From positions 15,922-79,921 of the forward strand of contig CAZVFX010000011.1 in assembly GCA_964626565.1 (NCBI GenBank): a stretch of 64,000 bases of DNA. Reading direction: 5' to 3'. The notes below the pieces were generated by a model. It saw nothing but the letters and a program-made list of their open reading frames with translations. It made no database searches and was not told the origin of the DNA. Both the position numbers and the translations under genes were made by a program. How positions within the stretch are numbered: the first letter of the stretch is position 1; every line of letters starts with the position of its first letter. This document shows, in pieces, positions 1-64,000 of the stretch. This stretch comes from an uncultured Myxococcales bacterium. Its GTDB lineage: Bacteria; Myxococcota_A; UBA9042; CAIXZC01.

Positions 1-651
1 GCCAACGCATCTCTTACCGTTCCATTTCTGCCCCTTGGGGCAGTGAGTCGCAGGAGGGGGCGGTGCAACGCATCGCTTGCCGTTCCACTTCGTTCCCGCA
101 GGACAATTCTTCTTCTCGGGGTTGACGCGGATGCACCGCCGGCCGTTCCACCTGAGCCCCTTGGCGCACTTGGCTTTGGCAACCACGCAACGGTCGTTCA
201 TCAACTTGGTCCCCGGGGGACAATTCCCCTCGTAGCGGATGCAGCGCCGCCCGTTCCAGTGGGTGCCCCTGGGACACGGCGCCCGAGTGAGCACGCACCG
301 CTTGCCGTTCCACTTGGTGCCTTTCGGGCATTTGTAGACGCGTTTCTCGCAGAACTTCCCGTTCCAGCGAGAACCGGCGGGGCAAATAACCTCCACTGAG
401 GGCTGGACGCCTACACAGAGGCCGCCCTCGTAAGTAGTGCCGGCCGGGCACAACGGCTGCATGTCCCACTCGACGGCAACACAGTGCATTCCGTCCCACA
501 CGGTGTCAGGGGGGCAGACTACTTCCGACTCTACATAATAGGTCTGCGCCGGCGGGGGCGGTTGCTGGTAGACGTAAGTGGGACCACAAGATGCCGCCAG
601 AAAGGCAACCGCGGCCAGAGCGACAAAGCTGGTGGTGTAGATATTTTTCAT
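1..651 (-). CDS. Partial (C-terminus beyond window) lipoprotein with about seven tandem 20-aa Cys-rich repeats CPxGTxWNG[KR][KR]C
   Basis: Manual translation of the minus strand from ATG at 649-651 (RBS GAGGAGGA 5 nt upstream) gives MKNIYTTSFVALAAVAFLAASCGPT... (lipobox LAASC) and stays open to position 1. It is not in the ORF track because no stop lies in the window. The track ORFs 14..499(-) and 43..399(+) are other frames of the same DNA. Confidence 0.6.
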   Translation of the reverse strand, partial: MKNIYTTSFVALAAVAFLAASCGPTYVYQQPPPPAQTYYVESEVVCPPDTVWDGMHCVAVEWDMQPLCPAGTTYEGGLCVGVQPSVEVICPAGSRWNGKFCEKRVYKCPKGTKWNGKRCVLTRAPCPRGTHWNGRRCIRYEGNCPPGTKLMNDRCVVAKAKCAKGLRWNGRRCIRVNPEKKNCPAGTKWNGKRCVAPPPPATHCPKGQKWNGKRCVG

Positions 652-721
652 GTCATCCTCCTCGTCGTATCAGTCTGCCAATGGTACGAGTACGGGGCAC
701 TATTATTCACCGTAAGAGCTT

Positions 722-2350
722 CTACGACTCCAACAGTCCCACATCTCCTTCCACCATTTCAAGCACTTCCAGACGCCTGGTTGCAGACATCATGTTGTTG
801 TGGTCGGAGAAGAGCGGCCGGTCTTCGTCCAGGTGTTCCACCGTCTTCCGGACCGCCTGCAGCGCGGCCTGCACACCCTTCCCAAAGGTGTGCTCCCGGA
901 AGTCGAGAGCCTGGGCCGCACCGATAAACTCGATTCCGAGGACGCCGTAGGCGTTGTCCATCACTTGCCGGGCTTTCAAGGACGCGTTCATCCCCATGGA
1001 CACGAAATCCTCCTGGTCCGCGGCCGCGGGAATGGACTGGATTGAGGCTGGGTTGGAGAGGATGCGTTGTTCAACAATGAGGGAGTCCGCAGTGTACTGG
1101 CTGAGCATGTGCCCCGACATCATCCCTGCCCCTTTGGTGAGGAAGGGAGGCAAACCTACGCTCAGCGCAGGATTAAGCAGCCGGTTGAGGCGCCGCTCCG
1201 AGAGCACGCTGACCATGGTAATCGCGGCCGTCATGCCATCCACCGGCAGACTCACGGGGCTGCCCTGGAAATTGGCGCCGGTGAGCACGGTTTGATCTTC
1301 GGGCAGGAAGATGGGATTGTCGCCGACGCCGTTGAGCTCGACCTCGATCTGCTTGCGGGTCCAGCGGAACTGGTCCCGGGCCGCACCGATCACCTGAGGA
1401 GTGGAGCGCATGCTGTACGCGTCCTGCACTTTGACCTTCAACTTCCCGGTAAGGAGGTCTGAGCCATCCAGAACACGAATCAGGTTGGCGGCACACGTAA
1501 CCGCGCCGTCAAAACCCCTCAGCTTGTGCAGACGTACGTCGTACGGCTTGAGGTTGGCCAGGAGCGCCTCCAGGCTCATGGCCGCGGCGATCTCCGCCTG
1601 CTTCAGCCACAGCTCGGCGTCGTACAGCACCAACGCGGCGATGGCGGTGAGAAGATTACTGCCGTTGATGGTCGCCAGACCATCCCTGGCCTTCAACTCC
1701 ACCGGGGTGATGCCGGCACGTTTCAGCGCTTCATCGGAAGGCAACCGTTCCCCCTGGAAGAACGCCTCGCTCTCCCCCATCATGGTGAGCGCAATCTGGC
1801 TCATGGGAGAAAGGTCACCGCACGCCCCCACCGAGCCCTTTTCGCACACGACGGGCGTAACCCCCTTGTTGAGCATCTCAACCAGAGTCTGCGGAACCAG
1901 CGCCCGGCATCCGGAGAAGCCGTTGGCAATCACGTTGATGCGGCCAAGTATGCCGGCGCGAACATGGTCTTCAGGCATCGGCTCCCCGATGCCGGCGGCA
2001 TGATTGTAGATGAGCCATTTCTGGAATTGCTGGGTCTGTTCGTCGGAGAGAATCACCTCGGAGAATTCGCCGATGCCGGTGTTGACGCCGTACATTATCT
2101 CCTTGGCTTCAATCCTGTCTTCCAGGAACTCTCGGCAGTGGATGATGCGAGTCAGCGCCTCGGGATGAAGTTCCACTTTTCTGCCGTTGCGCGCCACCGC
2201 AACAACGTCTTCGATAGTCAGGTTTTTTCCGGTAATTGAGAGCGTCAACGCGAACCTCCTGTCTTCGCGGGGATCTTCGGCTTCCGAATCGGAGCGAAAC
2301 CCCCGCACGCTACGGAAAGTCGCTCCCGCCCACCCCGCTGCAACCGGCAA
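722..2350 (-). CDS. Aromatic amino acid/histidine ammonia-lyase family (HAL/PAL/TAL, MIO-type) enzyme; start codon uncertain (TTG at 2350 or an internal start)
   Basis: The N-terminus FALTLSITGKNLTIEDVVAVARNG matches HutH-type N-termini. The GSVGACGDLSP stretch sits at the MIO-forming position (canonical GSVGASGDL), and the rest shows family-wide conservation. Confidence 0.8.
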   Translation of the reverse strand: MPVAAGWAGATFRSVRGFRSDSEAEDPREDRRFALTLSITGKNLTIEDVVAVARNGRKVELHPEALTRIIHCREFLEDRIEAKEIMYGVNTGIGEFSEVILSDEQTQQFQKWLIYNHAAGIGEPMPEDHVRAGILGRINVIANGFSGCRALVPQTLVEMLNKGVTPVVCEKGSVGACGDLSPMSQIALTMMGESEAFFQGERLPSDEALKRAGITPVELKARDGLATINGSNLLTAIAALVLYDAELWLKQAEIAAAMSLEALLANLKPYDVRLHKLRGFDGAVTCAANLIRVLDGSDLLTGKLKVKVQDAYSMRSTPQVIGAARDQFRWTRKQIEVELNGVGDNPIFLPEDQTVLTGANFQGSPVSLPVDGMTAAITMVSVLSERRLNRLLNPALSVGLPPFLTKGAGMMSGHMLSQYTADSLIVEQRILSNPASIQSIPAAADQEDFVSMGMNASLKARQVMDNAYGVLGIEFIGAAQALDFREHTFGKGVQAALQAVRKTVEHLDEDRPLFSDHNNMMSATRRLEVLEMVEGDVGLLES

Positions 2351-2481
2351 AACCCGGTCCGCGTGCCGGCATTATCTTGGGAAACCGGATCGTAAGTCAA
2401 GGGTTTTCGATGCGCTGAATCAGCGCCGCGCGGAGCGGCGCATACTGCGGTTCCCTACCTAGATCGGGTGCGCGAAAGCAC

Positions 2482-2545
2482 GTAGGTATATGACGCATAC
2501 TACCTACTCCATCTTTTCTATGGGAACTAGGTACTATTTCCTAGT
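2482..2545. promoter_or_regulatory. AT-rich divergent promoter region (HAL-family gene <-> hdr operon) with repeated TAGGTA/TACCTA hexamers forming two inverted repeats
   Basis: GTAGGTA (2482-2488) and TACCTAC (2501-2507) form one inverted repeat. ACTAGG (2526-2531) and CCTAGT (2540-2545) form a second. This is the only AT-rich stretch in a GC-rich window, and it sits between divergent genes. Confidence 0.4.
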
Positions 2546-2644
2546 ATACTGAGTGCTCCGACCTATTGGTATGGGGAGTTGGGGAGTGTAGGCTGTTTTT
2601 AGAAGAGGGATTGAAAACACGGGTGTGGACACGGAGGGTTCTTC

Positions 2645-3226
2645 ATGAAACAGATTCAGCAAACCGTTCTTTACGAGGAGGCCATGGACCTCGATTTCCT
2701 CGAGGAGGTCCACGCCATTCCTGGTGGAGAAAAGGTCAAGGAGTGCATCCAATGCGGCACCTGCTCCGGGTCTTGCCCGGTAAGTTGGGCCATGGACCAC
2801 ACGCCCCGCCAGATTATCGCGATGATCCGTGCGGGCATGCGTAAGGAGGTGTTGGACAGTCCCACAATCTGGACATGCGCTTCATGCTATTCGTGTGCGG
2901 TCAACTGCCCCCGGGAAATCAAGCTTACCGACGTGATGTACATCTTGAAGAGGATGGCCATCAAGGATGGGTACGAGGGGAGCAACAACGCCGAGGCTCT
3001 GTCTCAGCACTTTGTTGACCTGGTGAACCAGACCGGGCGCAACAACGAGCGGGTGCTATTGCGACGGTATTTCATGAGCACGCGGCCATTCGGTGCGTTG
3101 AAGGAAGTGGGCCTGGGCTGGAAGCTCTTCCGGCGCGGCCGTCTGCCCTCGCAAACAGAGAAGGTGAAAGACATTGAAGGGTTACGCAAGCTCATTGCCA
3201 AGGCCCTGGAAATGGGAGGTGAATAA
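2645..3226 (+). CDS. hdrC: Heterodisulfide reductase subunit C (two 4Fe-4S ferredoxin motifs)
   Basis: CIQCGTCSGSCP and CASCYSCAVNCP motifs; HdrC-like length; stop overlaps the hdrB start (TAATG). Confidence 0.85.
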   Translation: MKQIQQTVLYEEAMDLDFLEEVHAIPGGEKVKECIQCGTCSGSCPVSWAMDHTPRQIIAMIRAGMRKEVLDSPTIWTCASCYSCAVNCPREIKLTDVMYILKRMAIKDGYEGSNNAEALSQHFVDLVNQTGRNNERVLLRRYFMSTRPFGALKEVGLGWKLFRRGRLPSQTEKVKDIEGLRKLIAKALEMGGE

Positions 3227-4104
3227 TGACCTACACCTATTATCCCGGCTGCTCACTCCACGCGACGTCCCGGGCTTACGACGAGTCCATTCGAGCCATC
3301 GCCGGCACTCTGGGCCTCGAACTCGCTGAGGTAGAGGACTGGAACTGCTGCGGGGCCACCGCGTACATGTCGGTCAACGAGACGTTATCCCACTGCCTTA
3401 CCGCGCGCAATCTGGCGCTGGCAGCGGCCCAGGGTGGCGACATGGTGGCGCCGTGCAGCGCGTGCTACACCAACCTGATGAAGACCAACTCATATCTCAA
3501 GGAATTTCCAGACCTTAAGGAGAAGGTCGACTCGGCTCTCGCCGAGGCGGACCTCACTTATGGCGGTGACGTCAAGGTGCGGCACTTCCTCGAAGTGGTT
3601 GTAAACGACATCGGCCTGGAGAAGATCCGCGGCCTGGTGAAGAAACCTCTGGACGGGTTGAAAATCGCGCCCTATTACGGCTGCCAGATTGTCCGGCCGT
3701 TGAGCGTTGAGGACGACCCCGATGAGCCGGTTCTTCTTGATCATCTGCTGGAAGCCCTTGGGGCCACGGTGGTCACCTATCCCATGAAGACGACCTGCTG
3801 CGGTGGCTCCCTCATGGGAACCAAGGAGGAGGTGGCGCGGCGCCTGACGCGTAATCTGCTGCTGTGCGCCGCACAGTTTGAAGCGGACGTCATCGCAGTA
3901 ACCTGCCCGTTGTGCCAGATGAATCTTGACGGCTACCAGACGCGAATCAACAAGGAGTACGGGACCGCGTTCGAAATCCCGGTGCTCTACTTCCCTCAGT
4001 TGATGGGCATGGCCTTTGGAGAACAGGCGGAGCCCCTTGGACTGCAGCGAGGTGTCGTGCCTTTGGGCGAGACAGTTTCGCGCTACGTGGAGGGTTCGAG
4101 ATGA
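3226..4104 (+). CDS. hdrB: Heterodisulfide reductase subunit B (CCG-domain protein)
   Basis: MTYTYYPGCSL N-terminus, two CCG cysteine-rich domains (NCCG...TCCGG), ATGA overlap with hdrA. Confidence 0.85.
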   Translation: MTYTYYPGCSLHATSRAYDESIRAIAGTLGLELAEVEDWNCCGATAYMSVNETLSHCLTARNLALAAAQGGDMVAPCSACYTNLMKTNSYLKEFPDLKEKVDSALAEADLTYGGDVKVRHFLEVVVNDIGLEKIRGLVKKPLDGLKIAPYYGCQIVRPLSVEDDPDEPVLLDHLLEALGATVVTYPMKTTCCGGSLMGTKEEVARRLTRNLLLCAAQFEADVIAVTCPLCQMNLDGYQTRINKEYGTAFEIPVLYFPQLMGMAFGEQAEPLGLQRGVVPLGETVSRYVEGSR

Positions 4105-7100
4105 GCAGCAAGATCGGAGTGTACATTTGCCACTGCGGCACCAACATCTCGGGCAATGTCGACATCGATGAAGTGGTCGAGTTTGCCCGGACTCTTCCCG
4201 AGGTCTCAATCGTACGGGACTACCGGTTCATGTGCTCTGACCCGGGGCAGAACCTCATCCAGGAGGACATCGACAAGATGGGCCTCGACAGGGTGGTGGT
4301 AGCCTCATGTTCCCCTTTGATGCATGAGCCGACTTTCCGGGGTGCGTGCGAGCGGCAGGGGCTTAACGCCTATCTGTTCACCATGGCCAACATCCGTGAG
4401 CATTGCTCGTGGGTCTCGTTCGATTCCGGCGTGGCCACTGATAAGGCCAAGGCCCTTATCGCCGGTTCTGTGCGGCGAGCCGCCTTCCTGGCCCCTTTGG
4501 AGCAGAAGACTGTTCCGGTGAATCCGAACACTCTGGTGGTAGGCGCCGGCATCGCGGGCATTCAGGCGGCGTTGGACATTGCCGATGCAGGGCACAAGGT
4601 ATACCTGGTGGAGAAAGACAGCTCCATCGGCGGCCACATGGCCAAGTTTGACAAGACCTTCCCCACCCTGGACTGCTCCGCATGTATCCTGACCCCGAAG
4701 ATGGTGCAAGTGGGTCAGCACCCTAACATCGAGTTACTCACCTGTTCTACGGTGGAGGAAGTAACCGGATACGTTGGCAATTTCAAGGCGAAGGTAAAAT
4801 CCACTCCGCGCTTTGTGGACGCGGCCAAGTGCACGTCCTGCGGTGAGTGCACCAAGGTTTGCCCCGTCGATGTCAGCAACGAATTCGAAGAAGGCATGTG
4901 CGACCGGAAGGCGGTGTACCGGAACTTCCCGCAGGCTGTACCGAACACCTTCCTCATCGACCACCCGCAAGCGGCCCCCTGCCAGGCAACCTGCCCGGTG
5001 GGACAGCAGGTGCAGGGCTATGTGGCGCTGGTGGCCCAGGGCAAGTTCAACGAAGCCCACGAACTGATTCGAAAAACCAGCGCGTTGCCTTCGATCTGCG
5101 GACGCGTTTGTTACCATCCCTGCGAAACCAACTGCAAGCGAGAGGCAGTTGATGACCCGGTGGCAGTAAAAGGGTTGAAACGTTTCGTCCTGGACAACTC
5201 GCCGCTGCCCGAAATCGAGCCTCCCCCGAGTTCAGGGAAGAAGGTGGCCATTGTTGGCTCGGGGCCGGCCGGACTTACCGCCGCGCACGACCTGGCCTTG
5301 AAAGGTCACGACGTCACGGTGCTCGAAGCGCAGGCAGAGCTGGGAGGCATGCTGAGGCTCGGCATTCCGGCGTACAGGCTCCCGCGCAACATTATTAAGA
5401 ATGACATTGACTTCATCCGCAAACTGGGGGTGAAATTCCAGACCAACACCCTTGTGGATGCAGCTAGATTCAGCCAACTCCGGGCAACTCACGACGCACT
5501 CTTCCTGGGTGTGGGAGCTCACACGGCTCTGGCCCTGGGGCTCGAGGACGACACGGTGGCGGGCATCGAGTTGGGAATCGACTTTTTGCGCAAGGCCAAC
5601 CTCGGCCTTGACGTTGCGGTGGGGCAGCGGGTCGCAGTCATCGGTGGTGGCAACACCGCGGTGGATGCGGCCCGCACCGCAATCCGTATGGGCTCCCAGC
5701 GGGTCGACATCCTCTATCGCCGCTCGCGGGCTGAAATGCCTGCTGACGACGAGGAGATCGAGGCGCTGCTTGAGGAAGGGCTGAACATAGAGTTCCTGGT
5801 GGCGCCCACCAAGGTACTTCACAAAGACGGCAAATTGACCGGTCTCAAGGTCGTGCAGATGGAATTGGGTGAGCCTGACGCCAGCGGCCGGCGCCGGCCG
5901 ATACCGATTGCAGGCAGCGAAGGGACCGTGGAATACGACATGGTGATCCCCGCAATCAGCCAGAAACCCGATAACGGGTTCGCTGAAAACTCGGGCATGG
6001 AGTTGACCCGGTGGGGCACCATTTCCGTAAACACGGTGAACTGCAGCACAAACATACCCAGGGTCTTTGCCGGCGGCGACAACGTACGAGGCCCGGCCTC
6101 CGTAATCGAAGCGATGGCTGACGGCAAGCGGGCTGCCACCGCCATCCACAACCTGCTTTCCGGCCGCTCTTTGAGTGATGGGCTGACTGCACCCGAACCG
6201 TACGACCTTGAACTGAGCGAAGAAGAACGCCTTACTCTCAAGGTGGATACATCGGTGGAGAAGCGAGTCAAGATGCCGACCCTCGACCCTGCCAAGCGGG
6301 TGACCTCTTTCGACGAGGTCGAACTGGGATACACCGAGGCAATGGCCAGGGACGAGGCGGCGAGATGCCTCAGTTGCGGCGTGTGTTCCGAATGCGGAGA
6401 ATGCGCCCGGGTATGCGAGCCGGGAGCCATCGACTACGACATGAAAGAAACGGTTCATGAAGTGGAAATCGGGTCGGTGATCGTGGCAACGGGGTTTGAA
6501 GCTTTCGACTCGAAGGAGGCGGTGCGTTACGGGTACGGCAAGTTCCCCGATGTTTACACCGGGCTTGAGTTCGAGCGGATGAACAGCGCTTCAGGTCCCA
6601 CCGACGGCCAGTTGCGGCTGAAGAACGGGGAGACCCCCAAGAGTGTGGGCATCATCCATTGCGTCGGCAGCCGCGACAAGCACCACAATGAGTATTGCTC
6701 CCGGGTTTGCTGCATGTACTCCTTGAAGTTTGCTCACCTCGTGGCCGAGAAGACGGGTGCGGAGGTGTACAACTTCTACATTGACATGCGCTGTTTCGGC
6801 AAGGGGTACGAGGAGTTCTACAACCGCTTGCTGGAAGAAGACGTCCGGTTCGTGCGTGGGCGGGCCGCATTTGTCACCGACTTCCCTCTTAACGAAGAGG
6901 AACGGGACAAGTTGGTGATTCGAGTTGAAGACACGCTCATCGGCGAAATGCGGCGCATCCCGGTGGACATGGTAATTCTCTCCACCGGTCTCGAAGCGAG
7001 AAAGGACTCCCAGGACGTGTCCCGGATGTTCAACATCAGCAGGGGGAAGGACGGCTTCTTCCTGGAGAAGCACCCGAAGCTGGCCCCGGTAGCCACGGCT

Positions 7101-7469
7101 ACGGACGGAATCTTCCTCGCCGGCGCGTGCCAGGGTCCAAAGGACATCCCCGACACCGTGGCCCAGGGTTCAGCCGCTGCGGCCCAGGTGCTGTCCATGG
7201 TCGCCAGGGGAGAGATCAGCATCGAGGTTGCCACTTGTACGGTGAACGAGGAGCTGTGCGGGGGATGCCGGGTGTGCAATTCGGCCTGCGCCCTGTCGGC
7301 GATTACGTTCGAAGAAGAAAAGGGCGTTTCAGTGATAAACGACGCTCTGTGCAAGGGTTGCGGGACGTGTGCGGCGGCTTGCCCCAGCGGGGCCATTTCC
7401 GCCAAGCATTTCACGGACGAGCAGATAATCTCTGAAATCGAGGGGGTGCTCCATGACGTACGAGCCTAA
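4101..7469 (+). CDS. hdrA: Large HdrA-like flavoprotein (1122 aa) with an inserted GltD/NADPH-oxidoreductase-like module (HdrL-type)
   Basis: HdrA N-terminal Cys cluster and the FAD fold VVGAGIAGIQAALDIADAGHKVYLVEK. An internal block KKVAIVGSGPAGLTAAHDLALKGHDV...VAVIGGGNTAVDAA (two Rossmann folds) is preceded by a CxxxCP Fe-S region typical of glutamate synthase small subunit. C-terminal CVGSRD plus a 2x[4Fe-4S] region. Confidence 0.8.
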   Translation: MSSKIGVYICHCGTNISGNVDIDEVVEFARTLPEVSIVRDYRFMCSDPGQNLIQEDIDKMGLDRVVVASCSPLMHEPTFRGACERQGLNAYLFTMANIREHCSWVSFDSGVATDKAKALIAGSVRRAAFLAPLEQKTVPVNPNTLVVGAGIAGIQAALDIADAGHKVYLVEKDSSIGGHMAKFDKTFPTLDCSACILTPKMVQVGQHPNIELLTCSTVEEVTGYVGNFKAKVKSTPRFVDAAKCTSCGECTKVCPVDVSNEFEEGMCDRKAVYRNFPQAVPNTFLIDHPQAAPCQATCPVGQQVQGYVALVAQGKFNEAHELIRKTSALPSICGRVCYHPCETNCKREAVDDPVAVKGLKRFVLDNSPLPEIEPPPSSGKKVAIVGSGPAGLTAAHDLALKGHDVTVLEAQAELGGMLRLGIPAYRLPRNIIKNDIDFIRKLGVKFQTNTLVDAARFSQLRATHDALFLGVGAHTALALGLEDDTVAGIELGIDFLRKANLGLDVAVGQRVAVIGGGNTAVDAARTAIRMGSQRVDILYRRSRAEMPADDEEIEALLEEGLNIEFLVAPTKVLHKDGKLTGLKVVQMELGEPDASGRRRPIPIAGSEGTVEYDMVIPAISQKPDNGFAENSGMELTRWGTISVNTVNCSTNIPRVFAGGDNVRGPASVIEAMADGKRAATAIHNLLSGRSLSDGLTAPEPYDLELSEEERLTLKVDTSVEKRVKMPTLDPAKRVTSFDEVELGYTEAMARDEAARCLSCGVCSECGECARVCEPGAIDYDMKETVHEVEIGSVIVATGFEAFDSKEAVRYGYGKFPDVYTGLEFERMNSASGPTDGQLRLKNGETPKSVGIIHCVGSRDKHHNEYCSRVCCMYSLKFAHLVAEKTGAEVYNFYIDMRCFGKGYEEFYNRLLEEDVRFVRGRAAFVTDFPLNEEERDKLVIRVEDTLIGEMRRIPVDMVILSTGLEARKDSQDVSRMFNISRGKDGFFLEKHPKLAPVATATDGIFLAGACQGPKDIPDTVAQGSAAAAQVLSMVARGEISIEVATCTVNEELCGGCRVCNSACALSAITFEEEKGVSVINDALCKGCGTCAAACPSGAISAKHFTDEQIISEIEGVLHDVRA

Positions 7470-7917
7470 AATCGTCGGTTTCCTCTGTAACTGGTGTTCC
7501 TACACCGGCGCTGATCTGGCAGGCATGTCGCGGATGAAATACGCCCACAACGTTCGTATCGTGCGCGTCATGTGTTCCGGCCGGGTAGACCCCACTTTCG
7601 TGGTGAAAGCCTTCGCCAGCGGGGCGGACGGCGTCCTGGTGGCGGGTTGTCACCCCGGGGACTGCCATTACATCGAGGGCAACTACAAAACCATGCGGCG
7701 CATGCCACTCCTGAAGAAGATGTTGAAAGAATATGGAGTGGACGAGCGCAGGTTCCGACTCGAGTGGATCTCGGCCTCCGAAGGCGACCGGTTCGCAGAG
7801 GTGGTCAACGAGATGTCTGCCGAATTAGCTAAGTTGGGCCCGTGCAGTTTGGGGCAGGAAGGCAACGTGCCTGATCAGCCCTCTGATGTGCAACAGCCAG
7901 CAAACCCTGCCGGCTAA
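7453..7917 (+). CDS. mvhD: MvhD-like (methyl-viologen-reducing hydrogenase delta subunit) [2Fe-2S] electron-transfer protein
   Basis: N-terminus KIVGFLCNWCSYTGADLAG...MCSGRVDP...GCHPGDCHY; overlaps the hdrA end by 17 nt. Confidence 0.8.
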   Translation: MTYEPKIVGFLCNWCSYTGADLAGMSRMKYAHNVRIVRVMCSGRVDPTFVVKAFASGADGVLVAGCHPGDCHYIEGNYKTMRRMPLLKKMLKEYGVDERRFRLEWISASEGDRFAEVVNEMSAELAKLGPCSLGQEGNVPDQPSDVQQPANPAG

Positions 7918-7937
7918 GGCGAACGAAAGGAGAGACT

Positions 7938-8894
7938 ATGGCAAAGCTCAAACTCGCTTCGTACTGGGCGGCGGCATGCGGGGGCTGCGACACCGCCATC
8001 CTCGACATTCATGAGAAGATACTGGATCTTGCCGCGGCTGCCGATATTCTGTTCTGGCCCATTGCGGTGGACACCAAGTACAAGGACGTTGAGGCCATGC
8101 CGGACGGTCACATCGATGTCACCTTGTTCCACGGCGCCATTCGCAACTCCGAGAACGAGTACTTGGCCAAGCTGCTCAGAGCCAAGAGCAAAGTACTGGT
8201 GGCATTCGGAAGCTGCTCCCACCTGGGTGGGATCCCCGGCCTGGCCAACATGTTCAACCGTGACGAAATCTTCGAGCGAGTCTATCAAACGACTCCCAGC
8301 ACGGTGAACGAGGCCGGCACGCTGCCTCACATGGTCACCAAGGTGCCGGAAGGCGAACTGGAACTGCCGGAGTTCTACAACACGGTGCGAACTTTGGACC
8401 AGGTGGTGGACGTGGAGTACTATGTTCCCGGTTGCCCTCCGCCCCCGGCACAGATATGGGCTGTGGTGGAGGCCATCGTTTCCGGGAATCTCCCGCCCGC
8501 CGGGTCGATAGTCGGAGCGTCGGACAAGTCGCAGTGCGACGAATGTCCTCGTGAGAAGACCGACATGAAGATGAAAGAGGTGAAGCGTATCGCCACCCAT
8601 CAACCGGACCAGACCCGATGTTTCCTCGAGCAGGGCTTTGTTTGCCTGGGCGCTGCCACACGAGGAGGCTGCGACACCCGCTGCCAGACTTCGGGGGTCG
8701 GTTGCAGGGGATGCTTCGGGCCCACGGCTGAAGTGTTGGACCAGGGGGCCAAGGCTCTCTCCTCCATCGCGTCGGTGCTGGACTCCAACGACCCGCAGGA
8801 AATTGCCCGGATGCTGGAGCAGATAGACGATCCCGTCAGGTTGTTTGATCGTTTCAGTATACCCGCCTCGTTCCTCAGGAGGAAATCGCTATGA
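7938..8894 (+). CDS. mvhG: Group-3 [NiFe]-hydrogenase small subunit (MvhG-like)
   Basis: N-terminal YWAAACGGCDTAIL and a C-terminal Cys-rich Fe-S cluster region (CDECP...C...C...CRGCFGP); ATGA overlap with the large-subunit gene. Confidence 0.8.
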   Translation: MAKLKLASYWAAACGGCDTAILDIHEKILDLAAAADILFWPIAVDTKYKDVEAMPDGHIDVTLFHGAIRNSENEYLAKLLRAKSKVLVAFGSCSHLGGIPGLANMFNRDEIFERVYQTTPSTVNEAGTLPHMVTKVPEGELELPEFYNTVRTLDQVVDVEYYVPGCPPPPAQIWAVVEAIVSGNLPPAGSIVGASDKSQCDECPREKTDMKMKEVKRIATHQPDQTRCFLEQGFVCLGAATRGGCDTRCQTSGVGCRGCFGPTAEVLDQGAKALSSIASVLDSNDPQEIARMLEQIDDPVRLFDRFSIPASFLRRKSL

Positions 8895-10354
8895 AGACCG
8901 TAACCATTGACCCGATCACTCGATTGGAAGGCCATGGGAAGATCACCATCTTCCTCAACGATGCGGGAGGGGTGGAAAACGCCTACTTCCAGGTCCCGGA
9001 ACTGAGGGGCTTCGAGAAGTTCGTTGAGGGTATGCCGGTGGAGGAGGTCCCAAGGGTGGTGCAACGCATCTGCGGGGTCTGACCGGCCGCACACCATCTG
9101 GCCTCGGGTAAGGCCGTAGACGCAGTATACAAAGCAGATCCTCCGGTGGCAGCAAAAAAACTGAGAGAGATGTTCTACAGCGCTCACTACGTGCACAGCC
9201 ACATCGCGCACTTTTACGCTCTGGCCGCGGCCGACTTCGTTGTCGGCCCTGATGCAGACCCGGCAGAGCGGAACATCCTCGGCGTGGTGGGAAAGGTGGG
9301 TGTGGAGATTGGCGGGGAAGTGATCAAGCATCGCGCTATTGCGCAGAACATCCAGATCGCGATCTCAGGACGGTCGACCCACCCTGTATGGTGCGTTCCC
9401 GGTGGGGTAAGCAAGGGGATCACCGAGGAGCAACGCCTGGAAATCATCGAGCAGGCGAAAAGCTGTGTGGAGTTCTCCAAGTTCTCCCTTAAGATCTTCA
9501 ACGATGTGGTGCTGGGCAACAAGGCTTACCTCGACCTGGTGTTGAGCGACACTTACGAGCTGGACTCGTACTACATCGGGACTGTGGATAAGAACAACCA
9601 TGTGAACTTCTACCACGGCGACCACCGGGTAGTGGATCAGGAGTGCAACGAGGTCTTTCGCTATCAGGATCATGAGTACCTGGATTACCTGGCCGAGCAC
9701 GTCGAGAAGTTCACTTATCTAAAGTTCCCGTATCTCAAGAAGATCGGCTGGAAGGGCATGGTGGACGGTAAAGATTCGGGGGTCTACCAGGCCACTCCGC
9801 TCAGTCGCCTCAACGCGGCAGTAGGCATGGCCACGCCGGCCGCCCACGCTGAGTATGAACGCATGTTCGAGACCCTGGGCGGCAAGCCGGTGAAGAAGCT
9901 CCTCGCCACCCACTGGGCGCGTCTGGTGGAGTTGCTCTATGCGGCAGAGCGCCTCCTGGAGCTGGCCCAGGACCCGGAGGTTGCATCTCCCGATGTCCGC
10001 AACCTGCCCACGGAGACTCCGTCCGAAGGTGTCGGCATCGTGGAAGCCCCCCGGGGCATTCTGACTCACCACTACAAAACCGACGAAAGAGGAATCGTTA
10101 CCGCGGCCAACATAATCGTTGGGACGACCAACAACCACGCCCCCATCTCCATGGCCATCAAGAACGCAGCCGAAAAGCTGATTCAGCCAGGCCAGGAGAT
10201 TGGGCAGGGCCTCCTCAACATGGTGGAGATGGCCTTCCGCATTTATGACCCCTGCTTCTCTTGCGCAACTCACACTTTGCCGGGGGAGATGCCCCTTATC
10301 GTTGAGGTGCGTGATCACAATGAAGAGGTGGTCCACCGGGTGGCGCGCTCATGA
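8891..10354 (+). CDS. mvhA: [NiFe]-hydrogenase large subunit (MvhA-like). The in-frame TGA at 9080-9082 falls exactly on the second Cys of the N-terminal RxCGxC Ni-binding motif, so it is a probable selenocysteine. The track splits it into 8891..9082 and 9146..10354.
   Basis: Translation reads ...VVQRICGV[TGA]PAAHHLASGKAVDAVY..., compared with MvhA [20 protein letters not shown]. The same frame stays open across the TGA, with no other stop between 9083 and 9145. The C-terminal DPCFSCATH motif and a 26-aa extension are intact. Confidence 0.75.
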
Positions 10355-10815
10355 AGACCCGGGTCATCGGCCTCGGCAACTCCATCCTCACCGACGACGG
10401 TGTTGGAATTGTGGTTGTATCCGAACTGCAGAAGACTCCGCAGGGCGGGGAGGTCGACGTCATCAGGTCCGAGGTAGCCGGCTTCGCACTGTTGGAGCTG
10501 ATGAGCGGCTGGGACCGTGTCATTCTCGTTGATGCAATCAAGTTCGACGACCTTGAGCCCGGCACCATTGTCCGCATCGATCCTGCCGACTTGCGAACCT
10601 CACTCAGGTTGCGATCGGTTCACGAAATCGACCTTCCTACCGCGCTTGCGTTCGGTCGCAAGCTCAAGATCCCCATGCCTGAGAAGGTAGTGGTCATCGG
10701 CATCCAGGCCGATGACATTCTCACGTTCGGAGAGACGTTAACTCCGGCGCTCGCCAAGGCTGTGCCAGAGGCCGTCAATCTGGTACTGGAGGAGTTGGCC
10801 GAACCCCAGGGGTGA
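10351..10815 (+). CDS. Hydrogenase maturation endopeptidase (HycI/HoxW/FrhD, peptidase A31 family)
   Basis: GLGNSILTDDGVGIVV motif; size 154 aa; ATGA-coupled to the large subunit, whose C-terminal extension it would cleave. Confidence 0.8.
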   Translation: MKTRVIGLGNSILTDDGVGIVVVSELQKTPQGGEVDVIRSEVAGFALLELMSGWDRVILVDAIKFDDLEPGTIVRIDPADLRTSLRLRSVHEIDLPTALAFGRKLKIPMPEKVVVIGIQADDILTFGETLTPALAKAVPEAVNLVLEELAEPQG

Positions 10816-10821
10816 ACCCGC

Positions 10822-11487
10822 CTATTTCATCTGGATAAGCCCGACCTTGATTGCAAATTGCGTGAGCTTTGACCGATTGCGAATACCCAGCTTGTCGGTG
10901 AGATTGAACCTGTGCGCCATGACGGTTTTCACCGCCAGCCCCAACGCCTCGGCCATCTCCTTGTTGCTATAGCCCTCCGCAATGAGTTTCAGGACCTGTC
11001 GCTCCCGGGGCGTGAGCAGGTTATACGCCGCCTCTTCGCTCTCCGGCTGACCGCCGCCGCCGGGCCCCGCGACGAGTTCCTGGGCCAGGCTGGGATCGAT
11101 GTACATTCCCCCGGCCATCACTCCTCGAATCGCGGCGAGCAGTTCCTCGCCGCGCGCGGACTTAAGAATGTACCCGTTGGCCCCCGCCTCAATGAGCCGC
11201 CGCAAGTAGATCGACTCTCCGTATTGGGTGAGTATGAGAATGCGGATTTCCGAGCGCCGTCGGCGCAACTCAAGGGTGGTCTCCAGTCCGCCCATCCCTT
11301 CCATCGACAGGTCGAGAAGCAGGAGGTCCGGATAGAGCCGGTCTACCAACTCGATGGCGCCCTCGCCCGAGGAGGCTTCGCCCACCACTGTAAACCGCGT
11401 TTCGGTCTGCTCTTCAAGGAAGGACTTCAAGCCCACCCGGAGAACCACATGATCATCGGCAAGAACAACCCTTATGGTCGAACCCAT
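10822..11487 (-). CDS. NarL/LuxR-family response regulator (REC + HTH_LuxR)
   Basis: The N-terminal REC domain (VVLADDH..., conserved D/K positions) and the C-terminal LTPRERQVLKLIAEGYSNKEMAEAL helix-turn-helix. Confidence 0.85.
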   Translation of the reverse strand: MGSTIRVVLADDHVVLRVGLKSFLEEQTETRFTVVGEASSGEGAIELVDRLYPDLLLLDLSMEGMGGLETTLELRRRRSEIRILILTQYGESIYLRRLIEAGANGYILKSARGEELLAAIRGVMAGGMYIDPSLAQELVAGPGGGGQPESEEAAYNLLTPRERQVLKLIAEGYSNKEMAEALGLAVKTVMAHRFNLTDKLGIRNRSKLTQFAIKVGLIQMK

Positions 11488-13881
11488 CTACTCTTCCTCC
11501 CCTGCGGACGTTTCATCGACCAGAGCCGTCGGCACCGTAACTCGAATGGTGGTACCCGCGCCCACCGCGGTGTCCACCTCCATGGTGCCGTTGAGGAGTT
11601 TAGCCCGCTCCTCCATGCCCAGTAATCCCAAGCCCCGCCCGGTCGCGGCCGGAGTGGTCAGCGACAGTTTGGCCACGTCGAAACCGTTACCGTCGTCTTC
11701 GATGGTCAAAGTCACGGCGCGGGGCGAGAAGACCACCGTCGCGATAATATGCTCGGCCAATGCATGCTGGACCGTATTCTGCAGACTCTCCTGAAAGATC
11801 CTGAACAACCTGATGGTGGTCTCCGGCGGCAACTCCCGCTCCTCTCCTTCGAGCACGAAGCGGGTCTTGATGCCCCGTTCCCGCTCTACTCGCTCCAGGT
11901 GCCATTGCAAGGCTGGGAGAAACCCCATGCTGTCAAGCACCGAGGGCCTCAAGTCCAGAGTTATCCGGCGCACCGTATCCTGCATCTTGCGGGTCTGCTC
12001 CTCCAGGTCACGGACCCGATTGGCCAACTCGTCTCTAGGGGCCTCTCCGGCCAGCCTTTCCAACTGCAGGCTGAGCGCAGACAGGTCCTGGCTCACCGTA
12101 TCGTGAAGCTCCCGGGCGACCCGTCGCCGTTCTTCCTCTTGTGCGGACAGCACTCTGCGCAGCAGTTCACGCCGCTGGGTCTGCCGAAGCAGCTCCTCAT
12201 CGGCCAATATCCGGTTGGCCGCGCTCATGGCGATATGGTGAAGCAGGGAGTGAAGCCTGCGCTCCTCGAGCACAGCCTCCCCGTCGGGCTGCAGAAGCAC
12301 GCACTTGACCAGAGGCCCCCGGGGAATCGCCAACTCCGCAACCAGCACCGCGTCCGTGCGATCCAACCCGGTACCGTCCCGCTCGTCCCCCGGTATGTCC
12401 TTGATGACAAAGCCGTCTTCTGAAGAAGCAAGCAGCGTACCCCTACGGTCCCTGGGCAACACCGTGCAGAGGTCGAGCGCGGAGTCGACCTGCGCAGGGA
12501 GCAGACCGCGGGATGCTTGCAGTTTCCGATCCCGAAATTGCATGCGCAACGCACCCTGCGAAAACCCCAGCACATCCAGTGTGTGTTCAAGACCGCGGCG
12601 AACAATAGCCTCGGTGTGCGGCACATCCAACGATGACTTGCTGATGCCGTCCAGAGCCAGCACCAACCGGTTGGAAGCCTCGGCCTCTTCCCGCAAGAGC
12701 ACCTGCTGCCGCTCAGTCAGCGAAAGTGCTTCCACCAGCCCGCTGCGCCAGGCATTCAGAACAGACGCGAGCCTCCCCACTTCCCCTTCCCCCAGGGAGG
12801 GCAATTCCCGGTTGGATCCGGAAAGCTGGCCCATTCGTACTGCGTTCTCCAGCCTCTTCACCGGACCAACGACCCGGTGGGCCAGAAATGCGCCGGCCAA
12901 GAGAAACAGCGTCAACACCAGCCCCTCAACAAGGATGAGCTTCCATCTCAATTCGGTGGCCGGGGCCAAAGCCTCCTCTTCCGACTGCCGCACGGCAATC
13001 CCCAGAGGAAACGACGGAAAAGGTGCAAATGCCAGCACGTCTTCGTCACGGCTGACCTCTCCCGCACCCACCTCATGGCAACGGTGGCACCGCCCGGAAA
13101 AGGACCGCCCTTCCGCGATCGCTTCGCTTAGCAAATCGTTGTGCGCAGTAACGGAGCGTCTCCCGCTTTCACGTTCAGGTGCTAGCGACGCGCCGCTCGC
13201 AGTGACCAGGTCGAGCTCCCCAGTCTCCCCGAGTACAAACCCCTCAAACGTGCTGCCCAGTTCCAGGGCTTCCCCGTAAACCAGGCCCCCGACGCAACCG
13301 GGCCGGACCGCGCCGGAGGGTGCCGGAGCCACCGCCTTGACTACGATGACCGAGGGCGTTGCACCTGCGAATCCGGCCGCCTCGGCTCGGCCGGTTTTGC
13401 GCGCCAACTCGCACAGCCGCCCCGCTTTGCCCGGTAGATCGTGTCCGGAGTGGGATGCAACCACCGTGCGCCCCTCGACGTCCACAATGAAGGCGTCGCG
13501 GAAGAAGAGTGACGACTGGCAGGTTCTCTGCAACCCCGCAGCAAGCTGAGAGGAGCCCAGATCGTCGGCACCGGGCAGTTGACCCACCAGCGTGGCGACA
13601 CGGGAGATTTCCGTGCGCAACTCGGCTTCCAGATGCCTGCCGGCTATTCTCGCCAGTTGGACCCGCTCTTCGAGAAGCCGGTGTTCGAACGAATCCCTCA
13701 CCGAACCCGAGTGATAGAAGAGTGCAGCCATGACTGCCACTCCCCCGGCCAGGAGAACAGCGAGGAAGCGCGCATAGAGGCTGGATCGCCAGGGCAGTCG
13801 CTGGACATCCCCGATGAGAGGCCATCCGGGTGACTTGACGCCCGGAATCTCGGGCGGATTATGGGTGTGCTCCTTGTTCAT
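11488..13881 (-). CDS. Sensor histidine kinase (HisKA_3/HATPase, NarX-like) with a large periplasmic sensor domain between two TM helices; the periplasmic domain carries a CXXCH motif
   Basis: TM1 FLAVLLAGGVAVMAALFY and TM2 LILVEGLVLTLFLLAGAFL. HisKA_3 ELHDTVSQDLSAL and a C-terminal ATPase. The start is probably ATG at 13879-13881 (MNKEH, RBS GGAG); the track ORF extends to 13965. GRCHRCHE lies at 13075-13089. Confidence 0.75.
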   Translation of the reverse strand: MNKEHTHNPPEIPGVKSPGWPLIGDVQRLPWRSSLYARFLAVLLAGGVAVMAALFYHSGSVRDSFEHRLLEERVQLARIAGRHLEAELRTEISRVATLVGQLPGADDLGSSQLAAGLQRTCQSSLFFRDAFIVDVEGRTVVASHSGHDLPGKAGRLCELARKTGRAEAAGFAGATPSVIVVKAVAPAPSGAVRPGCVGGLVYGEALELGSTFEGFVLGETGELDLVTASGASLAPERESGRRSVTAHNDLLSEAIAEGRSFSGRCHRCHEVGAGEVSRDEDVLAFAPFPSFPLGIAVRQSEEEALAPATELRWKLILVEGLVLTLFLLAGAFLAHRVVGPVKRLENAVRMGQLSGSNRELPSLGEGEVGRLASVLNAWRSGLVEALSLTERQQVLLREEAEASNRLVLALDGISKSSLDVPHTEAIVRRGLEHTLDVLGFSQGALRMQFRDRKLQASRGLLPAQVDSALDLCTVLPRDRRGTLLASSEDGFVIKDIPGDERDGTGLDRTDAVLVAELAIPRGPLVKCVLLQPDGEAVLEERRLHSLLHHIAMSAANRILADEELLRQTQRRELLRRVLSAQEEERRRVARELHDTVSQDLSALSLQLERLAGEAPRDELANRVRDLEEQTRKMQDTVRRITLDLRPSVLDSMGFLPALQWHLERVERERGIKTRFVLEGEERELPPETTIRLFRIFQESLQNTVQHALAEHIIATVVFSPRAVTLTIEDDGNGFDVAKLSLTTPAATGRGLGLLGMEERAKLLNGTMEVDTAVGAGTTIRVTVPTALVDETSAGEEE

Positions 13882-14053
13882 TGGCTCCGGACCGCCAACG
13901 GGCGAATCAAGCCCGTCTTTGACGCCTCTATCTAAAGCGATGGCAGCGGGATTGTCAACGACCACCGCTCACGGTTGCTGGTCATGGGACAAGCCATTTG
14001 GTATGCTCTTGCCGTATTCTTGTGCAACATCCTGCTTCGTCGAGGTCAGACCT

Positions 14054-15487
14054 TTGAGGAACGTATTACTGCTTCTGCCGACAGTCGCACTGCTGGCCTT
14101 GGGCGCCTGCGAGTCAACCCGTATCCAGGTCAACGACCCGCCCCCCGGGGAAGATGGAGGCCTGCTGCTGCCCGATTTCGGTCCCGTACCACTCCCCGAC
14201 ATCGTCGATATGAGTGCCGCTGACGCGGAAACCGGGGCGCCGCCTGATGTTGGCCGAGGTGAACCTGAACTGCCTGACCCCGACCTCAAGGGGGATCCTC
14301 CCGACCTCTCGACAACCGAGGACGTTGAGGAACTCCCGGACACCGGTTTTCCCCACGAGGTGGACATTACAGACCCTCAGAATCCGCAGGGCTTCCCGGT
14401 GCAGTACGACACTTCGCAAATAGAACTGGTTGAGGAGGGTACTTTCAAGATCGTGGGGGTCGATTTCAGCGGACGCTTCTATCGGAACAAGGCCTACCAT
14501 TGCGGCAAGTCCGGACACTTCACCTTCCTGGTAATCGAACAGCAGGTGTCCGCAGGTCAGAAGCGCGGGCTGTGGGTTTTCATGCACGGCGGGGGGGTTG
14601 GCTACTACGACGCCAGCGGCAAGTACCACGGCGGCGAGGGCGCCAATAATGAAGAGCCGGGAGGCAAACTGCTGGCTGAACTATCCGAGCACGTGATGGA
14701 TGAGGACGACGGAGATTTCAAGCAAACGCTGATCCTCAAGCGGGCCCAGGACGGCTATCGTTTTCTGGCTACCTCAATGTGCGATCATGACCTCCACTCC
14801 GGAATGGGCACCCCCTACCCCAACAACCCCAACTGGCCCGGTACGCCCGACACCGTTGACGGCCTGCTGGCGACCATGGCGGCCATAGACTTCACAGCAC
14901 ATGGCAACGGAAAACTGCCCGGCTATCCCACCGGTATGGTTTTCGTGCACGGGACGAGTGCGGGTTCCGCAGGTGCCTATTCCGTCTCTCACGCATTCGC
15001 GCGCAACGGCATCAAGCTGAACGGAGCGCTGCTGGATGCCTACGTGATCTCGGAAAGGACTGCAGCCGTCATGGGCAAAGGGTGCACCCCGTCGGAAGAC
15101 AGCGACTCGAATTTCGAAGCCCAGGGAGTTATCGACAAGGTGGGCGCATTTGTCACCGATTCACCTCTGTTTCTCGAAAACAACCTGTCCAGCGAATTCT
15201 CCATTCCGTACATGGACATGATCTCGACCGGAGACGAATACTGTTGCGGCGACCACCCTGTAATGCCGGAAGTTGCGGCCGCGGGTTACGACAACAATTG
15301 CCGGTATGTCCACGGGTTGGTCAAGGAGGCCGTGGACGGCTTGGGTCCGGGCAGCCTTCACAAGGTGCTCATCGCCGAGGCCATGGGCCAGCACGCACTT
15401 TCCAAAGTGCAGGGGCCGCATCAGGAGATCCTGGAAGAGTGGTATCAGGGGATTGTGGCGACGAATCCACCGCCGCCCTGGCCGTAG
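14054..15487 (+). CDS. Alpha/beta-hydrolase (esterase/lipase-like, HGGG oxyanion + GTSAG nucleophile elbow) lipoprotein
   Basis: FMHGGGVGYY and VHGTSAGSAG motifs. The start is chosen at TTG 14054 (RBS GAGGT), giving MRNVLLLLPTVALLALGAC (lipobox). ATG 14003 is an alternative. The track start 13814 overlaps the convergent kinase gene. Confidence 0.55.
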   Translation: MRNVLLLLPTVALLALGACESTRIQVNDPPPGEDGGLLLPDFGPVPLPDIVDMSAADAETGAPPDVGRGEPELPDPDLKGDPPDLSTTEDVEELPDTGFPHEVDITDPQNPQGFPVQYDTSQIELVEEGTFKIVGVDFSGRFYRNKAYHCGKSGHFTFLVIEQQVSAGQKRGLWVFMHGGGVGYYDASGKYHGGEGANNEEPGGKLLAELSEHVMDEDDGDFKQTLILKRAQDGYRFLATSMCDHDLHSGMGTPYPNNPNWPGTPDTVDGLLATMAAIDFTAHGNGKLPGYPTGMVFVHGTSAGSAGAYSVSHAFARNGIKLNGALLDAYVISERTAAVMGKGCTPSEDSDSNFEAQGVIDKVGAFVTDSPLFLENNLSSEFSIPYMDMISTGDEYCCGDHPVMPEVAAAGYDNNCRYVHGLVKEAVDGLGPGSLHKVLIAEAMGQHALSKVQGPHQEILEEWYQGIVATNPPPPWP

Positions 15488-15494
15488 GGCGAGG

Positions 15495-16877
15495 CTACTC
15501 CAGAACCACAGCTTTGAACATCTCGAACAGGGCGTTGTGACCGGCGGGGCTTGGATGGATGCATGACTCGTCGAAATAGAGTTCGGCGTCAGGGCCGATG
15601 TAGCACATATTCTCCGGGTCGGCGTTGGCCCCGGCGGCCATGTAGCCGTGGCCGCAGAACGACTCCACCGTCCAGATCATATCCACCTGGTAGTCCACCG
15701 CGATGCGCATGTACTGGTCCAGCATCCAGATGACGATTTCGGCCTGCACTTCCGGCTTCTCCCACTCGCCGTAGCCTGCCAGCAGGGCCACGGGAATGCC
15801 CAACTCAGCCATGTCGATCTCCCCGACGCCGGGGATGTCGAACTTCATCTGGGGGGTGCATGACGAGGTTTGGCCAGTGCCGTCGGTAAACTCAAAACCG
15901 TTTCCATAAACAAGCCAGGAACCGTTGGGGAAGAACTCGGGGTCCTTGATGTGGGCGACACCGTTCTCAAGGTGCTGAACCGTGCTTTCAGCCAACGCCC
16001 AGGCTTCCGGGTAACCCGCCGCAACTTCCTCCGGCGAGGCCTCGGCGCCGACCTGGGTGATTTTGGCAATGTCGTTCCCGCCCAGGGTCATGAGAAACAG
16101 CGTCCGGTCCTCACTGCCCCCGCTGGGCAGGCACTCATATATCTGGCCGCCGCCCTCGATGATGTCATCGGTTCTCGCACCCCAGTAACCGCAGTGCCGG
16201 AAATCGCCGGTGTGCTTATTGCCGCCTTTGCCGCTAAGGTAGTCGTATGTCTTCCAGATCCCCCAATCCAAAAAACCGCCGGTATCCAGGTCGAAATGAC
16301 CGGCTAGCCAGGTAGCCATCTTGTTGCGGTAGAAGTGCTCGTTGTCGAAGCTCAGCAGGTGGGCCAGGTTGGGCGTGCCCACCGTCACCGAATCGCCAAG
16401 AAAGACAACCTCCTCCACGGCAAAGATGTTCTGGTGGTTGGTCCCATAACAATGACTGCCGATGACCGGCTCGAAAGGATCGTAGAAAGGCCCCGGCTCG
16501 CCGGGCTGGTACACGTTGGGAAAACAGATTTGCCCGATGGTGAGAGGCACGTCCTCAACCACGTCCACCTGTTCAGGCTCCAGGTCCAACTGTACCTCCG
16601 GAGATATCTCCACCAGGTCCGGTGCGTCCCCAGGCAGATCCAGGGGAGCAGCGGTGTCGGTGATGTCGGCCGATACGGTGTCGCTGACAACCTCTACCTT
16701 GCCCCCGGTGTCCTTGCTTGCATCAACCGGCGCGGTGACTTCCAGGTCCGCACCAACCGCAATATCGGCGCTGTCGGGGGGCCCGGAGCCAAGGTCACCT
16801 TCCCCCTGCTTATCGTCGGAACCGCAAGCTGTCAGCACCAGCAGTGCCGCGGCAATCAACCAACCGCGTGAATTCAT
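15495..16877 (-). CDS. SGNH/GDSL-family hydrolase lipoprotein
   Basis: Signal and lipobox LLVLTACGS; GDSL block VVFLGDSVTVG; GGND block; C-terminal HPSPAGH. Confidence 0.7.
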   Translation of the reverse strand: MNSRGWLIAAALLVLTACGSDDKQGEGDLGSGPPDSADIAVGADLEVTAPVDASKDTGGKVEVVSDTVSADITDTAAPLDLPGDAPDLVEISPEVQLDLEPEQVDVVEDVPLTIGQICFPNVYQPGEPGPFYDPFEPVIGSHCYGTNHQNIFAVEEVVFLGDSVTVGTPNLAHLLSFDNEHFYRNKMATWLAGHFDLDTGGFLDWGIWKTYDYLSGKGGNKHTGDFRHCGYWGARTDDIIEGGGQIYECLPSGGSEDRTLFLMTLGGNDIAKITQVGAEASPEEVAAGYPEAWALAESTVQHLENGVAHIKDPEFFPNGSWLVYGNGFEFTDGTGQTSSCTPQMKFDIPGVGEIDMAELGIPVALLAGYGEWEKPEVQAEIVIWMLDQYMRIAVDYQVDMIWTVESFCGHGYMAAGANADPENMCYIGPDAELYFDESCIHPSPAGHNALFEMFKAVVLE

Positions 16878-16886
16878 GTCGTCCCC

Positions 16887-18674
16887 CTAAAGAGCCCGGG
16901 TGGCCCGCTCCAGCCATTCCAAATCTGCGCCCTCAAGCAGGGGCGAAAGAGTTTCCTTAACCTTCGCATGGTAGTTGTTGATCTGCTCGACCTCCCTGCG
17001 ACACAACATGCTCTCATCCACCAGGTTCAGGTCGTAAGGACACAGGGTCAATTCATCGAAACCGAGGAATGTACCCGAGTCCGTGGCGGTCTTCTCAACC
17101 ACCAGCACCAGGTTTTCGATGCGAATGCCGTATCCGTCGGTTTCGTAGAAACCAGGTTCGTTGGATAGTATATTGCCCGGTTTCAGCGGGGTGAGGTTCT
17201 TCCGGGGCGAAACGCTGAACGGCCCTTCATGAACACACAGTGCAGCCCCCACTCCGTGACCGGTGCCGTGTCCGTAGTTGAGGCCGAGGTTCCACAGATG
17301 GCACCGAGCCAGAACGTCCAGTTGGTAGCCGTCCGTTCCCGCCGGGAAAAGCGCGCCGCCGAGCTGCAGGTGCCCTTGAAGTACCGCGGTATAGGCGCGC
17401 TTCTGGTCGTCGGTGGCAGGCCCGAGGGCAACGGTCCTGGTTATATCGGTTGTGCCGTCCTCGTACTGGCCCCCCGAATCGATGAGAAGCAGGTTGCCCG
17501 GCGCCACGGCGGCATTGGACTCAGGAGTCGCTGAGTAATGCACGATAGCGCCGTTAGGACCATAGGCCGAGATGGTCGAGAAGCTGGTCCCCACAAACAG
17601 TTCGTTTACGCCGCGCAGACCGGCCAGTTTCTCAGCTATGGAGATCTCCGTCTGCCCGCCGGCCTCCACCGCCCCCTCAAGCCAATTGAGGAAACGAACC
17701 ATGGACGCTCCATCCCGAACGTGACAGTTGCGCATGCCGGCAATTTCGGCGGAGTTCTTCGCAGCTTTCCAGGTAGGCACCACGCCCGTTTTCCGCACAA
17801 CGCGCGGACACGCCTCTGCCAGGATTTCGGCGGCCTGGGAGTTGACCGTTGCAGGGTCGAACCACACCACGGTTCCCCCTTTGCCCAGCTCTCGAAGGTA
17901 CTCCTCCAGGCTCTCGTAGGGCCGTACCGACACGGAATCAGGCAGGCCGTGGAACACCTCTTCGCTGAACTTGTTCCTTTCGGCGAACAGCGATGCTTTG
18001 CCGTGCTCCACCACAGCATAGGCGATGAAGACCGGATTGTGCGCCACGTCACAACCTCTGAGGTTGAACAGCCACGCCACCTCGTCAAGGGCCCCCAACA
18101 GATGGGCGCCGGCCCCCAATCCTTCCATGTATTCGGCAAGGCGCCGCAACTTGTCCGCAGCCGCCTCTCCGGCCCACTCTTCAGGATGCAGCCGGACCTT
18201 CCCGGATGGCATCGGGGGGCGGGCCTCGCCCCACACCTCGTCCACCAGATCCGAAGCCACTGGATGCAGGGCGATGTAACCCTTCTTCATCGCCTTGTCC
18301 AACGCCCGGTATTCTGCGTCGGAAATCACGGCTGGATCAACGCCGACCCTGGCCTTGCGGGGGAGCTGGGCGCACAACCACTCCTGGTGCTCCGGAACTC
18401 CGGGCTGGCCCTGACGAAACAGATCGATTCCGCTGCCCGCCAGTTGCTGTTCCGCTTGAATGAAATACCGGGAATCGGTCCACAGTCCAGCCCCGTCTGC
18501 GGTAACCACCACGGTGCCGGCAGATCCGTTGAACCCGCTGAGGAACGCCCGCCGCTGCCAGTGCCCGGCGACGTACTCACTCTGATGCGGGTCCGCGCTG
18601 GGCACCACGTAGGCGTCCAAATCCTGCTGGGCCATCAGGCTGCGTAACGCTGCTAATCTCTCTTTTGCATCCAT
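16887..18674 (-). CDS. pepP: Xaa-Pro aminopeptidase (M24B family, three-domain aminopeptidase P type)
   Basis: Creatinase_N-like N-terminus and the pita-bread C-terminus HGTGHGVG...NEPGFY...GIRIENLVLV. The start is set at ATG 18672-18674 (MDAKERL, RBS GGAGGA); the track extends 12 codons upstream. Confidence 0.8.
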   Translation of the reverse strand: MDAKERLAALRSLMAQQDLDAYVVPSADPHQSEYVAGHWQRRAFLSGFNGSAGTVVVTADGAGLWTDSRYFIQAEQQLAGSGIDLFRQGQPGVPEHQEWLCAQLPRKARVGVDPAVISDAEYRALDKAMKKGYIALHPVASDLVDEVWGEARPPMPSGKVRLHPEEWAGEAAADKLRRLAEYMEGLGAGAHLLGALDEVAWLFNLRGCDVAHNPVFIAYAVVEHGKASLFAERNKFSEEVFHGLPDSVSVRPYESLEEYLRELGKGGTVVWFDPATVNSQAAEILAEACPRVVRKTGVVPTWKAAKNSAEIAGMRNCHVRDGASMVRFLNWLEGAVEAGGQTEISIAEKLAGLRGVNELFVGTSFSTISAYGPNGAIVHYSATPESNAAVAPGNLLLIDSGGQYEDGTTDITRTVALGPATDDQKRAYTAVLQGHLQLGGALFPAGTDGYQLDVLARCHLWNLGLNYGHGTGHGVGAALCVHEGPFSVSPRKNLTPLKPGNILSNEPGFYETDGYGIRIENLVLVVEKTATDSGTFLGFDELTLCPYDLNLVDESMLCRREVEQINNYHAKVKETLSPLLEGADLEWLERATRAL

Positions 18675-18805
18675 CCTCTTGATCCTCCGCTGGTGACGTC
18701 GACTCAGCAATGATATCGACCCGGGAAACGAAAAGCCAGCGTGTTTGACACCCTAATCGCCACCGGGGTATTCTGGTCTGAGCAGGACTTCCTCGGGAGG
18801 ATCAC

Positions 18806-19981
18806 TTGAATAGCCGCGCTTTTGCCACCCTATTGTTGGCCGGTTTCTGGGCTCTTTTCGTTTCAGCGACGGGGTGCCGGGATGCTCCAAAGCCTGGACA
18901 AGCCGCGCCCGACTCCGGGGTTGAGCCTTCCGGGCCTTCTCAGACTCACCCTAAGAAGCTGCCACACTACGGAATTGAGATCATCGATTCGCACGTTCAT
19001 ATCCGCCCCGATATGATGTCTCTGGCTCAAGCGCTGGAAGTATTCGACAACTCAGGGGTAAAGGAATTTGTGGCCAAGAGCGGCGGCGCATACGGAACGC
19101 CGCGGTACTTCGCTACCCTCGCAATGAAGAGAGTGTTGGGCGATCGCTTCGAGTTCTTCTGCAATATCGATTGGGACAACATCGACAGCCCGTCTTTCGG
19201 CGTAGTCACCGCCGCGGGCCTGGAAAAAGCCGCCGCGACCGGCGCCAAGGGCTTCAAGATATTCAAAGCCCTCGGCCTGCACGTTCGGACCGCTAATGGC
19301 AAACTGGTCCCGGTGGACGACCCCCGCCTGGACCCCATCTTTGAAAAGGCGGGAGAACTGGGCCTCATCGCGGCCATTCATACAGCCGACCCGGTGGCGT
19401 TTTTCGAGCCGGTGAATCCTCAAAATGAGCGCTACGCGGAGTTGTCCATCGCCGACAGTTGGAGCTTCCATGGCAAGGAATTCCCGGGGCATGACGAACT
19501 GCTCGCACAGCGGGATCGCCGTATCGCGCGTCACCCCAAGACCAGGTTTCTATTGATTCACCTGGCCAACTATCCGGAAGACCTGGACTACGTTGACAAG
19601 TTGCTGGACCGCTTCCCCAACGTCTGGGTGGATACCTCGGCCCGCGTTCCCGAGTTCGGGCGCCACCCACCCGAGCAGGTGCGTGCGTTCTTCATCAAGC
19701 ACCAGGACCGCATACTGTTCGGCAGCGACTTCATCTCCAACCCCGGTGGAATGCAACTTGGGTCTGTTTCAGAAAAGGAGCCTACAATCGCAGATGCGAT
19801 CATATTCTTCAACCGTCACTGGAAGTATTTCGAGACCGATGAGCGACAGATGGCACACCCCACGCCCATCCAGGGAGACTGGAAGGTGGACGGGATCAAT
19901 TTACCCCAGAATGTGCTCCTGAAAATCTACCGGACAAATGCAGAGAAACTCATCTTCGCACCGCTTACGCCGCTGAAATAG
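18806..19981 (+). CDS. Amidohydrolase-family (TIM-barrel metal-dependent hydrolase) lipoprotein
   Basis: TTG start with RBS GGGAGG; signal LLLAGFWALFVSATGC; IIDSHVHIRPD metal-binding motif. Confidence 0.6.
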   Translation: MNSRAFATLLLAGFWALFVSATGCRDAPKPGQAAPDSGVEPSGPSQTHPKKLPHYGIEIIDSHVHIRPDMMSLAQALEVFDNSGVKEFVAKSGGAYGTPRYFATLAMKRVLGDRFEFFCNIDWDNIDSPSFGVVTAAGLEKAAATGAKGFKIFKALGLHVRTANGKLVPVDDPRLDPIFEKAGELGLIAAIHTADPVAFFEPVNPQNERYAELSIADSWSFHGKEFPGHDELLAQRDRRIARHPKTRFLLIHLANYPEDLDYVDKLLDRFPNVWVDTSARVPEFGRHPPEQVRAFFIKHQDRILFGSDFISNPGGMQLGSVSEKEPTIADAIIFFNRHWKYFETDERQMAHPTPIQGDWKVDGINLPQNVLLKIYRTNAEKLIFAPLTPLK

Positions 19982-19994
19982 CGCAAGGAACTGG

Positions 19995-20393
19995 CTACCC
20001 ACCGCAGCAGCAGCAACCGGACCCGAGCCAGGCGAAGATGGCAATTATCACGAAGAATACCCAGTGGAACATCTTGGCAAGGGCCTTGTCGATGCCGGAC
20101 TTCAACGCAATGACGATTTCCCAAATTGCGAACAGGGCATAATTGCAGGCGATGAACTTCGCTACGTGAGCTGAGCCCTCACCCCCGACTCCGAACGCGA
20201 TGGCGAACAACGCGGCCGCAGAGAGGAGCAGAAACACCGAGACGTAGTGGAACACCGCCTCAAGCACCTTCTTTGGCACCGCGTCCAGGTCGCTGGCAAG
20301 CATCGGTTTAAGGTACTCTTTCGTGCCTACGAAGAAGTGTCCCATAGTGGTCACCGCCGCGGCGATCGCGGCAATCAAGATCATCCAGTTCAT
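19995..20393 (-). CDS. Small 4-TM membrane protein with C-terminal GSGCCCCGG tail
   Basis: Hydrophobic helices; ATG at 20391-20393 with RBS GAGGAGG; four consecutive Cys codons at the C-terminus. Confidence 0.5.
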   Translation of the reverse strand: MNWMILIAAIAAAVTTMGHFFVGTKEYLKPMLASDLDAVPKKVLEAVFHYVSVFLLLSAAALFAIAFGVGGEGSAHVAKFIACNYALFAIWEIVIALKSGIDKALAKMFHWVFFVIIAIFAWLGSGCCCCGG

Positions 20394-20428
20394 TACTACC
20401 TCCTCTAACAACCGCTGAGTTCAATCAC

Positions 20429-21391
20429 CTAGCGAATCACGTTGAGCTTGTTCCCCACAATCTCCAGCACCTCAACCGGCCCTCCGAAATAGGCGGGATT
20501 CATGCCGGTATCGATCTTCCATATGCCTTCCTCGCAGGAAGTAGAGATGTGGTCGTGGATCGTGTGCCCCACCACCATACGCTTGACCTTCAACAGGTCC
20601 AGGGTCTCCGCGAGCAGCTTGCAATCGCCCGCATCGGGGGCCTTGGCAAAGGCCCTCAGCCAGATGGGGCTTGAACGGTCGGTGAGTTCGGTGGCTACTG
20701 AGTCGGTCTTGCCCGAAAGCCAGTCGGCCATTTCCCGGTTGATCCGGTCTACTCCATAACGGACGTGGTCGGGATGAAGGCCGCCATGGACAAACACCGT
20801 GTCGCCCACGATCAGTACAAAAGGATAGTTGGCCAGCTTCACAGCTAACGGACCGCCCGGCATGAACGCGGCTGCGCGCCAGCGCTGTACCGGCGGGCGC
20901 GACTTCACATCCGGATGGGTCAACTCGACCTTGCCGTCGTATCGCTCCTTGAAAGTGGAGTAGCCCTTGGGAGTGACGGCCCAGAATTGCAAAGTGGCAT
21001 TCATCACTTCATGATTGCCGTTCATGACATGGAGTGCGCCCCCTGCTTTCTTTGCCTCGGGCTGCAGCTTGTCGAACAGATCCACGATAGCCAGCTCGTC
21101 GTCGCCCCGATCGGTGAAATCGCCGGTAATCACCACTACCAGTTTGCCGCCGATCCATTCGTCCTTGTCATTGATGGCGCCGGCCTTCTTGAGCGCGTTG
21201 CGGGCCTGGTCCAGCCGGCCGTGAAGGTCGCCGATAGCCACCAGGCGCTCCGGTGCGGGCAGACGGGTCGCGGCGGGTACAGGTTTGGTTTCGGCAAGCG
21301 CAGGTGAGTATGCCGCTTGAAGGCCAAAGGTGATTGCAAGAACAGGCAGTAAGACTGCGACCGCCATTCGACTGATTCTGTTGCTGATCAT
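20429..21391 (-). CDS. Secreted calcineurin-like metallophosphoesterase
   Basis: GDLHG, GDFTDRG and GNHE motifs; N-terminal signal peptide. Confidence 0.75.
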   Translation of the reverse strand: MISNRISRMAVAVLLPVLAITFGLQAAYSPALAETKPVPAATRLPAPERLVAIGDLHGRLDQARNALKKAGAINDKDEWIGGKLVVVITGDFTDRGDDELAIVDLFDKLQPEAKKAGGALHVMNGNHEVMNATLQFWAVTPKGYSTFKERYDGKVELTHPDVKSRPPVQRWRAAAFMPGGPLAVKLANYPFVLIVGDTVFVHGGLHPDHVRYGVDRINREMADWLSGKTDSVATELTDRSSPIWLRAFAKAPDAGDCKLLAETLDLLKVKRMVVGHTIHDHISTSCEEGIWKIDTGMNPAYFGGPVEVLEIVGNKLNVIR

Positions 21392-21422
21392 AGGACTACG
21401 CCTCTCGTCGGTATGTTTGCAG

Positions 21423-23378
21423 CTACAGCGGAAAGGTCAACTCGCAACCGGTGCCGATGACTCTAAGCCCATCAACAACCCAGCCGCGGAAGCCGTTGTA
21501 ACCGGCGTCTCCGGTTTCGAAGTAGAATCGCACGAACATGACTCCGCTGGCGAGCACTTCGCCCAGCACCGGCTCCTCCAACGCAATGTCGGCCAGGGAC
21601 CAGATCGGAGTCTTGAAGTAGCCGGCGGAAGTGTACGCCTTGTCCGAATCACCGTCGGTATCGATATCCGGATTCAGCGAACCCACCTCGTAGTAGAATA
21701 CCCCATCCGCCGACACTTGCACTTCCATGCGATCATATTCCTGGTTGGGGTCCTGGCCCTCGATCTCGAACCAGTAGGAGAATACGATTCTGACGTCCTC
21801 GAGGCCCCCGCCCACCGGATAGCCGGGAGAAGTATAGTCTCCCCACAACCCGCCGCTGGAGATTCCGCCGTTCTTGTCCTCGCACACAGAGCCTGTGCCC
21901 AGATAGTTGCCCGCCCCCGGCCTCCCGAACCAGATTGTGTGCAGCCCCTCCACCGCCCGGGGTAATGCTGCCGGCTCGGGGATACAGCCCTGCTGAGCCG
22001 CGGTGGCGCAGATCTGACAATCGTCCAGCGGTTCGTCAGGGTCGGGGACGCAGATTTCACTGTCCGAGATGGTGACGCACTCAGGGTAGGCACTGTTGAG
22101 AGTGACGTCATTTACGCGCCGGTGCCAATAGACACCGTGATGGGGGTCGGATGCCGACCACCCGTTGTCCACCTCGAATCCCTCCTCGAAGCAAAGGGTC
22201 GCATCATCCGGCTCGAGGTCGAAGTGCATGAACCTGACCACATTGGGCGTCACTGAAACCGGCCCCTTGGCCTGTGGAAAGTGCCCGCCCGCCATGGCGC
22301 GCCCGTACCATTCTACAGTATCGCCAAGCCACACACCGCCGAAGCAGTATCCACCATGCTCCTCGGTTGAGGTTGATGCCACCAGGTTGAGCACGCTGCT
22401 CGCACCCAGGGTAACCGTTGCGAACGGCAATGCCGCACCGGACACCTGGTCGGTGACGCGGCCGCACATGGACAGGTATTCGTGATCGTTGTCCAGCCCC
22501 TGCATATAGAAGTTCACCAGCAACAGGTCTCCCTCGGCAAGGGAGAAGTCCTCGGTGATCATCTTGTGATACCCTTCGGCAGTCGCCTCGAGGCAAAAAT
22601 CCCCGGCAGGCAATGGCACCAGGTAGGCCCCGTCCAGAGGCGACACATCCGCGGAAATCACTGAACCTTCATCGTCGTCCAGGTCGCACTCCCCCGCGGG
22701 CCGGGCAACAATGGCCACCCCGCCGATCGGTTTGCCGCTAAGTGCGCTGAGTGTCCTTCCAAACACCGATGCGCAGGAAAGGTCCTCATCGATGTCACCA
22801 TCGCAATCGTTATCAACCCCGTCGCACGCCTCAACCTGTGCCCCTTCCAACGGGTCACACTCCTGCTCAACCCCTTCGAGGCAAAAGTCCACAACGTGTT
22901 CGCACAGACCAATGCCGCAGGTCACGGTGCCCAGCTCCTCGTCAATCTCATCGTCGCAGTCGTTGTCCAAGCCGTCGCACACCTCCTCTTCCGGGATACA
23001 CTGCTCAACATCCGTCTCGGCCGCCAGGTCCTCCAGGTCGTCGCCAACGTCAGGAACCAGTGTGTCCTCTACCTCTTCCAGCAGGTCAAGCGGTGTCGCC
23101 TGGTCGGGTGTTTTCGTATCCAATTCCGGGCTTAGATCCAGTTGTACCGCGACTTCAACTTCCTGGGCCAGGTCGCTCTCCGGAATCAGGTCCGGCTCCA
23201 CCACCAGGTCAACAGGGCTGCAGGTGAAGTCCTCCATGCAGTAGGAGCCCGCCGGACACTGCTCGTCCACCAGGCAAGTGGTAGGACTTCCGGTCAGCTC
23301 TATCTTGCCGCCTGAGCAGCCCGCCAGCAGAGCGAGCAACATCAACTGTATTGCTTTCATGAGATTTCCCTTCGTCAT
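21423..23378 (-). CDS. Lipoprotein with CDG(L/V)DNDCD(x)IDE metal-binding-like repeats and a C-terminal beta-sandwich (choice-of-anchor/MAM-like) domain
   Basis: LMLLALLAGCSG lipobox; CDGLDNDCDDEIDE and CDGVDNDCDGDIDE motifs; acidic linker. Confidence 0.55.
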   Translation of the reverse strand: MTKGNLMKAIQLMLLALLAGCSGGKIELTGSPTTCLVDEQCPAGSYCMEDFTCSPVDLVVEPDLIPESDLAQEVEVAVQLDLSPELDTKTPDQATPLDLLEEVEDTLVPDVGDDLEDLAAETDVEQCIPEEEVCDGLDNDCDDEIDEELGTVTCGIGLCEHVVDFCLEGVEQECDPLEGAQVEACDGVDNDCDGDIDEDLSCASVFGRTLSALSGKPIGGVAIVARPAGECDLDDDEGSVISADVSPLDGAYLVPLPAGDFCLEATAEGYHKMITEDFSLAEGDLLLVNFYMQGLDNDHEYLSMCGRVTDQVSGAALPFATVTLGASSVLNLVASTSTEEHGGYCFGGVWLGDTVEWYGRAMAGGHFPQAKGPVSVTPNVVRFMHFDLEPDDATLCFEEGFEVDNGWSASDPHHGVYWHRRVNDVTLNSAYPECVTISDSEICVPDPDEPLDDCQICATAAQQGCIPEPAALPRAVEGLHTIWFGRPGAGNYLGTGSVCEDKNGGISSGGLWGDYTSPGYPVGGGLEDVRIVFSYWFEIEGQDPNQEYDRMEVQVSADGVFYYEVGSLNPDIDTDGDSDKAYTSAGYFKTPIWSLADIALEEPVLGEVLASGVMFVRFYFETGDAGYNGFRGWVVDGLRVIGTGCELTFPL

Positions 23379-23413
23379 GTTCTTTCCTCTCATCAGCGCC
23401 TGCACCTCTGGTG

Positions 23414-25210
23414 CTAATTCTTGTACTTGACCTTGAACTCCACCCGGCGATTGCGCTGCCGGCCTTCTTCTGTGGAGTTGTCATCTATGGGCTGCGTCAA
23501 GCCAAAGCCCTTCGCCTTCAGCCTTCCCGACGCCACACCCATCTGGATGAGGTATTTGCGCACCGCCTTGGCTCTTCGCTTGGAGAGCTGCAGGTTGTGT
23601 GCGGCCGTAAAAGTGTTGTCCGTGTGTCCGCCAACGGTGACAACTGCGATCTCGTCATGCTCAAGAATCACCCTGGCCACCTCGTCCAAGACGGGCTTCC
23701 ACTCGGACAGGATCACGTCATCATCAACGTCAAACTCGATGCGCTGAATGATCACGATCTTCTCTTTGGTGAGTTTGGGAGGCGGACAACCGTTGAGTTT
23801 CACCTGATCCGACGGCTCTCCGGGGGTGTCGGGGCAGGCGTCCCGCGGGTCGATGACTCCGTCCCCGTCGCGGTCGGGGCAGCCGTTCAACGCCGGGTCG
23901 GTGTGAGGCTGGCCGGGCAGGTCGGGACACGCATCGTCACGATCCACAATGCCGTCACCGTCCCGGTCCGGACAACCGTGATCGCCCGGGTTGTCGGAAG
24001 CCGGTCCCGGATCCCGGGGGCAAGCATCCTTCAAGTCGATGATGCCGTCTCCATCTAGGTCCGGACACCCGTGGCTGGCGGCGTCCTGGTTGGGCTTGCC
24101 CGCCTCGTCCGGACACGCGTCCACCTTGTCGATGATTCCATCGCCGTCACGATCGGGACAGCCGTTCATGGAGGGGTCGGAGAAACGCTTGCCCGGAGTA
24201 TCGGGGCAGGCGTCGGTATCATCCGGGATCCCATCGCGGTCCCGGTCGGCAACGGGTTCAGGCTTAATGCCGCAGCTCTCGAACCTCAGCCCGGTAGTCA
24301 GGCGCAGGCTGGTATCCCCGATGCCATCGGTGAAACCGCCCCCGCCCGCCGCGTATAGCCGGGCAAAGTCAGCCAGGCACACGTTGGCGCCGATCTGACC
24401 TTCGAGGGAACTGCCGTTGTCACCCATGAAATCTTCCTGGGAAGAGGCGCTCAGCAACTCCCCGATAATACGAAAACGGTCGTTGCTGAAACTCTGCCTC
24501 AGCCCCAACCCGACCTGGACGTCCGACCCGGTGTCGTAGGGCCCGATCGCCTCGGTATCACGTAGTTTGTAGCCGACGTTCAGCGCGGCCAGCGTTTCCC
24601 CAACTTGCAGGTCGAGCACCAGCCGGGGCGTGAAAGTGATGCTGCCGTCGCCCGCGTACGTGCCGTCGCCAGCGGTGGGCAAGGCGACTCCCGGCTCGAG
24701 CGCGATGCCGAATCCGGCTCCACTTCTCGCCAGCAACAGCCACTTGGCTGCCACCCGCACGTCGCCGAGGCCGAAACCGTCGGCCGGAGGCGTACCCACA
24801 AAGCCGTTGTCGCCGCCTGCATACCCGACTACGGGCACGTTCACGCCGATGGAAAGCTGCTTCCAAAGCGAATAGGCGGCAAACAGATCTCCCACCACCT
24901 GGTGGTCCACAAGCTGGAACGTTAGCTGGTTGGGGTACCGCTTGTCTTCCAGCCGCAACGGATCCTTGCCGTAGGTCAGGAAGAAGCCGCCGGAGAGCCC
25001 GTCGTCAGCCGGTTGCTCGGCGGTGCGGATGGCCATCATGTCCCCGGCGTGGGGGGAAGCCTCGAATCGCTCAACGTTCACTTTGGGTTCCCCGGCTTCG
25101 GCGTCCTGAACCGGAGCCAGCGTCAAGGCAAACAGTCCGGCGATCAGCGCACAGCCCACCAACCGCACAGTGGGTGTCAGTTGAACCAATACGTCGTTAT
25201 GCATCAGCAT
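23414..25210 (-). CDS. OmpA-family outer-membrane protein with thrombospondin type-3 (Ca-binding) repeats
   Basis: N-terminal beta-barrel region; six DxDxDGxxDxxDxCP repeats; C-terminal OmpA domain (GHTDNTF...NRRVEF). Start chosen at ATG 25208-25210 (RBS GAGGAGG). Confidence 0.75.
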   Translation of the reverse strand: MLMHNDVLVQLTPTVRLVGCALIAGLFALTLAPVQDAEAGEPKVNVERFEASPHAGDMMAIRTAEQPADDGLSGGFFLTYGKDPLRLEDKRYPNQLTFQLVDHQVVGDLFAAYSLWKQLSIGVNVPVVGYAGGDNGFVGTPPADGFGLGDVRVAAKWLLLARSGAGFGIALEPGVALPTAGDGTYAGDGSITFTPRLVLDLQVGETLAALNVGYKLRDTEAIGPYDTGSDVQVGLGLRQSFSNDRFRIIGELLSASSQEDFMGDNGSSLEGQIGANVCLADFARLYAAGGGGFTDGIGDTSLRLTTGLRFESCGIKPEPVADRDRDGIPDDTDACPDTPGKRFSDPSMNGCPDRDGDGIIDKVDACPDEAGKPNQDAASHGCPDLDGDGIIDLKDACPRDPGPASDNPGDHGCPDRDGDGIVDRDDACPDLPGQPHTDPALNGCPDRDGDGVIDPRDACPDTPGEPSDQVKLNGCPPPKLTKEKIVIIQRIEFDVDDDVILSEWKPVLDEVARVILEHDEIAVVTVGGHTDNTFTAAHNLQLSKRRAKAVRKYLIQMGVASGRLKAKGFGLTQPIDDNSTEEGRQRNRRVEFKVKYKN

Positions 25211-25348
25211 TTGGAGCCACCTCCTCACGAGAGGGAAAACCAATCCTGTTCGTGTTCTCCAGGTCCTTCAGGGCCGGTAAACCATATTCACGCGCGAAAC
25301 ACAAGTCAAGATCGTATACGTGCGTTCCCGCGAAACAGGGACGGGGGG

Positions 25349-26518
25349 CTATTCCATGCGAGCCATTTCGACGACGGCCTTCACCGCCCACGGCTCTTCC
25401 TTGAGGGTGCCGGGGAGCCACTGGGGCTGGTTATCGTGAGCGTACTTTTCGTTCACGCCGTTGCCCTGCTGCGGCAGATTCACCCTTACCCACGGCACGC
25501 CGCCGTCGACTGCGACGTTGACTATGTCGTTGGTGTGTTTGTTCTGGTACCAGGCAGGTCCCCCACCCGGCCAGCCGCCGGGGTGATCGAAGGATGCAAT
25601 ATCCGCTTCAGTTTCCGGTGGCTGGGCATGATCCCAGGTCGCCTGAAGGCGCAGGTAGCGCCCCTTGAATCCGCCGATGTATTTGACTGCCTCACGCTCC
25701 TTCCAGAATGCAGCCACGTCCGGGTCGTCCGGCTCCTGCCAAACCGCCGGAAACGGGAAGATCCCTTTGACCGTATCGTATTTGTCCATGTCACCGGCGA
25801 GGAAGCGCGGCCCGTGGCAGGTGACGAAGCTGAACGGTGGCCCTTCCCCGTCCACCAGGTACTTCACCCCCAGATCGGGGTAGCGACCGACACAGCCCGC
25901 TCCCATTGTTATGCCGTACGATTGGGTTCGGATCCCCACGTTGCCGGCCGCGACGTAGGGAAGGTCCATGGTCCACTGAACCACTTTGCGCAGGCCGTCC
26001 TGATTGCGAAATCCGTTATAGTCTTCATCCCCTTCCGACTCCTTATCCTTTTCACCGGCTTTGTCGTCAACCCGGCCCTCTGCGTTGAAGCACACCACCA
26101 CCATCCCTGCCCCGGCAATCATCTCTACTTCGTCGGTGTATGCTTCAGTGCGGCCGGGATTGATCCCGCCGGGGACCTTAACCAGACCGGGAAAGCACAA
26201 TCCCGGATACTTCTCCGGGTCCGGTCGCCGGACCAATCCGTACACCGTATTGCCTGAGGGCATCACCAGTTCGAACTCCTCCAGTATCGTCTCGTACTTG
26301 TCCGTGACAGGCCCTTCCTCGGGCAGTGTGGCGGTGCACTCCGGCGCCGGGGTCGAGTCCCCCCGAACATCCACCTCCCCGCGTTCCTCAACATCCACAG
26401 CAACTTCGCTCTCCAACGCGTCCGGTTCTCCTTCCGCGGGGCTCTTGGATTCTGAGCAGTTTGCCCCCAACAGCATCGAGAAAGCCAACATGCATGCAGC
26501 AATCACTGCCCTGGTCAT
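25349..26518 (-). CDS. Hypothetical lipoprotein
   Basis: Signal and lipobox LLGANCSES; no recognisable catalytic motifs. Confidence 0.45.
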   Translation of the reverse strand: MTRAVIAACMLAFSMLLGANCSESKSPAEGEPDALESEVAVDVEERGEVDVRGDSTPAPECTATLPEEGPVTDKYETILEEFELVMPSGNTVYGLVRRPDPEKYPGLCFPGLVKVPGGINPGRTEAYTDEVEMIAGAGMVVVCFNAEGRVDDKAGEKDKESEGDEDYNGFRNQDGLRKVVQWTMDLPYVAAGNVGIRTQSYGITMGAGCVGRYPDLGVKYLVDGEGPPFSFVTCHGPRFLAGDMDKYDTVKGIFPFPAVWQEPDDPDVAAFWKEREAVKYIGGFKGRYLRLQATWDHAQPPETEADIASFDHPGGWPGGGPAWYQNKHTNDIVNVAVDGGVPWVRVNLPQQGNGVNEKYAHDNQPQWLPGTLKEEPWAVKAVVEMARME

Positions 26519-26741
26519 TTCATTCCTCCTGCCGGCTTGTACCTGCCAGTCTCCACTTCCATCGGCGATGGGGCTATTCTAGCATGCATCTCCGGGACCT
26601 CCAGAAAGAAGGTGCGCCAGCCACCGCCCCTCCATTTCTGCAATTCTTGCGGAATTTCATTGACACTTTGTCGCCTTGCGGTACACTTCGAGGATATTTG
26701 ATTTCCCGGAAGCCGACCACTTGCAACCATGGAGGAACGCC

Positions 26742-28073
26742 GTGCCAACCAACAAGAAGGCTGAACTGCTGGCAAGAATGAAGAAAGACGAGGTAAAATT
26801 CCTTCGGCTCCAGTTCACCGACATAATGGGTGTCAACAAGAACATCGAGTTGCCCAAGTCGGAATTTGCAAAGGCGCTGGACGGACAGATGCTGTTCGAC
26901 GGTTCTTCAGTGCAGGGGTTCGTGCGCATCGAGGAATCGGATATGCTGCTGCAGCCCGACCTGGACACCTACACGGTGTATCCGTGGGAGACTCCCGGGG
27001 GGACGATTGCGCGGCTCATCTGCGACATTCATCGTCCCGACGGCTCCCCTTTCGAAGGTTGTCCCCGCCTGGCCTTGAAGCGGATGTGCGCCAAGGCTGC
27101 TAAGATGGGTTACACCATGAGCGCCGGACCCGAGCCGGAGTTCTTCCTGTTTGAGCGCGGCGATCGGGAAGAGCCCACGGTAGTTACCCACGACCGTGGG
27201 GGCTACTTCGACCTGACACCCATCGATCGAGGCGAGGAAGCGCGGCGGGAGATGTGCGATGCACTCGAGGCCCTCGGGTTTGCGGTGGAGGCCGCCCACC
27301 ACGAGGTGTCGCCGGCGCAGCACGAAATCGATTTCAAGCATCGGCCCGCGCTGGAGACTGCAGATAATGTCGCCACCTTCCGTTTCGTGGTGCGCAAAGT
27401 CGCACTTGATTTCGGCCTTCATGCGACATTCATGCCCAAGCCGATCTTCGGTATCAACGGCAGCGGCATGCACATACATCAGTCACTATACAAAGACGGG
27501 ACTAATGCGTTCTACGACCCCGACGACCCCAACGGGCTGTCTCCCGTGGCCCGCGGCTACATTGCCGGGCTTCTACGGCACAGCCGGGCCTACTGTGCCG
27601 TGACCAATCCGCTCGTAAACAGTTACAAGCGATTGGTGCCGGGCTACGAGGCGCCCACGCACATCGCCTGGTCGGAGCAGAACCGCAGCCCGCTGGCCCG
27701 GGTGCCGGCGCGGCGTGGCGACGGCACCAGGATTGAATTGCGCATGCCCGACCCGTCATGCAATCCCTACCTGGCGCTGACGGTGAGCCTGGCCGCCGGA
27801 CTCGACGGCATGGAGCAGGGTTGGGACTGCGGCCCTCCGGTCAACAAGAACATCTTCGAAATGAGCCAGCGGGAACGCCGGCGCTTGAAGATCGACTCCC
27901 TCCCCGGCAACCTGGGTGAGGCAATCGAAATGATGGCCAAGAGCAAGTTCGTACGGGAAGTGCTCGGTGACCACATTTTCAGCAACTTTGTCGACGCCAA
28001 GCGGGCAGAGTGGCACGACTACATCGCGCGGGTCCATAGCTGGGAATTGGACCGCTACCTGGCAACCTACTAA
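26742..28073 (+). CDS. glnA: Glutamine synthetase type I
   Basis: FDGSSVQGF, GSGMHIHQSLY, SYKRLVPGYEAPT and NRSPLARVP motifs. The start is set at GTG 26742 (RBS GGAGGA), 22 codons downstream of the track start. Confidence 0.85.
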   Translation: MPTNKKAELLARMKKDEVKFLRLQFTDIMGVNKNIELPKSEFAKALDGQMLFDGSSVQGFVRIEESDMLLQPDLDTYTVYPWETPGGTIARLICDIHRPDGSPFEGCPRLALKRMCAKAAKMGYTMSAGPEPEFFLFERGDREEPTVVTHDRGGYFDLTPIDRGEEARREMCDALEALGFAVEAAHHEVSPAQHEIDFKHRPALETADNVATFRFVVRKVALDFGLHATFMPKPIFGINGSGMHIHQSLYKDGTNAFYDPDDPNGLSPVARGYIAGLLRHSRAYCAVTNPLVNSYKRLVPGYEAPTHIAWSEQNRSPLARVPARRGDGTRIELRMPDPSCNPYLALTVSLAAGLDGMEQGWDCGPPVNKNIFEMSQRERRRLKIDSLPGNLGEAIEMMAKSKFVREVLGDHIFSNFVDAKRAEWHDYIARVHSWELDRYLATY

Positions 28074-28100
28074 GCAGCCCGCAATCGCCGGGCAAAAGGA

Positions 28101-29159
28101 GTGAAGATGTCCAGAGAAACAAAGAAAACCCGGGTGACCTTGGGAATTCAGCGCATCGAGCCCGTGAACCTGGATGACCCGTTAGTGCTGTCCGCGCTAG
28201 AGCAGGCCCGCAAAGCGCTGGCCAACCCGAAACTGGCCCGGGTTCTCGAAATCCGAACGGCCATCCAGAACTACTTGTGCAACACGCTGGCCGGCGAAGG
28301 GTTCGTTCATCCGCCTATCTACATGTTGGCCGGTTGCACAGACCCGTTGAATCACTGGACCTACCCCGCCCGTATCAACTACTACGGCGAGGAGGTGTCG
28401 GTTACGCAATCGTTGATCCTTCAAAAGATACTTATGGTGATGCTTTCCCCAGCGGACAAGGTGTTCTGGGCCTCCCCGAACATCCGCATGGAAATGCGCA
28501 TCAGCCGCAAGGAGTATAAATACACATCCGAGTTCATGCAGGTGGATTTTGAAAAGCGCAACGGCACCTATGAAGAGATGTTGAAATACATCTCGGACCT
28601 GGTGAGGGGCCTCTACGCTCACCTGAACGAACACCATTCCGAAGCACTCGCCGCGGTGAGAACCGAACCCCTTCCGGCGCTGGACAAAGACCTGCCCATA
28701 CATGACGCCGCAGCGGTAAAGAGCGACAATAATCTCGAAGATGACGACGCAGTGGAGCGCCACCTGTCAGGCCTCAGCGGTGGCAAACCGTTCCTGGTCG
28801 TGAACCTGAAGAGAGAAGCGTACGACTGCTGGGACTCTCAGGCCGGCCGGTTCCTCAACTACGATGTAGTCGTGCCGCCCTATGGCTCCAACCCGCATCC
28901 TATCGAGTGCCTCTCAGGTGCAGAGCGCACCCGCTCGCTCAAGGACCTTGAGCAACGCATGGCGGACCTGCGCTACCCCATGGAGTACTTCGCCCCGTTT
29001 TTCGAGCTGTTCGAGAGCATGGACGATGGGGCCGGAAAAATCCAGTGCGCCGGCGGCGGCTTTGGCATCGAACGCCTCACCTACGCCCTCCTGGGCCTCA
29101 AAGACCTCCACGAAGTTTATCCCTTCCCACGTATGGCAGAATCGAAAATCGCCATCTAG
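28101..29159 (+). CDS. AsnA-like / class-II aminoacyl-tRNA-synthetase-core protein (putative aspartate-ammonia ligase)
   Basis: FMQVDFEKR (compare AsnA VDQWDWE) and a motif-3-like CAGGGFGIERL; 352 aa; RBS AAGGAG 27 nt after the glnA stop, so likely co-transcribed. Confidence 0.45.
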   Translation: MKMSRETKKTRVTLGIQRIEPVNLDDPLVLSALEQARKALANPKLARVLEIRTAIQNYLCNTLAGEGFVHPPIYMLAGCTDPLNHWTYPARINYYGEEVSVTQSLILQKILMVMLSPADKVFWASPNIRMEMRISRKEYKYTSEFMQVDFEKRNGTYEEMLKYISDLVRGLYAHLNEHHSEALAAVRTEPLPALDKDLPIHDAAAVKSDNNLEDDDAVERHLSGLSGGKPFLVVNLKREAYDCWDSQAGRFLNYDVVVPPYGSNPHPIECLSGAERTRSLKDLEQRMADLRYPMEYFAPFFELFESMDDGAGKIQCAGGGFGIERLTYALLGLKDLHEVYPFPRMAESKIAI

Positions 29160-29200
29160 CCGCCCTCTAACCCGCCTCGCAAAACAAATAACAAACCTAT

Positions 29201-29241
29201 CGGTCGATTTCTCTTGACAGCAATCGACCGCCCGGTAGAAT
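29201..29241 (+). promoter_or_regulatory. Sigma70-type promoter TTGACA-N16-TAGAAT embedded in the perfect palindrome CGGTCGATT-N12-AATCGACCG
   Basis: CGGTCGATT 29201-29209, TTGACA 29214-29219, AATCGACCG 29222-29230, TAGAAT 29236-29241; 30 nt upstream of the 29272 start. Confidence 0.55.
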
Positions 29242-29271
29242 GGTCTGTGGATAGAATGGTGGAGGGATGCT

Positions 29272-31431
29272 ATGCGAACCATGGGACCGTTGGTGTTGGT
29301 ACTCGTTGCCTCACTTCTCTGGGCATGCGCTTCGAGCATGGAGGAACAATTGGTCGCGCCGCCGGAGTCCCCCGCTTCCGGCTCCGAGCCGGAGGCAACT
29401 GGAGACAATCCGGCATCACCCGCGGACCCCGCCGAGGAATCTGATGAAGGCCCGGGATTCCAGGTGGAAGGTGGAGAGATCGTTTTGCCTCCGGATGAAG
29501 GTGGAGGATGGGCGGAAGGTGCGGATCTTCCTTCCATATCGTTCGACTCCCCCGGCGACGTAACCACCAACCCGGTAATCCTCTCTGTTCAGGGCGGAGG
29601 CCCGGTGTACAAGGTGAAGTACTTCTCGGACGGGTACCTGCTGGGCACCGCGTACAACCCGCAGGACGGTTTCCGGGTTGCGTACAACTTCAGCCAGGGC
29701 GGGGAGCGGGTTCTAAAGGCACAGGCGTACCTGGAGAACGGCAACCAGGTTGCAGCCGCGGTGCACACCACTTACGTCCTGACAGAGGGTGAGATGGCTT
29801 TTGTCTCACCCGGTGCGGACTCTTTCAACCCTGCCACCCTGATGGTGGCCTTCGACGGCCCCATCGAGCGCGTAGACTATTACGTTAACGGCTCTTTCGC
29901 CGGCGAGGGCGACACCGACTGGGACGGCTTCCCCCTGTCCTACTCCTTCCCCCACATCGGCCAGCATTTCCTCGAGGCCCGGGGGTTCGGCGCCCAGGAC
30001 GAGTTGGTCGCCAGCGCCACCGCCAAGACAGTATCCTGGGAGCAGCCCACCCTGACCTTCATCTCTCCGGCCAACATCAGCCTGAACCCGGTAGCCCTGG
30101 CGGTGAGCGTGAAAGGCCCCATCGCCAGGGTCCGCTATTACGGGGACGGTGCCTACCTGGGCCAGAGCGAGACGTCCGCCGGGGGATTTCCCGTGGCCAC
30201 ATCCGCGCTGACGCCCGGCGGCTACCGCAACCTCGAGGCTCGGGGCTACGATTCCAATGACAACGAGGTGGTTACGGCGACCAAGAAGTTCTACCTGGCC
30301 GGGGTCCCGAAGTTGAAATTCACCGCGCCGGGCTCGGCCTGCACCAACCCGGTGAAGATCTCCGTTGAATCGGCCTGGCCCATAGAGGAGGTCAACTATT
30401 ATGCGGAGGGCACGTTCCTGGGCACCAGTAAGCAGGCAACCAACGGGTTCAAGATCGAGTACACCTTTCAGAATACCGGCCAACGCCAGCTTGAGGCCCG
30501 GGGCTATTCGAAGTACGGCGACGTCCTCAACACGGCGACGCTGACGACTACGGTGAGTGAGCCTGCGCCCCAGGGTTGCCCCGCAGGGACAACCGCCGAT
30601 TGCAACGGCTACTGCGCCAACTCGGAATGGCTGGACGACAGCATCTGCGACAACGGGGTCAGCCACGAGGCGGACTATCACTGCCCACAGTTCGATTTCG
30701 ACGGCGGGGACTGCGATGGCCCAGCCTGTCCCGGGGGCAAGACCGCTGACTGCAACGGGTATTGCGCCAAATCGGAGTGGCTGGACGACGGCTACTGCGA
30801 CAACGGAGAGAACTACCAGGCGGACTACTACTGCGAACAGTTCTCGTTCGACGGCGGTGACTGCGACCCGACTGAGCCGGGTCCCGGCCCGAACCCGGGC
30901 GGTGTGCCCGACGTGCCCTACTTCTACCAGTACGCAAACAGCCTGTACCCGGGGTCGAGCTGCCAGAACACTGCGCTGGCCATGCTGCTGAATTACTACG
31001 GCTGGAACGGCACCCCCGACACCATCACTTCAGCCTGGGGGAAGAACCACGCCCAGACCCCTTCCGGCCTGGCCCAGATCTTCAATTCCTACGCCGAGTC
31101 AGCGGGCATTTCGGAACGTTTGAAGGCCCACACCGACGGCACCATCGGCGAGATGCAGGCGATGCTGGCCCAGGGCAAGCCGGTGATAGTCCACGGATAC
31201 TTCACCACCGCCGGCCACGTGATGGTCACCCTCGGCTATGACGGGTCACACTACACGGCTAACGACCCCGCGGGTAAGTGGAACCAGCAGTTCAAGGGAG
31301 GCTACCCCTACGGCTGGAACACCACAATCGGCGACCACATAAAATACGGCAAGAGCGCCTATGAGCTCGCGCTCGCATCTCTCAACGGCTCCAACTACGC
31401 GCCGCTGTGGTACCACGAGGTACTGGACTAG
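29272..31431 (+). CDS. Secreted lipoprotein: five Ig-like ~90-aa repeats + two LNR (Lin12/Notch-repeat)-like Cys modules + C-terminal peptidase C39-like (papain-fold) domain
   Basis: LLWACASS lipobox; repeats ending ...LEARGY; CNGYC...FDGGDCD twice; SCQNTALAMLLNYYG (Cys) and HGYFTTAGHVMVTLGYD (His). Confidence 0.6.
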   Translation: MRTMGPLVLVLVASLLWACASSMEEQLVAPPESPASGSEPEATGDNPASPADPAEESDEGPGFQVEGGEIVLPPDEGGGWAEGADLPSISFDSPGDVTTNPVILSVQGGGPVYKVKYFSDGYLLGTAYNPQDGFRVAYNFSQGGERVLKAQAYLENGNQVAAAVHTTYVLTEGEMAFVSPGADSFNPATLMVAFDGPIERVDYYVNGSFAGEGDTDWDGFPLSYSFPHIGQHFLEARGFGAQDELVASATAKTVSWEQPTLTFISPANISLNPVALAVSVKGPIARVRYYGDGAYLGQSETSAGGFPVATSALTPGGYRNLEARGYDSNDNEVVTATKKFYLAGVPKLKFTAPGSACTNPVKISVESAWPIEEVNYYAEGTFLGTSKQATNGFKIEYTFQNTGQRQLEARGYSKYGDVLNTATLTTTVSEPAPQGCPAGTTADCNGYCANSEWLDDSICDNGVSHEADYHCPQFDFDGGDCDGPACPGGKTADCNGYCAKSEWLDDGYCDNGENYQADYYCEQFSFDGGDCDPTEPGPGPNPGGVPDVPYFYQYANSLYPGSSCQNTALAMLLNYYGWNGTPDTITSAWGKNHAQTPSGLAQIFNSYAESAGISERLKAHTDGTIGEMQAMLAQGKPVIVHGYFTTAGHVMVTLGYDGSHYTANDPAGKWNQQFKGGYPYGWNTTIGDHIKYGKSAYELALASLNGSNYAPLWYHEVLD

Positions 31432-31456
31432 CCCCACTGGACATGGAAGGTACGAA

Positions 31457-33004
31457 ATGAGAGTTCAACGACTTGTGCTGTTCAATTGCTTCTGCTTCGT
31501 CCTGCTCTGCCTCGGTTGCGGCGAGGAGGGCTCCTCCGGCCCGGAACCGGGAGAAGTCGAGTTCCTCAACCCCGGCAAGGCGGATGAAGCCACCGGCAAC
31601 GATGCCGACACTTCCACCTCCCCCAGCACCGACGGCTTCACCCTCCCCTTCTTCGACGACAGCCACGACGAAAACAACGGGGACGGGGGGCCCGAAACCG
31701 CAGGGGACGGGGGGGCCGAAACGGCAGGGGACGGAGGGCCCGAAACGGCAGGGGACGGAGGGCCCGAAACGGCAGGGGACGGAGGGTCCGAAACGGCAGG
31801 GGACGGAGGGTCCGAAATCTCCGCGGAGAACCCCTACCCCGTCCCCGTTCTATCGGAAGAGCCTTCGCCCCAATGCGCCGCGGCGGCGGCCGATCCGTGG
31901 TACTTCCAGTACCTGGACAACCTGTGCAACGAAAAGGTGCAGCCTTCGGCGCAGGACCGGGACCGGGCGTGCCCGGTGGCGGACGAAAGTCCCTTCGCCA
32001 CCTTGCAGGACGGCAGCGTGGTCCAGTATTTTAACTCCAACACCACCCCCGCTGTTGACGGCGATGCCCTGGCGGGCTTGCTGCCCCAGGGCATGCGCAT
32101 GATCGTAATTCTCATCAAGCGCGTCGACGGAGTCCCCCACTACCGGTATATCAGCAACGGAACTCACGATATTCCGATGCAGCCGTGGAGCACCACCAAA
32201 TTCCTGGCCGCGGCCAACGCGGCGGCGTTCCTGCGGATCGAGAGCAACTACCAGGTGGGGCTCACCGCCAACGTGTCGGGCATCCCCCTGGGTGATCTTG
32301 TGACCAGCGTGCACAACTACGATAGCAGCCCATATGCTTCCAACTCCCTGGGCGCCTACTTCCACGATATCGGCGGGAGAGACCGGGCCAACGACATGAT
32401 TCACGAGGGGTGGCTGTACCGCCCGGCCAACGAGACCTTCGGCGGCAACTACGGTTCTGCTCCGCCGGCACTTGGATACACCTATTCGGAGCCGGGTGGA
32501 GCCACAGTCACGCTCCAGCCGGACCTGAGTTCCGGATACAGCAACCACCTTTCAATGTTCACCCTGGCCGAGGCGCTGAAACGCCTGGTGCTTCATATTG
32601 AGGAGCCTGAGCAACGCCTGCCGGGCATTCAGTGGAAGGACATCCGGGTGCTGCTGTTCGGCGCGGAGAACTCGGCGAAATACGGGGTCTGGGGCGGGAT
32701 GACTGCGGACACTGCCATCTATGTCCAGGCGGGGCACGATATCGACTACATCGAGCAGCGCAGTCACGGGCAGTGGACCATCTTCTCCAAGTTGGGCCTG
32801 GGCAGCCAGGGCCAGTTCATGAACGTCGGGTACGCGTGCTGGCCGGTGCTGGACGGAAACGACGACCCGGTCCCCGGCTGGGGAAGGGAGTTCGTCATTG
32901 CCGCGCACCTGGACCAAGGCGGCGCGAATTGGGATGAGCGGGATCGGCTGATGGCCCAGGCCTACCGCAAGGTGATCTTGAGGATAGTTGACGGCCGCCT
33001 GTAG
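31457..33004 (+). CDS. Hypothetical lipoprotein with a 6x GDGGPETA tandem repeat; possible SxxK/YxN serine-hydrolase-like fold
   Basis: FVLLCLGCG lipobox; start ATG 31457; PWSTTKF and GYSNH motifs (weak). Confidence 0.5.
   Translation: MRVQRLVLFNCFCFVLLCLGCGEEGSSGPEPGEVEFLNPGKADEATGNDADTSTSPSTDGFTLPFFDDSHDENNGDGGPETAGDGGAETAGDGGPETAGDGGPETAGDGGSETAGDGGSEISAENPYPVPVLSEEPSPQCAAAAADPWYFQYLDNLCNEKVQPSAQDRDRACPVADESPFATLQDGSVVQYFNSNTTPAVDGDALAGLLPQGMRMIVILIKRVDGVPHYRYISNGTHDIPMQPWSTTKFLAAANAAAFLRIESNYQVGLTANVSGIPLGDLVTSVHNYDSSPYASNSLGAYFHDIGGRDRANDMIHEGWLYRPANETFGGNYGSAPPALGYTYSEPGGATVTLQPDLSSGYSNHLSMFTLAEALKRLVLHIEEPEQRLPGIQWKDIRVLLFGAENSAKYGVWGGMTADTAIYVQAGHDIDYIEQRSHGQWTIFSKLGLGSQGQFMNVGYACWPVLDGNDDPVPGWGREFVIAAHLDQGGANWDERDRLMAQAYRKVILRIVDGRL
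31679..31822 (+). repeat. Six tandem copies of a 24-bp unit (GGGGACGGAGGGCCCGAAACGGCA-like), coding for (GDGG[PAS]ETA)x6
   Basis: Direct reading; copies are nearly identical and in frame within the 31457..33004 gene. Confidence 0.85.
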
Positions 33005-33054
33005 TTTTGGGCGGCAAACCTATACCGAACACAAATACAGAGAGGAGATGCATC

Positions 33055-33861
33055 ATGAGAACACGCATTGCGGCCGTGTGTATCAGCGCCTGCCTCGGAC
33101 TGTCCCTGCTTCCCGCGCTCGGATGCGAGGGCGCGGATGCGGGCAACGCTGACACCGAGGAACTTGGCTACCCGGACATGACTGAGGCGGCCCAGCCGGA
33201 CTCGACGTCCTCACCGGACGAAGCTTCCTCACCGGAGGCAGGAATCCCGGATGCGGACCCTCCCCTGGACATCATGGCCGAGATTGCGCCGCCGGCACCC
33301 GCTTCGGTGGCGCCGAAGCTGGCGCTCTTTCTGGAAGGGCGCTTCGATTCCACCGGGCAGGCTGCGGAGAACTTCGCCTATTTCGAGGTGCAACTGTGCG
33401 CGTGCCGGGTGCAGGCGCCGAAGTTGGGTGAGTACGTTTTGTATGTAGAGCAGGCTATGATGAGTGCCCTCGGCCAGCCCTACCGGCAGCGCATCTACGT
33501 GGTTGAGGCGCTGGAACCGGCGGAAGTGGCTGCAGTTTCCCGCGTCTTCTCGCTCAAGGACCCCGGCCAGTTCACTGGCTTGTGTGAAACGGGGTTGGAG
33601 AAGGCAGTGACCCCTTCCATGGTTGAGGAACGCAAAGGTTGTGAGGTGCTGGTGGAATGGCAAGACGGAGCCTTCCTCGGCGGCACAGCCGGTCAGAACT
33701 GCGCCAGCTCCCTCAACGGCGCCCAGTACGCCACCAGCCAGGTAGAGATCACCAAGAACCGGATTACATCATGGGATCAGGGCTTCAACGCCCAGGGCGT
33801 GCAGGTGTGGGGCGCAGAAGCCGGCCCGTACGTCTTCGATCGGAAGACCGCTATTCGGTAG
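33055..33861 (+). CDS. Hypothetical lipoprotein
   Basis: ATG 33055 with RBS GAGAGGAG; signal AAVCISACLGLSLLPALGCEG. Confidence 0.5.
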   Translation: MRTRIAAVCISACLGLSLLPALGCEGADAGNADTEELGYPDMTEAAQPDSTSSPDEASSPEAGIPDADPPLDIMAEIAPPAPASVAPKLALFLEGRFDSTGQAAENFAYFEVQLCACRVQAPKLGEYVLYVEQAMMSALGQPYRQRIYVVEALEPAEVAAVSRVFSLKDPGQFTGLCETGLEKAVTPSMVEERKGCEVLVEWQDGAFLGGTAGQNCASSLNGAQYATSQVEITKNRITSWDQGFNAQGVQVWGAEAGPYVFDRKTAIR

Positions 33862-34390
33862 GCCCGTCCACAGATCGCTCCGCCGTCGCGCTCGTCACCG
33901 TTCGCTACCCAGACCGGTGACCGAGGACCCGACATCATCTTCAGGCACAGTCCGTCTTCGAGGCGCGGGCACGAGCTCAGTCATTGGTCGGGGTAATGCA
34001 TGGTGCCGGATGCGGAGGTAGGAGCGGTATGCAGAGTCGACCCCAGGGTGTGCCTGTGGGTCGCCGCATTTATGCAGTGGGAAAGGCGCCATTGTGCCGC
34101 CCACCGTCCCTTTATCTTGGCTTCCCGAGCCAAGGTGCCTTCGAGTCGCTAGTTGCCTATGCGGAGCGTGGTGGCTTCGGGTCTGGGTGGCCGCGGACCA
34201 CCCCTACGTGTGATCCGGTGTGGTGTCTTCGAGACGGCGCGGTATCACATGGTGGTTTGTGCCTTCGGGTTTCCCGTTTCCGAGCACCATGTTCCGGTTA
34301 TCACGAAGCCGGAAGGAACGGACTCCATGGAACACCCGCGCGTGTCGAAGGCTATGGTTACCGACCCCTACCGGGCAACCGTCTTCACCA

Positions 34391-34492
34391 GCGAGCGGGG
34401 GTCCAAAAGTGAGAGGTAAAGGCTGGGGAGGAGGTAATCAGAGAAGATGGTTTCAGGCGAGTTCAGGCCGTCTCATTGAAGGACCCCCGCTC
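34391..34492. other. Perfect 12-bp inverted repeat GAGCGGGGGTCC ... GGACCCCCGCTC flanking about 78 nt, inside a 660-bp convergent non-coding gap (33862-34520). Candidate structured RNA or regulatory element.
   Basis: The two arms are exact reverse complements. The flanking genes converge, so no promoter is needed here, and the gap is unusually long for this gene-dense window. Confidence 0.3.
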
Positions 34493-34520
34493 CGGTAGAC
34501 TGTGTGGGCCGGGCCGCAGT

Positions 34521-36155
34521 TCAGCGACTCAGCCGCGCATACGGTGCCGAGGCAAGGAATGCGTCACCGACGAGGTAGCCCGCGCCGCCGGCGGCCCAGC
34601 CTACCTTCGGGATACGATTACCGGCGCTGACACTCAACGCATCTACTGCGTCCAGCGAGAGGCTGTTTACCCCGAGAGCTTCGAGGCTTGCCAGTTCCCC
34701 TTCCTGGGACTTACCGTCGCTGTTCGCGTCCTTCCAAACCAGCAGGCGGTCGAAACCGGGGTCCCGGGGGGTGACGAAGCCGTCCATGTCTGCGTCCAGC
34801 GTGCTCAGGTGGTGGAAGCCGTCTGCGAAGGTGCGATCGACGTTTCCGAACAGCTCCAGGCCGTTGTCGATGCGGCCGTTGTGGTTGCGATCCAAAACGA
34901 TGAACCCGTCGTCGGGCGCTACCCAGGCCACCGCCTGCTCACCCGTGCCGTACAAGTCGAAATTGACTCCCCGGTGGATAGGCATCAGTTCCAGGCCGTC
35001 GCCGTCGAGGTCGATGACCAGCGGATCGGACACGTTGCACGGGATCACCTGGAACACCTTGACTGAAGCGACGCTGAACTCATCCTCGATACCCTTCTTG
35101 ATGGCTTTGACATAATCGATCTCCGCCAGGGCATACTGTTGCTTCCCTTCCAGGGTGGGCGCTTCGTAACCCTCGCACAGCGGCTGCTGCTGCGCCTTGA
35201 GTTCTATGGTCGCAAGTGCGTCAGCCTTGGCGGGGCCGAGCATGGACACGTCCGCGTTGCACACTACGATGGGCTGAGACATCACCGGGTAGTCAGCCGT
35301 ATAGCCGTTGGCCGCAAGCCAGGCGTTGAACTTCTGTGCGAAGTGCTGGCGACCGATGAGCTGCCCTTTCTCGAACGAGCTCTCTTTCGGCGTGGGTTTC
35401 GCGTTGCAGATCTCTTTCTGCTTCATGTCGAACTTCACTTTCACCCGCTCTTCTTCCACCCCGCTGATGGTGCCCTGCTCGTACCAGAAGTGCGCTTCTT
35501 CAAGGTGCGTCGAGGCCTGCACGTGCTCCGGCAGGTCGTACTGATCGATGATCTGAGTCAGCTCGGAATAGACCTCTACCTTGGCCACGTCCGCGAGGTA
35601 ATCGCAGGTGTCCCCCGAGGGCTCAAAACCGTTGTCGTAGTACTTGGCAAACGGGCAGGGCTCAGGCGGCTCCTCCAGGCCGGCGTATCCACCGGCGACC
35701 TCCTGCTCGTAGTCGAAGGCCAGCCCCTTGGTTTGCAGCGCGATGGATACCGACTCCAGATAGTGGAGGCGGCCCACGTCGAGACCAAAGTCGATGGAAT
35801 CCCTCATTACCTCGACCTTCTCGAGCTCCTGCGGGGTCAGATCATTGACCGTGATTCCAGCGGGTCCGGGAGGAGTCTTTCCTTCGGCCGGATCGGGCAG
35901 GACCACCTTGGCCGGAATCCCGTAGTCGTACCTGGCCGGCTCCGGGTTGACGAAGCTCTCTTCCGGGTCCACCACGGGAATCACCTCCGTCTGCTCCTCC
36001 CCCGGCTCAGCGACCGGTTCTCCCGGGTCCTCCCACGGATATGTAGCCTCCTGACAGTAAGCCCCGGTGCACTCGTCAGTTTCGACGTCGGCGCAACCTG
36101 ACATTAGCGCCAGGACCCCCACCACAGCGAGAATCAAGACCGTTGCGTGTTTCAT
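34521..36155 (-). CDS. Lipoprotein with C-terminal EF-hand/dockerin-like DxDxDG calcium-binding loops
   Basis: Start ATG 36153-36155 (MKHATVLILAVVGVLALMSGC, RBS GGAGGG); DLDGDGLE, DRNHNGRID, DADMDGFV and DANSDGK loops. Confidence 0.55.
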   Translation of the reverse strand: MKHATVLILAVVGVLALMSGCADVETDECTGAYCQEATYPWEDPGEPVAEPGEEQTEVIPVVDPEESFVNPEPARYDYGIPAKVVLPDPAEGKTPPGPAGITVNDLTPQELEKVEVMRDSIDFGLDVGRLHYLESVSIALQTKGLAFDYEQEVAGGYAGLEEPPEPCPFAKYYDNGFEPSGDTCDYLADVAKVEVYSELTQIIDQYDLPEHVQASTHLEEAHFWYEQGTISGVEEERVKVKFDMKQKEICNAKPTPKESSFEKGQLIGRQHFAQKFNAWLAANGYTADYPVMSQPIVVCNADVSMLGPAKADALATIELKAQQQPLCEGYEAPTLEGKQQYALAEIDYVKAIKKGIEDEFSVASVKVFQVIPCNVSDPLVIDLDGDGLELMPIHRGVNFDLYGTGEQAVAWVAPDDGFIVLDRNHNGRIDNGLELFGNVDRTFADGFHHLSTLDADMDGFVTPRDPGFDRLLVWKDANSDGKSQEGELASLEALGVNSLSLDAVDALSVSAGNRIPKVGWAAGGAGYLVGDAFLASAPYARLSR

Positions 36156-36230
36156 GCTGTCCCTCCTTCCGTTGAAAAGAACGTTCCCGGGAGCCGGGCT
36201 TCCCAAAAAGGCAGCCCTTCCCCATCTTCA

Positions 36231-36273
36231 ATTCTAACGGGCGGTCGATTACTGTCAAGCTTAAATCAACCGA
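36231..36273 (-). promoter_or_regulatory. Minus-strand promoter CTTGACA-N17-TAGAAT for the 34521..36155 gene, embedded in the palindrome CGGTCGATT-N14-AATCAACCG
   Basis: Plus-strand ATTCTA 36231-36236, TGTCAA 36254-36259, CGGTCGATT 36242-36250, AATCAACCG 36265-36273. A second copy CGGTTGATTTA lies at 36316-36326 upstream of the TetR gene. Confidence 0.5.
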
Positions 36274-36409
36274 CTGGCCGATATATTTATTTCTCGTCGA
36301 GGGCAACCTGCCGGGCGGTTGATTTATTGTGTTTTTGGTGTACACTGGCCCCAACGCGGTTCTCGGTATATTTCCATACTGCGGCCTGCGCAACAGGAGG
36401 TGAGGCAAG

Positions 36410-37051
36410 ATGAGTGCCGATAGGGAGAAGCGGTCGCCGGGGCGCCCGAAGGAACCGATAAAGCGAGAGACGCTGCTCGACATTGCGCGGGGGGCGTTTG
36501 CCCAGTCAGGATTCGCCGGCGCGAGTATGAACAACATTGCAACCGAGGCGGGGCTGAGAAAATCCTCCTTGTTCCACCACTTCGACAGCAAGAGCAAGCT
36601 GTACGGGGAGGTCGTGCTGAATATCGTGGCTGAGCTCGACAACATCATTCTAGACGCCGGCACCCTTCAGGGGAGCTACCGGGAGCGGCTCGACCGCCTT
36701 AACTCCACGGTGGTGGACTACCTGGGCAGCCATCCCTGGTCTGCGTTGCTGGTGTTACGTGAGGCCCTTGATGAACAGTTGTTCATGGAGGAGGAGGGCA
36801 TGGCCACGGTGGAGAGGGCGCTGGGCCGGCTGGCCGGTTTTCTGGCCGCGGGCATGAAGGACAATGTGTTTGCCAAGTCCGACCCGAGCCAGCTCGCGGT
36901 AAGTATCGTCGCTATCCACTTCCTGCACTTCGCTGCGTCGGGTGTCGTCACCCGTTTCTTGGGCGAGGAGGTATTTGACCCGGCCTCTCTCAGCAAGCGA
37001 AACGAGATCCTGTGCGCACAGGTTCGCCGCCTCTGCGGCCTTCCCGACTGA
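36410..37051 (+). CDS. TetR-family transcriptional regulator
   Basis: N-terminal HTH RPKEPIKRETLLDIARGAFAQSGFAGASMNNIATEAGLRKSSLFHHF; RBS AGGTGAGG. Confidence 0.85.
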   Translation: MSADREKRSPGRPKEPIKRETLLDIARGAFAQSGFAGASMNNIATEAGLRKSSLFHHFDSKSKLYGEVVLNIVAELDNIILDAGTLQGSYRERLDRLNSTVVDYLGSHPWSALLVLREALDEQLFMEEEGMATVERALGRLAGFLAAGMKDNVFAKSDPSQLAVSIVAIHFLHFAASGVVTRFLGEEVFDPASLSKRNEILCAQVRRLCGLPD

Positions 37052-37077
37052 TTTCTCCCCCCTCTTTCTACTTTCTT

Positions 37078-39459
37078 CTAGGGAATTATGTGTTCGGTGT
37101 AGTCGCCGTGGAACAGGACGTGCCCCGGTCCTTCGGCAGGGTATTCTATTGTCGGCTCGCCGAGGCCGATAATCACGTTATTCAGGGGCGTTCCTTCGAG
37201 GGCCGGCAGCGAGGATAGCGCGACTGAGGGAGTGCGGAAATTGCCTATCCGGTCGCTCCCTTTCTGGATGAGGTACCAGCCGATCTCCTCCACCATCGCT
37301 TCAAGCTCCTCGATCATGGGCGGCGGGGGATCGTCGTCGGGATCCGCGAAGAAGATAAGACCTTCGGCGTCGGGCAACAGCTCGAGCCCGTACTCGACGG
37401 CCCACCCCGGCTCTTTGGACACGATGATGGGCACGGTGCCTGCCAGCCAGAGCTGAGCCGCGCTGCCGTCATCGAAAGTGATCTTCACCCGCATGTCGCC
37501 CACGTGCATTACCGGCGGGTCGGCCATCACGGGCGGGTCTGCTGCTTCGATGCCCATGTCGGCCAAGGGCGGTAAGAACGCGTCCGCCTCCACAACCTCG
37601 ATAGAACTGAACGGCGGGCCCGACAGGTCGAAGCCAAGGTTCTCGAGTTCGTCCGGCGTAACCAGGATGTTGCTCATAGCCCCCGCCACCCACGCCTCCA
37701 CCAATACCTGGTTCAGCATATCGTCTGCGACTGCGAAGGCCACGTTGGTGAAGGTGGAGAGCTCCGGCTTCAATCCGTAGGAGATGGGCGCCCCCCTGGT
37801 AGGGTCAACGTTCGCAGCGCATTCAACGTGGGTGCCCAACGCCGCGTTCAAGCCTGCGTTGTCGACTGATATCGATGTGTACTTGTACGCCAGCTCCAGA
37901 CCCGCGGTCGGAAGGTCGCTCAGATCGATAAGATCCGTGATGCTGAGAGAGCTGAGGTAGGCGGCAAGGTGCTCCTCAAGGGAACCCACCAAGAGGTCGC
38001 CGCTGACCCCCGGGAGCTGCTGCTCCAGGTTCTGCTCGAATGCGGCCTGAATATCCGGAGGCAAGGCTCCGTCGTGCTCGACTGCGAACCCCTGTCCGGT
38101 GACGACCACGCCCTCCGCCTCCACCACCGCTTCGCCGTCCGGGCCGGCGGAGACCTGGATGCTACCTTCCATGGTGAGGGAGTCAAAGGTGAGCGTCCCG
38201 GTTGACTCCTGCATGGTCGCAGTCGCCTTGTAGTCGAAGCCCACGTCGGTAAGCAGGAGCGAGAAATAGAAGAAGCCCGGCTGCGCAGCCAGGTCCAGTA
38301 CCGAGGGCTGATTCAGCCAGAAATCCTCAAGCTCGAGGGTGACCGTTACCCCGGTTCCCGGAAGTAGTATTTCGTAAGATGACTCCACGTAGGAGCCCAG
38401 ATCCGTGTTGTCCACCACGGCCTGCAACATCCCTGCCGCATCGTCCGGCACGGGGGTATCGTTGTCGATGGTGTCGAGACCGAAGTGCAACAACACTCCG
38501 TCCGTCCGGGTTTCTCCGCAAGGGACTACCTCACCGTAGACGAACGAAGCCATGGCCGCGTCGGAAAGCCCTTCTTCCGTCTGGGCCTCCAGAAACACCG
38601 TCGTCATCCCGGGCAGAGGGTCCAGTTGGACGGCAAAGCTGCCGTCCGGAAACAACGGCTGCTGCTCACCGTTCGCGGTGAAACTCGCAAGCTGCACATC
38701 GGCCACCACCTTACCCGTGACGGTGACGGTCCCCAACTCCTCGACAAAGGTTCCGTGGGAAGGGTACTCGATGACGATCTTGGGGGCAGAGCTCTCTTCG
38801 CACTGCCCTTCCACACACGCCTCGTTCTCTCCGCAGCACACCCCGTCACACGCCGCGTACTCACACACACACAGCCCGCCTACACACTTGGTCCCTTCCC
38901 CGCACTCCTCGTCAACCTGGCAGCAGTTCGGATCGCAGCCACAATAGGCCTCGCACATGGGCGTCTCATCGCACTCACAGTCCAGGTCGTCGCAAACATC
39001 CCCCAGGCCATCGTCGTCGCTATCCTCCTGCTCAGGGTTGGAGTCCTCGGGGCAGTTGTCCTCGCCGTCGGGTATCCCATCGCCATCGCCGTCCGCGACG
39101 TCACCGTCGACTACGTCACCCTGGGTATCGCTGGACTTCACCAGACCGATAGAAACCGACAACGTCTGGCCGATCCCCACGATCACCACCTTGCCGTTAG
39201 CCTCGTAGCCGTCCCGGGAAACCGTAACGAAATGGGTGCCCGGTGCCACCTCAATCTGCCACGCTCCCGCCTGGTCGGTTATGGCCGATTGCCCGGTCTC
39301 CAGGGAAACAGTGGCGCCGTAAATCCGCACGTCGGTGTCCGGCTCCTCGTAAACCACTCCCTCCAGCGTACCGGTGTCAGCCTTCTCACTTCCACCGCCA
39401 GAACAGGCGCACAGGGCGACCGTTCCGACCAGAACCGCGAGCAGCAAAACATGTCTCAT
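37078..39459 (-). CDS. Large secreted lipoprotein (carboxypeptidase-regulatory-like domain, TSP3-type acidic Ca-binding stretch, Cys-rich module)
   Basis: VGTVALCACSGG lipobox; GDGDGIPDGEDNCPEDSNPEQEDSDDDGLGD; a Cys cluster; a long C-terminal region of unknown fold. Confidence 0.5.
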   Translation of the reverse strand: MRHVLLLAVLVGTVALCACSGGGSEKADTGTLEGVVYEEPDTDVRIYGATVSLETGQSAITDQAGAWQIEVAPGTHFVTVSRDGYEANGKVVIVGIGQTLSVSIGLVKSSDTQGDVVDGDVADGDGDGIPDGEDNCPEDSNPEQEDSDDDGLGDVCDDLDCECDETPMCEAYCGCDPNCCQVDEECGEGTKCVGGLCVCEYAACDGVCCGENEACVEGQCEESSAPKIVIEYPSHGTFVEELGTVTVTGKVVADVQLASFTANGEQQPLFPDGSFAVQLDPLPGMTTVFLEAQTEEGLSDAAMASFVYGEVVPCGETRTDGVLLHFGLDTIDNDTPVPDDAAGMLQAVVDNTDLGSYVESSYEILLPGTGVTVTLELEDFWLNQPSVLDLAAQPGFFYFSLLLTDVGFDYKATATMQESTGTLTFDSLTMEGSIQVSAGPDGEAVVEAEGVVVTGQGFAVEHDGALPPDIQAAFEQNLEQQLPGVSGDLLVGSLEEHLAAYLSSLSITDLIDLSDLPTAGLELAYKYTSISVDNAGLNAALGTHVECAANVDPTRGAPISYGLKPELSTFTNVAFAVADDMLNQVLVEAWVAGAMSNILVTPDELENLGFDLSGPPFSSIEVVEADAFLPPLADMGIEAADPPVMADPPVMHVGDMRVKITFDDGSAAQLWLAGTVPIIVSKEPGWAVEYGLELLPDAEGLIFFADPDDDPPPPMIEELEAMVEEIGWYLIQKGSDRIGNFRTPSVALSSLPALEGTPLNNVIIGLGEPTIEYPAEGPGHVLFHGDYTEHIIP

Positions 39460-39510
39460 TAGCCGTCACCTCCTCGTTGCCGGCTACGACAACCTGTTCC
39501 CCCATGCTCA

Positions 39511-39552
39511 ATTCTACCGCCCGCTAGAATTATGTCAAGGATAAATCGACCG
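39511..39552 (-). promoter_or_regulatory. Minus-strand promoter CTTGACA-N17-TAGAAT preceded by CGGTCGATTTA for the 37078..39459 gene
   Basis: Plus-strand ATTCTA 39511-39516, TGTCAA 39534-39539, AAATCGACCG 39543-39552. Confidence 0.5.
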
Positions 39553-39576
39553 CAGGGTTGACAATCTACCTTGCCG

Positions 39577-40920
39577 CTACCTGGCGCAGTGCCGCTCGCA
39601 TTCGAGCCGGGAGGGGTGAGCTATGTGCCGGCGTTCGGCGGAGGCCTTCTGCACATAGCCGTTCTTCAGGCAGTCGGCCACGCATTCATCGGTACGGGCT
39701 TCATCCTCCGAAGATACCGCTTCGGTCTCCACTCCGCTGCCCGAGGTAGTAGCAGGGCCTGAAGGCCGGTCGAGGTAACCCCAGAGGAACACACCGAGCG
39801 CCACGAGGGCAATGGCGAGAGCCACGGTGAGCAAATCGTACATGCGACGCCGCGAGACCCGCCGGTCCTGAGCCGGTTTCACTGCAACGGTTGGCTGCGC
39901 GTGCTCTCCCAGCCCGATTTGCAAGGTAGCATCGACCGCGCCCGGTGCGCTGAGTCGTGTAGGTTCTTCCGCGTCGCCTTCGCCGCCGCTCTCGCACCGG
40001 TCTTCGGTGTCCGGTGCGTCCCTGTCCAACCTCTCGATCTCCGGTTTGCGATCGGGAAGTCCCCCCATGGTCGCAAAGTGCCTGAGTACCTCGTCGGCGC
40101 TCACCGGGCGCCTTCCCGGGGCCTTATCCAGCATCCTGACGATGAGGTCTTCCAGGGAATCCGGAACCAACTCTGCCACGGGCGGGGGCAGGGGAGGAGG
40201 GGGCTGGTGCACCTGCATCATCACCATGGTGAGAGGGTCGTCTCCCTCAAACGGGGGGCGGCCGGCAAGCATTTCGTAGAGCATTATTCCTACCGAGTAG
40301 ATATCGGTAGCCGGCGAAACCGGATATCCCATCGCCTGCTCCGGCGCCACATACAGGGGCGTGCCGCAAACGAACCCGCGCTTGGTGAGGGTCTCCTTGA
40401 TACGCTCGGAGTCGAGGAACTTGGCGATTCCGAAATCGAGGACTTTCACGTAGTCCGGTTCCCCCATGATGTTGGCGAGGAAGACATTTTCCGGTTTCAG
40501 ATCTCTGTGAATGATCCCGTGCGCGTGAGCTTCTTTCAGCGACTTCAGGGTCTGGGTTACGATGTGCACCGTGGTCGCTGGAGAGAGCGCTCCTTCGTCA
40601 GCAATGCACTGGGCGAGGTTGCGCCCGGACAGGTGCTCCATGGCCAGGTAGAGTTGCCCGTCGTCCGAAGTGCCGTAGTCGAAAATGTGTATGGTGTTGG
40701 GGTGATTGAGTTTCGCGGATGCAGCCGCTTCCCGCTCGAATCGGTCCACGTTGTCGGGATCTTCGGCCACCTCCGGCGCCAGCACCTTGAGTGCGACCCG
40801 CTTCTCCATGGTGAGGTGAGTAGCGCGGTAAACACGGCCCATGCCGCCGCGGCCGATGAGCTTCTCCACACGATAGCGCCCGGCGAAGACTTTCCCGATC
40901 AGTTTTTCCTCGTCTGACAA
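39577..40920 (-). CDS. Eukaryotic-like Ser/Thr protein kinase with a C-terminal TM helix and a small Cys-containing extracytoplasmic tail
   Basis: GRGGMGRVY...ALK, HRDLKPENV and DFGIAK motifs; TM LTVALAIALVALGVFLWGY. Confidence 0.85.
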   Translation of the reverse strand: MSDEEKLIGKVFAGRYRVEKLIGRGGMGRVYRATHLTMEKRVALKVLAPEVAEDPDNVDRFEREAAASAKLNHPNTIHIFDYGTSDDGQLYLAMEHLSGRNLAQCIADEGALSPATTVHIVTQTLKSLKEAHAHGIIHRDLKPENVFLANIMGEPDYVKVLDFGIAKFLDSERIKETLTKRGFVCGTPLYVAPEQAMGYPVSPATDIYSVGIMLYEMLAGRPPFEGDDPLTMVMMQVHQPPPPLPPPVAELVPDSLEDLIVRMLDKAPGRRPVSADEVLRHFATMGGLPDRKPEIERLDRDAPDTEDRCESGGEGDAEEPTRLSAPGAVDATLQIGLGEHAQPTVAVKPAQDRRVSRRRMYDLLTVALAIALVALGVFLWGYLDRPSGPATTSGSGVETEAVSSEDEARTDECVADCLKNGYVQKASAERRHIAHPSRLECERHCAR

Positions 40921-41045
40921 GCCGCCTCCTATCCTCCAAAACTACCATAACGGCCGCCCCTCAGTCACCTGATTTCGTTGGTGGCGGTTGGCGCCTTCCC
41001 TTGGCCTGACCGAACTGCCTGTGATAGCATTTTCGTTAGCCGAGG

Positions 41046-44000
41046 TTGCCAGCGATGGCCGGGAGACGAGGAAAGAGAGTGGGCTCTGCAAACCATAGGC
41101 TCAGCCGTAGTGCCGCCGCTGCGACGGTCTCCGTTTTGGGACTGGCAGCGGCACTATTCTGGGCGCCCTACCCCACCGCTTTCGCACTGGCTCCGGAGCG
41201 TGACACCGGGCAATACGTGCACCGGGTCTGGCGCGCGTCGGAGCGCGGCTTGCCTTCCAACGTCGTGCAGACCGTGCTGCAAACCTCCGACGGCTACCTC
41301 TGGTTGGGAACCGAGAGCGGCCTGGTCCGTTTTGACGGCGTCGCTTTCGTGACCTTCGATACCGACAACACCGAACAGTTGCAGCACAATACCATCCAGT
41401 GCCTGTTCGAGGATCGCGACCGAAATCTGTGGATCGGAACCTGGGGCGGCGGGCTCACCCGCTACCGTGCCGGTACCTTCGTCACCTACACCACTGCCGA
41501 CGGCCTCGCCAACGATCTCATTCGCAACGTAGCCGAGGACCGGGAGGGGTCGATCTGGATCGGCACGTTCGGCGGTGGGGTAAGCCGCCTTAGAAACGGG
41601 GAGTTCACCACCTTCTCTACAGAAGACGGCCTGTCCTCAAACGAGGTCCGCACCTTGTTTGCCGACGGGGAGGGCGATCTTTGGATCGGTACCCGCGACG
41701 GCGGGCTGCAGGTCTACCGGGACGGCCGGTTCCAAACCTACGGGGTCGCCGACGGTCTTCCCAGCGACTACGTCACCTCTCTGTTCGAGGACCGTGAGGG
41801 GACCTTATGGATCGGCACCATCGGCGGCGGTTTGGTCGCGTTCAAGGACGGTAAATTCACCTCATACGGCAAGGAGGACGGGCTGGCAAGTGACCAGGTG
41901 AGTTCGGTGTACGAGGACCGTGACGGCAATCTGTGGGTTGGCACCAGGGGTGGAGGATTGAGTCGCCGCACCAACGGCCGGTTCACCTCGTTCACCACGG
42001 AGCACGGTCTTTCCAACGACTTGATTCGAGCCATTCTGGAGGATCGAGAAGGGAACCTGTGGGTGGGCACTTACGGCGGCGGGTTGAACCAGTTCAGCAA
42101 CGGGGCGGTGGTCACTTATACCACGGACGAAGGGCTGGCGGGCGACCTGGTCTGGCCCATTATCGAAGACCGGGAGGGTGCAGTGTGGCTGGGTACCTGG
42201 ACCGGACTCAGCCGCCTGAAAGACGGTAAGTTCACGACCTTCACGACGGATGACGGTCTTCCGAAGAATGCGGTTTTTGCTCTCGAGGAGGACCGCGACG
42301 GCGCCTTGTGGGTGGGCACCTTTGGCGGCGGATTGGCCCGATACCGCGACGGAGAATTCGAGACGTTCACCACCGAAGACGGTTTGGCCAACGATACGAT
42401 CCTGGCCGTCAAAGAAGACAGTGAGGGGGCCGTCTGGATAGGCAGCAACGGCGGTGGACTGACCAGTTATGCCAACAAGCGGTTCAAGGTGTTCACCACC
42501 GCTGACGGGCTGTCCAACGACATCATCTCCTGTATCCAGCAGGACCGGGAAGGTGCTCTCTGGATCGGCACCCGCACGGGCGGGTTGAATCGCCTGCAAG
42601 ACGGCGTCTTCACGGTTTTCGGGCCGGATCAGGGCCTTCCCAGTCAGGAAGTCAGAGCGATCCACGAGGATTCCGCCGGCTCACTGTGGATCGGCACGCG
42701 GGGCGGCCTTGCACGCATCGTAGACGGCCAACTAAGCGCGATCACTACTCGTCACGGACTCCCGGATCGCATCGTCTATTGGATTCTTGAAGACGACCGC
42801 GGCAACATGTGGATGAGTTCCGGCAAGGGCATCTGGCGGGTGAGTCTCGAGCAACTGAATGCAGTTGCGGATGGCTCCGTTCCTCGCCTGCAGCCGGTGC
42901 TGTACAGCGAGAGCGACGGCATGAAGAGCGCGGAGTGCAACGGCGGCGCCCAACCCGCCGGCTGGCGCACCCGCGAGGGCATCCTCTGGTTCCCAACCAG
43001 CCTCGGGGCGGCAGCCATCGACCCGGGACTTATTCACACTGCGGCGCTCCCGCCGCCGGTCTACCTCGAGTCGGTCATCGCGGACGATCGTGCCTGGAGC
43101 GATCAGTTGATTTCGGCTGCGCCCCTCGAATTGGGTCCGGGCCTGGAGCACCTCGAGATCCACTACACAGCCCTCAGCTTCACTGCACCGGAGAAGAACG
43201 AATTCAGGTACAAGCTGGAGGGATTCGACAGCGAATGGGTCGACGCAGGATCCCGCCGCGCCGCCTACTACACGAGCCTCCCGCCCGGCGAGTACACTTT
43301 CCGCGTCATGGCCAGCAACAACGTGGGCGTCTGGAACGAAACCGGGGCGTCCCTCTCTTTTTCGGTGGCCCCCTACTTCCACGAAACCTACCCATTTTAC
43401 GGTATCTTCGCCCTCACTGCGTTTATGCTTGGCGCAGGAGTCCTCTATCTCCGCATCAGGCGCATGCGCCGGCACCAGGAACAACTTGAAGCTCTGGTGG
43501 ATGCCCGCACCGGCGAGTTGGCCGAAGCCAACGCCCGGCTGCACAAGGCGATGAACCGCCTGGAGGACACCAACGAGCTACTCGAGGACACCAACCTGGA
43601 GTTGGCACGATTGGCGACCTCCGACGCCCTCACCGGAGTAGCCAACCGGCGCTCCTTCGACGACACCCTGGCCATGGAATGGAAGCGCCACGCCCGGTAC
43701 GGCCGCCCCCTGTCCCTGTTGATCCTCGATGTCGACCATTTCAAAGCCTACAACGACACCTACGGCCACCCGGGGGGAGACGCCTGCCTGCAGAAGGTTG
43801 CCGGGGCGCTGGCGCAGTGCGTGAATCGAAGCGAAGACCTGCTAGCCCGCTACGGGGGAGAGGAGTTTGCGGCCCTGCTACCCGAAACTCCCATCAAGGG
43901 CGCCCGGGCCCTGGCGGAAGCGATGTGCGCAGCCCTAACCGCGCTGAAACTCCCGCACAGCGCCTCCCCTACCGGGTCATACGTCACCGCCAGCATCGGC

Positions 44001-44123
44001 GTTGCCTGCCTGATTCCGGAAGCCGATTCAGTGAGCGGGACGTTGGTAGACGCGGCCGATGAAGCCCTCTATCGCGCCAAGGCTGAAGGCCGCAATTGTA
44101 TTCGGCAGTCAGGGGAAAACTAA
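41046..44123 (+). CDS. Sensor diguanylate cyclase: two-component-regulator beta-propeller repeats + Y_Y_Y + TM + GGDEF
   Basis: About 14 repeats of the LW[IV]GT...GGL... motif; TM FALTAFMLGAGVLYL; I-site RSED; active site RYGGEEF. Confidence 0.8.
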   Translation: MPAMAGRRGKRVGSANHRLSRSAAAATVSVLGLAAALFWAPYPTAFALAPERDTGQYVHRVWRASERGLPSNVVQTVLQTSDGYLWLGTESGLVRFDGVAFVTFDTDNTEQLQHNTIQCLFEDRDRNLWIGTWGGGLTRYRAGTFVTYTTADGLANDLIRNVAEDREGSIWIGTFGGGVSRLRNGEFTTFSTEDGLSSNEVRTLFADGEGDLWIGTRDGGLQVYRDGRFQTYGVADGLPSDYVTSLFEDREGTLWIGTIGGGLVAFKDGKFTSYGKEDGLASDQVSSVYEDRDGNLWVGTRGGGLSRRTNGRFTSFTTEHGLSNDLIRAILEDREGNLWVGTYGGGLNQFSNGAVVTYTTDEGLAGDLVWPIIEDREGAVWLGTWTGLSRLKDGKFTTFTTDDGLPKNAVFALEEDRDGALWVGTFGGGLARYRDGEFETFTTEDGLANDTILAVKEDSEGAVWIGSNGGGLTSYANKRFKVFTTADGLSNDIISCIQQDREGALWIGTRTGGLNRLQDGVFTVFGPDQGLPSQEVRAIHEDSAGSLWIGTRGGLARIVDGQLSAITTRHGLPDRIVYWILEDDRGNMWMSSGKGIWRVSLEQLNAVADGSVPRLQPVLYSESDGMKSAECNGGAQPAGWRTREGILWFPTSLGAAAIDPGLIHTAALPPPVYLESVIADDRAWSDQLISAAPLELGPGLEHLEIHYTALSFTAPEKNEFRYKLEGFDSEWVDAGSRRAAYYTSLPPGEYTFRVMASNNVGVWNETGASLSFSVAPYFHETYPFYGIFALTAFMLGAGVLYLRIRRMRRHQEQLEALVDARTGELAEANARLHKAMNRLEDTNELLEDTNLELARLATSDALTGVANRRSFDDTLAMEWKRHARYGRPLSLLILDVDHFKAYNDTYGHPGGDACLQKVAGALAQCVNRSEDLLARYGGEEFAALLPETPIKGARALAEAMCAALTALKLPHSASPTGSYVTASIGVACLIPEADSVSGTLVDAADEALYRAKAEGRNCIRQSGEN

Positions 44124-46147
44124 AAGTCAGAGCTGAATTTCGCCTGAATCTTCTTCACCACCGGTGAATCGAGTTTGTTCTCGGAGTACAGCCACACCCT
44201 GATCTCCAGGAGTTGCCCGTCGAGTCCGGGCAGCCCTTGCAAGTCAAGGGGCATGGTGTCGGGCGGATACGGCCCGAACGGGCCCTGCCATGCCGTCCCT
44301 TCCAGCCCCTGCTTAGACATCGCGGTGCGATACTCCAGTTCGATGGAACTCCCTTCCGGAATCTCCGCGTCGACGTTGATCCCCTCCCACTTCACCCGCC
44401 ACCCTTCCCACCCCCCGATCACCGTGCTGTAGTGCCCCTGCGGCGCGGTGAAGTTGTGCAGGGTGTAGCCGGTCATATCGGAGTAGGTATAGGGCGAGGA
44501 GCCCACCGGATACTCCCCCACCAGGTTCCACGTCTCCGGGTCAATTTTGGTCGCGGAGGAAGAGCTTTGATTGACCGCCCAGACATAGCCTTCGAAATCC
44601 ACGGCCATGCCGACGGGGAAGCGGTTTCCGCCCAACGCTATCTGCCCCAGCACCTGCATGGAGTCGGAATCGACCACTGCCACCGAATTTGTTTCGTGGT
44701 TGCCCACCTCCAGGCGCCCTTCCCCCCTCCCCGCGCGGCCCGGGGGCCGGGCGCCGGGGGCCGCGGCGGCCCACGTCTCGGTCCCCGGGTCGAAACGGTA
44801 CGCCACATGCCAGCAGCAACAGTTGGCGGTCCACACCCTCCCCTTGCTGTCCAAGGTAATGCCGTACGGAGAGAAGGAACCCAGGTCCGGAGTATACTGC
44901 TTCATCTCCCCTGTAACCGGGTCCACCCGCACCAGGGCATTGCCCCCGCGGCCGGCCAACCAGATAATCCCGCTGCCGTCGATAACCAATCCGTACGCGT
45001 TAACCGGTATCCCCATCTCCTGCACCACGTGCCCGTCGTCGGGATGGAGACGCCTGAGCATCTGGCTGTTCCACTCCGCAACCCACGCATGATTGTCTTT
45101 GTCCACCCCGATGGCCCGCTGACAGCTTCCCCCCGGGTTGGTCACAAATTTGACGCACTCGTCTTCGCCGGGGGCGAGCATCTCACCGCCACTGATGTGG
45201 CCGTCGCCGTTGAGGTCCTCAGACGTCTCCACCTCTCCATCTCCATCCTTGTCGGTGCAGAAGTTCTTATCCAACAGGATCTTCGCCACGCCGCCATCGG
45301 CCCGGCACGCCACCCACACATCCCCGTACAGGTCCACAGATGTTCGAGAAGGATTGCCGCAAGTCACGTACCGCCCCAACTCATTGCCGGTGTTGGTATC
45401 CAGCTTAGACACCGTGCCCTCTCCCGAATTGGCAACCCAGATAAAGGCCAGATTCATGTTGCTCGAGTCGAGTACCAGATGACCGTCCAGGTTCAAGCCC
45501 ACACTATCCGAATTCTCCTGGTCGGGAGCAAACTCCTGAATCGTCTCCGGCCCTGCGGCGACCGTGTCACACTGCGAGTCGCAATTGCCGCACGGGGACT
45601 TCACACCTTCGTCGATCTGGCCGTCGCAGTTATTGTCCTTCCCATCGCACTCTTCCGCCGCCGGCTCCACCGCACCCAGGCACGCCTGCCAGTGCCCGTC
45701 GTAGCAGCTCTGCTGCCCCGCCTTGCACTCGCCGACGCCGAGCAATTCGGGGCTGCTCCCCGGGTAACAGTCGATGCTCACGCCTTCATTGAGGCATGCA
45801 CAGCCCGCGTATATTCCGTTGTCGCAGGGCGGGCAGTAGACGTTGAGGTACTTGTTTCCCTCGTCGCAGTCGGGCCCGGCGACGCAACCCTCGCCGAAGC
45901 CGTCCAGGTCGGGATCGTCGCAGTTGGAATCGGGAGGTTCTTCTTCTTCCTCTTCTTCTTCCTCCTCCACCGGGTCAGGGGCAGCCTGCTCCGGCTCCCC
46001 GCCTTCCTCATCCCCCTCACCCCAGCCTGATCCGTTTTTGTCGACAAACCCGGGCCCTTCGCTACCGCCGACCCCTTCTGAAGTCACCGACTGGCAGCCA
46101 GCCAATACAAGAAAAATGATTGTGCACGCGAGAACAAGAGTTTTCAT
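44120..46147 (-). CDS. Lipoprotein with a poly-Glu tract, a CDGKDNNCDGQIDEG motif and a beta-propeller (NHL/YVTN-like) body
   Basis: Start ATG 46145-46147 (MKTLVLACTIIFLVLAGC, RBS GGAGGG); E10 run at 45938-45967. Confidence 0.55.
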   Translation of the reverse strand: MKTLVLACTIIFLVLAGCQSVTSEGVGGSEGPGFVDKNGSGWGEGDEEGGEPEQAAPDPVEEEEEEEEEEPPDSNCDDPDLDGFGEGCVAGPDCDEGNKYLNVYCPPCDNGIYAGCACLNEGVSIDCYPGSSPELLGVGECKAGQQSCYDGHWQACLGAVEPAAEECDGKDNNCDGQIDEGVKSPCGNCDSQCDTVAAGPETIQEFAPDQENSDSVGLNLDGHLVLDSSNMNLAFIWVANSGEGTVSKLDTNTGNELGRYVTCGNPSRTSVDLYGDVWVACRADGGVAKILLDKNFCTDKDGDGEVETSEDLNGDGHISGGEMLAPGEDECVKFVTNPGGSCQRAIGVDKDNHAWVAEWNSQMLRRLHPDDGHVVQEMGIPVNAYGLVIDGSGIIWLAGRGGNALVRVDPVTGEMKQYTPDLGSFSPYGITLDSKGRVWTANCCCWHVAYRFDPGTETWAAAAPGARPPGRAGRGEGRLEVGNHETNSVAVVDSDSMQVLGQIALGGNRFPVGMAVDFEGYVWAVNQSSSSATKIDPETWNLVGEYPVGSSPYTYSDMTGYTLHNFTAPQGHYSTVIGGWEGWRVKWEGINVDAEIPEGSSIELEYRTAMSKQGLEGTAWQGPFGPYPPDTMPLDLQGLPGLDGQLLEIRVWLYSENKLDSPVVKKIQAKFSSDF

Positions 46148-46170
46148 GGCATCCCTCCCTTCCACCCTTT

Positions 46171-46212
46171 ATTCTACCGGCCGATAGGTAGGATGCAAGC
46201 ATAAATCGACCC
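46171..46212 (-). promoter_or_regulatory. Minus-strand promoter CTTGCA-N17-TAGAAT preceded by GGGTCGATTTA for the 44120..46147 gene
   Basis: Plus-strand ATTCTA 46171-46176, TGCAAG 46194-46199, AAATCGACCC 46203-46212. Confidence 0.45.
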
Positions 46213-46470
46213 GTTGGCCGATTTAATGCATTTTGTCGACGCTGACTCGGTCAACCCCGCTCCCACACCCCGAGGTCAGAAGCACTAGTCCGCACAACAT
46301 CGTTCTGAAGCTCGTGCTCGCCATGGCAGAACCTCCTCGCAAGCAAGGTCGAGTACACTCCTACCATAGTTCCAGGCCGTAATCCGCCGGTCGGTTGGTT
46401 GCTTTTTGTTTTCTGTTCCCACCCCACTTTCAGTATCATGGATCCCGTAGGAACCAAAACGAGGGTTTCG

Positions 46471-48297
46471 ATGCGCCCGGGGACCGCCGCCATGGCGACA
46501 ATTTGCAGTTTCGTGGTTCTGCTCGGATGCGGAGGTGCGAGGACCCTTGTGCCGAACGAAGTCGGAAGCGACTCGGGGGACATCCCCGGTCACGATCAGC
46601 TTGCATCCGACTCGACGGTCCCTGCCCCCGACGCAACCGAGACCGGCGCATCCACAGATGCACCGGATTCTGTGAGTGATCTGCAAGATGTGTGCGTCCC
46701 TTCGTGCCAGAATGTGGAGTGTGGGCCCGATGGCTGCGGGGGCGACTGTGGCGACTGCGAGGATGACCTGGAGTGCACCGCCAACGGCTGCGTCGACGGC
46801 TCGTGCGAATACACTCTGGTCCCGGGCCTGTGCTTGGCAGGCGTGCAATGTTGGGAGGACGGGGAGAAGCACCCGGAAAATTCCTGCCTTGTTTGCGAGC
46901 CCTTCGTAACGAATATGGGATGGAGCGTGCTGGACAACGTCCCCTGTGGCGACGGGGGCATCTGCTTTGAAGGCGAGTGCTGTGCAAAAGCGTCCAACTG
47001 CGAGGGCAAGCAATGCGGCGCTGACGACTGCGGTGGGAGCTGTGGCGAATGCCTTGAAGACGAAGTGTGCCACGAAGGAATATGCTGCACTCCCGGCTGC
47101 TGCGGCCAGCATTGGGAGGTAGACGCATGTGGGGACAGTTGCGGTGAATGCCCGGACTGGTCCGAAGGCCTGCCGGACGGACTTTGCCTCGACTCTTGCA
47201 CCGGCGTGTGCGACGACAAAGAGTGTGGGCGGGACGGCTGCGGCGGAGTGTGCGGCATGTGCAGCGATGGTGATGAGTGTACCGACGATGGTTTGTGCGT
47301 CGACCAGTGCAAGATTGACTGCTCGGGCGCCCAATGCGGGCTCAACGGTTGCGGCAAAGCTTGCGGCGCCTGCGATCCTGACTCACCCGAGTCCATCTGT
47401 ATTGATGGAGTGTGTACGGCCGGCTACCCCGACGACTGCGTGCCCGACTGCGACATGAAGGAATGTGGAGCCGACGGTTGCGGAGCCGACTGCGGCCAAT
47501 GTGAAACAGAGGGTCTGTGTACCCTGGCCGGCCGATGCGGAGGACTGTGCTCCGACTGCTCGCTTCACCAGTGGTGCTCCGAACTTGCATTCTGCGAGGG
47601 GAACCTGGCGCAATGGGCGACCACGGGCACCACGTTGGTACTTCCTCATCTGGGTCCCACCCTGGCTCCTACGGGCGGTCACATGCTCTTCCTGAGCACC
47701 GGCTGCCCCATTCCGGGCGTCACCTACGACAGTGTCCCCGGACTGTATGTTTGCGAAACGGAGAAGAGCTCCACCGCGGATTTTCAGACCTGCCTGCCGG
47801 TGGGGACTCACACCATGACCATCGTGTGGCGCATGTATTCGGAGGAGTTCAAGGCGTACTGCGGCTCCTCCTTTCAGGACTCCTTGCTGGCCGAACTCCG
47901 GGACGCCGGAGGCACCGCCACGACTCTGCTGGAGAGATCCATTGACGACTTGTGCCCCAGCGAAGAATGCGCAGTGTGCGGGGACCACTACGAAGGGCTG
48001 GAGCAGTCCGAGCTCTTCCTTGACCAGGGCGGCACGTGGAATACCCCGTGGATCACCACGGTCGTGCCCCTCGAAATTGCGGAGCAAGAGCACCTGACAC
48101 TCCACCTGGAGGTCAACGACGGAGTGGACTCGATCTACGACACCGTGTTCCTCATCGACCGGATATCTTTCACCGACTACGTCCCATGCACGCCCTCGTG
48201 CGCAGGCAAGGAGTGCGGTTCCGACGGCTGCTTCGGGACGTGCGGCCTGTGCCCGGAAGGGCAATGGTGCGAAGACTTCGAGTGCCTGGAAATCTAG
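46471..48297 (+). CDS. Lipoprotein with six Cys-rich modules C..ECG.DGCGG.CG.C and a C-terminal choice-of-anchor-like domain
   Basis: Start ATG 46471 (MRPGTAAMATICSFVVLLGCGG, RBS GAGGG); repeats CQNVECGPDGCGGDCGDC, CEGKQCGADDCGGSCGEC, etc. Confidence 0.55.
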   Translation: MRPGTAAMATICSFVVLLGCGGARTLVPNEVGSDSGDIPGHDQLASDSTVPAPDATETGASTDAPDSVSDLQDVCVPSCQNVECGPDGCGGDCGDCEDDLECTANGCVDGSCEYTLVPGLCLAGVQCWEDGEKHPENSCLVCEPFVTNMGWSVLDNVPCGDGGICFEGECCAKASNCEGKQCGADDCGGSCGECLEDEVCHEGICCTPGCCGQHWEVDACGDSCGECPDWSEGLPDGLCLDSCTGVCDDKECGRDGCGGVCGMCSDGDECTDDGLCVDQCKIDCSGAQCGLNGCGKACGACDPDSPESICIDGVCTAGYPDDCVPDCDMKECGADGCGADCGQCETEGLCTLAGRCGGLCSDCSLHQWCSELAFCEGNLAQWATTGTTLVLPHLGPTLAPTGGHMLFLSTGCPIPGVTYDSVPGLYVCETEKSSTADFQTCLPVGTHTMTIVWRMYSEEFKAYCGSSFQDSLLAELRDAGGTATTLLERSIDDLCPSEECAVCGDHYEGLEQSELFLDQGGTWNTPWITTVVPLEIAEQEHLTLHLEVNDGVDSIYDTVFLIDRISFTDYVPCTPSCAGKECGSDGCFGTCGLCPEGQWCEDFECLEI

Positions 48298-48301
48298 CTT
48301 C

Positions 48302-49993
48302 CTACTCGCCCCACCGAGAAGGGTCGAGGACTATGTCGCAGTCGAGGAGTAGAGCGCCCTTGGGATTGCGGAACGGTGACCAGCAGTACTCGAGAGCAAA
48401 GGTCATTTCGGGCAGACGGACGTGATCGTGGGGATCGCTGTCCGGGTCCTCTGGCTCGGAAGGGCCGGATCGCGGGGGTTTGTAGTTGAACTCGCCATCG
48501 GGAACCGACTCGTCCCACGGGTCCCAGTAGGCGAAGCCCTGGTAGTGCTCGGCTGAGTCGCCGTACTGCTCGGCGACGAGCCGCGCCTCAGCGGAGGTGA
48601 GGGGAAAACCGGTGGCGGCTGAAGCGATTAGGAAACCGGCCAGGTCCGCGTGCCATTCCTTGTGTTCTACAGGGCCCTTCTGGTCGGCCGCGTACCGGTC
48701 CGCCCGTTCGATGAGGCCGATGAGGAGGGTTCTCGCCATATCGTGCTCACCGGCCGTCAGCGCATTCGAAACAGCGGCAATATGGAAATACCGTATTATC
48801 GCGTGGTTAAAATAGTGACCCTCGGTAGCAACGTCCTCGTAAAAATTGTGGTCTGCCAGCCCGCAGTCGTTGTCCTTGGTTTCGCCGTAACCGATGAACG
48901 CGGAGCCCAATTTGGCGGTGCACTCGGCACCCGGTATGGCATCTTCGTACAACACGAAGCTGGCCAGGTCGTTGACCGTGCCGTTTTCGTTCAAGGGCAC
49001 AAACGCGTTGCCGTCCTCGTCCTTGGTTCGGATCTGGTATCCGTTGTCAACGATGTCCTTGGCAAACCCTTCCATGTATTCCACGGCCAGCGCGGCGGCC
49101 TCCCTCACGCTCTCGTCCGCACCCTCCACCGCCACCCGGCGCAGCAGGGGCACAGACCGGTACATGTGGGGGACGTCGTCTTTCGACCGCATGGTGCGCA
49201 CCCAGATCTCTCCCCAATAGGGATTCTCGACATTGGGGATGGTGTGCGCGTTCCAATCGTACTTGTGCTTCTTGACCGGACCGTACTCCAACTTCACCTT
49301 TCGCCCACCCTCCATGGTGTACTCGTGATCGAGCGCGAAAACGGCTCGGGCCTGAAGATACTTGACCGGGTCGTCTTCACCCCACTCCAGGGCGAGAGAA
49401 AGGGCAACGAGCCCCTTGCTGTACTGCTCCACCAGCCGCCCGAATTTCATGTCGCCGGAAGCCAGATACGCAGCTATGGCATTATTGAGTATCTTGGTGG
49501 TTCTCAAGGTCAAGTTGTCCGCACCGCCATGGTGGACAAACCGCAGGGTGTCCCCCTCCTTGACGCTCCCCGTATCCTGCCAGAAAAGCTTGTAGTCCGG
49601 CATGCCGGGGTCGTAGGACGCGTCCATACCATGACACGTCCACCACAGCCAGTCGAAGAAGCCCGACTCCTTGTAAAACGTAGTGATCTTCTTCGTAAAC
49701 TCGGCGATCTCTTCCTCGGTCAACGGCTCTCCAACGTCAGTGCGGTTCAAAACGAACGGAAGCGCCTGGAGGAACTGGGATTGCACTTCCGGCGCCACGT
49801 CTGTCCCTTCCTCCACTTCCACAACCACCTCCTCGGGCTCGGGCAACTCCTTCCCAACGTCCACCGCGCCATCCGCCCGGGCATCCGGCGAAGCGATCGC
49901 ATCCTTCCCTCCGCCTCCCCCTGAATCGCCGCACCCTGCCAACGCCACCAGCCCACTGAGCACCCCCAGAAACATAGTCCGCAAGACTGTCAT
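48302..49993 (-). CDS. Hypothetical lipoprotein (563 aa), translationally coupled to the upstream GH13 gene
   Basis: LVALAGCGDSG lipobox; ATGA overlap at 49990-49993. Confidence 0.45.
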   Translation of the reverse strand: MTVLRTMFLGVLSGLVALAGCGDSGGGGGKDAIASPDARADGAVDVGKELPEPEEVVVEVEEGTDVAPEVQSQFLQALPFVLNRTDVGEPLTEEEIAEFTKKITTFYKESGFFDWLWWTCHGMDASYDPGMPDYKLFWQDTGSVKEGDTLRFVHHGGADNLTLRTTKILNNAIAAYLASGDMKFGRLVEQYSKGLVALSLALEWGEDDPVKYLQARAVFALDHEYTMEGGRKVKLEYGPVKKHKYDWNAHTIPNVENPYWGEIWVRTMRSKDDVPHMYRSVPLLRRVAVEGADESVREAAALAVEYMEGFAKDIVDNGYQIRTKDEDGNAFVPLNENGTVNDLASFVLYEDAIPGAECTAKLGSAFIGYGETKDNDCGLADHNFYEDVATEGHYFNHAIIRYFHIAAVSNALTAGEHDMARTLLIGLIERADRYAADQKGPVEHKEWHADLAGFLIASAATGFPLTSAEARLVAEQYGDSAEHYQGFAYWDPWDESVPDGEFNYKPPRSGPSEPEDPDSDPHDHVRLPEMTFALEYCWSPFRNPKGALLLDCDIVLDPSRWGE

Positions 49994-52610
49994 TCCTCGT
50001 CCCCCTCTTTCTCTTCCAGCTGTGCTGCATCCACGGTTGTTTCTTCCCTCGCAACGTTTTTACTCTTTGCTGTTGAGCATGCCTTGCTCATCTTTTCCTT
50101 GAGGTTATGACTCGTGGTCTCTGCCAGCTCAGGTTGTGCCGGCTCAGGTTGTGCCGGCTCCTCCCGGAAATCCAGGAAAACCTGATACTCGTACGCATGC
50201 AGTTTTACCGATAACCCCTCTTCCGCAAGCTTGTCGGCCTGCAGAGTGAGTTCCCGCCCCGTACGGTGCTCCCGGAAACGGATGACTCGGCCGGGGTCTG
50301 CGGTAAGACCCAGCGCCTCCGTGATCCCTTTCACCACGCCCTCGGTTTCCCGGTAGGCATTGTGGTAGAGCACCAGCGCCCGTTCGTCGCCGATGCGGTT
50401 GGAGTAGGCAAAGACGTTTTCGTCGTACCCGTTGGCTGTCTCAAAATTGTAGAGGACGAAGTTGCCGGCGCCGCTGAAAAGCTGCCGCCGTTGCATAAGG
50501 GGAAAGATCTCGGCCTCATGGCGGCGCACCAGCTCCTCGTCCGGCTGCTCGTCGTAATACGCTCTCCGGTACTCCATGCCGTACTTTTCGGTATATCCTT
50601 CCACCTGGCCATGGCCGAACATAGGCAACCCGGGAAGGGTGACCAGCAAGATCGCAACGCCGACGTACTTGTCCCCTTTGCCGAACTGCTCCACCGCAGT
50701 TCGTTCGTCGGGATTGTTCATGAAATTCACGAACCGTTTCAGAACTTCCGGGCTGAACTCCAGCACGTTGCTCAACGTCTCCCGGAATTTCCCGTTCTCC
50801 TCCATCTTCAGCATGTTCATGAACGCCGAATTGTAGACGCGGTGCATTCCCAACGTCCTCACGAAATACCCTTCCATGAGCCAGAAGGCCTCGGCAAGCA
50901 GCAACGTATCCGGAGCCTCCTCGGCAACCCGGTCAACCACCTCCCTCCAGAACTCCACGGGGAAGTGCGCGTTAAACTCCTGCTTCGACATGCCGTGCTC
51001 CACCCGGGAAGGCACCGCTCCGGCGTCTCCCGGCGCCGGGTACCACAGCCGCTGAAAGTGCTTTTTGGCCAGGGTCATGGCCGCGTCGAAGCGTATGATT
51101 GAGAATCTACGGGCCACATGTAGCACCGCCTGAATCACGGCTTCTCTCACGTCCGACTTCAGGAAGTCGAGCTGTGCCGTATCGTTCCAGGGCATGCTGG
51201 TACCGTCGTTGCCGTGATAGATGTAGCTGGTCTCCCCGGTCGCAGCATCTACCCGCCTAAAAACTACGGCTGCGTCGCTGTGGTCCCAGTATCCGTCTTC
51301 CAGGTGAAGCCGCACCCGGGGGTCTTCGCAAATATTTTCACTCGAAAAACCGTACCCGGGGTATGGAGGTTCGGGGGTTTGCACGAACAGTTCGGGCCGC
51401 TCCACCACCCAGTTGGAATCGATCCCCATGTGGTTGGGGACCATATCCCCGGCCATTCGGATCCCCCTTTGGCCGGCTCTCTCTCTTAGGTTGTTGAAAG
51501 CCTCTTCTCCCCCCAGATCCTCGTTTATCACGTAGTCATCAAGCGAGTATGCGGAGGCCTCCGCTTCCGGATTGCCCATCCTTTGTTTAATCGTACGCGA
51601 CGCGGGAGACCGCCGCCACAAGCCGATGAGCCACAATCCGGTGAACCCCCAGCGGGCGAGCTTGTCCAACTCCTCATCGGGCACCTGGTCCAGGCGATAG
51701 ATGTGTCGCCCGTACTGTTTCGAAAGCTGGTCGAGCCAGACGTAAGTCGACTTGGCCATGAGCACCACGTTGGACATCCAGTCCGCGTCGGGGCTGAATT
51801 TTTCACCCTCTTCGAGTACTGCGCTGCTCTCGAACTCGAGCACCTGCGGCGGGCCCGGCCCCCCTACCCTCGCCGTCTGCTCCTCGTTCACAACATCGGC
51901 CGCCAGCACGAGGCCTCCGAGTAACTCTGGCGGCAAAAAGGAACTCCACTCTCGCCGAATATGGGCAAGCTGACCTTCCAGCGAATCCGGGCTGGCATCC
52001 AACGGGGCGCGCAAGACTCGAAACAACGTCTCACCCGTCGGCTCGAAGGACGGCTGTTGGTCCAGATAAGCCTCCAACTCACGCACCAGGCCGGGATAGT
52101 CTGCCTTCAACTTCCGAGTCCCGTCGCCGATGAGGTCCCCGAATTGCCGCACCGCAGGATTCATGGATTCCAGAAGCATCAGCGAAAGCTCTCTGGTATT
52201 GATGGCACGGTCTTGCTGCCCGCCGAACTGAGTCAGGTATGCGCTTAGCGCTTCATCAACCACAGACTCACCGAGGGTGCTCTCAAGGCTGGTGACCGCC
52301 CGCTCGACAACCCCGGGATTCTGTTCGTCACAATAGGCGATCCAGACACAGCGCATCGCTTCAACAATCCGGTCCAGGGCCATGAGCCCCCCCGCACTCA
52401 CGGAAGCGGTCTCGCCTTCGCCTGTTTCAGCTCGCACATTGTTGACCCTGTCGGCCAACTCCCTGAACTGTCTGACCCCGGGTCTCTCATCGCGGCCGAG
52501 CAACTCCTCGAATCGGTACTTGGCCCAGCTCTCCCGATTGACGTGAAATCCCGGGCCCGAACGCGCCTGCGCCCCCCCCGGCTCCTCATGTCCGTTATTC
52601 CTTTGTTTCA
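49990..52610 (-). CDS. Glycoside hydrolase family 13 (alpha-amylase superfamily) alpha-glucan-active enzyme with a long N-terminal region
   Basis: GFTGLWLIGLW; region I DMVPNH; region II IRFDAAMTLAKKH; region III LLAEAFW; region IV-like FVNFMNNPDE. The start is set at ATG 52608-52610 (MKQRNNG), because the track ORF to 53025 overlaps the next gene. Confidence 0.6.
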
Positions 52611-52759
52611 TCCCGCTTCCCCCGGCAGGCGCAGTCTTACACGCAATCCTGCTCGTTTGCAACCTAAGAAAGGCCTCTTGAAACGCGCTGAGAACGGAGT
52701 ATACTGCTGGCGATTTTGGAACTTGACTGAAAGTGGATATAGAACACAGGAGGCCCATC

Positions 52760-54214
52760 ATGTTCAACAAACTGCTTGTTATTGCCGCCTCATTGGCCCT
52801 CGCCGCCAGCCTCGCCTGCACCAGCCGGGTCGACAGCGACGACGACCCCGGTGGTGACCCCGATGTAGTTGGTGAAGACACTACCGTTACGCCCGACAAG
52901 GACGTCACGCCAGGCACCGACGCCCCGGGCAAAACCGACACGCCGACGCCGGCCGGTAGCGGAATCAAGGCCCTGCAACAGAAAGACGAAGGTTTGAACT
53001 GCCCCGAGGGCAGCGACTTCATCAACCTTGATCAAGGGGTGCCGCTTTCAGGCGTCATCGTGACCGCGCCGGTGCACAGCGTGTCCGACAAACTGGAAGG
53101 TTTCTACGCACAGGACTCAGGCGGTGGAGCGTACTCCGGCATCAAAGTGGTAATGGACAAAGGCACCGCTCCCCAGGTGGCGGTTGGCGACGTTGTGGAC
53201 ATCACCGGTGACCTGAAAGAGTACTACTGCCTGACCGAGTTCGATGCAATCAACGTGACTGCATCCGGGACCCAGCAGGACCCCACCTCCGTAACCGTTG
53301 CCGAAGATGCCATTGCCGCGAAGAGCGCTGCTACCGAGCAGTACGAAGGCGTGCTGGTAACGGTTGAAAATGCAACCGTCGGCTCGGTCAACAATTTCGG
53401 CGGTTTCGAAACCCAGGCCGGCGTAATCGTCGACGATGCCATCTTCGGCGACCTGGAACCGGCCGGCGACGGGTGCGTGTACACTTCGATAACCGGCGTC
53501 ATCGACTTTGGATACGGCGACTATGTTCTGCTCCCGAGAACCGCTGCTGACCTGGTCTTGAGTGGCGGTGACTGCGGACCGGTGGAACCCGACACCACCA
53601 CCATCGAGGCGATCCAGACCGCCAATGAGTCGGTAACTTGCCCGACCCCCGGTGGCGAGAACATCACCAATGTTGAAGACGTAGCCCTTGCCGACGTTGT
53701 GGTGGCTTCGCCCCGCTTCGTTGTTTCCAGCGACAAGCTGCACGGCTTCTTCGGTTACGAAGGTGACGGCGAAGCCAATCAGGGTGTGCTCTTCCTCACG
53801 GACTTCGATAAGGACGTCAACCTGAGCGTTGGCGATATCATTTATGCTGAAGGAAGTTGGACTGAGTTCTATTGCCTTACCGAGATCAAGGTAACGGAGT
53901 ACTCTGTCACCGATCAGGCGGAAGACCAGCCCCCGGTTAACGACATCAGCGTGAGCGATCTGTTGGGCAACGATGCGGAGAAATGGGAAGGTTCGTTAGT
54001 GCGGCTGACCGGCACCTTCAAGGTAACCGAGATCGATGAACATGGCGACATCCTGCTCGACGACGCCGGCGACGAGTTCAAGATGCTCGCCGACTTTGGC
54101 TTCGGCCTGAATCCCCCCGTTGACACGACCTATACCGAAATCGTCGGGTTCGTGACCTACGACTACGGCGAGTACAAGATACTCCCCGCCTCAGCAGACA
54201 ACCTCAAAGAATAG
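52760..54214 (+). CDS. Lipoprotein with two tandem ~170-aa repeats (OB-fold-like)
   Basis: ATG 52760 (MFNKLLVIAASLALAASLACTS, RBS AGGAGG); an internal duplication ...EYYCLTEF... / ...EFYCLTEI.... Confidence 0.5.
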   Translation: MFNKLLVIAASLALAASLACTSRVDSDDDPGGDPDVVGEDTTVTPDKDVTPGTDAPGKTDTPTPAGSGIKALQQKDEGLNCPEGSDFINLDQGVPLSGVIVTAPVHSVSDKLEGFYAQDSGGGAYSGIKVVMDKGTAPQVAVGDVVDITGDLKEYYCLTEFDAINVTASGTQQDPTSVTVAEDAIAAKSAATEQYEGVLVTVENATVGSVNNFGGFETQAGVIVDDAIFGDLEPAGDGCVYTSITGVIDFGYGDYVLLPRTAADLVLSGGDCGPVEPDTTTIEAIQTANESVTCPTPGGENITNVEDVALADVVVASPRFVVSSDKLHGFFGYEGDGEANQGVLFLTDFDKDVNLSVGDIIYAEGSWTEFYCLTEIKVTEYSVTDQAEDQPPVNDISVSDLLGNDAEKWEGSLVRLTGTFKVTEIDEHGDILLDDAGDEFKMLADFGFGLNPPVDTTYTEIVGFVTYDYGEYKILPASADNLKE

Positions 54215-54247
54215 CAGGCTTGCGCCCCGACCCGGCGCCGCGGTACC

Positions 54248-55249
54248 ATGTTCTCAGGTAGCGTGTCGCTGGGAGTGAGTAGTGTGAGAAGCTGTTTCAA
54301 GAAGATGTTGCTACTGGCCTTAAGCCTGGCCATCCCGGCCCAGGCCGTAGAAAAGCCATCCTCCATTCCCTTCATCGCACCTGAGTCCTTCATGCACATT
54401 CCGTGGGGTGACGGGCCCGGCGAGGTGGGCAAGAGAGAGGCCAGGGAGTCTTCTCCCGAAGGGCCCATGAGCTTCGCTTTTTCGTCGTTCGGCGAGCTGT
54501 ACATCCTCGACCAGGTCAACTCCCGAATCCTGGTGTTCGGTCCCGACGGCAGCTTCTCTCACGACATCCCCCTCCCCGGGTCGACTTTTCAGGACCTGGA
54601 GTTCTTCGACGACAACAGCCTCCTCGTCCTGGATCGACTTGTCCGGCGCACGCTGCTGGTTATCAATCTGGTCTCCGGTGACACCGAAGAGTTCAGCATT
54701 ATGGGGGAAGGAGTGCCGGAGGGAGGGGGCGTCACCGCGATTCTGGCCAGGCCGGACGGTGTCTGGCTGGAATATGCACATCTCCATTCGGTACGCGTGT
54801 TGGGACCATCGTTGCAGCCGTGCCCACGACAGATGGTGCCCTTCCGCCCCGCCAGATTCGGGCCCGAAGTGATCGCGGCCGACCTGGATGGCGAAGGGGG
54901 AGCAACCGTAAGAGCTGGAATGGCGGGCGGAAGGGCCACCATGGACCACGTCGTGACCGACTCGCTGCCGGTTGGCCGGATCATCTGGTTGGAGGATGAC
55001 CCCGAGGGCCGAATTTGGATAATCTATCACCTGGTAAAATTCGACGAAAAGGGATTCGACGTCGCGGAAGAGTCGGTGGCAGGGAGACTTCTGCAACGGG
55101 ATGGGACCCCGGCTGCGATGATTCGTTCCCCCTACACCATCAACGACCTGGAGATCTTTCGGGAGTTCAGGGTTGTTGATGATGGTTCCATTGTACAAAT
55201 GGTACTGGAAGGAGACGGGGTCAGCTTCTACCGGTGGGAAGTGCGATGA
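54248..55249 (+). CDS. Secreted hypothetical protein
   Basis: Signal ...KKMLLLALSLAIPAQA; ATGA-coupled to the next gene. Confidence 0.45.
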   Translation: MFSGSVSLGVSSVRSCFKKMLLLALSLAIPAQAVEKPSSIPFIAPESFMHIPWGDGPGEVGKREARESSPEGPMSFAFSSFGELYILDQVNSRILVFGPDGSFSHDIPLPGSTFQDLEFFDDNSLLVLDRLVRRTLLVINLVSGDTEEFSIMGEGVPEGGGVTAILARPDGVWLEYAHLHSVRVLGPSLQPCPRQMVPFRPARFGPEVIAADLDGEGGATVRAGMAGGRATMDHVVTDSLPVGRIIWLEDDPEGRIWIIYHLVKFDEKGFDVAEESVAGRLLQRDGTPAAMIRSPYTINDLEIFREFRVVDDGSIVQMVLEGDGVSFYRWEVR

Positions 55250-57072
55250 ACAGTGCATCCACAAGAATATCTGTTGCGCTGGCCATCGCCCTGGGGGCGT
55301 TGCTGCTCGCAGGCTCCTTCGCACTGGCCATCCCTTCCATGACCAGGGACCAGATCATCTGCCGGGCAAAATCGGGGCTCGGCTATTCGTACTGGTGGGG
55401 AGGATCGTGCTGGTGCAAGTCGGGATGCGGACCGAGTAATTGCGGTAAGGGCAATTGCAGCTGCAGTTGCGGTAGTTGCTGCCCCGGCTGCTGCAGCCAC
55501 TCAGGTAGTAAGGGCGCCGACTGCTCAGGCTATACGTACACCTGCTGGCGCATCGCGGGACTGAGCGACAATAATGTCTGCGGGCCGCACGGTCCGGCCT
55601 CAGGTTCGTACACGGTCTCCGGCTCCAATTGGACCGTCATACCCGACGGCAGCCGCAAGAAGGGCGACTCTGTTGCCAAGAGCGGCCACGTCATGGTGTT
55701 CGACAAGAACGCTTCCTGGGGGAAGATCTGGGTGTATGAGGCCAAGGGTTGTAACTATGGAGTCGTCCACAACACGCGGTCTGTGAGTTGGGGTAGCTGG
55801 ACCGTTGCCAAACGAAAGAGTCTGGTCGAGGGTGAGTGTTCACCCGGCCAGCAGCAGAGTGCGGGATGCGGCAAATGCGGCACCAAGAAGCGCACCTGCA
55901 GTTCGAATGGCAACTGGGGTTCATGGGGCGGTTGTTCCGGCCAGGGGCCGTGCAGCCCCGGGCAGACCCAGAATCAGGCTTGCGGCAATTGCGGCAACAA
56001 GAAACGAACCTGCAAATCCAACTGCCAGTGGGGTGGTTGGGGCGGCTGCGGTGGGCAAGGTGAGTGCAGCCCGGGGCAGACCCAAGAGCAGGGGTGCGGC
56101 AACTGCGGCACCAAGACCCGCGGTTGCGGCGGCAACTGCAAGTGGGGCGGTTGGGGTCAATGCCTGGGTCAGGGCCCGTGCGCACCCGGCCAGTCACAAA
56201 CGGAAGCTTGCGGCGATTGCGGGACCCATTCCAGGGGCTGCGGCGGCAACTGCCAGTGGCAGGGATGGGGCGAATGCGACGGCCCGGACCCAGAAGGCGG
56301 CAACAAGTGGTGCGACTCCGGGGAACTGGGCGTCTGTGCGGAAGGAAGAGTGCGTTGTCTCAAGGGGTGGCTGGCCTGCGTCCGCCTTTATGATCCGTCC
56401 CCGGAGATCTGTGATGGTCTCGACAACGACTGCCAGGGCGAGGTGGACCAGGGGTCGCCGCAGCAGATGGGCGTTCCCCCTCCTCCTTTCGCCGCACAGC
56501 TCGTTGACCTGTCCTACCCGCCCCTGCTGAAACCCGGGGAAAGGGGCAAGGCTTGGGGGCAGTTCCGCAATGTCGGGACCCAACCCTGGCCCGCCGAGGA
56601 GGTTTGGCTGGCTGCAGTGAACCTGAACGAAGAAGCCAGTCCGCTTTACACACCGGGTGGTTGGCCCGCCTGGAACGTACCCGCAACGTTGCAGGACGAA
56701 ATCCAACCGGGGGAGACCGGAGTGCTTGAGTTTGAGATCTGCGCTCCCGAGTCCCTCGGCCCCTTGCCCGACGTACGGTTCCGGTTGCTCGCTCCCGATG
56801 GAACCCCCATCAATTGCCCCAGCCCCGAACTGAACGTGTCTCTCGAAATAATGGGGGCAACGCTCGTAGCATCCGACGCGGGTTCGGTCCTTAGCGACTC
56901 AATTTCCGAACCGCTCCATTCGCTCGGGGCCGGCCACGACCCGGAGGAACCGTCTCCGGGGGGCTGCGGTACCGGGCCGGCAGCCGCGCCAATCGGGGGC
57001 GCCGCGTTCGCACTGCTACTGTTGTGTGCCGCGTTGCGGCGGAAATTATCACGGGATGAAAACAGTCCCTGA
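55246..57072 (+). CDS. Secreted NlpC/P60-like cysteine peptidase with a Cys-rich insertion, five ~40-aa Cys-rich repeats and a MYXO-CTERM-like C-terminal sorting signal
   Basis: YSYWWGG...ADCSGYTYTCW...GHVMVF (NlpC/P60 Cys/His); repeats CSPGQTQxQACGNCGxKxRxCxxNCxWGGWGxC; C-terminal PGGCGTGPAAAPIGGAAFALLLLCAALRRK. Confidence 0.6.
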   Translation: MNSASTRISVALAIALGALLLAGSFALAIPSMTRDQIICRAKSGLGYSYWWGGSCWCKSGCGPSNCGKGNCSCSCGSCCPGCCSHSGSKGADCSGYTYTCWRIAGLSDNNVCGPHGPASGSYTVSGSNWTVIPDGSRKKGDSVAKSGHVMVFDKNASWGKIWVYEAKGCNYGVVHNTRSVSWGSWTVAKRKSLVEGECSPGQQQSAGCGKCGTKKRTCSSNGNWGSWGGCSGQGPCSPGQTQNQACGNCGNKKRTCKSNCQWGGWGGCGGQGECSPGQTQEQGCGNCGTKTRGCGGNCKWGGWGQCLGQGPCAPGQSQTEACGDCGTHSRGCGGNCQWQGWGECDGPDPEGGNKWCDSGELGVCAEGRVRCLKGWLACVRLYDPSPEICDGLDNDCQGEVDQGSPQQMGVPPPPFAAQLVDLSYPPLLKPGERGKAWGQFRNVGTQPWPAEEVWLAAVNLNEEASPLYTPGGWPAWNVPATLQDEIQPGETGVLEFEICAPESLGPLPDVRFRLLAPDGTPINCPSPELNVSLEIMGATLVASDAGSVLSDSISEPLHSLGAGHDPEEPSPGGCGTGPAAAPIGGAAFALLLLCAALRRKLSRDENSP

Positions 57073-57122
57073 CCGGGCCGGTTTCTGCTACCCTTGAACT
57101 GTGACATAGGGCGAGGTAGGCA

Positions 57123-58292
57123 ATGGCAAAATCCGGGGTGTGGGTCGCAACCGTAACCAGGAAGAACGCTCGGCGCACGAGGCCGCTCTACTTCGTGGTC
57201 CTCATGGTTTTCATTTCTTTGGCTTTCGGAGCCAGCCGGTGGGGCGGAGAAGAGCTGGGCTGGCTGCTGTATGTTTGCTACGGAGCTGCTTTTCTCGGCC
57301 TTCTCTATGCGGTCCTTTCCTACAGCAGAGGTCAGACCGGAACCCTTTCCATTGGCGATGGCAAGCTCATCCTGCTGGCGGGGAAGGAACGCAAGGAACT
57401 CAACCTTGAAGGCGTGCGAATGGCTTTCGGCAAGCACTATGCCGCCAAGAACTACGCGTACTTCAGCGGTACCGTGTGCCACCTGACGAGCGTATACAGT
57501 AAGGAGAAGTGGCGGATGCTGGGAGCGGGCGTAGAGTTTCCCGAGAAGCACTACCGCGAGGAAGCAACCTACGGTTCCGATTGCGAGATAGGAATTGCAA
57601 CCGACGCGTTTCACGAACTGCTGGCAGCGATCAAGGAGATCTCGCCGGAGGTGAGTTTTACCGTTCCGGGGGCCCCTGCGGCCGACGGCGAGCAGGTTTC
57701 TTTCGACCGGGAGCAACGTTTCGAGGCTTTCCCCATGCGTGGCGGCGCCATGGTCCCCATAATGATCTGGATGGGCGGCATCTTCGGCGTCACACTTGTA
57801 GCCGCGCTGGCTAGCACTTTTGTGAGCGACGAGACCATACAAAGCCTGGGGCCTTATGCGGCCATGGCCGTTATCGTGCCGATCTTCATCCTGGTCGTCT
57901 ACGTTTCGATACGCAAGAGCCGCCGCCGGGGCGAGATGGTCCTTGGAAGATACTCACTCCAGATGCTGATCAACGGCCGTCCCAAGAGGGAAGTTCGGCT
58001 GCCTCTTTCCATAGTCCGGCCGCTTTACGTGGAGATCACCGGCCGCGGCGGGACGTACTATTCCGGACCCGCGGTGGAGATCCGTGACCAGAGCAAGAAC
58101 AAGGTGAGACTACTCATCGGAGATACGTCAAAGGAATGGGAAGAGGATGCAAAGAAGGTGACTCTGACCGACTTCAGCATCGGCTTGGACGCGGGCCGTA
58201 CCCTCATCGGCTGGCTGGAGAGCTCAGGATATCGAACCGAACCGTACGTTCTCGGAGATCGGGGCACCACCTCCGGGTGGGTGAAACGCTAA
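57123..58292 (+). CDS. Hypothetical membrane protein (two TM pairs, bacterial-PH-like soluble domains)
   Basis: RBS GAGGTAGG; hydrophobic helices at residues ~22-65 and ~210-255. Confidence 0.4.
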   Translation: MAKSGVWVATVTRKNARRTRPLYFVVLMVFISLAFGASRWGGEELGWLLYVCYGAAFLGLLYAVLSYSRGQTGTLSIGDGKLILLAGKERKELNLEGVRMAFGKHYAAKNYAYFSGTVCHLTSVYSKEKWRMLGAGVEFPEKHYREEATYGSDCEIGIATDAFHELLAAIKEISPEVSFTVPGAPAADGEQVSFDREQRFEAFPMRGGAMVPIMIWMGGIFGVTLVAALASTFVSDETIQSLGPYAAMAVIVPIFILVVYVSIRKSRRRGEMVLGRYSLQMLINGRPKREVRLPLSIVRPLYVEITGRGGTYYSGPAVEIRDQSKNKVRLLIGDTSKEWEEDAKKVTLTDFSIGLDAGRTLIGWLESSGYRTEPYVLGDRGTTSGWVKR

Positions 58293-58315
58293 CGGAAGTC
58301 GGCTCCCACCGCTCA

Positions 58316-59968
58316 CTATCCCACTGTCAGGCGCACTGCAGACATGGGCGGGTCTTGCTCTTTCACCCGGACTTCGATTTCCGACGCCGGATAAGCGTCC
58401 ATGAGTCGCTCCAAAGCAACTGGACCGGTTCGTTCGCACACCGCGGCCGACAGGCATACCTGCCCCGGCCCCGCAGAGTCACACATTCGCGCTGCGCGGT
58501 TGACGGGCGCGCCGATGAGTGTGAAGTCCAACCTCGCCTCTTCGCCGATGTCCCCGAGAATAACTTCACCAAAGGCACAGCCTACTCCCACCGGGAGCAT
58601 ACCCTCCGCGGTGACCTGACGCTGGATCTCAACCGCCGTATCTATGCAGTCATCAACTCGAGAGGCAGGAAAATAGGCCAGAATACCGTCCCCCATCAGC
58701 TTGTTTATCCTTCCGCCCCGGCTGCGAATCACGCGCGCTTCCAACGCCAGTTGCCGGTTTAGATGCTCAACCGTTTCCCCGGGGTCACGACCGTCACTCC
58801 AACGGGTGAAGCCACGGATATCAACAAACATCACGGCCAGCGGCGTCCGCACCGAGACAAACCCTTCGCCCATGATTTCGGCGGTTTCGTCGCTCACCGC
58901 GTCCAGGGGAATCCCGAACTGCCGGGTGAGCATGCGCCGCCTCAAGGACTCGACGGTCCTGGCCGAACGTGAGACCTCGATGGAGCTGGATCGGTGGATC
59001 TTGCCGTGCTGAACAGGATTGGCCACGCCCATGCTTCTCGCCTCGCGAGCGATGCGGTCAAGGAGGAGGGACACGCTCGAAACGCTGGTTTCGTGAGCCA
59101 GATGCAACATCTCTTCCAACGACTCGGTCTCCAGATCGGAATCAAGCCAATCGGCCAGCCACGCCCGGACATTGTCCGCAATCCTGGCCGCCTCCCCGGG
59201 GGAAGGCTTGCGCGTCAACTCCTCCAGAGCAAGGGAAGACTCGACCTCGGTAAGCAGCTTCAGATACCGGGGGATGTCACGCTCGATGATCGCCCCGTGC
59301 TGGGGCAATATGCGGCGAATGTCGAGCTCCTTCAGCCGTTCATAGGCAAACGACAGCGCCTCGGTAGAACCGACGTAGTGTTCGATGAAGTAGCGGCACA
59401 TCTCCAGGTACCCGTCTCCTGCATACAGGCTCCACTTCCGGTCGAAAGCCGCGAACAGATCGGAAGAAAACAACGAGCCGGTGCTCTCATCCAGGCTCAC
59501 CGTATTACCGGAAAAATGCAGGTACGGAAGGTGAACGAACTTCAGCCGCCGTCCGGAAGGGAATTCGATCTGATCATCGTCGCCCACCGGCAGAATCGGA
59601 GTGCGCACTCCGTAGTATGGAATGAACAGCGCCGTTCGCGGATGAGCGGCGATTACCAATTCCGGATGCAGGAGGTGCTCAATGAATGGTATCAGGCCGC
59701 AGAGGTCAGGGTCCTGATGGTGCACTATCACATACCGAATCAGTCCCGGATCAATGATCTTCGAGACCTTGCTGAGGACGAGGTCCCTGAAGATCGGATG
59801 GGCCGGGCCCGGGTCCAGCAGAGCAGCCTCCCCGTCATCAACCAGTAGATATGGATTGTTGGAGAAGCCCGCCTCACTGTCGGCAAAGCCCACCCACCAT
59901 ATTCCGTCGGCAACCTCGATTGGGTCCATGTCGTCCAATCTGGGCATTTCCACTTCTCCCTTGTCCAT
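58316..59968 (-). CDS. Fusion protein: N-terminal metallo-beta-lactamase-fold domain + C-terminal class III adenylate/guanylate cyclase domain
   Basis: VIVHHQDPDLCG MBL-type metal motif; cyclase motifs VMFVDIRGFT, KLMGDGILAYF and GAPVNRAARM. Confidence 0.65.
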   Translation of the reverse strand: MDKGEVEMPRLDDMDPIEVADGIWWVGFADSEAGFSNNPYLLVDDGEAALLDPGPAHPIFRDLVLSKVSKIIDPGLIRYVIVHHQDPDLCGLIPFIEHLLHPELVIAAHPRTALFIPYYGVRTPILPVGDDDQIEFPSGRRLKFVHLPYLHFSGNTVSLDESTGSLFSSDLFAAFDRKWSLYAGDGYLEMCRYFIEHYVGSTEALSFAYERLKELDIRRILPQHGAIIERDIPRYLKLLTEVESSLALEELTRKPSPGEAARIADNVRAWLADWLDSDLETESLEEMLHLAHETSVSSVSLLLDRIAREARSMGVANPVQHGKIHRSSSIEVSRSARTVESLRRRMLTRQFGIPLDAVSDETAEIMGEGFVSVRTPLAVMFVDIRGFTRWSDGRDPGETVEHLNRQLALEARVIRSRGGRINKLMGDGILAYFPASRVDDCIDTAVEIQRQVTAEGMLPVGVGCAFGEVILGDIGEEARLDFTLIGAPVNRAARMCDSAGPGQVCLSAAVCERTGPVALERLMDAYPASEIEVRVKEQDPPMSAVRLTVG

Positions 59969-60249
59969 TTAGTATCGAAACACTACCCTTCCGGGCCTGC
60001 CGTTGTGGTCTCCGCCCTTGCGAGTAGTACCCATCGGTCAGCCCGGCGCCGGAACATGCTTCGTCGGAATCGCAAGCCGCCAAAACGGCAGCCAGTCGAC
60101 AGACGATCATCACTCCTCTCTCCGCCACCAGCATGATACATCTTCGCCGGGTTGCTTGCCACAGTAACCTGCCTCTTCAGCCAACTCCTTAAGATCGGTC
60201 GCTTAGAGGCCGTTAAGTTGTCAGGTTTGACCGGATAACGGGGAGAGTC

Positions 60250-61884
60250 ATGGGTGCGTTACGAAGATTTGCGTGGTGCCTGGTAGCAGGGGCCTTGATA
60301 GTCACTATTCATGCCGGCGGCTGCAGTTCGCCTTCAGGGCCAACCGGTTTCACAATAGATGCCGTCGAAGGAGACGAGGCAGGAACGGAACTCAACTCAG
60401 CACCGGGCCAGTCGGACGCAGCCGATCTTGTATCCACTGCCCATTCCGATTCAGCGAACCCAGACGTCCAGGGGAAGGGTGCCGGAGGCCCCCCGTTGTG
60501 CTTCGACGACCTGGATTGTGCAGGCCTGTTCGCGACCCCGCCCCCCTGCTGGACCGGCCGCTGCGTGAACGGGCTGTGCCAATTGGGACACGACGATGAC
60601 GGCACACCGTGCGAGGATGGGATCCCGTGTACCGCCGGCGAAACCTGTGCAGCCGGTTACTGTGTGGGAGGAGACGCCGGCTGCGACGACGCCGACCCCT
60701 GTACGAGCGACTTCTGCGGACTGTCATCCGGCGTGTGCGAACACGAATACAACGGCCTGTGTCCGGAATGTTTCACGCAATCCTCAGCCGAAGATTTCGC
60801 ATCCGGCACATTCATGATCACTCAGCCCGGCCCCGACACGGGCGTGACTCTTCAACAAGACGACGGAGGATTCGCTCCTTCCGGGTCCTACCTGTCCCCC
60901 GTCATCGACGCAGGCATGGAGGCGAGCTGGGAATCGATTCACTGGTCGGCCCAACCCGCACTCACGGAAACTGAGGGCCAGCCGGGACTGCCGGATGGCG
61001 GCGTCATTCTCCTTCTCCACCTGGATGACGGTGGCGAGCCGGTGGCGGATTCCAGCGGCAACGACCATCACGGAATGAACTACGGCGCCGTCCCCAACGC
61101 CACGGGAAAGATGGAGTCGGCGTACGAGTTCATCGATACCGGCGGATATGCCGAAGTACCGCATCACGAAGACTTCCTGCTTGACCAGGGCACCGTATCG
61201 TTCTGGTTCAACGCAACGGACGTGGCGCCACAGCAGGGGCTGTTCTCGAAAGACTCGCTCGGCCTCGACGGCGGAGGCCATCTGACCATCTCAATATCCG
61301 ACTACATCGGGCCCAAGAGCGGCGATAAGACCGACTCCCCCCACGTGTGGGCGAGACTGCAAAGCACCGAGGGTGGAAATTTCATCATTTCCGATGCCGT
61401 AGAGGCAGGCGTCTGGTACCAGGTAGTCTTCACCTGGGGACCCGAGGGGATGAAACTCTATCTCAATGGCGAACTCCAATCGGCAGACGAATATGACGGA
61501 GGGTTGGGAGCAAGTGCCGGTGGTTCAGGCAACCACGAGCCCATAGTGATTGGCGCCTCGACACGGCACAGCGCGGACGGCTCCGCCCAGCCCACCGACG
61601 ACCACTTCCGGGGAGTGCTGGACGAAGTGATCATCTATGACTATCCGCTGGCGCCCGGCGACGTGGCCCACCAGTACGCCCTGTCCTCGGTGGCCTTGGA
61701 ACTGCTGGTGAGAGGCTGTGACAACGCGGCGTGCGAAGACGCAGAATTCCAGCCCCTGTCAGGTCAGTCGCCCCAACCACTGGACCTCTTTCACTCCAGG
61801 TTCTTCCAATACAGATTTGATTTCGTCAGCGAGAACCCCGCCTTCTCCCCGCACCTGCAGGAAGTCGAGGTGTGCCGCAATTGA
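60250..61884 (+). CDS. Lipoprotein with a Cys-rich N-terminal module and a concanavalin-A-like (LamG/pentraxin-type) lectin domain
   Basis: VTIHAGGCSS lipobox; HHGMNYGAV...FDGxxD-type LamG pattern (weak). Confidence 0.45.
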   Translation: MGALRRFAWCLVAGALIVTIHAGGCSSPSGPTGFTIDAVEGDEAGTELNSAPGQSDAADLVSTAHSDSANPDVQGKGAGGPPLCFDDLDCAGLFATPPPCWTGRCVNGLCQLGHDDDGTPCEDGIPCTAGETCAAGYCVGGDAGCDDADPCTSDFCGLSSGVCEHEYNGLCPECFTQSSAEDFASGTFMITQPGPDTGVTLQQDDGGFAPSGSYLSPVIDAGMEASWESIHWSAQPALTETEGQPGLPDGGVILLLHLDDGGEPVADSSGNDHHGMNYGAVPNATGKMESAYEFIDTGGYAEVPHHEDFLLDQGTVSFWFNATDVAPQQGLFSKDSLGLDGGGHLTISISDYIGPKSGDKTDSPHVWARLQSTEGGNFIISDAVEAGVWYQVVFTWGPEGMKLYLNGELQSADEYDGGLGASAGGSGNHEPIVIGASTRHSADGSAQPTDDHFRGVLDEVIIYDYPLAPGDVAHQYALSSVALELLVRGCDNAACEDAEFQPLSGQSPQPLDLFHSRFFQYRFDFVSENPAFSPHLQEVEVCRN

Positions 61885-61887
61885 ACA

Positions 61888-62871
61888 CTATTCTGAGAAA
61901 CGTTTGACGCGCACGTGGCAATAAGGCTGCTTTCCCGTCTTCCGGTAGTAGTCCTGGTGATAGTCTTCGGCCGGCCAGAAAGTTTCGGCAGGCTCCAGAG
62001 TGGTCGCGACGCGAAGGCCCTGCTTTTCCAGCAACCCAACCAACTCCCGAATGGTATTCCGCTCCTCCTCGGTAGCATAGAACACCGCGGAGCGATACTG
62101 CTCTCCGACATCCGGCCCCTGCCGATTCACCTGGGTCGGGTCGTGGATTTCAAAAAAGAGCCTGGCCAGTTCCCGATATGTGATTTTGGATGGGTCGTAG
62201 GCCACACGCACCACTTCAACGTGGCCGGTGTCCTTCGAGCAGACTTCCTCGTAGGTAGGCTTCGCAGTACGCCCCCCCATGTAGCCGGACACCGCTTCCG
62301 ACACGCCGTCCACTTGTTCGAAATGGTGCTCAACACCCCAGAAACACCCTCCTGCAAAATAGGCGGCAGCCTCACCGACCGGCAACGGAGCGAATTCCAG
62401 GGAAACTGAATTCACGCAGTGCCGCGTATCGTTAGCGTTCAGCCCCTCCCCGCGAAAGACGTGGCCCAGGTGCGCACCACACGCCGCGCAAGTGATCTCA
62501 GTGCGAGCGCCGTCCGCGTCCACAGTCTCCTTGACTGCGTCAGGTAGCGCCGAGTCGAAACTGGGCCATCCTGAGCCGGAGTCGAACTTGCTTCCCGATT
62601 CGAACAGAGAAGCGCCGCAACGCCTGCAACTGTAGGTGCCGTCATCGTGATGATTGAGGAACTTGCCCGAAAAGGGCCTCTCGGTGCCCTTGTGAATGAT
62701 CACCCTCTCCTCTTCCGGCGTCAGTTTCTTTTCCATCATTCGTTCCCTTGGAGCTTCCTCCGGTGACGCCAGAGAATAAGCCCCGGCACATAATATCGCG
62801 AACAAGCCGCTGATCAACAGCAGAGTCTGCTCAGTCATGATACGCCTCGGCGGTGTTGCAAGCCGCTTCAC
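61888..62871 (-). CDS. msrAB: Secreted bifunctional methionine sulfoxide reductase MsrB-MsrA fusion
   Basis: MsrB CRRCGASLF...GWPSF...HLGHVF...RHCVNS followed by MsrA GGCFWGVE...EDYHQDY; N-terminal signal peptide. Confidence 0.8.
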   Translation of the reverse strand: MKRLATPPRRIMTEQTLLLISGLFAILCAGAYSLASPEEAPRERMMEKKLTPEEERVIIHKGTERPFSGKFLNHHDDGTYSCRRCGASLFESGSKFDSGSGWPSFDSALPDAVKETVDADGARTEITCAACGAHLGHVFRGEGLNANDTRHCVNSVSLEFAPLPVGEAAAYFAGGCFWGVEHHFEQVDGVSEAVSGYMGGRTAKPTYEEVCSKDTGHVEVVRVAYDPSKITYRELARLFFEIHDPTQVNRQGPDVGEQYRSAVFYATEEERNTIRELVGLLEKQGLRVATTLEPAETFWPAEDYHQDYYRKTGKQPYCHVRVKRFSE

Positions 62872-62925
62872 CTTTGACGCAGCCCGCGATCAGATTCTAA
62901 GCACTGGGTTGTGCGCTGGACAGGG

Positions 62926-63990
62926 CTACTCTTCGTCCGATCCGACCGGCCCATCGAGCCGCGGAGACCGATTCCGCAACACTTCGTATGCAACGCGGTT
63001 GCCGTATTGGGCGTTGCGGGACAGAGACGAATAGGAGAGGAAGGGGATGTCTGCCGCATGCTTCAGGCTATCGGGAACTCGAAGGCGGTGATACTGATTC
63101 GCGGACAGGTCGTGCAACAGCGCGGCCAGCGCAGCGTCCCCGGCGCCGCTGGTGCTGGTCAGCCACTCGGGGCCGCCTCGATAAGGATGAGTGTGACTGA
63201 AGATCCGGCGGGGGGTGCGGCAGTCATCCTTGCGCACCAGCCTGCTGAACTCCCATTCGTTGTAGTTGGGGATCGACTTTGACCGGATCTCCTTCCTGGT
63301 CCTGCGCTTCACGCTGTCATCAGTGTAGCCGCAGATTGTCAGCCCGAGCGCGCCCTCGGTCACCAAGCCCACATCCACCCAATCCAACAACTTGCGGCAG
63401 GCCAGCAGAGTGTCGGCCTCACCGGTGAGCGCCTCCGCTTCCGCGGCGTTCATGGCCGCAATGGAAACGTGGTCCGCAAGCATCTCAATGACCTCTTTCC
63501 GCATGCGACGGACTAGACCTGCCGTGCCTAGTCCCAGCACCACCGGCACACCGGCCTCGGCCGCGGCGGCCATCATCTTTCGGGCCGCACTTGCGATAGG
63601 GCGAGAGGGGTCGGCAAGACAATACAAGGTGGTCACCGCCATGGCCGCGTTGCGCACGTCCTCCACCGGCACGTCGGCTCCGGAATAGTGGCCCGAGACG
63701 CCCGGAGCCACCCCGAATGACCTCTCTCCATCCGGTGTAAAACAGGTGGCAGCCAATCCGATTTCGCCGTCCACCGCCACCAACCGGTCAAGAGAAACCG
63801 CCTTTGGAGTCTGAGCCACGTAGGAAAAGGCTGGCGAACCGGGCGTGATCTTTCGCTGTATCGCACCCAACAACTCGGCAGGCTCGCCGGACAGGTGCGT
63901 GTAGTTGGCCAGGGTGTTGGCGACGGTGCCGCCGGCAGCGTACCGCCAGGCCAGCCCGCTGTCCGCCACACGGGCCAGCAACCGCTGCAT
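62926..63990 (-). CDS. PfkB-family carbohydrate/nucleoside kinase
   Basis: N-terminal GGTVANT di-Gly motif and C-terminal TSGAGDAALAAL; ATG at 63988-63990. Confidence 0.7.
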   Translation of the reverse strand: MQRLLARVADSGLAWRYAAGGTVANTLANYTHLSGEPAELLGAIQRKITPGSPAFSYVAQTPKAVSLDRLVAVDGEIGLAATCFTPDGERSFGVAPGVSGHYSGADVPVEDVRNAAMAVTTLYCLADPSRPIASAARKMMAAAAEAGVPVVLGLGTAGLVRRMRKEVIEMLADHVSIAAMNAAEAEALTGEADTLLACRKLLDWVDVGLVTEGALGLTICGYTDDSVKRRTRKEIRSKSIPNYNEWEFSRLVRKDDCRTPRRIFSHTHPYRGGPEWLTSTSGAGDAALAALLHDLSANQYHRLRVPDSLKHAADIPFLSYSSLSRNAQYGNRVAYEVLRNRSPRLDGPVGSDEE

Positions 63991-64000
63991 CGCGTCGGGC

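Follow-up and report, generated by a model that had tools for sequence, protein, structure and literature searches.

A predicted lipoprotein of DUF5874-type disulfide hairpins at the edge of a Myxococcales contig window

The gene, its product and its surroundings

The stretch of DNA analysed here (64 kb, hereafter the window) opens inside a gene read on the minus strand. In translation, the minus-strand frame running from position 651 to position 1 is open over 217 codons from an ATG at 649-651, without a stop, and its product starts with MKNIYTTSFVALAAVAFLAASCG (window 1-651, minus strand). A Shine-Dalgarno-like AGGAGG (657..662, minus strand), read directly in the sequence, is located 5 nt upstream of the ATG. 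The GC3 of this frame is 0.751, against 0.75-0.77 in three neighbouring genes. The ORF list holds only 14..499 (minus strand) and 43..399 (plus strand) here because the ORF tool omits ORFs running off the window. These two are wrong-frame artefacts, as the earlier note had stated: their GC3 values are 0.57 and 0.51, and the high GC is moved to codon position 1. Codon-position GC thus settles the coding frame as the proposed minus-strand frame. A scan of the locus for promoters and terminators found none.

The remainder of the gene was recovered from two metagenome contigs, JGI Ga0115649_1000098 (L001, 187 kb) and ENA SUTE22-1 scaffold_376 (L002, 106 kb), reached through a look-up of the neighbouring HdrB-like protein; the first 60 nt of the window had no exact match in genome_contigs or metagenome_contigs. 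Both contigs are 100% identical to window positions 1-700 and both carry a called gene of 376 residues on the minus strand (L001 6296-7426), the exact sequence of which is absent from the protein collection searched. The window thus holds the 5' part of the gene, codons 1-217 of 376 (1..651, minus strand), and the codons outside it lie beyond position 1 (L001 6296-6775). The open frame, the ribosome-binding site, the GC3 and the source gene call of 376 residues bear out the earlier proposal of a gene missed at the window edge. Extending the contig and translating it, the check that had been suggested, gives no early stop, since the frame continues over a further 159 codons before it ends. Only the direction had been misjudged: the part beyond position 1, described as lying upstream, holds the 3' portion of the gene and encodes the C-terminal part of the protein. 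The annotation gap at the window edge is thereby corrected.

The product opens with a signal peptide (residues 1-21; 589..651, minus strand) made of MKNIYTT, a hydrophobic core and L-A-A-S, with equivalent signals in the orthologues described below. It is followed by the lipobox Cys22 (586..588, minus strand), the predicted lipidated N-terminus, and by a conserved GPTYVY. A signal peptide and a lipobox with its invariant Cys are thus found in MKNIYTTSFVALAAVAFLAAS-C22, for which lipidation is predicted; we take this segment to agree with the PROSITE-type lipobox pattern, position -3 being Ala and not Leu. The lipoprotein signal reported earlier is upheld by the h-region leading into L-A-A-S-C and by the Cys and GP(T/V)Y, which align in four orthologues. 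Past Cys22, the layout comprises GPTYVYQQPPPP and then 15 two-Cys units of the pattern C-P-x-G-x-x-W-N/D-G-x-x-C, nine of them inside the window and units 10-15 outside it. One of the 15 is a C-x12-C unit of 14 residues, the others having 12. Across the full protein, the linkers are 6-26 residues long and unit starts are 18-38 residues apart; the C-terminal linkers are longer and richer in Pro and Lys, as in KKPAPRPKPKPRPKDRDKPKPKA. The mature chain contains 31 cysteines (1 + 2x15), 14 Trp, 14% Lys and 13.5% Pro, with a net charge of +56 and a pI of ~9.95.

All nine units in the window, on the minus strand throughout, were detected by a C-x10-C scan that also counts degenerate copies. Unit 1 (CPPDTVWDGMHC, residues 46-57) occupies 481..516, and unit 2 (CPAGTTYEGGLC, residues 68-79), a degenerate copy for which AlphaFold predicts a hairpin, 415..450. 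Units 3 (CPAGSRWNGKFC, residues 90-101; 349..384), 4 (CPKGTKWNGKRC, residues 108-119; 295..330; net charge +4) and 5 (CPRGTHWNGRRC, residues 126-137; 241..276) also conform to the strict motif C-x2-G-x2-[WFY]-[ND]-G-x2-C. Unit 6 (CPPGTKLMNDRC, residues 144-155; 187..222) is degenerate and devoid of Trp. The strict motif returns in units 7 (CAKGLRWNGRRC, residues 162-173; 133..168), 8 (CPAGTKWNGKRC, residues 183-194; 70..105) and 9 (CPKGQKWNGKRC, residues 204-215; 7..42). Across all six translated frames of the 64 kb, this motif is found six times in the gene frame and nowhere else, and 10,000 residue shuffles gave a mean of 0.0001. The count of nine agrees with the "seven or more" repeats announced before; the 20-residue period attributed to them holds as a mean of ~20, the actual spacing in the window being 18-22 and not fixed.

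Tandem Repeats Finder detects no tandem repeat at the DNA level, and the two most similar units share 92% identity in protein vs 78% in DNA. The repeats are therefore old and held by selection at the peptide level. As read from these comparisons, they appear to reflect selection on the peptide and not recent DNA duplication.

The surroundings of the gene are those of a stand-alone envelope protein. An aromatic amino acid lyase (HAL/PAL-like) gene lies 70 nt upstream on the same strand, and past it are genes for HdrC/B/A-like and MvhD-like proteins and a [NiFe] hydrogenase. Downstream, after a 14-nt gap, a convergent gene encodes a very acidic lipoprotein of 1,529 residues with TSP_3 and MopE motifs. 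From the adjoining Hdr/Mvh genes the host appears to be an anaerobe, in which periplasmic disulfide formation is assumed. Synteny was compared between the window, two orthologue loci (L015 and L031, see below) and a third locus (L058), and revealed no conserved neighbour: L015 and L031 share another neighbourhood, with a dienoyl-CoA-reductase-like gene and a pseudouridine synthase gene, and that of L058 is different again. The context therefore gives no functional clue and the gene stands alone. We considered whether the gene works together with the acidic TSP_3/MopE lipoprotein or the HAL-like lyase and dropped the idea, as synteny is not conserved.

Relatives and the cysteine count

Relatives were sought at the DNA and protein levels. 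A degenerate DNA pattern covering two adjacent units retrieved 51 loci from species-representative genomes. They include many small lipoproteins of Polyangiaceae and other Myxococcota with 3-5 units each, giant surface proteins of Patescibacteria (CPSGQYWNGSACV), alphaproteobacterial arrays, acidobacterial proteins, and representatives in Bacteriovoracaceae and in Rhs toxins of Shewanella. Two loci display the architecture of the query, namely a lipobox, CGPTYVVY and then 22-24 units: L015, from Deltaproteobacteria bacterium K_DeepCast_100m_m2_324, and L031, from uncultured Myxococcales LaPlata_bin-3248. Both align collinearly with the N-terminal part of the query (45-49% identity) and share its lipobox Cys and GPTYV. 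A profile search added a partial protein (P0073) with LACGPTYVYQQP and a protein of 337 residues (P0052/P0191) that has VGCGPVYY and a tail rich in Pro, Arg and Lys. L015, L031, P0073 and P0052 all have CGP(T/V)Y, and the orthologue lipoboxes (VLAC, AVGC, GAAC, AAAC) have the equivalent Cys-Gly-Pro. These orthologues come from MAGs labelled Myxococcales, Myxococcota or Deltaproteobacteria.

The cysteine number of these proteins in their mature form follows a 1 + 2n rule throughout, with 31 in the query, 49 in L031, 45 in L015, 23 in P0052 and 11 in the partial P0073. This count is the strongest sequence evidence supporting one lipidated Cys together with one disulfide per putative hairpin unit. 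The charge behaves differently, as L031 and L015 have net charges of +6 and +9 only, vs +56 for the query. The strong positive charge is thus not conserved, which argues against charge alone as the function.

The module extends well beyond this subfamily. An exhaustive HMMER scan of 1.84 billion representatives yielded 641 proteins at E<=1e-3, 183 of them at E<=1e-10, with lengths of 115-4,470 residues. Among them are fungal proteins, one of which is named "cell wall cysteine-rich" in its source, and an insect protein. Another match, P0159, is encoded on a contig carrying genes like those of eukaryotes or giant viruses; it was examined as an orthologue and rejected on account of this contig and of its "CGP" at residue 77. 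The fusion partners of the module in other proteins are Peptidase_M23, OmpA plus caspase, FGE-sulfatase, Hcp and Rhs toxins. Judging from these fusions, from the Patescibacteria surface proteins and from the fungal "cell wall cysteine-rich" protein, the module is probably used elsewhere in extracytoplasmic, cell-wall-associated settings. Two other homologue searches gave less: a first, word-indexed search returned one weak match, probably because it was swamped by Pro-rich words, and a second, with a 108-residue fragment, had three candidates and no match. Weak Pfam matches to cEGF and EB were also seen among the relatives.

Family assignment and fold of the hairpin unit

The full protein of 376 residues belongs to the Pfam family DUF5874 (PF19202), which it matches with 34.5 bits vs a gathering cutoff of 27.1; the window fragment alone scores 25.4 bits, under that cutoff. 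L031 reaches 84.1 bits, and 16 of the 60 remote matches fall in DUF5874, most of the remaining ones matching nothing. Tandem units of the CPxGxxWNGxxC type are common to the family and the query protein. The Pfam model, however, spans 74 positions and covers several units at once, and an N-terminus with lipobox and GPTYVY and a cationic tail rich in Pro and Lys distinguish the query's subfamily within DUF5874. By its profile score, the repeat is assigned to a family that is catalogued but uncharacterised. The earlier note did not recognise the repeat family. This holds insofar as no well-known, characterised family was matched, but the catalogued DUF5874 threshold is passed. A literature search on DUF5874, PF19202 and MXAN_6577 returned nothing.

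Other cysteine-rich families fit less well. In NCBIfam, the MXAN_6577-like model NF041328 gave 22.2 and 23.8 bits vs a cutoff of 100, and no Myxococcus cysteine-rich repeat or TraA-type repeat model was reported for the protein. EGF-like assignment is not supported either, since only cEGF and EGF_3 appear (E of 4-5, ~8 bits) and each unit has two cysteines. The C5-C6 hairpin of EGF domains and the TNFR or furin-like rods do resemble the query array, being single-disulfide β-fingers strung into rods. However, an EGF domain needs six cysteines (paired 1-3, 2-4, 5-6), the query unit has two, and no structural or sequence match is significant. The EGF C5-C6 loop is also two residues shorter than the query loop. 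As to CBM_14 (PF01607), the scores add up to 32.4 bits, above the whole-sequence cutoff of 22.1, over partial stretches only: each of them spans profile positions ~20-48, with two cysteines per unit, so that a full-length CBM_14 domain is not found.

AlphaFold was run on residues 45-217 without an alignment (mean pLDDT 65.6, pTM 0.28) and on residues 23-217 with an 18-row alignment (mean pLDDT 75.5, pTM 0.25). Both models show a strand-turn-strand hairpin in every unit along an extended chain with no globular core. The low pTM implies no confident packing between units, consistent with beads on a string. Together with the 1 + 2n cysteines, the one predicted β-hairpin per unit agrees with the two-Cys modules repeated as beads envisaged in the earlier note. 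Foldseek comparison of both models with the PDB gave nothing significant (best E 0.23), the top non-significant matches being NELL2 EGF1-6, the TNFR cysteine-rich region of DR5 and the cysteine-rich region of EGFR.

A closer resemblance emerged from the sequence of the unit itself. A profile of 20 columns was built from 54 units of the query, L015 and L031 and searched against all PDB sequences. Its best match, with E 0.0023, is scarabaecin (PDB ID: 1IYC, residues 16-29, SNCPKGKVWNGFDC; CPKGKVWNGFDC). The full protein searched with phmmer against PDB sequences found no match, the unit profile alone providing one. The C-x12-C unit matches two PDB sequences only, both weakly: scarabaecin (E 0.17) and the CBM14 hairpin of PfAvr4, CPSGLLWNDNKKWC (E 0.4), which aligns with query CPKGKLWNERTKKC. 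With scarabaecin, the match spans 14 residues, and Cys-rich motifs of this small size can also appear through convergence.

Scarabaecin, a peptide of 36 residues from Oryctes rhinoceros, has the loop C-P-K-G-K-V-W-N-G-F-D-C closed by its sole disulfide, the same 12-residue loop as in the query. The units thus have a scarabaecin-type C-P-x-G-x-x-W-N-G-x-x-C loop, with a putative single disulfide that the 1 + 2n count supports. Hemmi et al. reportedly found in 2003 that scarabaecin binds chitin and that its C-terminal half forms a sheet of two strands stapled by the disulfide, like the chitin-binding motif of tachycitin and hevein. Its aromatic C-terminal tail KSPFAFS, which presumably belongs to the chitin-binding fold, is absent from the query units. 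Scarabaecin is furthermore a single free peptide, whereas the query protein is bacterial and has 15 tandem copies in a putatively lipid-anchored chain. This beetle antifungal peptide is counted among the single-disulfide antimicrobial peptides (PMC6265681).

The CBM14 domains of tachycitin, Avr4 and CHIT1 (ChBD) have ~53 profile positions and several disulfides, whereas the query unit has one disulfide and a small sheet; the part that it resembles is the C4-C5 hairpin. CfAvr4 has four disulfide pairs, two or three of which are conserved in other CBM14 structures (PMC6128652). Its Cys86-Cys101 disulfide brackets the B4-B5 hairpin, and Lys99, Trp100, Asp102 and Tyr103, in or just past this hairpin, contact (GlcNAc)6 (PMC6128652). 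The fold-defining positions Cys1, Pro2, Gly4, Trp7, Asn8 and Cys12 are common to the unit and to the scarabaecin and Avr4 hairpins, and the residues conserved among units comprise Pro2, Gly4, Trp7, Asn/Asp8, Gly9, Arg11 and Val13 (Arg at position 11 in 34/54 units, Val13 in 41/54 and Lys14 in 20/54). In contrast, the aromatic contacts of CBM_14 (Trp100/Tyr103 of CfAvr4, Trp465 of CHIT1) are not found, Lys/Arg and Val occupying these positions in the units. As the Avr4 contacts are replaced and the scarabaecin tail is absent, the resemblance supports the fold and not chitin binding itself. The likeness may concern the fold only and would not imply chitin binding. Any common ancestry of scarabaecin and the bacterial unit is putative.

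Possible roles of the hairpin array

The reading that we favour, at about an even chance, is that of an exported lipoprotein whose 15 disulfide hairpins form a cationic string of beads, binding envelope or matrix polymers multivalently and by avidity. The signal peptide would be removed and Cys22 lipidated. Gly at position +2 is taken as outer-membrane sorting under the rules of E. coli and Myxococcus, by which the protein would be directed to the outer membrane. Each of the 15 autonomous loops (C-P-x-G-[TS]-x-W-[ND]-G-[KG]-R-C) would acquire its own disulfide in the periplasm and fold into the small β-hairpin predicted by AlphaFold. The product would be an extended, flexible, strongly cationic (+56) and membrane-tethered string, capable of binding a cell-envelope or extracellular-matrix polymer through the avidity of its many units. 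The conserved Lys/Arg flank the second Cys, where Avr4 has ligand-contacting Trp/Tyr, and an anionic ligand is therefore favoured. Our preference, a weak one, is for a polyanion, such as an anionic glycan, and not for neutral chitin. In functional terms, the inferred role is multivalent binding, or spacing, of polymers of the envelope or matrix by a lipid-anchored protein.

The array may instead bind nothing and serve as a passive stalk, a protease-resistant, semi-rigid element that measures or fills space in the periplasm or at the surface, which we hold to be unlikely on balance. The cysteine-rich region of Myxococcus TraA has been described as a stalk made of β-hairpins and is thought to serve in presentation (PMC12045341). 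TraA and MXAN_6577-like proteins are, like the query, extracytoplasmic Myxococcota proteins with disulfide-rich β-hairpin repeats. In other proteins the module often stands between or beside functional domains, the Pro/Lys-rich linkers look like extended spacers, and the AlphaFold chain is extended, without a globular core. In TraA, however, each repeat has far more cysteines, and a head domain is presented. The hairpins of the query run end to end with nothing to present, and in NCBIfam no model for cysteine-rich repeats of Myxococcus came up, the sole related one, NF041328, staying far under its cutoff. Surface residues Trp7, Asn/Asp8 and Arg11 are moreover conserved across orthologues, which would be needless in a mere spacer. 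Decidedly unlikely as well is a true GlcNAc-polymer lectin, whose units would bind chitin or peptidoglycan strands, the array tethering the outer membrane to the wall or the cell to chitinous or prey surfaces. Such a lectin would account for scarabaecin and the PfAvr4 CBM14, both chitin binders, being the sole PDB sequence matches, for the partial CBM_14 matches above the whole-sequence cutoff, and for the occurrence of the module in fusions with M23 peptidases and OmpA-like domains and in fungal "cell wall cysteine-rich" proteins. Yet Trp100, Asp102 and Tyr103, with which CfAvr4 contacts its ligand (PMC6128652), become Lys/Arg, Val and Lys in the units; moreover, the units have only one of the three CBM14 disulfides and correspond to roughly half of the domain, and the aromatic tail of scarabaecin is missing.

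Two further readings depart more widely from polymer binding. In the reducing envelope of an anaerobe, the 30 unit cysteines might remain in the reduced state and bind metals or sulfide, either to sequester these or to attach to minerals, in line with the adjoining Hdr/Mvh-type genes of anaerobic energy metabolism and with the putative metal-binding motifs of MopE type in the convergent neighbour. This is very improbable given the strict 1 + 2n count, the fixed C-x10-C, the Pro-Gly and Asn-Gly turns typical of disulfide loops, and the lack of CxxC or His-rich motifs in the protein; the equivalent unit of scarabaecin is disulfide-bonded (PMC6265681). The least probable of the alternatives views the lipoprotein as a carrier on membranes or vesicles, or as a precursor cleaved in its linkers, that frees cationic Trp/Arg antimicrobial hairpins against competitors or prey. 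Individual units, such as CPKGTKWNGKRC with its net charge of +4, do resemble the single-disulfide cationic antimicrobial peptides, scarabaecin being among them (PMC6265681), and the orthologues belong to Myxococcales-, Myxococcota- or Deltaproteobacteria-labelled MAGs, a group that includes predators. Against it, no processing sites are recognisable, no dedicated protease or exporter is encoded nearby, and the orthologues L015 and L031 are nearly neutral. To our knowledge, an antimicrobial-hairpin polyprotein has no bacterial precedent.

A bolder reading, and a long shot, would unite the DUF5874 hairpin, scarabaecin and the CBM14 C4-C5 hairpin as one ancient minimal glycan-binding module. The lipoprotein would then serve a Myxococcota-like bacterium as a 15-valent lectin or adhesin at the surface, or carry cationic antimicrobial hairpins on vesicles, as a means of gripping the cell walls of other organisms or attacking them.

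On the profile evidence, the gene is a new member of the DUF5874 hairpin-repeat proteins, of a repeat kind already catalogued; the analysis adds the complete coding sequence, the counting rule for cysteines, a set of orthologues and a connection with the scarabaecin/CBM14 hairpin. The locus itself is ordinary, that of an envelope protein without conserved partners. For the family, DUF5874 gains a structural reading, in which every ~12 residues form one disulfide-stapled hairpin and the cysteines number 1 + 2n, as well as a testable lead in the likeness to the chitin-binding hairpin of scarabaecin and CBM14 with the contact positions switched to Lys/Arg. As the module is widespread, with its 641 cluster representatives (E<=1e-3) in bacteria, fungi, insects and a eukaryote- or giant-virus-like contig, the ligand of one unit would annotate many secreted proteins.

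Genomic surroundings of the hairpin lipoprotein gene

The gene of the very basic hairpin lipoprotein is flanked on both sides by closely spaced genes. On metagenome contig L001, which is identical to window 1-700 and continues beyond it, a convergent gene lying immediately beyond the window edge (1692-6281, + strand) encodes a 1,529-residue lipoprotein and ends 14 nt from the hairpin lipoprotein stop codon. This protein is extremely acidic and Gly-rich at its C-terminus, displays an LFAC lipobox, and harbors both TSP_3 calcium-binding repeats and MopE-type motifs. The acidic/basic pairing is not conserved at L015 and L031, which encode orthologues of the hairpin lipoprotein; a TSP_3 protein is found again near the orthologue P0191, at locus L058. 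On the other side, a gene for an aromatic amino acid lyase (HAL/PAL-like; window 722-2350, - strand) lies 70 nt upstream on the same strand, and no terminator was predicted between the two. The lyase start is ambiguous, the longest ORF (542 residues, TTG start) being longer than the JGI (528 residues) and ENA (508 residues) calls.

At L058, P0191 is flanked by two Cys-rich proteins of 578 residues (73 Cys; 6024-7760) and 335 residues (30 Cys; 10015-11022), both with a signal-like sequence at their N-terminus. Their repeats are of a different type from the hairpin module, and a weak Dicty_CTDC match was obtained.

Two unusual redox ORFs in the window

The HdrA-like ORF at window 4101-7469 (+ strand) is 1,122 residues long, while typical HdrAs are much shorter. 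Its extra Fer4_20 and Pyr_redox_2 (GltD/NfnB-like) matches suggest a fusion protein. Further downstream, a [NiFe] hydrogenase large-subunit gene (window 8891-10354, + strand) carries an in-frame TGA at 9080-9082, precisely where the N-terminal nickel-binding motif would have its second Cys (R-I-C-G-V-TGA-P-A-A-H), and was called by both source gene callers, JGI and ENA, as two pieces of 63 and about 400 residues. The gene may be a pseudogene, or the TGA may be read as selenocysteine, which would then occupy an unusual position. None of the Rfam SECIS families matched, and the hairpin located 3' of it is not more stable than those of shuffled sequences.

The hairpin module in other proteins

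The two-Cys C-P-x-G-x-x-W-N-G-x-x-C hairpin also decorates proteins of other architectures. Arrays of it lie inside Rhs/YD-repeat toxins from Shewanella sp. NIFS-20-20 (L049, L050), and it is C-terminal in surface proteins of 1,300-1,700 residues from Saccharibacteria and other Patescibacteria (L007, L012, L047, L055). P0159, a very basic protein (418 residues, +76) composed of CPKGTKWDGKTKKC units, is encoded at 6994-8250 of contig L059, together with IBR, U-box/KH, SNF2, Viral_helicase1 and ABC1 kinase genes. These other genes of the contig look eukaryotic or giant-virus-like and, with P0159 among them, the hairpin module is not limited to bacteria.

What the first reader, a model, noticed from the sequence alone, without database searches (positions are those of the whole stretch)
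2645..10815. Complete HdrCBA-MvhDGA(+protease) flavin-based electron-bifurcation module, with an HdrA that has swallowed a GltD-like NAD(P)H oxidoreductase
Seven genes are joined by overlapping stop/start codons (TAATG at 3226; ATGA at 4101, 8891 and 10351; a 17-nt overlap at 7453), forming a single translationally coupled unit. HdrA is 1122 aa, roughly twice the size of methanogen HdrA. An inserted block carries two Rossmann dinucleotide folds (GSGPAGLTAAHDLA... and VIGGGNTAVDAA...) and a glutamate-synthase-small-subunit-type Fe-S region. This suggests NAD(P)H could feed or accept electrons directly alongside H2 via the Mvh hydrogenase. Such HdrL-type proteins are known from sulfate reducers. 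Here the module sits in a genome whose other genes look myxobacterial-like (MYXO-CTERM tail, CDGxDNDCD lipoproteins, many STK/lipoproteins). There is no methanogen CoM-S-S-CoB substrate, so the physiological disulfide or acceptor is unknown.
Basis: partly seen in the sequence, partly recalled or inferred. Interest (0 to 1): 0.55.

Follow-up and report, generated by a model that had tools for sequence, protein, structure and literature searches.

The report
Hdr-Mvh hydrogenase operon with hidden selenocysteine

Summary
The operon is real: hdrC, hdrB, a 1122-aa hdrA, mvhD, mvhG, mvhA and a maturation protease lie at the stated coordinates with the stated overlaps. The large HdrA is HdrA with a GltD/NfnB-like NAD(P)H-FAD-[4Fe-4S] module. 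The module is inserted exactly between residues 290 and 293 of methanogen HdrA, inside the ferredoxin-reducing "inserted ferredoxin domain". This design is already described as HdrL in sulfate reducers and as type III HdrA in ANME-1 and Bathyarchaeota. Thousands of full-length homologues exist.

[quoted passage not shown] It is not an error or a pseudogene:
- Independent assemblies from at least six samples carry it.
- 21 of the 80 closest genome loci have TGA at this codon as their only in-frame stop.
- More than 110 protein clusters end at the same residue.
- All Sec-type genes share an invariant hairpin, UGGCCU-CGGGUA-AGGCCR, whose loop starts 22 nt after UGA. Its codons are frozen at synonymous sites, whereas Cys-type relatives vary freely there.

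The hydrogenase is therefore a rarely reported N-terminal CxxU [NiFeSe] variant, apparently widespread in bacterial group 3c. The physiological disulfide and the direction of electron flow remain inferred.

The parts
2456..2533 (.). Candidate operator upstream of hdrC: TACCTA-N21-TAGGTA twice (2456-2461, 2483-2488, 2501-2506, 2528-2533)
   Evidence: Four of the seven TAGGTA/TACCTA hexamers in the 64-kb window lie in this 78-nt stretch. The relative L005 has three of its four copies upstream of its hdrC. Function is inferred only.
2645..3226 (+). hdrC, 193 aa, two [4Fe-4S] motifs
   Evidence: Fer4_8/Fer4_17 and TIGR03290 HdrC, below the equivalog cut-off. A GGAGGG ribosome-binding site lies 7 nt upstream.
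3226..4104 (+). hdrB, 292 aa, two CCG domains (disulfide-reducing non-cubane cluster sites)
   Evidence: PF02754 CCG in two stretches, and TIGR03288 HdrB at 207 bits, below cut-off. Both Cx(32-37)CCx(34-35)CxxC motifs are readable in the translation.
4101..7469 (+). hdrA of HdrL / type III kind, 1122 aa
   Evidence: Residues 4-288 and 762-1120 align to 5ODC_A residues 5-290 and 293-653. The FAD-site residues E356 and K409 of the methanogen enzyme are conserved in that alignment. There are thousands of full-length homologues of 1100-1140 aa at 55-67% identity.
4965..6383 (+). GltD/NfnB-like insert (residues 289-761): [4Fe-4S] region, FAD fold GSGPAG, NAD(P)H fold GGGNTA
   Evidence: Fer4_20 plus Pyr_redox_2, and PRK12771 above cut-off. 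PDB matches are NfnB 4YLF_B and 5JCA_L (E about 3e-94), GltD 2VDC_G and 6S6S_G, and the StnC/NfnABC-type chains 9BOV_A, 9N5U_A and 8OH5_C.
7453..7917 (+). mvhD, 154 aa, [2Fe-2S] connector
   Evidence: PF02662 FlpD, E = 9e-57.
7938..8894 (+). mvhG, 318 aa, hydrogenase small subunit
   Evidence: PF01058, and NF045875 VhuG at 239 bits, below cut-off.
8891..10354 (+). mvhA, 487 codons, group 3c [NiFe(Se)] large subunit, read through UGA
   Evidence: Best solved relative is MvhA 5ODC_F (E = 8e-109, residues 4-467). NF041785 VhuA scores 395 bits, below cut-off. The C-terminal motif DPCFSCATH is followed by a 26-residue extension for the protease.
9080..9082 (+). UGA = selenocysteine codon, second (Ni-Fe bridging) Cys position of RxCGxCxxxH
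   Evidence: Seen. It is identical in independent assemblies from at least six samples. The same codon is TGA in 21 of 80 related genome loci. It aligns to Cys of RICGIC in 5ODC_F.
9099..9116 (+). SECIS hairpin: stem 9099-9104 / 9111-9116, loop CGGGUA 9105-9110
   Evidence: The block is invariant in 22/22 Sec-type genes. All six pairs form in 22/22 Sec-type against 8/60 Cys-type (Fisher p = 1e-13). G occupies loop position 2 in 22/22. Of 158 amino-acid-invariant degenerate columns, only six have an invariant codon, and four of them are A71, S72, K74 and A75 in this hairpin.
10351..10815 (+). Hydrogenase maturation endopeptidase, 154 aa
   Evidence: PF01750 HycI, and TIGR00072 at 126 bits, above the 47-bit cut-off.
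10822..13965 (-). Convergent NarL/LuxR-type response regulator (10822-11487) and HisKA_3 histidine kinase (11488-13965); possible regulators
   Evidence: Pfam families come from the public gene calls. The same pair flanks the operon in L005. The link to the operon is inferred.

Best explanation
The locus encodes a soluble HdrCB-HdrL-MvhDGA complex plus its maturation protease. The complex has three redox ports wired to the FAD of HdrA.

(1) H2/H+ port. This is a group 3c Mvh-type hydrogenase. Its large subunit is translated through UGA 9080-9082 as selenocysteine, directed by a SelB-type hairpin at 9099-9116. The result is a [NiFeSe] site in which Se replaces the second Cys of the N-terminal CxxC motif. 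That position is the Ni-Fe bridging ligand, not the canonical terminal C-terminal one.

(2) Thiol/disulfide port. This lies at the two CCG-domain clusters of HdrB. The substrate is unknown and is not CoM-S-S-CoB.

(3) NAD(P)+/NAD(P)H port. A GltD/NfnB-like module is spliced into HdrA's inserted ferredoxin domain, which is the place where methanogen HdrA hands low-potential electrons to ferredoxin.

The most likely operation follows by homology of the wiring. [quoted passage not shown] There they are split between the disulfide (downhill) and NAD(P)+ (uphill at environmental H2 pressures). The second nucleotide fold is GxGxxA followed by YRR, which suggests NADPH. NAD(P)(H) thus takes the role of ferredoxin.

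Shown here: gene content, domain architecture, the insertion point, and the conservation of the UGA and hairpin. Inferred: Sec incorporation, the identity of the disulfide, the nucleotide preference, the direction of flow, and bifurcation itself.
For: Architecture. The insertion lies exactly between 5ODC_A residues 290 and 293, between the two Cys motifs of the inserted ferredoxin domain. PMC9012536 describes that domain as the exit to ferredoxin. It also describes the MvhD/C-terminal ferredoxin domain as the entry for H2 electrons. E356 and K409 are conserved; PMC12054007 proposes them as hallmarks of bifurcating HdrA.

Sec reading:
- The UGA sits at a catalytic Cys.
- It is reproducible in independent assemblies from at least six samples.
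- TGA is a true stop for hdrB, mvhG and mvhA in the same operon, so the code is not reassigned.
- 21 of 80 related species genomes have TGA there as the only in-frame stop, across Acidobacteriota, Bacillota, Krumholzibacteriota, Dehalococcoidia and Latescibacteria.
- The 120 best hits to the 63-aa N-terminal piece are nearly all 63-64 aa, and 26 of the 27 inspected end in RICGV.
- The hairpin is invariant, with frozen synonymous sites in Sec-type genes only.
- Its geometry is a 6-bp stem, a 6-nt loop with G at position 2, and a loop start 22 nt after UGA. The loop G matches the bacterial SECIS consensus cited in PMC13582414.
- In 9 of the 21 Sec-type loci the same operon also has TGA at the canonical Sec site of MvhD (Cys66). 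Four of those also have TGA at the canonical Sec site of HdrA (Cys195).
- An engineered Sec at the equivalent bridging position of E. coli Hyd-1 (C79U) is active, at 13% of native, with a lower Km for H2 (PMC8020662).
Against: - No selA, selB, selC or selD is in the window or in the 6 kb recovered upstream of it, so Sec competence of this genome is not shown.
- No Rfam SECIS family matches.
- The single-sequence fold of the region is not better than shuffles (z = 0.63).
- The closest relative of both HdrL and MvhA (L005) is Cys-type.
- UGA could be read as Cys by a recoding tRNA, a caveat raised in PMC13582414.
- Direction and bifurcation are untested. With H2 at standard potential both acceptors are downhill, so bifurcation would not be needed.
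- PMC12054007 proposes the opposite assignment, with NADH as the mid-potential donor and H2 as a product.
- No hyp maturation genes are in the window, unlike L005.
Confidence: 0.7

Rival explanations
1. The complex is the same but runs the other way. NAD(P)H, entering through the GltD module, is the mid-potential donor. Its electrons are bifurcated to the disulfide (high potential) and to protons at the hydrogenase (low potential), which makes H2. The reverse would be confurcation to NAD(P)H.
For: This was proposed for type III HdrA clustered with mvhADG in Bathyarchaeota (PMC12054007). In glutamate synthase, GltD is an NADPH input module; this rests on established knowledge of the family. The architecture data are equally compatible.
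Against: [quoted passage not shown] This rival requires both paths to swap roles. No experiment exists either way.
Confidence: 0.25
2. The UGA is decoded, but as cysteine (by a recoding tRNA-ReC type suppressor or by near-cognate read-through). The enzyme would then be an ordinary [NiFe] hydrogenase.
For: PMC13582414 notes that genomes with tRNA-ReC may read such UGA codons as Cys. No Sec machinery is visible in the window.
Against: A conserved SelB-type hairpin at the right distance, under purifying selection only in UGA-type genes, is what Sec insertion needs. A suppressor tRNA does not need it. The UGA also co-occurs with canonical Sec codons of MvhD and HdrA in 9 of 21 loci.
Confidence: 0.07
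3. mvhA is a pseudogene, or is split into two polypeptides. The locus would then work without a functional hydrogenase, as an HdrCB-HdrL-MvhD NAD(P)H:disulfide reductase like the HdrL loci of sulfate reducers that lack MvhA.
For: Gene callers split the gene into 63 aa plus 394-402 aa. HdrL-MvhD loci without MvhA exist in Syntrophobacter and Desulfobacterium.
Against: It is the only stop in 487 codons. The same codon is TGA in 21 diverged genomes and in more than 110 protein clusters. mvhG and the dedicated protease are intact. The first restart codon (GTG 9146) would delete the conserved PxxHH segment. A split would also remove one Ni ligand.
Confidence: 0.03
4. The complex does not bifurcate. 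It would be a plain H2:NAD(P)+ oxidoreductase (like soluble NAD-reducing hydrogenases) with an attached disulfide reductase, and the two reactions would be independent.
For: From H2 at standard potential both acceptors are downhill. Acidobacteriota relatives attach the same MvhDGA to NuoE/NuoF/NuoG-like NADH modules without HdrB and HdrC. This suggests the hydrogenase is often simply NAD-linked.
Against: The full bifurcation core is retained: the HdrA FAD site with E356 and K409, plus intact HdrB and HdrC. The operon order hdrCBA-mvhDGA is widely conserved.
Confidence: 0.15

Closest known systems
MvhADG-HdrABC electron-bifurcating complex of methanogens (Methanothermococcus wolfeii, PDB 5ODC)
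   Same: All six subunit types are present and are the best solved relatives: HdrA E = 2.5e-216 and MvhA E = 8e-109. The HdrB CCG motifs, the MvhD connector and FAD-site residues E356 and K409 are conserved.
   Different: The organism is a bacterium with no CoM/CoB pathway evident. The gene order is hdrCBA-mvhDGA in a single operon. The ferredoxin port of HdrA is interrupted by a 473-residue NAD(P)H module. MvhA has Sec at the N-terminal bridging position.
HdrL of Desulfobacterium autotrophicum HRM2 / Syntrophobacter fumaroxidans; 'type III HdrA' and HdrA-NfnB fusions of ANME-1 and Bathyarchaeota
   Same: It is an HdrA/glutamate-synthase-small-subunit fusion followed by mvhD (PMC2702500). The roughly 500-aa NfnB-like block interrupts the inserted ferredoxin domain (PMC9012536). 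Bathyarchaeotal type III hdrA is clustered with mvhADG (PMC12054007).
   Different: Here the second nucleotide fold is GxGxxA, whereas the archaeal type III proteins are reported as GxGxxG. HdrL itself is Cys-type here, whereas HdrL1 and HdrL3 of HRM2 are selenoproteins. The sulfate-reducer HdrL loci described lack MvhA. The lineage is different (Myxococcota-like MAG).
NfnB / GltD / dihydropyrimidine dehydrogenase N-terminal module
   Same: The Fer4_20 two-cluster region plus FAD and NAD(P)H Rossmann folds are present. E is about 3e-94 to NfnB structures 4YLF_B and 5JCA_L.
   Different: It is not a free subunit, and no NfnA-like or GltB-like partner is present. It extends to residue about 780, like the N-terminal module of the StnC/NfnABC-type chains 9BOV_A, 9N5U_A and 8OH5_C.
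Canonical [NiFeSe] hydrogenases (Desulfomicrobium baculatum, Desulfovibrio vulgaris Hys; Methanococcus voltae Vhu/Fru)
   Same: These are Ni-Fe hydrogenases with one Ni-ligating Cys replaced by UGA-encoded Sec. Vhu belongs to the same group 3c.
   Different: The canonical Sec is the terminal ligand in the C-terminal DPUxxC motif. Here that motif is DPCFSC, and Sec is the second residue of the N-terminal CxxC motif, the predicted bridging ligand.
N-terminal CXXU [NiFeSe] variants: Group 4 enzymes of Takano et al. 2026, one Group 3 and two Group 1 sequences noted by Baltazar et al. 2011, and engineered E. coli Hyd-1 C79U
   Same: The Sec position (CXXU) is the same. The SECIS hairpin lies just downstream with G in the first two loop positions. 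Cys-type relatives are mosaic and have degraded hairpins (PMC13582414). C79U is catalytically active.
   Different: This is Group 3c, not Group 4. In the papers I could search it is reported only as a single exceptional sequence. Here it occurs in 21 of the 80 closest genomes and in at least 120 metagenome contigs, all with one shared hairpin sequence.

Membership tests
HdrABC-MvhADG type flavin-based electron-bifurcating complex | HdrA with a thioredoxin-reductase-like FAD domain, an N-terminal cluster domain and two ferredoxin domains; FAD-site E356 and K409 | tested here: met
   Two-stretch alignment to 5ODC_A over residues 5-290 and 293-653, with E356 and K409 conserved.
HdrABC-MvhADG type flavin-based electron-bifurcating complex | HdrB with two CCG motifs (non-cubane [4Fe-4S] clusters) and HdrC with two [4Fe-4S] clusters | tested here: met
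   PF02754 in two stretches, Fer4_8/Fer4_17, and motifs readable in the translations. The NCBIfam equivalog cut-offs for methanogen HdrB and HdrC are not reached.
HdrABC-MvhADG type flavin-based electron-bifurcating complex | Free ferredoxin-reducing inserted ferredoxin domain | tested here: not met
   The domain is split by the 473-residue GltD-like insert between its two Cys motifs.
HdrABC-MvhADG type flavin-based electron-bifurcating complex | CoM-S-S-CoB as substrate; H2-dependent coupled reduction of ferredoxin and heterodisulfide | not testable with these tools
   This needs enzyme assays. No methanogenesis genes are in the window.
HdrL / type III HdrA | GltD/NfnB-like NAD(P)H module inserted within HdrA's inserted ferredoxin domain | tested here: met
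   Fer4_20 plus Pyr_redox_2, PRK12771 above cut-off, and NfnB/GltD PDB matches to residues 291-689 (to about 780 in StnC/NfnABC-type chains).
HdrL / type III HdrA | Followed by mvhD | tested here: met
   mvhD overlaps the hdrA stop by 17 nt.
HdrL / type III HdrA | NAD(P)H actually bound and oxidised or reduced | not testable with these tools
   Only the dinucleotide-fold motifs (GSGPAG, GGGNTA...YRR) are seen.
Group 3c (Mvh/Vhu-type) [NiFe] hydrogenase | Large and small subunits most similar to MvhA and MvhG; MvhD present; C-terminal extension and a dedicated endopeptidase | tested here: met
   5ODC_F is the best PDB hit. VhuA and VhuG are the best NCBIfam models but fall below their equivalog cut-offs. 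HycI-family protease is present.
Canonical [NiFeSe] hydrogenase | Sec in the C-terminal DPUxxC motif (terminal Ni ligand) | tested here: not met
   The C-terminal motif is DPCFSC here, and DPCxxC in every related locus where it was found (L010 is cut short).
N-terminal CXXU [NiFeSe] variant | In-frame UGA at the second Cys of RxCGxCxxxH, as the only interruption of the ORF | tested here: met
   The UGA is reproducible in independent assemblies from at least six samples.
N-terminal CXXU [NiFeSe] variant | Bacterial SECIS: hairpin shortly downstream of UGA with G in the first two loop positions | tested here: met
   Hairpin 9099-9116, with its loop starting 22 nt after UGA and G at loop position 2. 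It is invariant in 22/22 Sec-type genes and degraded in Cys-type genes. No Rfam model matches.
N-terminal CXXU [NiFeSe] variant | selA, selB, selC and selD in the same genome | not testable with these tools
   They are absent from the 64-kb window and the nearby flank.
N-terminal CXXU [NiFeSe] variant | Selenium present in the mature protein, bridging Ni and Fe | not testable with these tools
   This needs mass spectrometry, 77Se EPR or a crystal structure. The bridging assignment rests on the literature.

The most novel reading that the evidence does not exclude
Mvh-type (group 3c) hydrogenases with a selenolate in the Ni-Fe bridging position may not be a one-off. They may form a large, old and systematically mis-annotated class across at least six bacterial phyla. 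All members use one conserved SECIS (UGGCCU-CGKGYA-AGGCCR), and the class has been repeatedly lost to Cys (at least 7 state changes on a rough tree). The window's enzyme belongs to this class. If so, nature has selected Sec at a second, mechanistically different ligand position of the [NiFe] site. In the papers I could search, that position is known for Group 3 only from one flagged sequence and from an engineered E. coli variant.
Probability: 0.6. Interest if true: 0.65.

Novelty: new member of a known kind. Interest (0 to 1): 0.5.

Why it matters
The Hdr/Mvh/HdrL part is ordinary. It adds a Myxococcota-like bacterial example to a described architecture. It also sharpens the point that the NAD(P)H module sits exactly on HdrA's ferredoxin port.

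The selenocysteine matters more, for three reasons:
1. Public gene calls cut this hydrogenase into a 63-aa and a roughly 400-aa fragment. Surveys of H2 metabolism will therefore undercount or misread it, here and in many sediment and subsurface lineages.
2. Sec at the bridging position is chemically distinct from the well-studied terminal Sec. The engineered E. coli C79U variant suggests higher H2 affinity. Cultured carriers (Desulfotruncus alcoholivorax, Desulfallas thermosapovorans) make the natural enzyme experimentally reachable.
3. The Sec/Cys mosaic with a single conserved SECIS is a clean system for studying gain and loss of selenoproteins.

Tried and rejected
- Rfam scans of the whole window (gathering thresholds) and of 9040-9200 at E up to 10 found no SECIS family or any other RNA family.
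- The single-sequence fold of the 60 nt from 9081 (the last two bases of the UGA onward) is no better than shuffles (z = 0.63). Its MFE structure also competes with the conserved hairpin. Only the comparative analysis revealed the element.
- The tRNA scan of the window and of 22 loci found no tRNA-Sec.
- Pfam annotation of about 30 further ORFs found no selA, selB, selD, hyp genes, DsrC or other thiol-carrier candidate.
- A scan for other in-frame TGA codons flanked by long ORFs found no second selenoprotein candidate in the window.
- Promoter and terminator consensus scans were at chance level.
- The exact-sequence cluster look-up returned no organism names.
- An attempt to extend past the right end of the window failed because the protein is not on record.
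- Sequencing error is rejected: the DNA is identical in independent assemblies.
- Genetic-code reassignment is rejected: TGA terminates hdrB, mvhG and mvhA.
- A split large subunit analogous to VhuA/VhuU is rejected: there is no restart codon before GTG 9146, and a Ni ligand would be lost.
- Structure prediction was not run. Sequence matches to solved HdrA, NfnB and MvhA structures were already decisive, and the tool returns no coordinates for measuring cluster distances.

Full report
OBSERVATION.
- hdrC 2645-3226
- hdrB 3226-4104
- hdrA 4101-7469 (1122 aa)
- mvhD 7453-7917
- mvhG 7938-8894
- mvhA 8891-10354
- an endopeptidase 10351-10815

The junctions are as stated: TAATG at 3224-3228, ATGA at 4101, 8891 and 10351, and a 17-nt overlap at 7453-7469. 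The remaining junction is a 20-nt gap containing AAAGGAGAG. hdrC has a GGAGGG site 7 nt upstream. Pfam and NCBIfam give the expected families for all seven. The operon is bounded by a divergent aromatic-amino-acid lyase gene (722-2350, minus strand) and a convergent two-component system (10822-13965, minus strand).

One thing is not as described. The mvhA frame contains an in-frame TGA at 9080-9082. The mechanical ORF list therefore starts only at GTG 9146. Public gene calls split the gene into a 63-aa and a 394-402-aa product.

THE LARGE HdrA. Residues 4-288 and 762-1120 align to the solved Methanothermococcus wolfeii HdrA (5ODC_A residues 5-290 and 293-653; whole-protein E = 2.5e-216). Everything between is a GltD/NfnB-type module. 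It has the Fer4_20 two-cluster region (291-366) and Pyr_redox_2 (380-675). NCBIfam PRK12771 'NAD(P)-binding protein' scores 525 bits against a cut-off of 516. E is about 3e-94 to the NfnB structures 4YLF_B and 5JCA_L. The glutamate synthase small subunit, dihydropyrimidine dehydrogenase and the N-terminal modules of the StnC/NfnABC-type chains also match.

The insertion point is informative. It falls between the first Cys motif (CTSCGECTKVCP) and the second (CSECGECARVCEP) of HdrA's 'inserted ferredoxin domain'. [quoted passage not shown] One branch leaves through HdrBC. [quoted passage not shown] The NAD(P)H module is therefore spliced onto the ferredoxin port.

The FAD-site residues E356 and K409 are conserved in the alignment. 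PMC12054007 proposes them as marks of bifurcating HdrA. HdrB keeps both Cx(32-37)CCx(34-35)CxxC motifs. The first dinucleotide fold is GSGPAG. The second is GGGNTA followed by YRR. By the GxGxxG versus GxGxxA rule used in PMC12054007, this leans towards NADPH. That is an inference only.

HOW NEW IS THE HdrA ARCHITECTURE? It is not new. [quoted passage not shown] It is expressed in Syntrophobacter (PMC5947623). The same roughly 500-aa NfnB-like interruption of the inserted ferredoxin domain was described in ANME-1 (PMC9012536). It was classified as 'type III HdrA', including a bathyarchaeotal cluster with mvhADG. Those authors suggested that the insert blocks ferredoxin access and repurposes the site for NADH (PMC12054007).

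In the protein database the query saturated the 8000-candidate limit, and all of those candidates scored E <= 1e-50. The best 120 are 1100-1145 aa at 55-67% identity, with names from Aminicenantes, Calditrichia and Zixibacteria. Among the 80 genome loci fetched through MvhA, the order hdrC-hdrB-hdrA-mvhD-mvhG-mvhA-protease is common. Seven of the 80, plus L005, show the GltD insert, while most have ordinary-size HdrA. The closest MvhA relatives, from Acidobacteriota, instead place NuoE-like, NuoF-like and a NuoG-N-terminus/HdrA-C-terminal-half fusion in front of mvhDGA. This is another way of linking NAD(H) to the same hydrogenase.

THE IN-FRAME UGA. [quoted passage not shown] The C-terminal motif is Cys-type (DPCFSC). 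The evidence that this is a selenocysteine codon is as follows.

(i) It is not an artefact. The DNA is identical in JGI 3300009008, five ENA SUTE22-1 samples and a Logan assembly.

(ii) UGA is not reassigned. It terminates hdrB, mvhG and mvhA itself.

(iii) In a scan of species-representative genomes, 21 of the 80 closest loci have TGA at exactly this codon, as the only in-frame stop in the first 480 codons. The rest have TGC or TGT. Carriers include Acidobacteriota, Desulfotruncus alcoholivorax DSM 16058, Ca. Desulfopertinax, Peptococcaceae, Krumholzibacteriota, Dehalococcoidia, Latescibacteria and UBP1.

(iv) A search with the 63-aa N-terminal piece returned 120 best hits that are nearly all 63-64 aa, at 75-89% identity. 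Of the 27 inspected, 26 end in RICGV. One is annotated from Desulfallas thermosapovorans DSM 6562.

(v) All 22 Sec-type genes share the nucleotide block UGGCCU-CG(G/U)G(U/C)A-AGGCC(R). This is a 6-bp stem and a 6-nt loop with G at loop position 2, and the loop starts 22 nt after UGA. In the window it is 9099-9116. The loop G fits the bacterial SECIS consensus cited in PMC13582414. All six pairs form in 22/22 Sec-type genes but in only 8/60 Cys-type genes (Fisher p = 1e-13).

Across the 21 full-length Sec-type genes, 158 alignment columns have an invariant degenerate amino acid. Only six of those have an invariant codon: F44, U64, A71, S72, K74 and A75. Four of the five non-Sec columns are thus the hairpin codons GCC, UCG, AAG and GCC. 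Cys-type genes encoding the same A-S-G-K-A use all synonymous codons. This is selection on RNA, not on protein. The close Cys-type relatives L008 and L005 have lost the hairpin (CTC GCC TCC GGC/GGG AAA GCG).

(vi) In 9 of the 21 Sec-type loci the same operon also has TGA at the canonical Sec position of MvhD (Cys66 here). In four Dehalococcoidia loci it also has TGA at the canonical Sec position of HdrA (Cys195 here). Both proteins are listed as selenoproteins in PMC13188914.

Points against the Sec reading are these. No Sec machinery is visible in the window. No Rfam family matches. The single-sequence fold is unremarkable. A Cys-inserting suppressor tRNA cannot be excluded. I put Sec at about 0.9, Cys read-through at about 0.07 and pseudogene or split subunit at about 0.03.

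WHAT THE Sec POSITION MEANS. [quoted passage not shown] An N-terminal CXXU, predicted to bridge Ni and Fe, had been noted only for two Group 1 sequences and one Group 3 sequence (Baltazar et al. 2011). That 2026 paper reports N-terminal Sec as a new feature of Group 4.

Engineered Sec at the equivalent site of E. coli Hyd-1 (C79U) keeps 13% of native H2-oxidation activity, the best of the four single substitutions. It lowers Km for H2 but gives no gain in O2 tolerance (PMC8020662).

The present data indicate that the Group 3c CXXU form is common rather than exceptional. On a rough neighbour-joining tree, Sec-type and Cys-type are interleaved with at least 7 state changes, and the window's sister (L005) is Cys-type. 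Every Sec-type lineage uses the same hairpin sequence. The simplest reading is therefore an ancestral Sec form with repeated reversion to Cys, possibly with transfers. This is an inference.

MECHANISM. The following are shown: the parts list, the insertion point, the conserved cofactor motifs, and the recoding signal. The rest is inferred.

[quoted passage not shown] One branch goes through HdrC to the HdrB non-cubane clusters and an unknown disulfide. The other goes through the split ferredoxin domain and the GltD clusters and FAD to NAD(P)+.

At standard potential H2 could reduce both acceptors. At the micro-atmosphere H2 levels typical of anoxic habitats the H+/H2 couple rises by about 30 mV per decade. 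NADP+ reduction then becomes uphill and bifurcation makes sense. This is my own thermodynamic reasoning.

The published alternative has NAD(P)H as donor, with the disulfide and H+ as acceptors. It is compatible with the same architecture and is kept as the main rival.

CONTEXT. The window's glutamine synthetase is closest to proteins named from Myxococcota, 'Deltaproteobacteria' and Planctomycetota MAGs (73-76%). MvhA, by contrast, is closest to Acidobacteriota (77-79%). The operon may therefore be laterally acquired.

The rest of the window encodes surface and secreted proteins with MopE/TSP3 motifs, OmpA, a Ser/Thr kinase, a GGDEF regulator, GlnA, an MsrB-MsrA fusion and other genes. It holds no hyp, sel or dsr genes.

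VERDICT. It makes this a member of a poorly documented but apparently widespread class of group 3c [NiFeSe] hydrogenases with Sec at the bridging N-terminal position.

Noticed in passing
window 2456-2533 (and L005 8309-8360): The hexamer TACCTA/TAGGTA occurs four times in 78 nt upstream of hdrC, as two TACCTA-N21-TAGGTA units 45 nt apart. That is 4 of the 7 copies in the whole window. The distant relative L005 has 3 of its 4 copies upstream of its hdrC. This is a candidate operator for the adjacent NarL-type regulator.
   Followed up: partly
window 10822-13965 (-) ; L005 17800-20777: A LuxR/NarL-type response regulator plus a HisKA_3 histidine kinase lie convergent to the operon, both here and in L005 (where the kinase has a dCache domain). 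The conserved neighbourhood suggests dedicated regulation.
   Followed up: partly
L007 4049-8577 (also L006, L008): In the Acidobacteriota MAGs with the most similar MvhA, mvhDGA-protease is preceded by NuoE-like (2Fe-2S thioredoxin-like), NuoF-like (FMN/NADH) and a 610-aa fusion of a NuoG-type N-terminus with the C-terminal half of HdrA. There is no HdrB, HdrC or HdrA N-terminal half.
   Followed up: partly
L022, L026, L029, L032 (Dehalococcoidia) and others: Related operons carry up to three in-frame TGA codons at Cys positions: MvhA-64, MvhD-66 and HdrA-195 (window numbering). The three sites switch between TGA and TGY independently among genomes.
   Followed up: partly
window 8891-10354; L001-L004, L086-L091: Public gene calls (JGI, ENA, Logan, NCBI) split this hydrogenase large subunit into a 63-aa 'HoxH' fragment and a 394-402-aa fragment. 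The same mis-annotation affects cultured Desulfallas thermosapovorans DSM 6562 (64-aa 'F420-non-reducing hydrogenase large subunit').
   Followed up: yes
L065 2800-13000: One Porphyromonadaceae MAG has two tandem mvhD-mvhG-mvhA sets, each adjacent to an HdrA-like gene.
   Followed up: no
window 33007-33861 (+): An ORF with a strong CpeT/CpcT (DUF1001, phycobilin lyase family) match (E = 6e-42) occurs in what looks like a non-photosynthetic anaerobe.
   Followed up: no
window 61888-62871 (-): An MsrB-MsrA fusion protein (SelR plus PMSR domains) is present. No in-frame TGA was seen in it.
   Followed up: no
L005 16720-23384: The Cys-type sister locus has hypA and hypB directly after the protease, and hypE, hypD, hypC and hypF beyond the two-component system. 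The window has none of these within 64 kb.
   Followed up: no
P0164 (65 aa, from a 478-kb contig): One N-terminal fragment ends ...RICGVCP rather than ...RICGV, so it stops two codons later than the others. This could be a different interruption or another recoding site.
   Followed up: no

What the first reader, a model, noticed from the sequence alone, without database searches (positions are those of the whole stretch)
8891..10354. In-frame TGA exactly at a Ni-ligand cysteine of the [NiFe]-hydrogenase large subunit: probable selenocysteine at an atypical N-terminal position
The translation reads ...PRVVQRICGV-TGA-PAAHHLASGKAVDA... and the same frame continues for another 424 codons to the canonical DPCFSCATH terminus. 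The TGA (9080-9082) aligns with the second Cys of the N-terminal RxCGxC motif. In [NiFe] enzymes this residue is one of the two Cys that bridge Ni and Fe. Known [NiFeSe] hydrogenases instead replace the first Cys of the C-terminal DPCxxC motif, a terminal Ni ligand, and that motif is all-Cys here. Surrounding conservation and tight translational coupling of the whole operon argue against a pseudogene. If real, this would be a selenoprotein hydrogenase with Se in a bridging position, and in any case a gene that standard gene callers split into a 63-aa and a 402-aa ORF. A short GC hairpin lies about 20 nt downstream (UGGCC-UCGGGUAA-GGCCG); I cannot verify it as a SECIS element by eye.
Basis: partly seen in the sequence, partly recalled or inferred. 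Interest (0 to 1): 0.78.

Follow-up and report, generated by a model that had tools for sequence, protein, structure and literature searches.

The report
Selenocysteine codon in MvhA hydrogenase subunit
The stop-like TGA inside this hydrogenase gene is almost certainly a real selenocysteine codon with its own conserved RNA signal, placing selenium at a metal-bridging site; this rare arrangement has been noted before, turns out to be widespread, and has never been studied experimentally.

Summary
Window 8891-10354 is a single 487-codon frame for an Hdr-linked (Mvh/group 3c-like) [NiFe]-hydrogenase large subunit. One TGA (9080-9082) sits at the second Cys of RxCGxC, and the C-terminal DPCFSCATH motif is all-Cys.

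The TGA is not an error. Four metagenome assemblies carry the identical sequence. The same column is TGA in 21 of 80 related species genomes (TGC/TGT in the rest, never TAA/TAG), across Acidobacteriota, Firmicutes, Dehalococcoidia, Krumholzibacteriota and Latescibacteria.

All 22 TGA genes share an invariant hairpin 17 nt downstream: U-GGCC-U[CGKGYA]A-GGCC-R. Its codons have almost no synonymous variation (0.10 bit against a gene mean of 1.36). Cys-type genes vary freely there.

In a metagenome scan for the hairpin, 113 of 120 hits had TGA upstream.

The best explanation is SECIS/SelB-directed selenocysteine insertion, giving a Ni-Fe-bridging selenolate. The sel genes and tRNA-Sec could not be checked.

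It is not new in kind. Baltazar et al. (2011) listed one Group 3 CxxU sequence, as cited in PMC13582414, which itself describes such motifs in Group 4. I found no report of its breadth in this group. Verdict: a real, new member of a known but uncharacterised kind.

The parts
2645..3226 (+). HdrC-like 4Fe-4S dicluster subunit, first gene of the operon
   Evidence: Pfam Fer4_8/Fer4_17. Its end overlaps the start of the next gene by 1 nt.
3226..4104 (+). HdrB-like subunit (two CCG domains)
   Evidence: Pfam CCG, 1.6e-27.
4101..7469 (+). HdrA with an inserted GltD/NfnB-like NAD(P)-binding module (1122 aa). It has Cys (TGT) at residue 195, where relatives have TGA.
   Evidence: Pfam and NCBIfam; codon 195; TGA in relatives.
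7453..7917 (+). MvhD (FlpD) adaptor subunit. It has Cys (TGT) at residue 66, where relatives have TGA.
   Evidence: Pfam FlpD 9e-57.
7938..8894 (+). MvhG-type hydrogenase small subunit. It ends in TGA, overlapping the mvhA ATG (ATGA).
   Evidence: Pfam Oxidored_q6 and NCBIfam VhuG; stop codon.
8891..10354 (+). Full-length mvhA-type [NiFe(Se)] large subunit: 487 codons including the in-frame UGA at codon 64. AGGAGG lies about 8 nt upstream.
9065..9082 (+). N-terminal Ni-binding motif R-I-C-G-V-U (residues 59-64)
   Evidence: alignment to RICGIC of 5ODC_F.
9080..9082 (+). In-frame UGA, the proposed selenocysteine codon (residue 64, second Cys of RxCGxC, predicted Ni-Fe bridging ligand)
9099..9116 (+). 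Proposed SECIS hairpin UGGCCU-CGGGUA-AGGCCG (6 bp, 6-nt loop, G at loop position 2). It overlaps codons 70-76 (L-A-S-G-K-A-V).
   Evidence: Invariant in 22/22 TGA-type genes. Lowest synonymous variation in the gene. Absent in exact form from 59/59 Cys-type genes. 113/120 metagenome hits have TGA upstream. Folds at -8.6 kcal/mol.
10247..10273 (+). C-terminal Ni-binding motif DPCFSCATH, all Cys (not the canonical [NiFeSe] position)
10274..10351 (+). 26-residue C-terminal extension after the motif His, presumably removed by the maturation protease (inferred)
   Evidence: The inference rests on established [NiFe] maturation and on the protease gene immediately downstream.
10351..10815 (+). HycI/HyaD-family hydrogenase maturation endopeptidase, start overlapping the mvhA stop (ATGA)
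   Evidence: Pfam HycI and NCBIfam TIGR00072.

Best explanation
The TGA at 9080-9082 is a programmed selenocysteine codon in the large subunit of an Hdr-associated (MvhADG/HdrABC, group 3c-like) [NiFe]-hydrogenase. During translation, the hairpin at 9099-9116 (6-bp stem U-GGCC-U/A-GGCC-R with loop CGKGYA), starting 17 nt after the UGA, is proposed to bind SelB-GTP-Sec-tRNA(Sec). UGA is then read as Sec, and the ribosome continues to make the 487-residue precursor. After Ni-Fe(CO)(CN)2 insertion, the protease encoded downstream removes the 26-residue C-terminal tail. In the mature enzyme Sec64 replaces the second Cys of RxCGxC, so a selenolate rather than a thiolate would bridge Ni and Fe. The terminal ligand that is Sec in classical [NiFeSe] enzymes stays Cys here.

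Shown here:
- the codon, its reproducibility and its phylogenetic recurrence;
- the hairpin's TGA-specific conservation;
- translation-level conservation across the UGA.

Inferred:
- SelB binding;
- Sec rather than Cys as the inserted residue;
- bridging geometry;
- the functional consequence, which is probably tuning of activity or H2 affinity rather than the O2 protection linked to the C-terminal Sec.
For: (1) Reproducibility. Four assemblies from different samples are 100% identical over 3-4 kb including the TGA.

(2) Recurrence. Codon 64 is TGA in 21 of 80 related GTDB species genomes, TGC/TGT in 59, and never TAA/TAG. Every gene has exactly one U and an all-Cys DPCxxC. Carriers include the isolate Desulfotruncus alcoholivorax DSM 16058 (L007). 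A 64-aa fragment from the isolate Desulfallas thermosapovorans DSM 6562 is also on record.

(3) RNA signal.
- Columns 20-37 after the UGA are invariant apart from R37, and form a 6-bp helix in 22/22 genes.
- Third-position entropy of codons 70-75 is 0.096 bit against a gene mean of 1.36. This is the lowest 6-codon window in the gene; the next lowest non-overlapping window is 0.76.
- The same six codons in Cys-type genes vary freely, with per-codon third-position entropy between 0.55 and 1.94 bit, mean about 1.5.
- The full helix is present in 22/22 U-type against 8/59 Cys-type genes (Fisher p = 1.6e-13).

(4) Independent test.

(5) Read-through. Codons 65-69 (P-A/G/S-A/S-H-H) are conserved as protein while varying synonymously. 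No ATG/GTG/TTG occurs before codon 70 in any U-type gene, and none before codon 82-94 in four of them, including the window.

(6) Ordinary code. TGA is an ordinary stop in this window; mvhG, mvhA, hdrB and the protease gene all end in TGA, 6 of 20 confident genes in total.

(7) Sec use in related lineages. hdrA and mvhD next to mvhA carry TGA at conserved Cys codons in many related loci. HdrA and MvhD are established selenoprotein families (PMC13188914).

(8) Literature. N-terminal CxxU is predicted to bridge Ni and Fe, and bacterial SECIS elements have G at apical-loop position 1 or 2 (PMC13582414). Engineered Hyd-1 C79U, the equivalent position, is active at 13% of native (PMC8020662).
Against: - No selA, selB, selD or tRNA-Sec was found in the 64-kb window, in about 7 kb of extra contig, or in the flanks of the related loci. 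The rest of the genome could not be searched.
- The hairpin stem is invariant, so no compensatory covariation proves the structure. The only variable pair is U-A/U-G.
- Folding the 66-nt stretch is not more stable than shuffles (z = +1.36). U-type and Cys-type 60-mers have similar MFE (p = 0.58).
- No Rfam family matches.
- A SECIS does not by itself prove Sec. tRNA(ReC) systems can deliver Cys at SECIS-directed UGA (caveat stated in PMC13582414).
- No protein-level or 75Se data exist.
Confidence: 0.8

Rival explanations
1. The UGA is recoded through the same SECIS/SelB route, but cysteine is inserted through a tRNA(ReC)/selC*-type tRNA. The mature enzyme would then be an ordinary all-Cys [NiFe] hydrogenase.
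For: [quoted passage not shown] The conserved hairpin is equally compatible with this route.
Against: There would be little reason to maintain UGA plus an 18-nt RNA constraint across many phyla merely to insert Cys, which TGC/TGT relatives encode directly. Neighbouring hdrA and mvhD use TGA at sites in families known as genuine selenoproteins. No tRNA of any kind was found nearby.
Confidence: 0.07
2. The large subunit is truly split or truncated: translation ends at the TGA, and a second polypeptide starts downstream, by analogy with the VhuA/VhuU split in Methanococcus.
For: Gene callers produce 63-aa and 394-417-aa ORFs everywhere. In 18 of 22 genes ATG or TTG occurs at codon 70.
Against: The split would delete the Ni/Fe ligand itself. 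Residues 65-69 (P-x-A-H-H) lie between the TGA and any possible restart, yet stay conserved as protein with synonymous change. In the window, L002, L005 and L017 the first possible restart is at codon 82-94, with no conserved position. Only TGA is ever used, never TAA/TAG.
Confidence: 0.03
3. Sequencing or assembly error, or a pseudogene: TGC/TGT misread or mutated to TGA in a decaying gene.
For: A single-base change from TGC/TGT gives TGA. The window comes from a metagenome-type assembly.
Against: The sequence is identical in four assemblies from different samples. The same codon is TGA in 21 other species genomes and in 113 metagenome contigs. All these genes have intact downstream frames and 62-82% protein identity.
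Confidence: 0.01
4. Genome-wide reassignment of UGA to a sense codon (Trp or Gly; genetic codes 4 or 25).
For: One related contig (L014) is labelled Patescibacteria, a group that uses code 25.
Against: In the window TGA terminates hdrB, mvhG, mvhA and the protease gene, 6 of 20 confident genes. Trp or Gly cannot ligate Ni/Fe. L014 groups with Krumholzibacteriota/Latescibacteria sequences and is probably mis-binned.
Confidence: 0.01

Closest known systems
N-terminal CxxU [NiFeSe] hydrogenase variants (one Group 3 and two Group 1 sequences listed by Baltazar et al. 2011; Group 4b/4g CxxU types in Takano et al. 2026, PMC13582414)
   Same: Both have an in-frame UGA at the second Cys of the N-terminal CxxC Ni-binding motif, predicted to bridge Ni and Fe, with an all-Cys C-terminal motif. 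Both have a SECIS-like stem-loop within about 50 nt that carries G at apical-loop position 1 or 2. Sec and Cys types are distributed in a mosaic, and gene callers split the gene.
   Different: This gene is a soluble Hdr-linked Mvh-type (group 3c-like) enzyme, not a membrane-bound Group 4 complex. In this group the U-type is common (21 of the 80 closest GTDB species genomes), whereas the Group 4 figure is about 0.2%. The SECIS core is one invariant 18-mer shared by distant clades. I could not read Baltazar et al. directly, so I cannot say which Group 3 sequence they listed.
Canonical [NiFeSe] hydrogenases (Desulfomicrobium baculatum / D. vulgaris HysAB; Methanococcus Vhu/Fru)
   Same: They share the large-subunit fold (PF00374 and PDB hits). 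One Ni ligand is encoded by UGA. The archaeal Vhu enzymes share the MvhADG/Hdr context.
   Different: In those enzymes Sec is the first residue of the C-terminal UxxC motif, a terminal Ni ligand next to the proton-relay Glu. Here that residue is Cys (TGC) and Sec is at the bridging N-terminal position. Archaeal SECIS elements lie in the 3'-UTR, whereas this one lies inside the coding region.
MvhA of the HdrABC-MvhAGD complex of Methanothermococcus thermolithotrophicus (PDB 5ODC chain F)
   Same: It is the best solved relative (E = 8e-109, aligned over residues 4-467). RICGVU aligns with RICGIC and DPCFSCATH with DPCLSCATH. The gene neighbourhood is the same: hdrCBA, mvhD, mvhG, mvhA.
   Different: It is all-Cys and archaeal. 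The window's HdrA carries an extra GltD-like NAD(P)-binding module. The NCBIfam VhuA score of 395 bits is below the 800-bit equivalog cut-off.
Engineered E. coli Hyd-1 C79U (Evans et al. 2021, PMC8020662)
   Same: Sec occupies the same ligand position, the second Cys of the N-terminal motif.
   Different: It is an artificial UAG-programmed substitution in a Group 1d O2-tolerant enzyme. It kept 13% of native H2-oxidation activity, had a lower KM for H2, and showed poorer tolerance to prolonged O2 exposure. It shows the position tolerates Se but says little about a naturally adapted enzyme.

Membership tests
[NiFe]-hydrogenase large subunit (PF00374) | N-terminal RxCGxC and C-terminal DPCxxCxxH Ni/Fe-binding motifs in one polypeptide | tested here: met
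   RICGVU at residues 59-64 and DPCFSCATH at 453-461. One ligand codon is UGA. Pfam NiFeSe_Hases 1.6e-35.
[NiFe]-hydrogenase large subunit (PF00374) | Adjacent small subunit and C-terminal-processing endopeptidase | tested here: met
   Oxidored_q6 small subunit at 7938-8894 and HycI-family protease at 10351-10815, both translationally coupled.
Group 3c (Mvh/Hdr-linked) [NiFe]-hydrogenase | mvhD-mvhG-mvhA linked to hdrABC, and closest similarity to characterised MvhA/VhuA | tested here: met
   The operon is hdrC-hdrB-hdrA-mvhD-mvhG-mvhA. The best PDB hit is MvhA 5ODC_F, 8e-109. The best NCBIfam hit is VhuA.
Group 3c (Mvh/Hdr-linked) [NiFe]-hydrogenase | Formal HydDB classification, or reaching the NCBIfam VhuA equivalog cut-off | tested here: not met
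   NF041785 VhuA scored 395 bits against a cut-off of 800, so this is not an equivalog of archaeal VhuA. HydDB itself was not available.
Canonical [NiFeSe] hydrogenase | Sec (UGA) at the first Cys of the C-terminal DPCxxC motif | tested here: not met
   DPCFSC is encoded with Cys codons in the window and in all 80 relatives.
N-terminal CxxU [NiFeSe] variant | In-frame UGA at the second Cys of the N-terminal CxxC motif, aligned with Cys in homologues | tested here: met
   Codon 64 is TGA in the window and in 21 relatives, and TGC/TGT in 59. It aligns to Cys of 5ODC_F.
Bacterial selenoprotein gene | SECIS stem-loop directly downstream of the UGA, with the apical loop 16-37 nt from the UGA and G at loop position 1 or 2. 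The loop-G criterion is from PMC13582414. The distance range is the bSECISearch model as I recall it; it was not checked against a source here. | tested here: met
   The hairpin is at +17 to +34 nt after the UGA. The loop CGKGYA starts 22 nt after the UGA and has G at position 2. It is 100% paired in 22/22 genes. It is conserved only in TGA-type genes. bSECISearch itself was not run.
Bacterial selenoprotein gene | Base-pair covariation supporting the SECIS helix | tested here: inconclusive
   Five of six pairs never vary and one varies on one side (UA:11, UG:11). There are no double changes. The support comes from conservation, not covariation.
Bacterial selenoprotein gene | selA, selB, selC (tRNA-Sec) and selD present in the same genome | not testable with these tools
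   None were found in the window, in about 7 kb of extra contig, or in the flanks. Related lineages use TGA at HdrA and MvhD Cys sites.
Bacterial selenoprotein gene | Selenium shown in the protein (75Se, MS, anomalous scattering) | not testable with these tools
   This needs an experiment. Cultured carriers exist: Desulfotruncus alcoholivorax DSM 16058 and Desulfallas thermosapovorans DSM 6562.

The most novel reading that the evidence does not exclude
CxxU-type MvhA is not a sporadic oddity. It would be a widespread, long-maintained subclass of Hdr-linked hydrogenases, found in at least five phyla and in about a quarter of the closest species genomes. A selenolate would bridge Ni and Fe, specified by one universally conserved 18-nt SECIS that even dictates residue 73 (Gly or Cys). 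This would be a second natural solution for using Se in [NiFe] catalysis, distinct in chemistry from the terminal-Sec enzymes and possibly tuned for the low-potential, H2-limited electron-bifurcating niche. It has never been characterised biochemically and is systematically mis-annotated as two ORFs.
Probability: 0.6. Interest if true: 0.6.

Novelty: new member of a known kind. Interest (0 to 1): 0.5.

Why it matters
All mechanistic understanding of why hydrogenases use selenium comes from enzymes with Sec as a terminal Ni ligand. A natural enzyme with a bridging selenolate would test whether Se at the Ni-Fe bridge changes hydride binding, H2 affinity, catalytic bias or O2 sensitivity. So far only the engineered Hyd-1 C79U variant addresses this.

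Two cultured carriers could make the question directly testable:
- Desulfotruncus alcoholivorax DSM 16058, where the TGA was checked in DNA here;
- Desulfallas thermosapovorans DSM 6562, known so far only from a 64-aa fragment on record, so its locus still needs confirming.

There is also a practical point. The gene is routinely split into a 63-64-aa and a ~400-aa ORF in public annotation. Group 3c hydrogenases in many sediment and wetland MAGs are therefore truncated or missed, and selenoproteome counts (which list MvhA only as UxxC) are too low.

Tried and rejected
- Folding 9080-9145 as one piece gave an MFE no better than shuffles (z = +1.36) and picked an alternative pairing. MFEs of 60-mers do not separate U-type from Cys-type genes (p = 0.58). 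The SECIS shows up through conservation, not stability.
- Rfam at a permissive E-value gave only chance hits.
- ARAGORN found no tRNA-Sec in the window or in 21 related loci.
- Pfam scans of about 30 window ORFs found no SelA, SelB or SelD.
- A tblastn with an E. coli SelD sequence recalled from memory hit only one weak match (L051, 26.5% identity, E = 1.8e-5), which was not followed up. A negative result from a recalled probe is weak evidence.
- Extending the contig on the left showed no sel genes. The right-end look-up found no record.
- A second candidate in-frame TGA at 35064 is a shadow frame of the minus-strand gene 34521-36206.
- Searching the 63-aa fragment against 1.84 billion cluster representatives returned mostly contig-end fragments and gave no usable count of U-type genes.
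- A lower SECIS stem (His68 codon pairing with Asp77 codon) was examined by eye on alignment A1 and shows no consistent pairing or covariation.
- Taxonomy stayed unresolved. GlnA points to Planctomycetota/Myxococcota/Deltaproteobacteria MAGs at 73-76% identity. MvhA points to Acidobacteriota MAGs at 78-82%.
Full report
**1. Observation**

Window 8891-10354 (+) is one reading frame of 487 codons. It is preceded by AGGAGG and starts at an ATG that overlaps the TGA stop of the upstream gene. It contains a single internal TGA at 9080-9082, in the context PRVVQRICGV-TGA-PAAHHLASGK. DPCFSCATH lies at residues 453-461, and 26 residues follow it. Mechanical ORF listing gives a 63-aa and a 402-aa ORF. 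Public gene calls on identical contigs make the same split.

**2. Context**

Pfam and NCBIfam identify a translationally coupled operon:

| Coordinates | Product |
|---|---|
| 2645-3226 | HdrC-like |
| 3226-4104 | HdrB-like |
| 4101-7469 | HdrA, 1122 aa, with an inserted GltD/NfnB-like NAD(P)-binding module |
| 7453-7917 | MvhD |
| 7938-8894 | MvhG small subunit |
| 8891-10354 | the large subunit |
| 10351-10815 | HycI/HyaD-type maturation protease |

- The best solved relative of the large subunit is MvhA of the Methanothermococcus HdrABC-MvhAGD complex (5ODC_F, E = 8e-109). RICGV[TGA] aligns with RICGIC.
- The second Cys of RxCGxC is one of the two Ni-Fe bridging ligands. This rests on established [NiFe] structural knowledge, and PMC13582414 states that N-terminal CxxU is predicted to bridge Ni and Fe.
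- The enzyme is therefore an Mvh-type, group 3c-like hydrogenase. It is not an equivalog of archaeal VhuA (395 bits against a cut-off of 800).

**3. Not an error, pseudogene or code change**

- Four contigs from different JGI and ENA samples are 100% identical to the window over 3.2-4.2 kb, including the TGA.
- Among the 80 closest loci in one-genome-per-species GTDB contigs, codon 64 is TGA in 21 and TGC/TGT in 59. It is never TAA or TAG.
- Every gene has exactly one such TGA and an all-Cys DPCxxC motif.
- Carriers are labelled Acidobacteriota, Firmicutes, Dehalococcoidia/Chloroflexota, Krumholzibacteriota, Latescibacteria and UBP1. The Firmicutes include Desulfotruncus alcoholivorax DSM 16058, Ca. 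Desulfopertinax and a Peptococcaceae MAG.
- The 64-aa N-terminal fragment also exists in NCBI for Desulfallas thermosapovorans DSM 6562.
- In a neighbour-joining tree the U-types fall in at least two distant clades and are interleaved with Cys-types.
- TGA is a normal stop in this window; 6 of 20 confident genes end in TGA, including mvhG and mvhA.
- Directly after the TGA, codons 65-69 (P, A/G/S, A/S, H, H) are conserved as amino acids while varying synonymously.
- No ATG/GTG/TTG occurs before codon 70 in any U-type gene, and none before codon 82-94 in four of them, including the window.
- Translation must therefore continue through the UGA.

**4. The RNA signal**

Aligning the 60 nt from the TGA in all 22 U-type genes shows that columns 20-36 are invariant except K28 and Y30: U GGCC U CGKGYA A GGCC. 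Column 37 is G or A.

- This is a 6-bp helix (U20-R37, G21-C36, G22-C35, C23-G34, C24-G33, U25-A32) with a 6-nt loop carrying G at position 2.
- It is paired in 132 of 132 cells. The one variable pair switches between U-A and U-G.
- On its own it folds at -8.6 kcal/mol.
- The helix lies in codons 70-76, so its invariance shows up as missing synonymous change. Mean third-position entropy of codons 70-75 is 0.096 bit in U-type genes, against a gene-wide mean of 1.36.
- That is the lowest 6-codon window in the gene. The next lowest non-overlapping window is 0.76.
- In the 59 Cys-type genes the same six codons vary freely (per-codon third-position entropy 0.55-1.94 bit, mean about 1.5), using all Ala, Ser and Lys codons.
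- The full helix occurs in 22/22 U-type and 8/59 Cys-type genes (p = 1.6e-13). The exact motif occurs in 22/22 U-type and 0/59 Cys-type genes.
- The loop requirement also restricts residue 73 to Gly (GGU) or Cys (UGU/UGC) in U-types. Cys-types have A, G, T, S or V there.
- As an independent test, I scanned JGI metagenome contigs for the hairpin with TGA, TGC or TGT allowed upstream.
- The element fits the published description of bacterial SECIS elements: a stem-loop within about 50 nt and G at apical-loop position 1 or 2 (PMC13582414).
- Caveats: there is no compensatory covariation, no Rfam family matches, and thermodynamics of the longer region gives no signal.

**5. Selenocysteine use in these lineages**

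In many related loci the adjacent hdrA and mvhD genes carry TGA at conserved Cys positions. These positions align with window HdrA C195 (CSAC, giving CxxU) and with window MvhD C66. This holds whether mvhA is U-type or Cys-type. HdrA and MvhD are established selenoprotein families (PMC13188914). In the window both positions are TGT, so MvhA-U64 would be the only Sec in this operon. The Sec machinery of the window's own organism could not be examined. No tRNA-Sec or sel genes lie in the window, in about 7 kb of additional contig, or in the flanks of the related loci.

**6. Mechanism**

- Shown: UGA at a metal-ligand Cys column, a TGA-specific conserved hairpin 17 nt downstream, and translation across the UGA.
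- Inferred: SelB-GTP-Sec-tRNA(Sec) binds the hairpin and inserts Sec64. Hyp proteins load the Ni-Fe centre, and the co-encoded protease removes the 26-residue tail after His461. The mature MvhA then has a mu-selenolate between Ni and Fe, while the classical Sec position remains Cys.
- The functional consequence is unknown. The engineered equivalent, E. coli Hyd-1 C79U, kept 13% of native activity. That was the highest of the four Sec variants. It also had a lower KM for H2 and did not gain O2 tolerance (PMC8020662). Any advantage therefore probably differs from that of the C-terminal Sec.
- The main rival that cannot be excluded is SECIS-directed insertion of Cys by a tRNA(ReC) system (PMC13582414).

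**7. Comparison with what is known, and novelty**

- Classical [NiFeSe] enzymes have Sec at the first Cys of the C-terminal motif. That feature was tested here and is not met.
- The CxxU arrangement itself is not new. PMC13582414 (Sept 2026) cites Baltazar et al. 2011 for two Group 1 sequences and one Group 3 sequence with N-terminal CxxU. It also describes 47 Group 4 sequences with CxxU, UxxC or UxxU.
- PMC8020662 mentions 'purported examples' of bridging Sec.
- The 2026 selenoproteome review still lists MvhA only as UxxC (PMC13188914).
- My literature searches found no description of this variant's breadth in Hdr-linked enzymes.
- The window gene is therefore a new member of a known but experimentally uncharacterised kind.
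- What this analysis adds is that the variant is common in this group, that it shares one invariant SECIS core across distant clades, and that it occurs in cultured isolates.

**8. Verdict**

The remaining uncertainty is biochemical: whether Sec or Cys is inserted, and whether the organism has the Sec machinery. Interest is moderate (0.5). A specialist would not be astonished, but natural bridging-Se hydrogenases remain unstudied and this makes them accessible.

Noticed in passing
window 4101-7469 (+): HdrA is 1122 aa because a GltD/NfnB-like NAD(P)-binding module (Fer4_20 + Pyr_redox_2, roughly residues 288-780) is inserted into an HdrA2-like protein. This resembles the 'HdrL' type described for Desulfobacterium autotrophicum. 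It suggests the Mvh/Hdr complex may couple to NAD(P)H.
   Followed up: partly
L006, L013, L015, L017, L019-L025, L027, L028, L037, L048, L054, L075, L077 (hdrA and/or mvhD upstream of mvhA); window HdrA codon 195 and MvhD codon 66: In many related loci, hdrA has TGA at the codon aligned to window HdrA Cys195 (CSAC). Similarly, mvhD has TGA at the codon aligned to window MvhD Cys66. This is independent of whether mvhA is U-type or Cys-type. Sec/Cys choice is therefore mosaic among the three genes of one operon. The window has TGT at both sites.
   Followed up: partly
window 9107-9109 (codon 73) and the same column in L001-L080: The SECIS loop (CGKGYA) forces residue 73 to be Gly or Cys in all U-type genes, while Cys-type genes have Ala, Gly, Thr, Ser or Val there. 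This is an RNA constraint visibly shaping protein sequence next to the active site.
   Followed up: yes
L090, L105, L143, L155, L180, L183, L184: Seven metagenome genes have TGC/TGT at codon 64 but keep the exact hairpin motif. They may be recent Sec-to-Cys reversions with a relic SECIS. Two of them (RDIVNRICGIC PWNHH) belong to a more divergent subfamily.
   Followed up: no
window 34476-36101 (+) versus 34521-36206 (-): Two plus-strand ORFs joined by a TGA at 35064 scored as coding-like. Their translation is a low-complexity shadow of the 561-aa minus-strand gene (no Pfam hit), so this is not a second selenoprotein.
   Followed up: yes
L014 (DATKWS010000035.1): This contig is labelled 'Patescibacteria group bacterium'. 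Its mvhA groups tightly with Krumholzibacteriota/Latescibacteria sequences and uses the same UGA plus SECIS, so it is probably mis-binned.
   Followed up: no
window 26676-28073 (glnA) versus 8891-10354 (mvhA): The closest named GlnA relatives are Planctomycetota, Myxococcota and Deltaproteobacteria MAGs (73-76% identity). The closest MvhA relatives are Acidobacteriota MAGs (78-82%). The host taxonomy is unresolved, and the hydrogenase operon may have been acquired horizontally.
   Followed up: partly
window 10822-13965 (-): A LuxR-type response regulator (10822-11487) and an 825-aa HisKA_3 histidine kinase (11488-13965) lie immediately downstream, convergent with the hydrogenase operon. This arrangement is conserved on all identical contigs and may be a regulator of the operon.
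   Followed up: no
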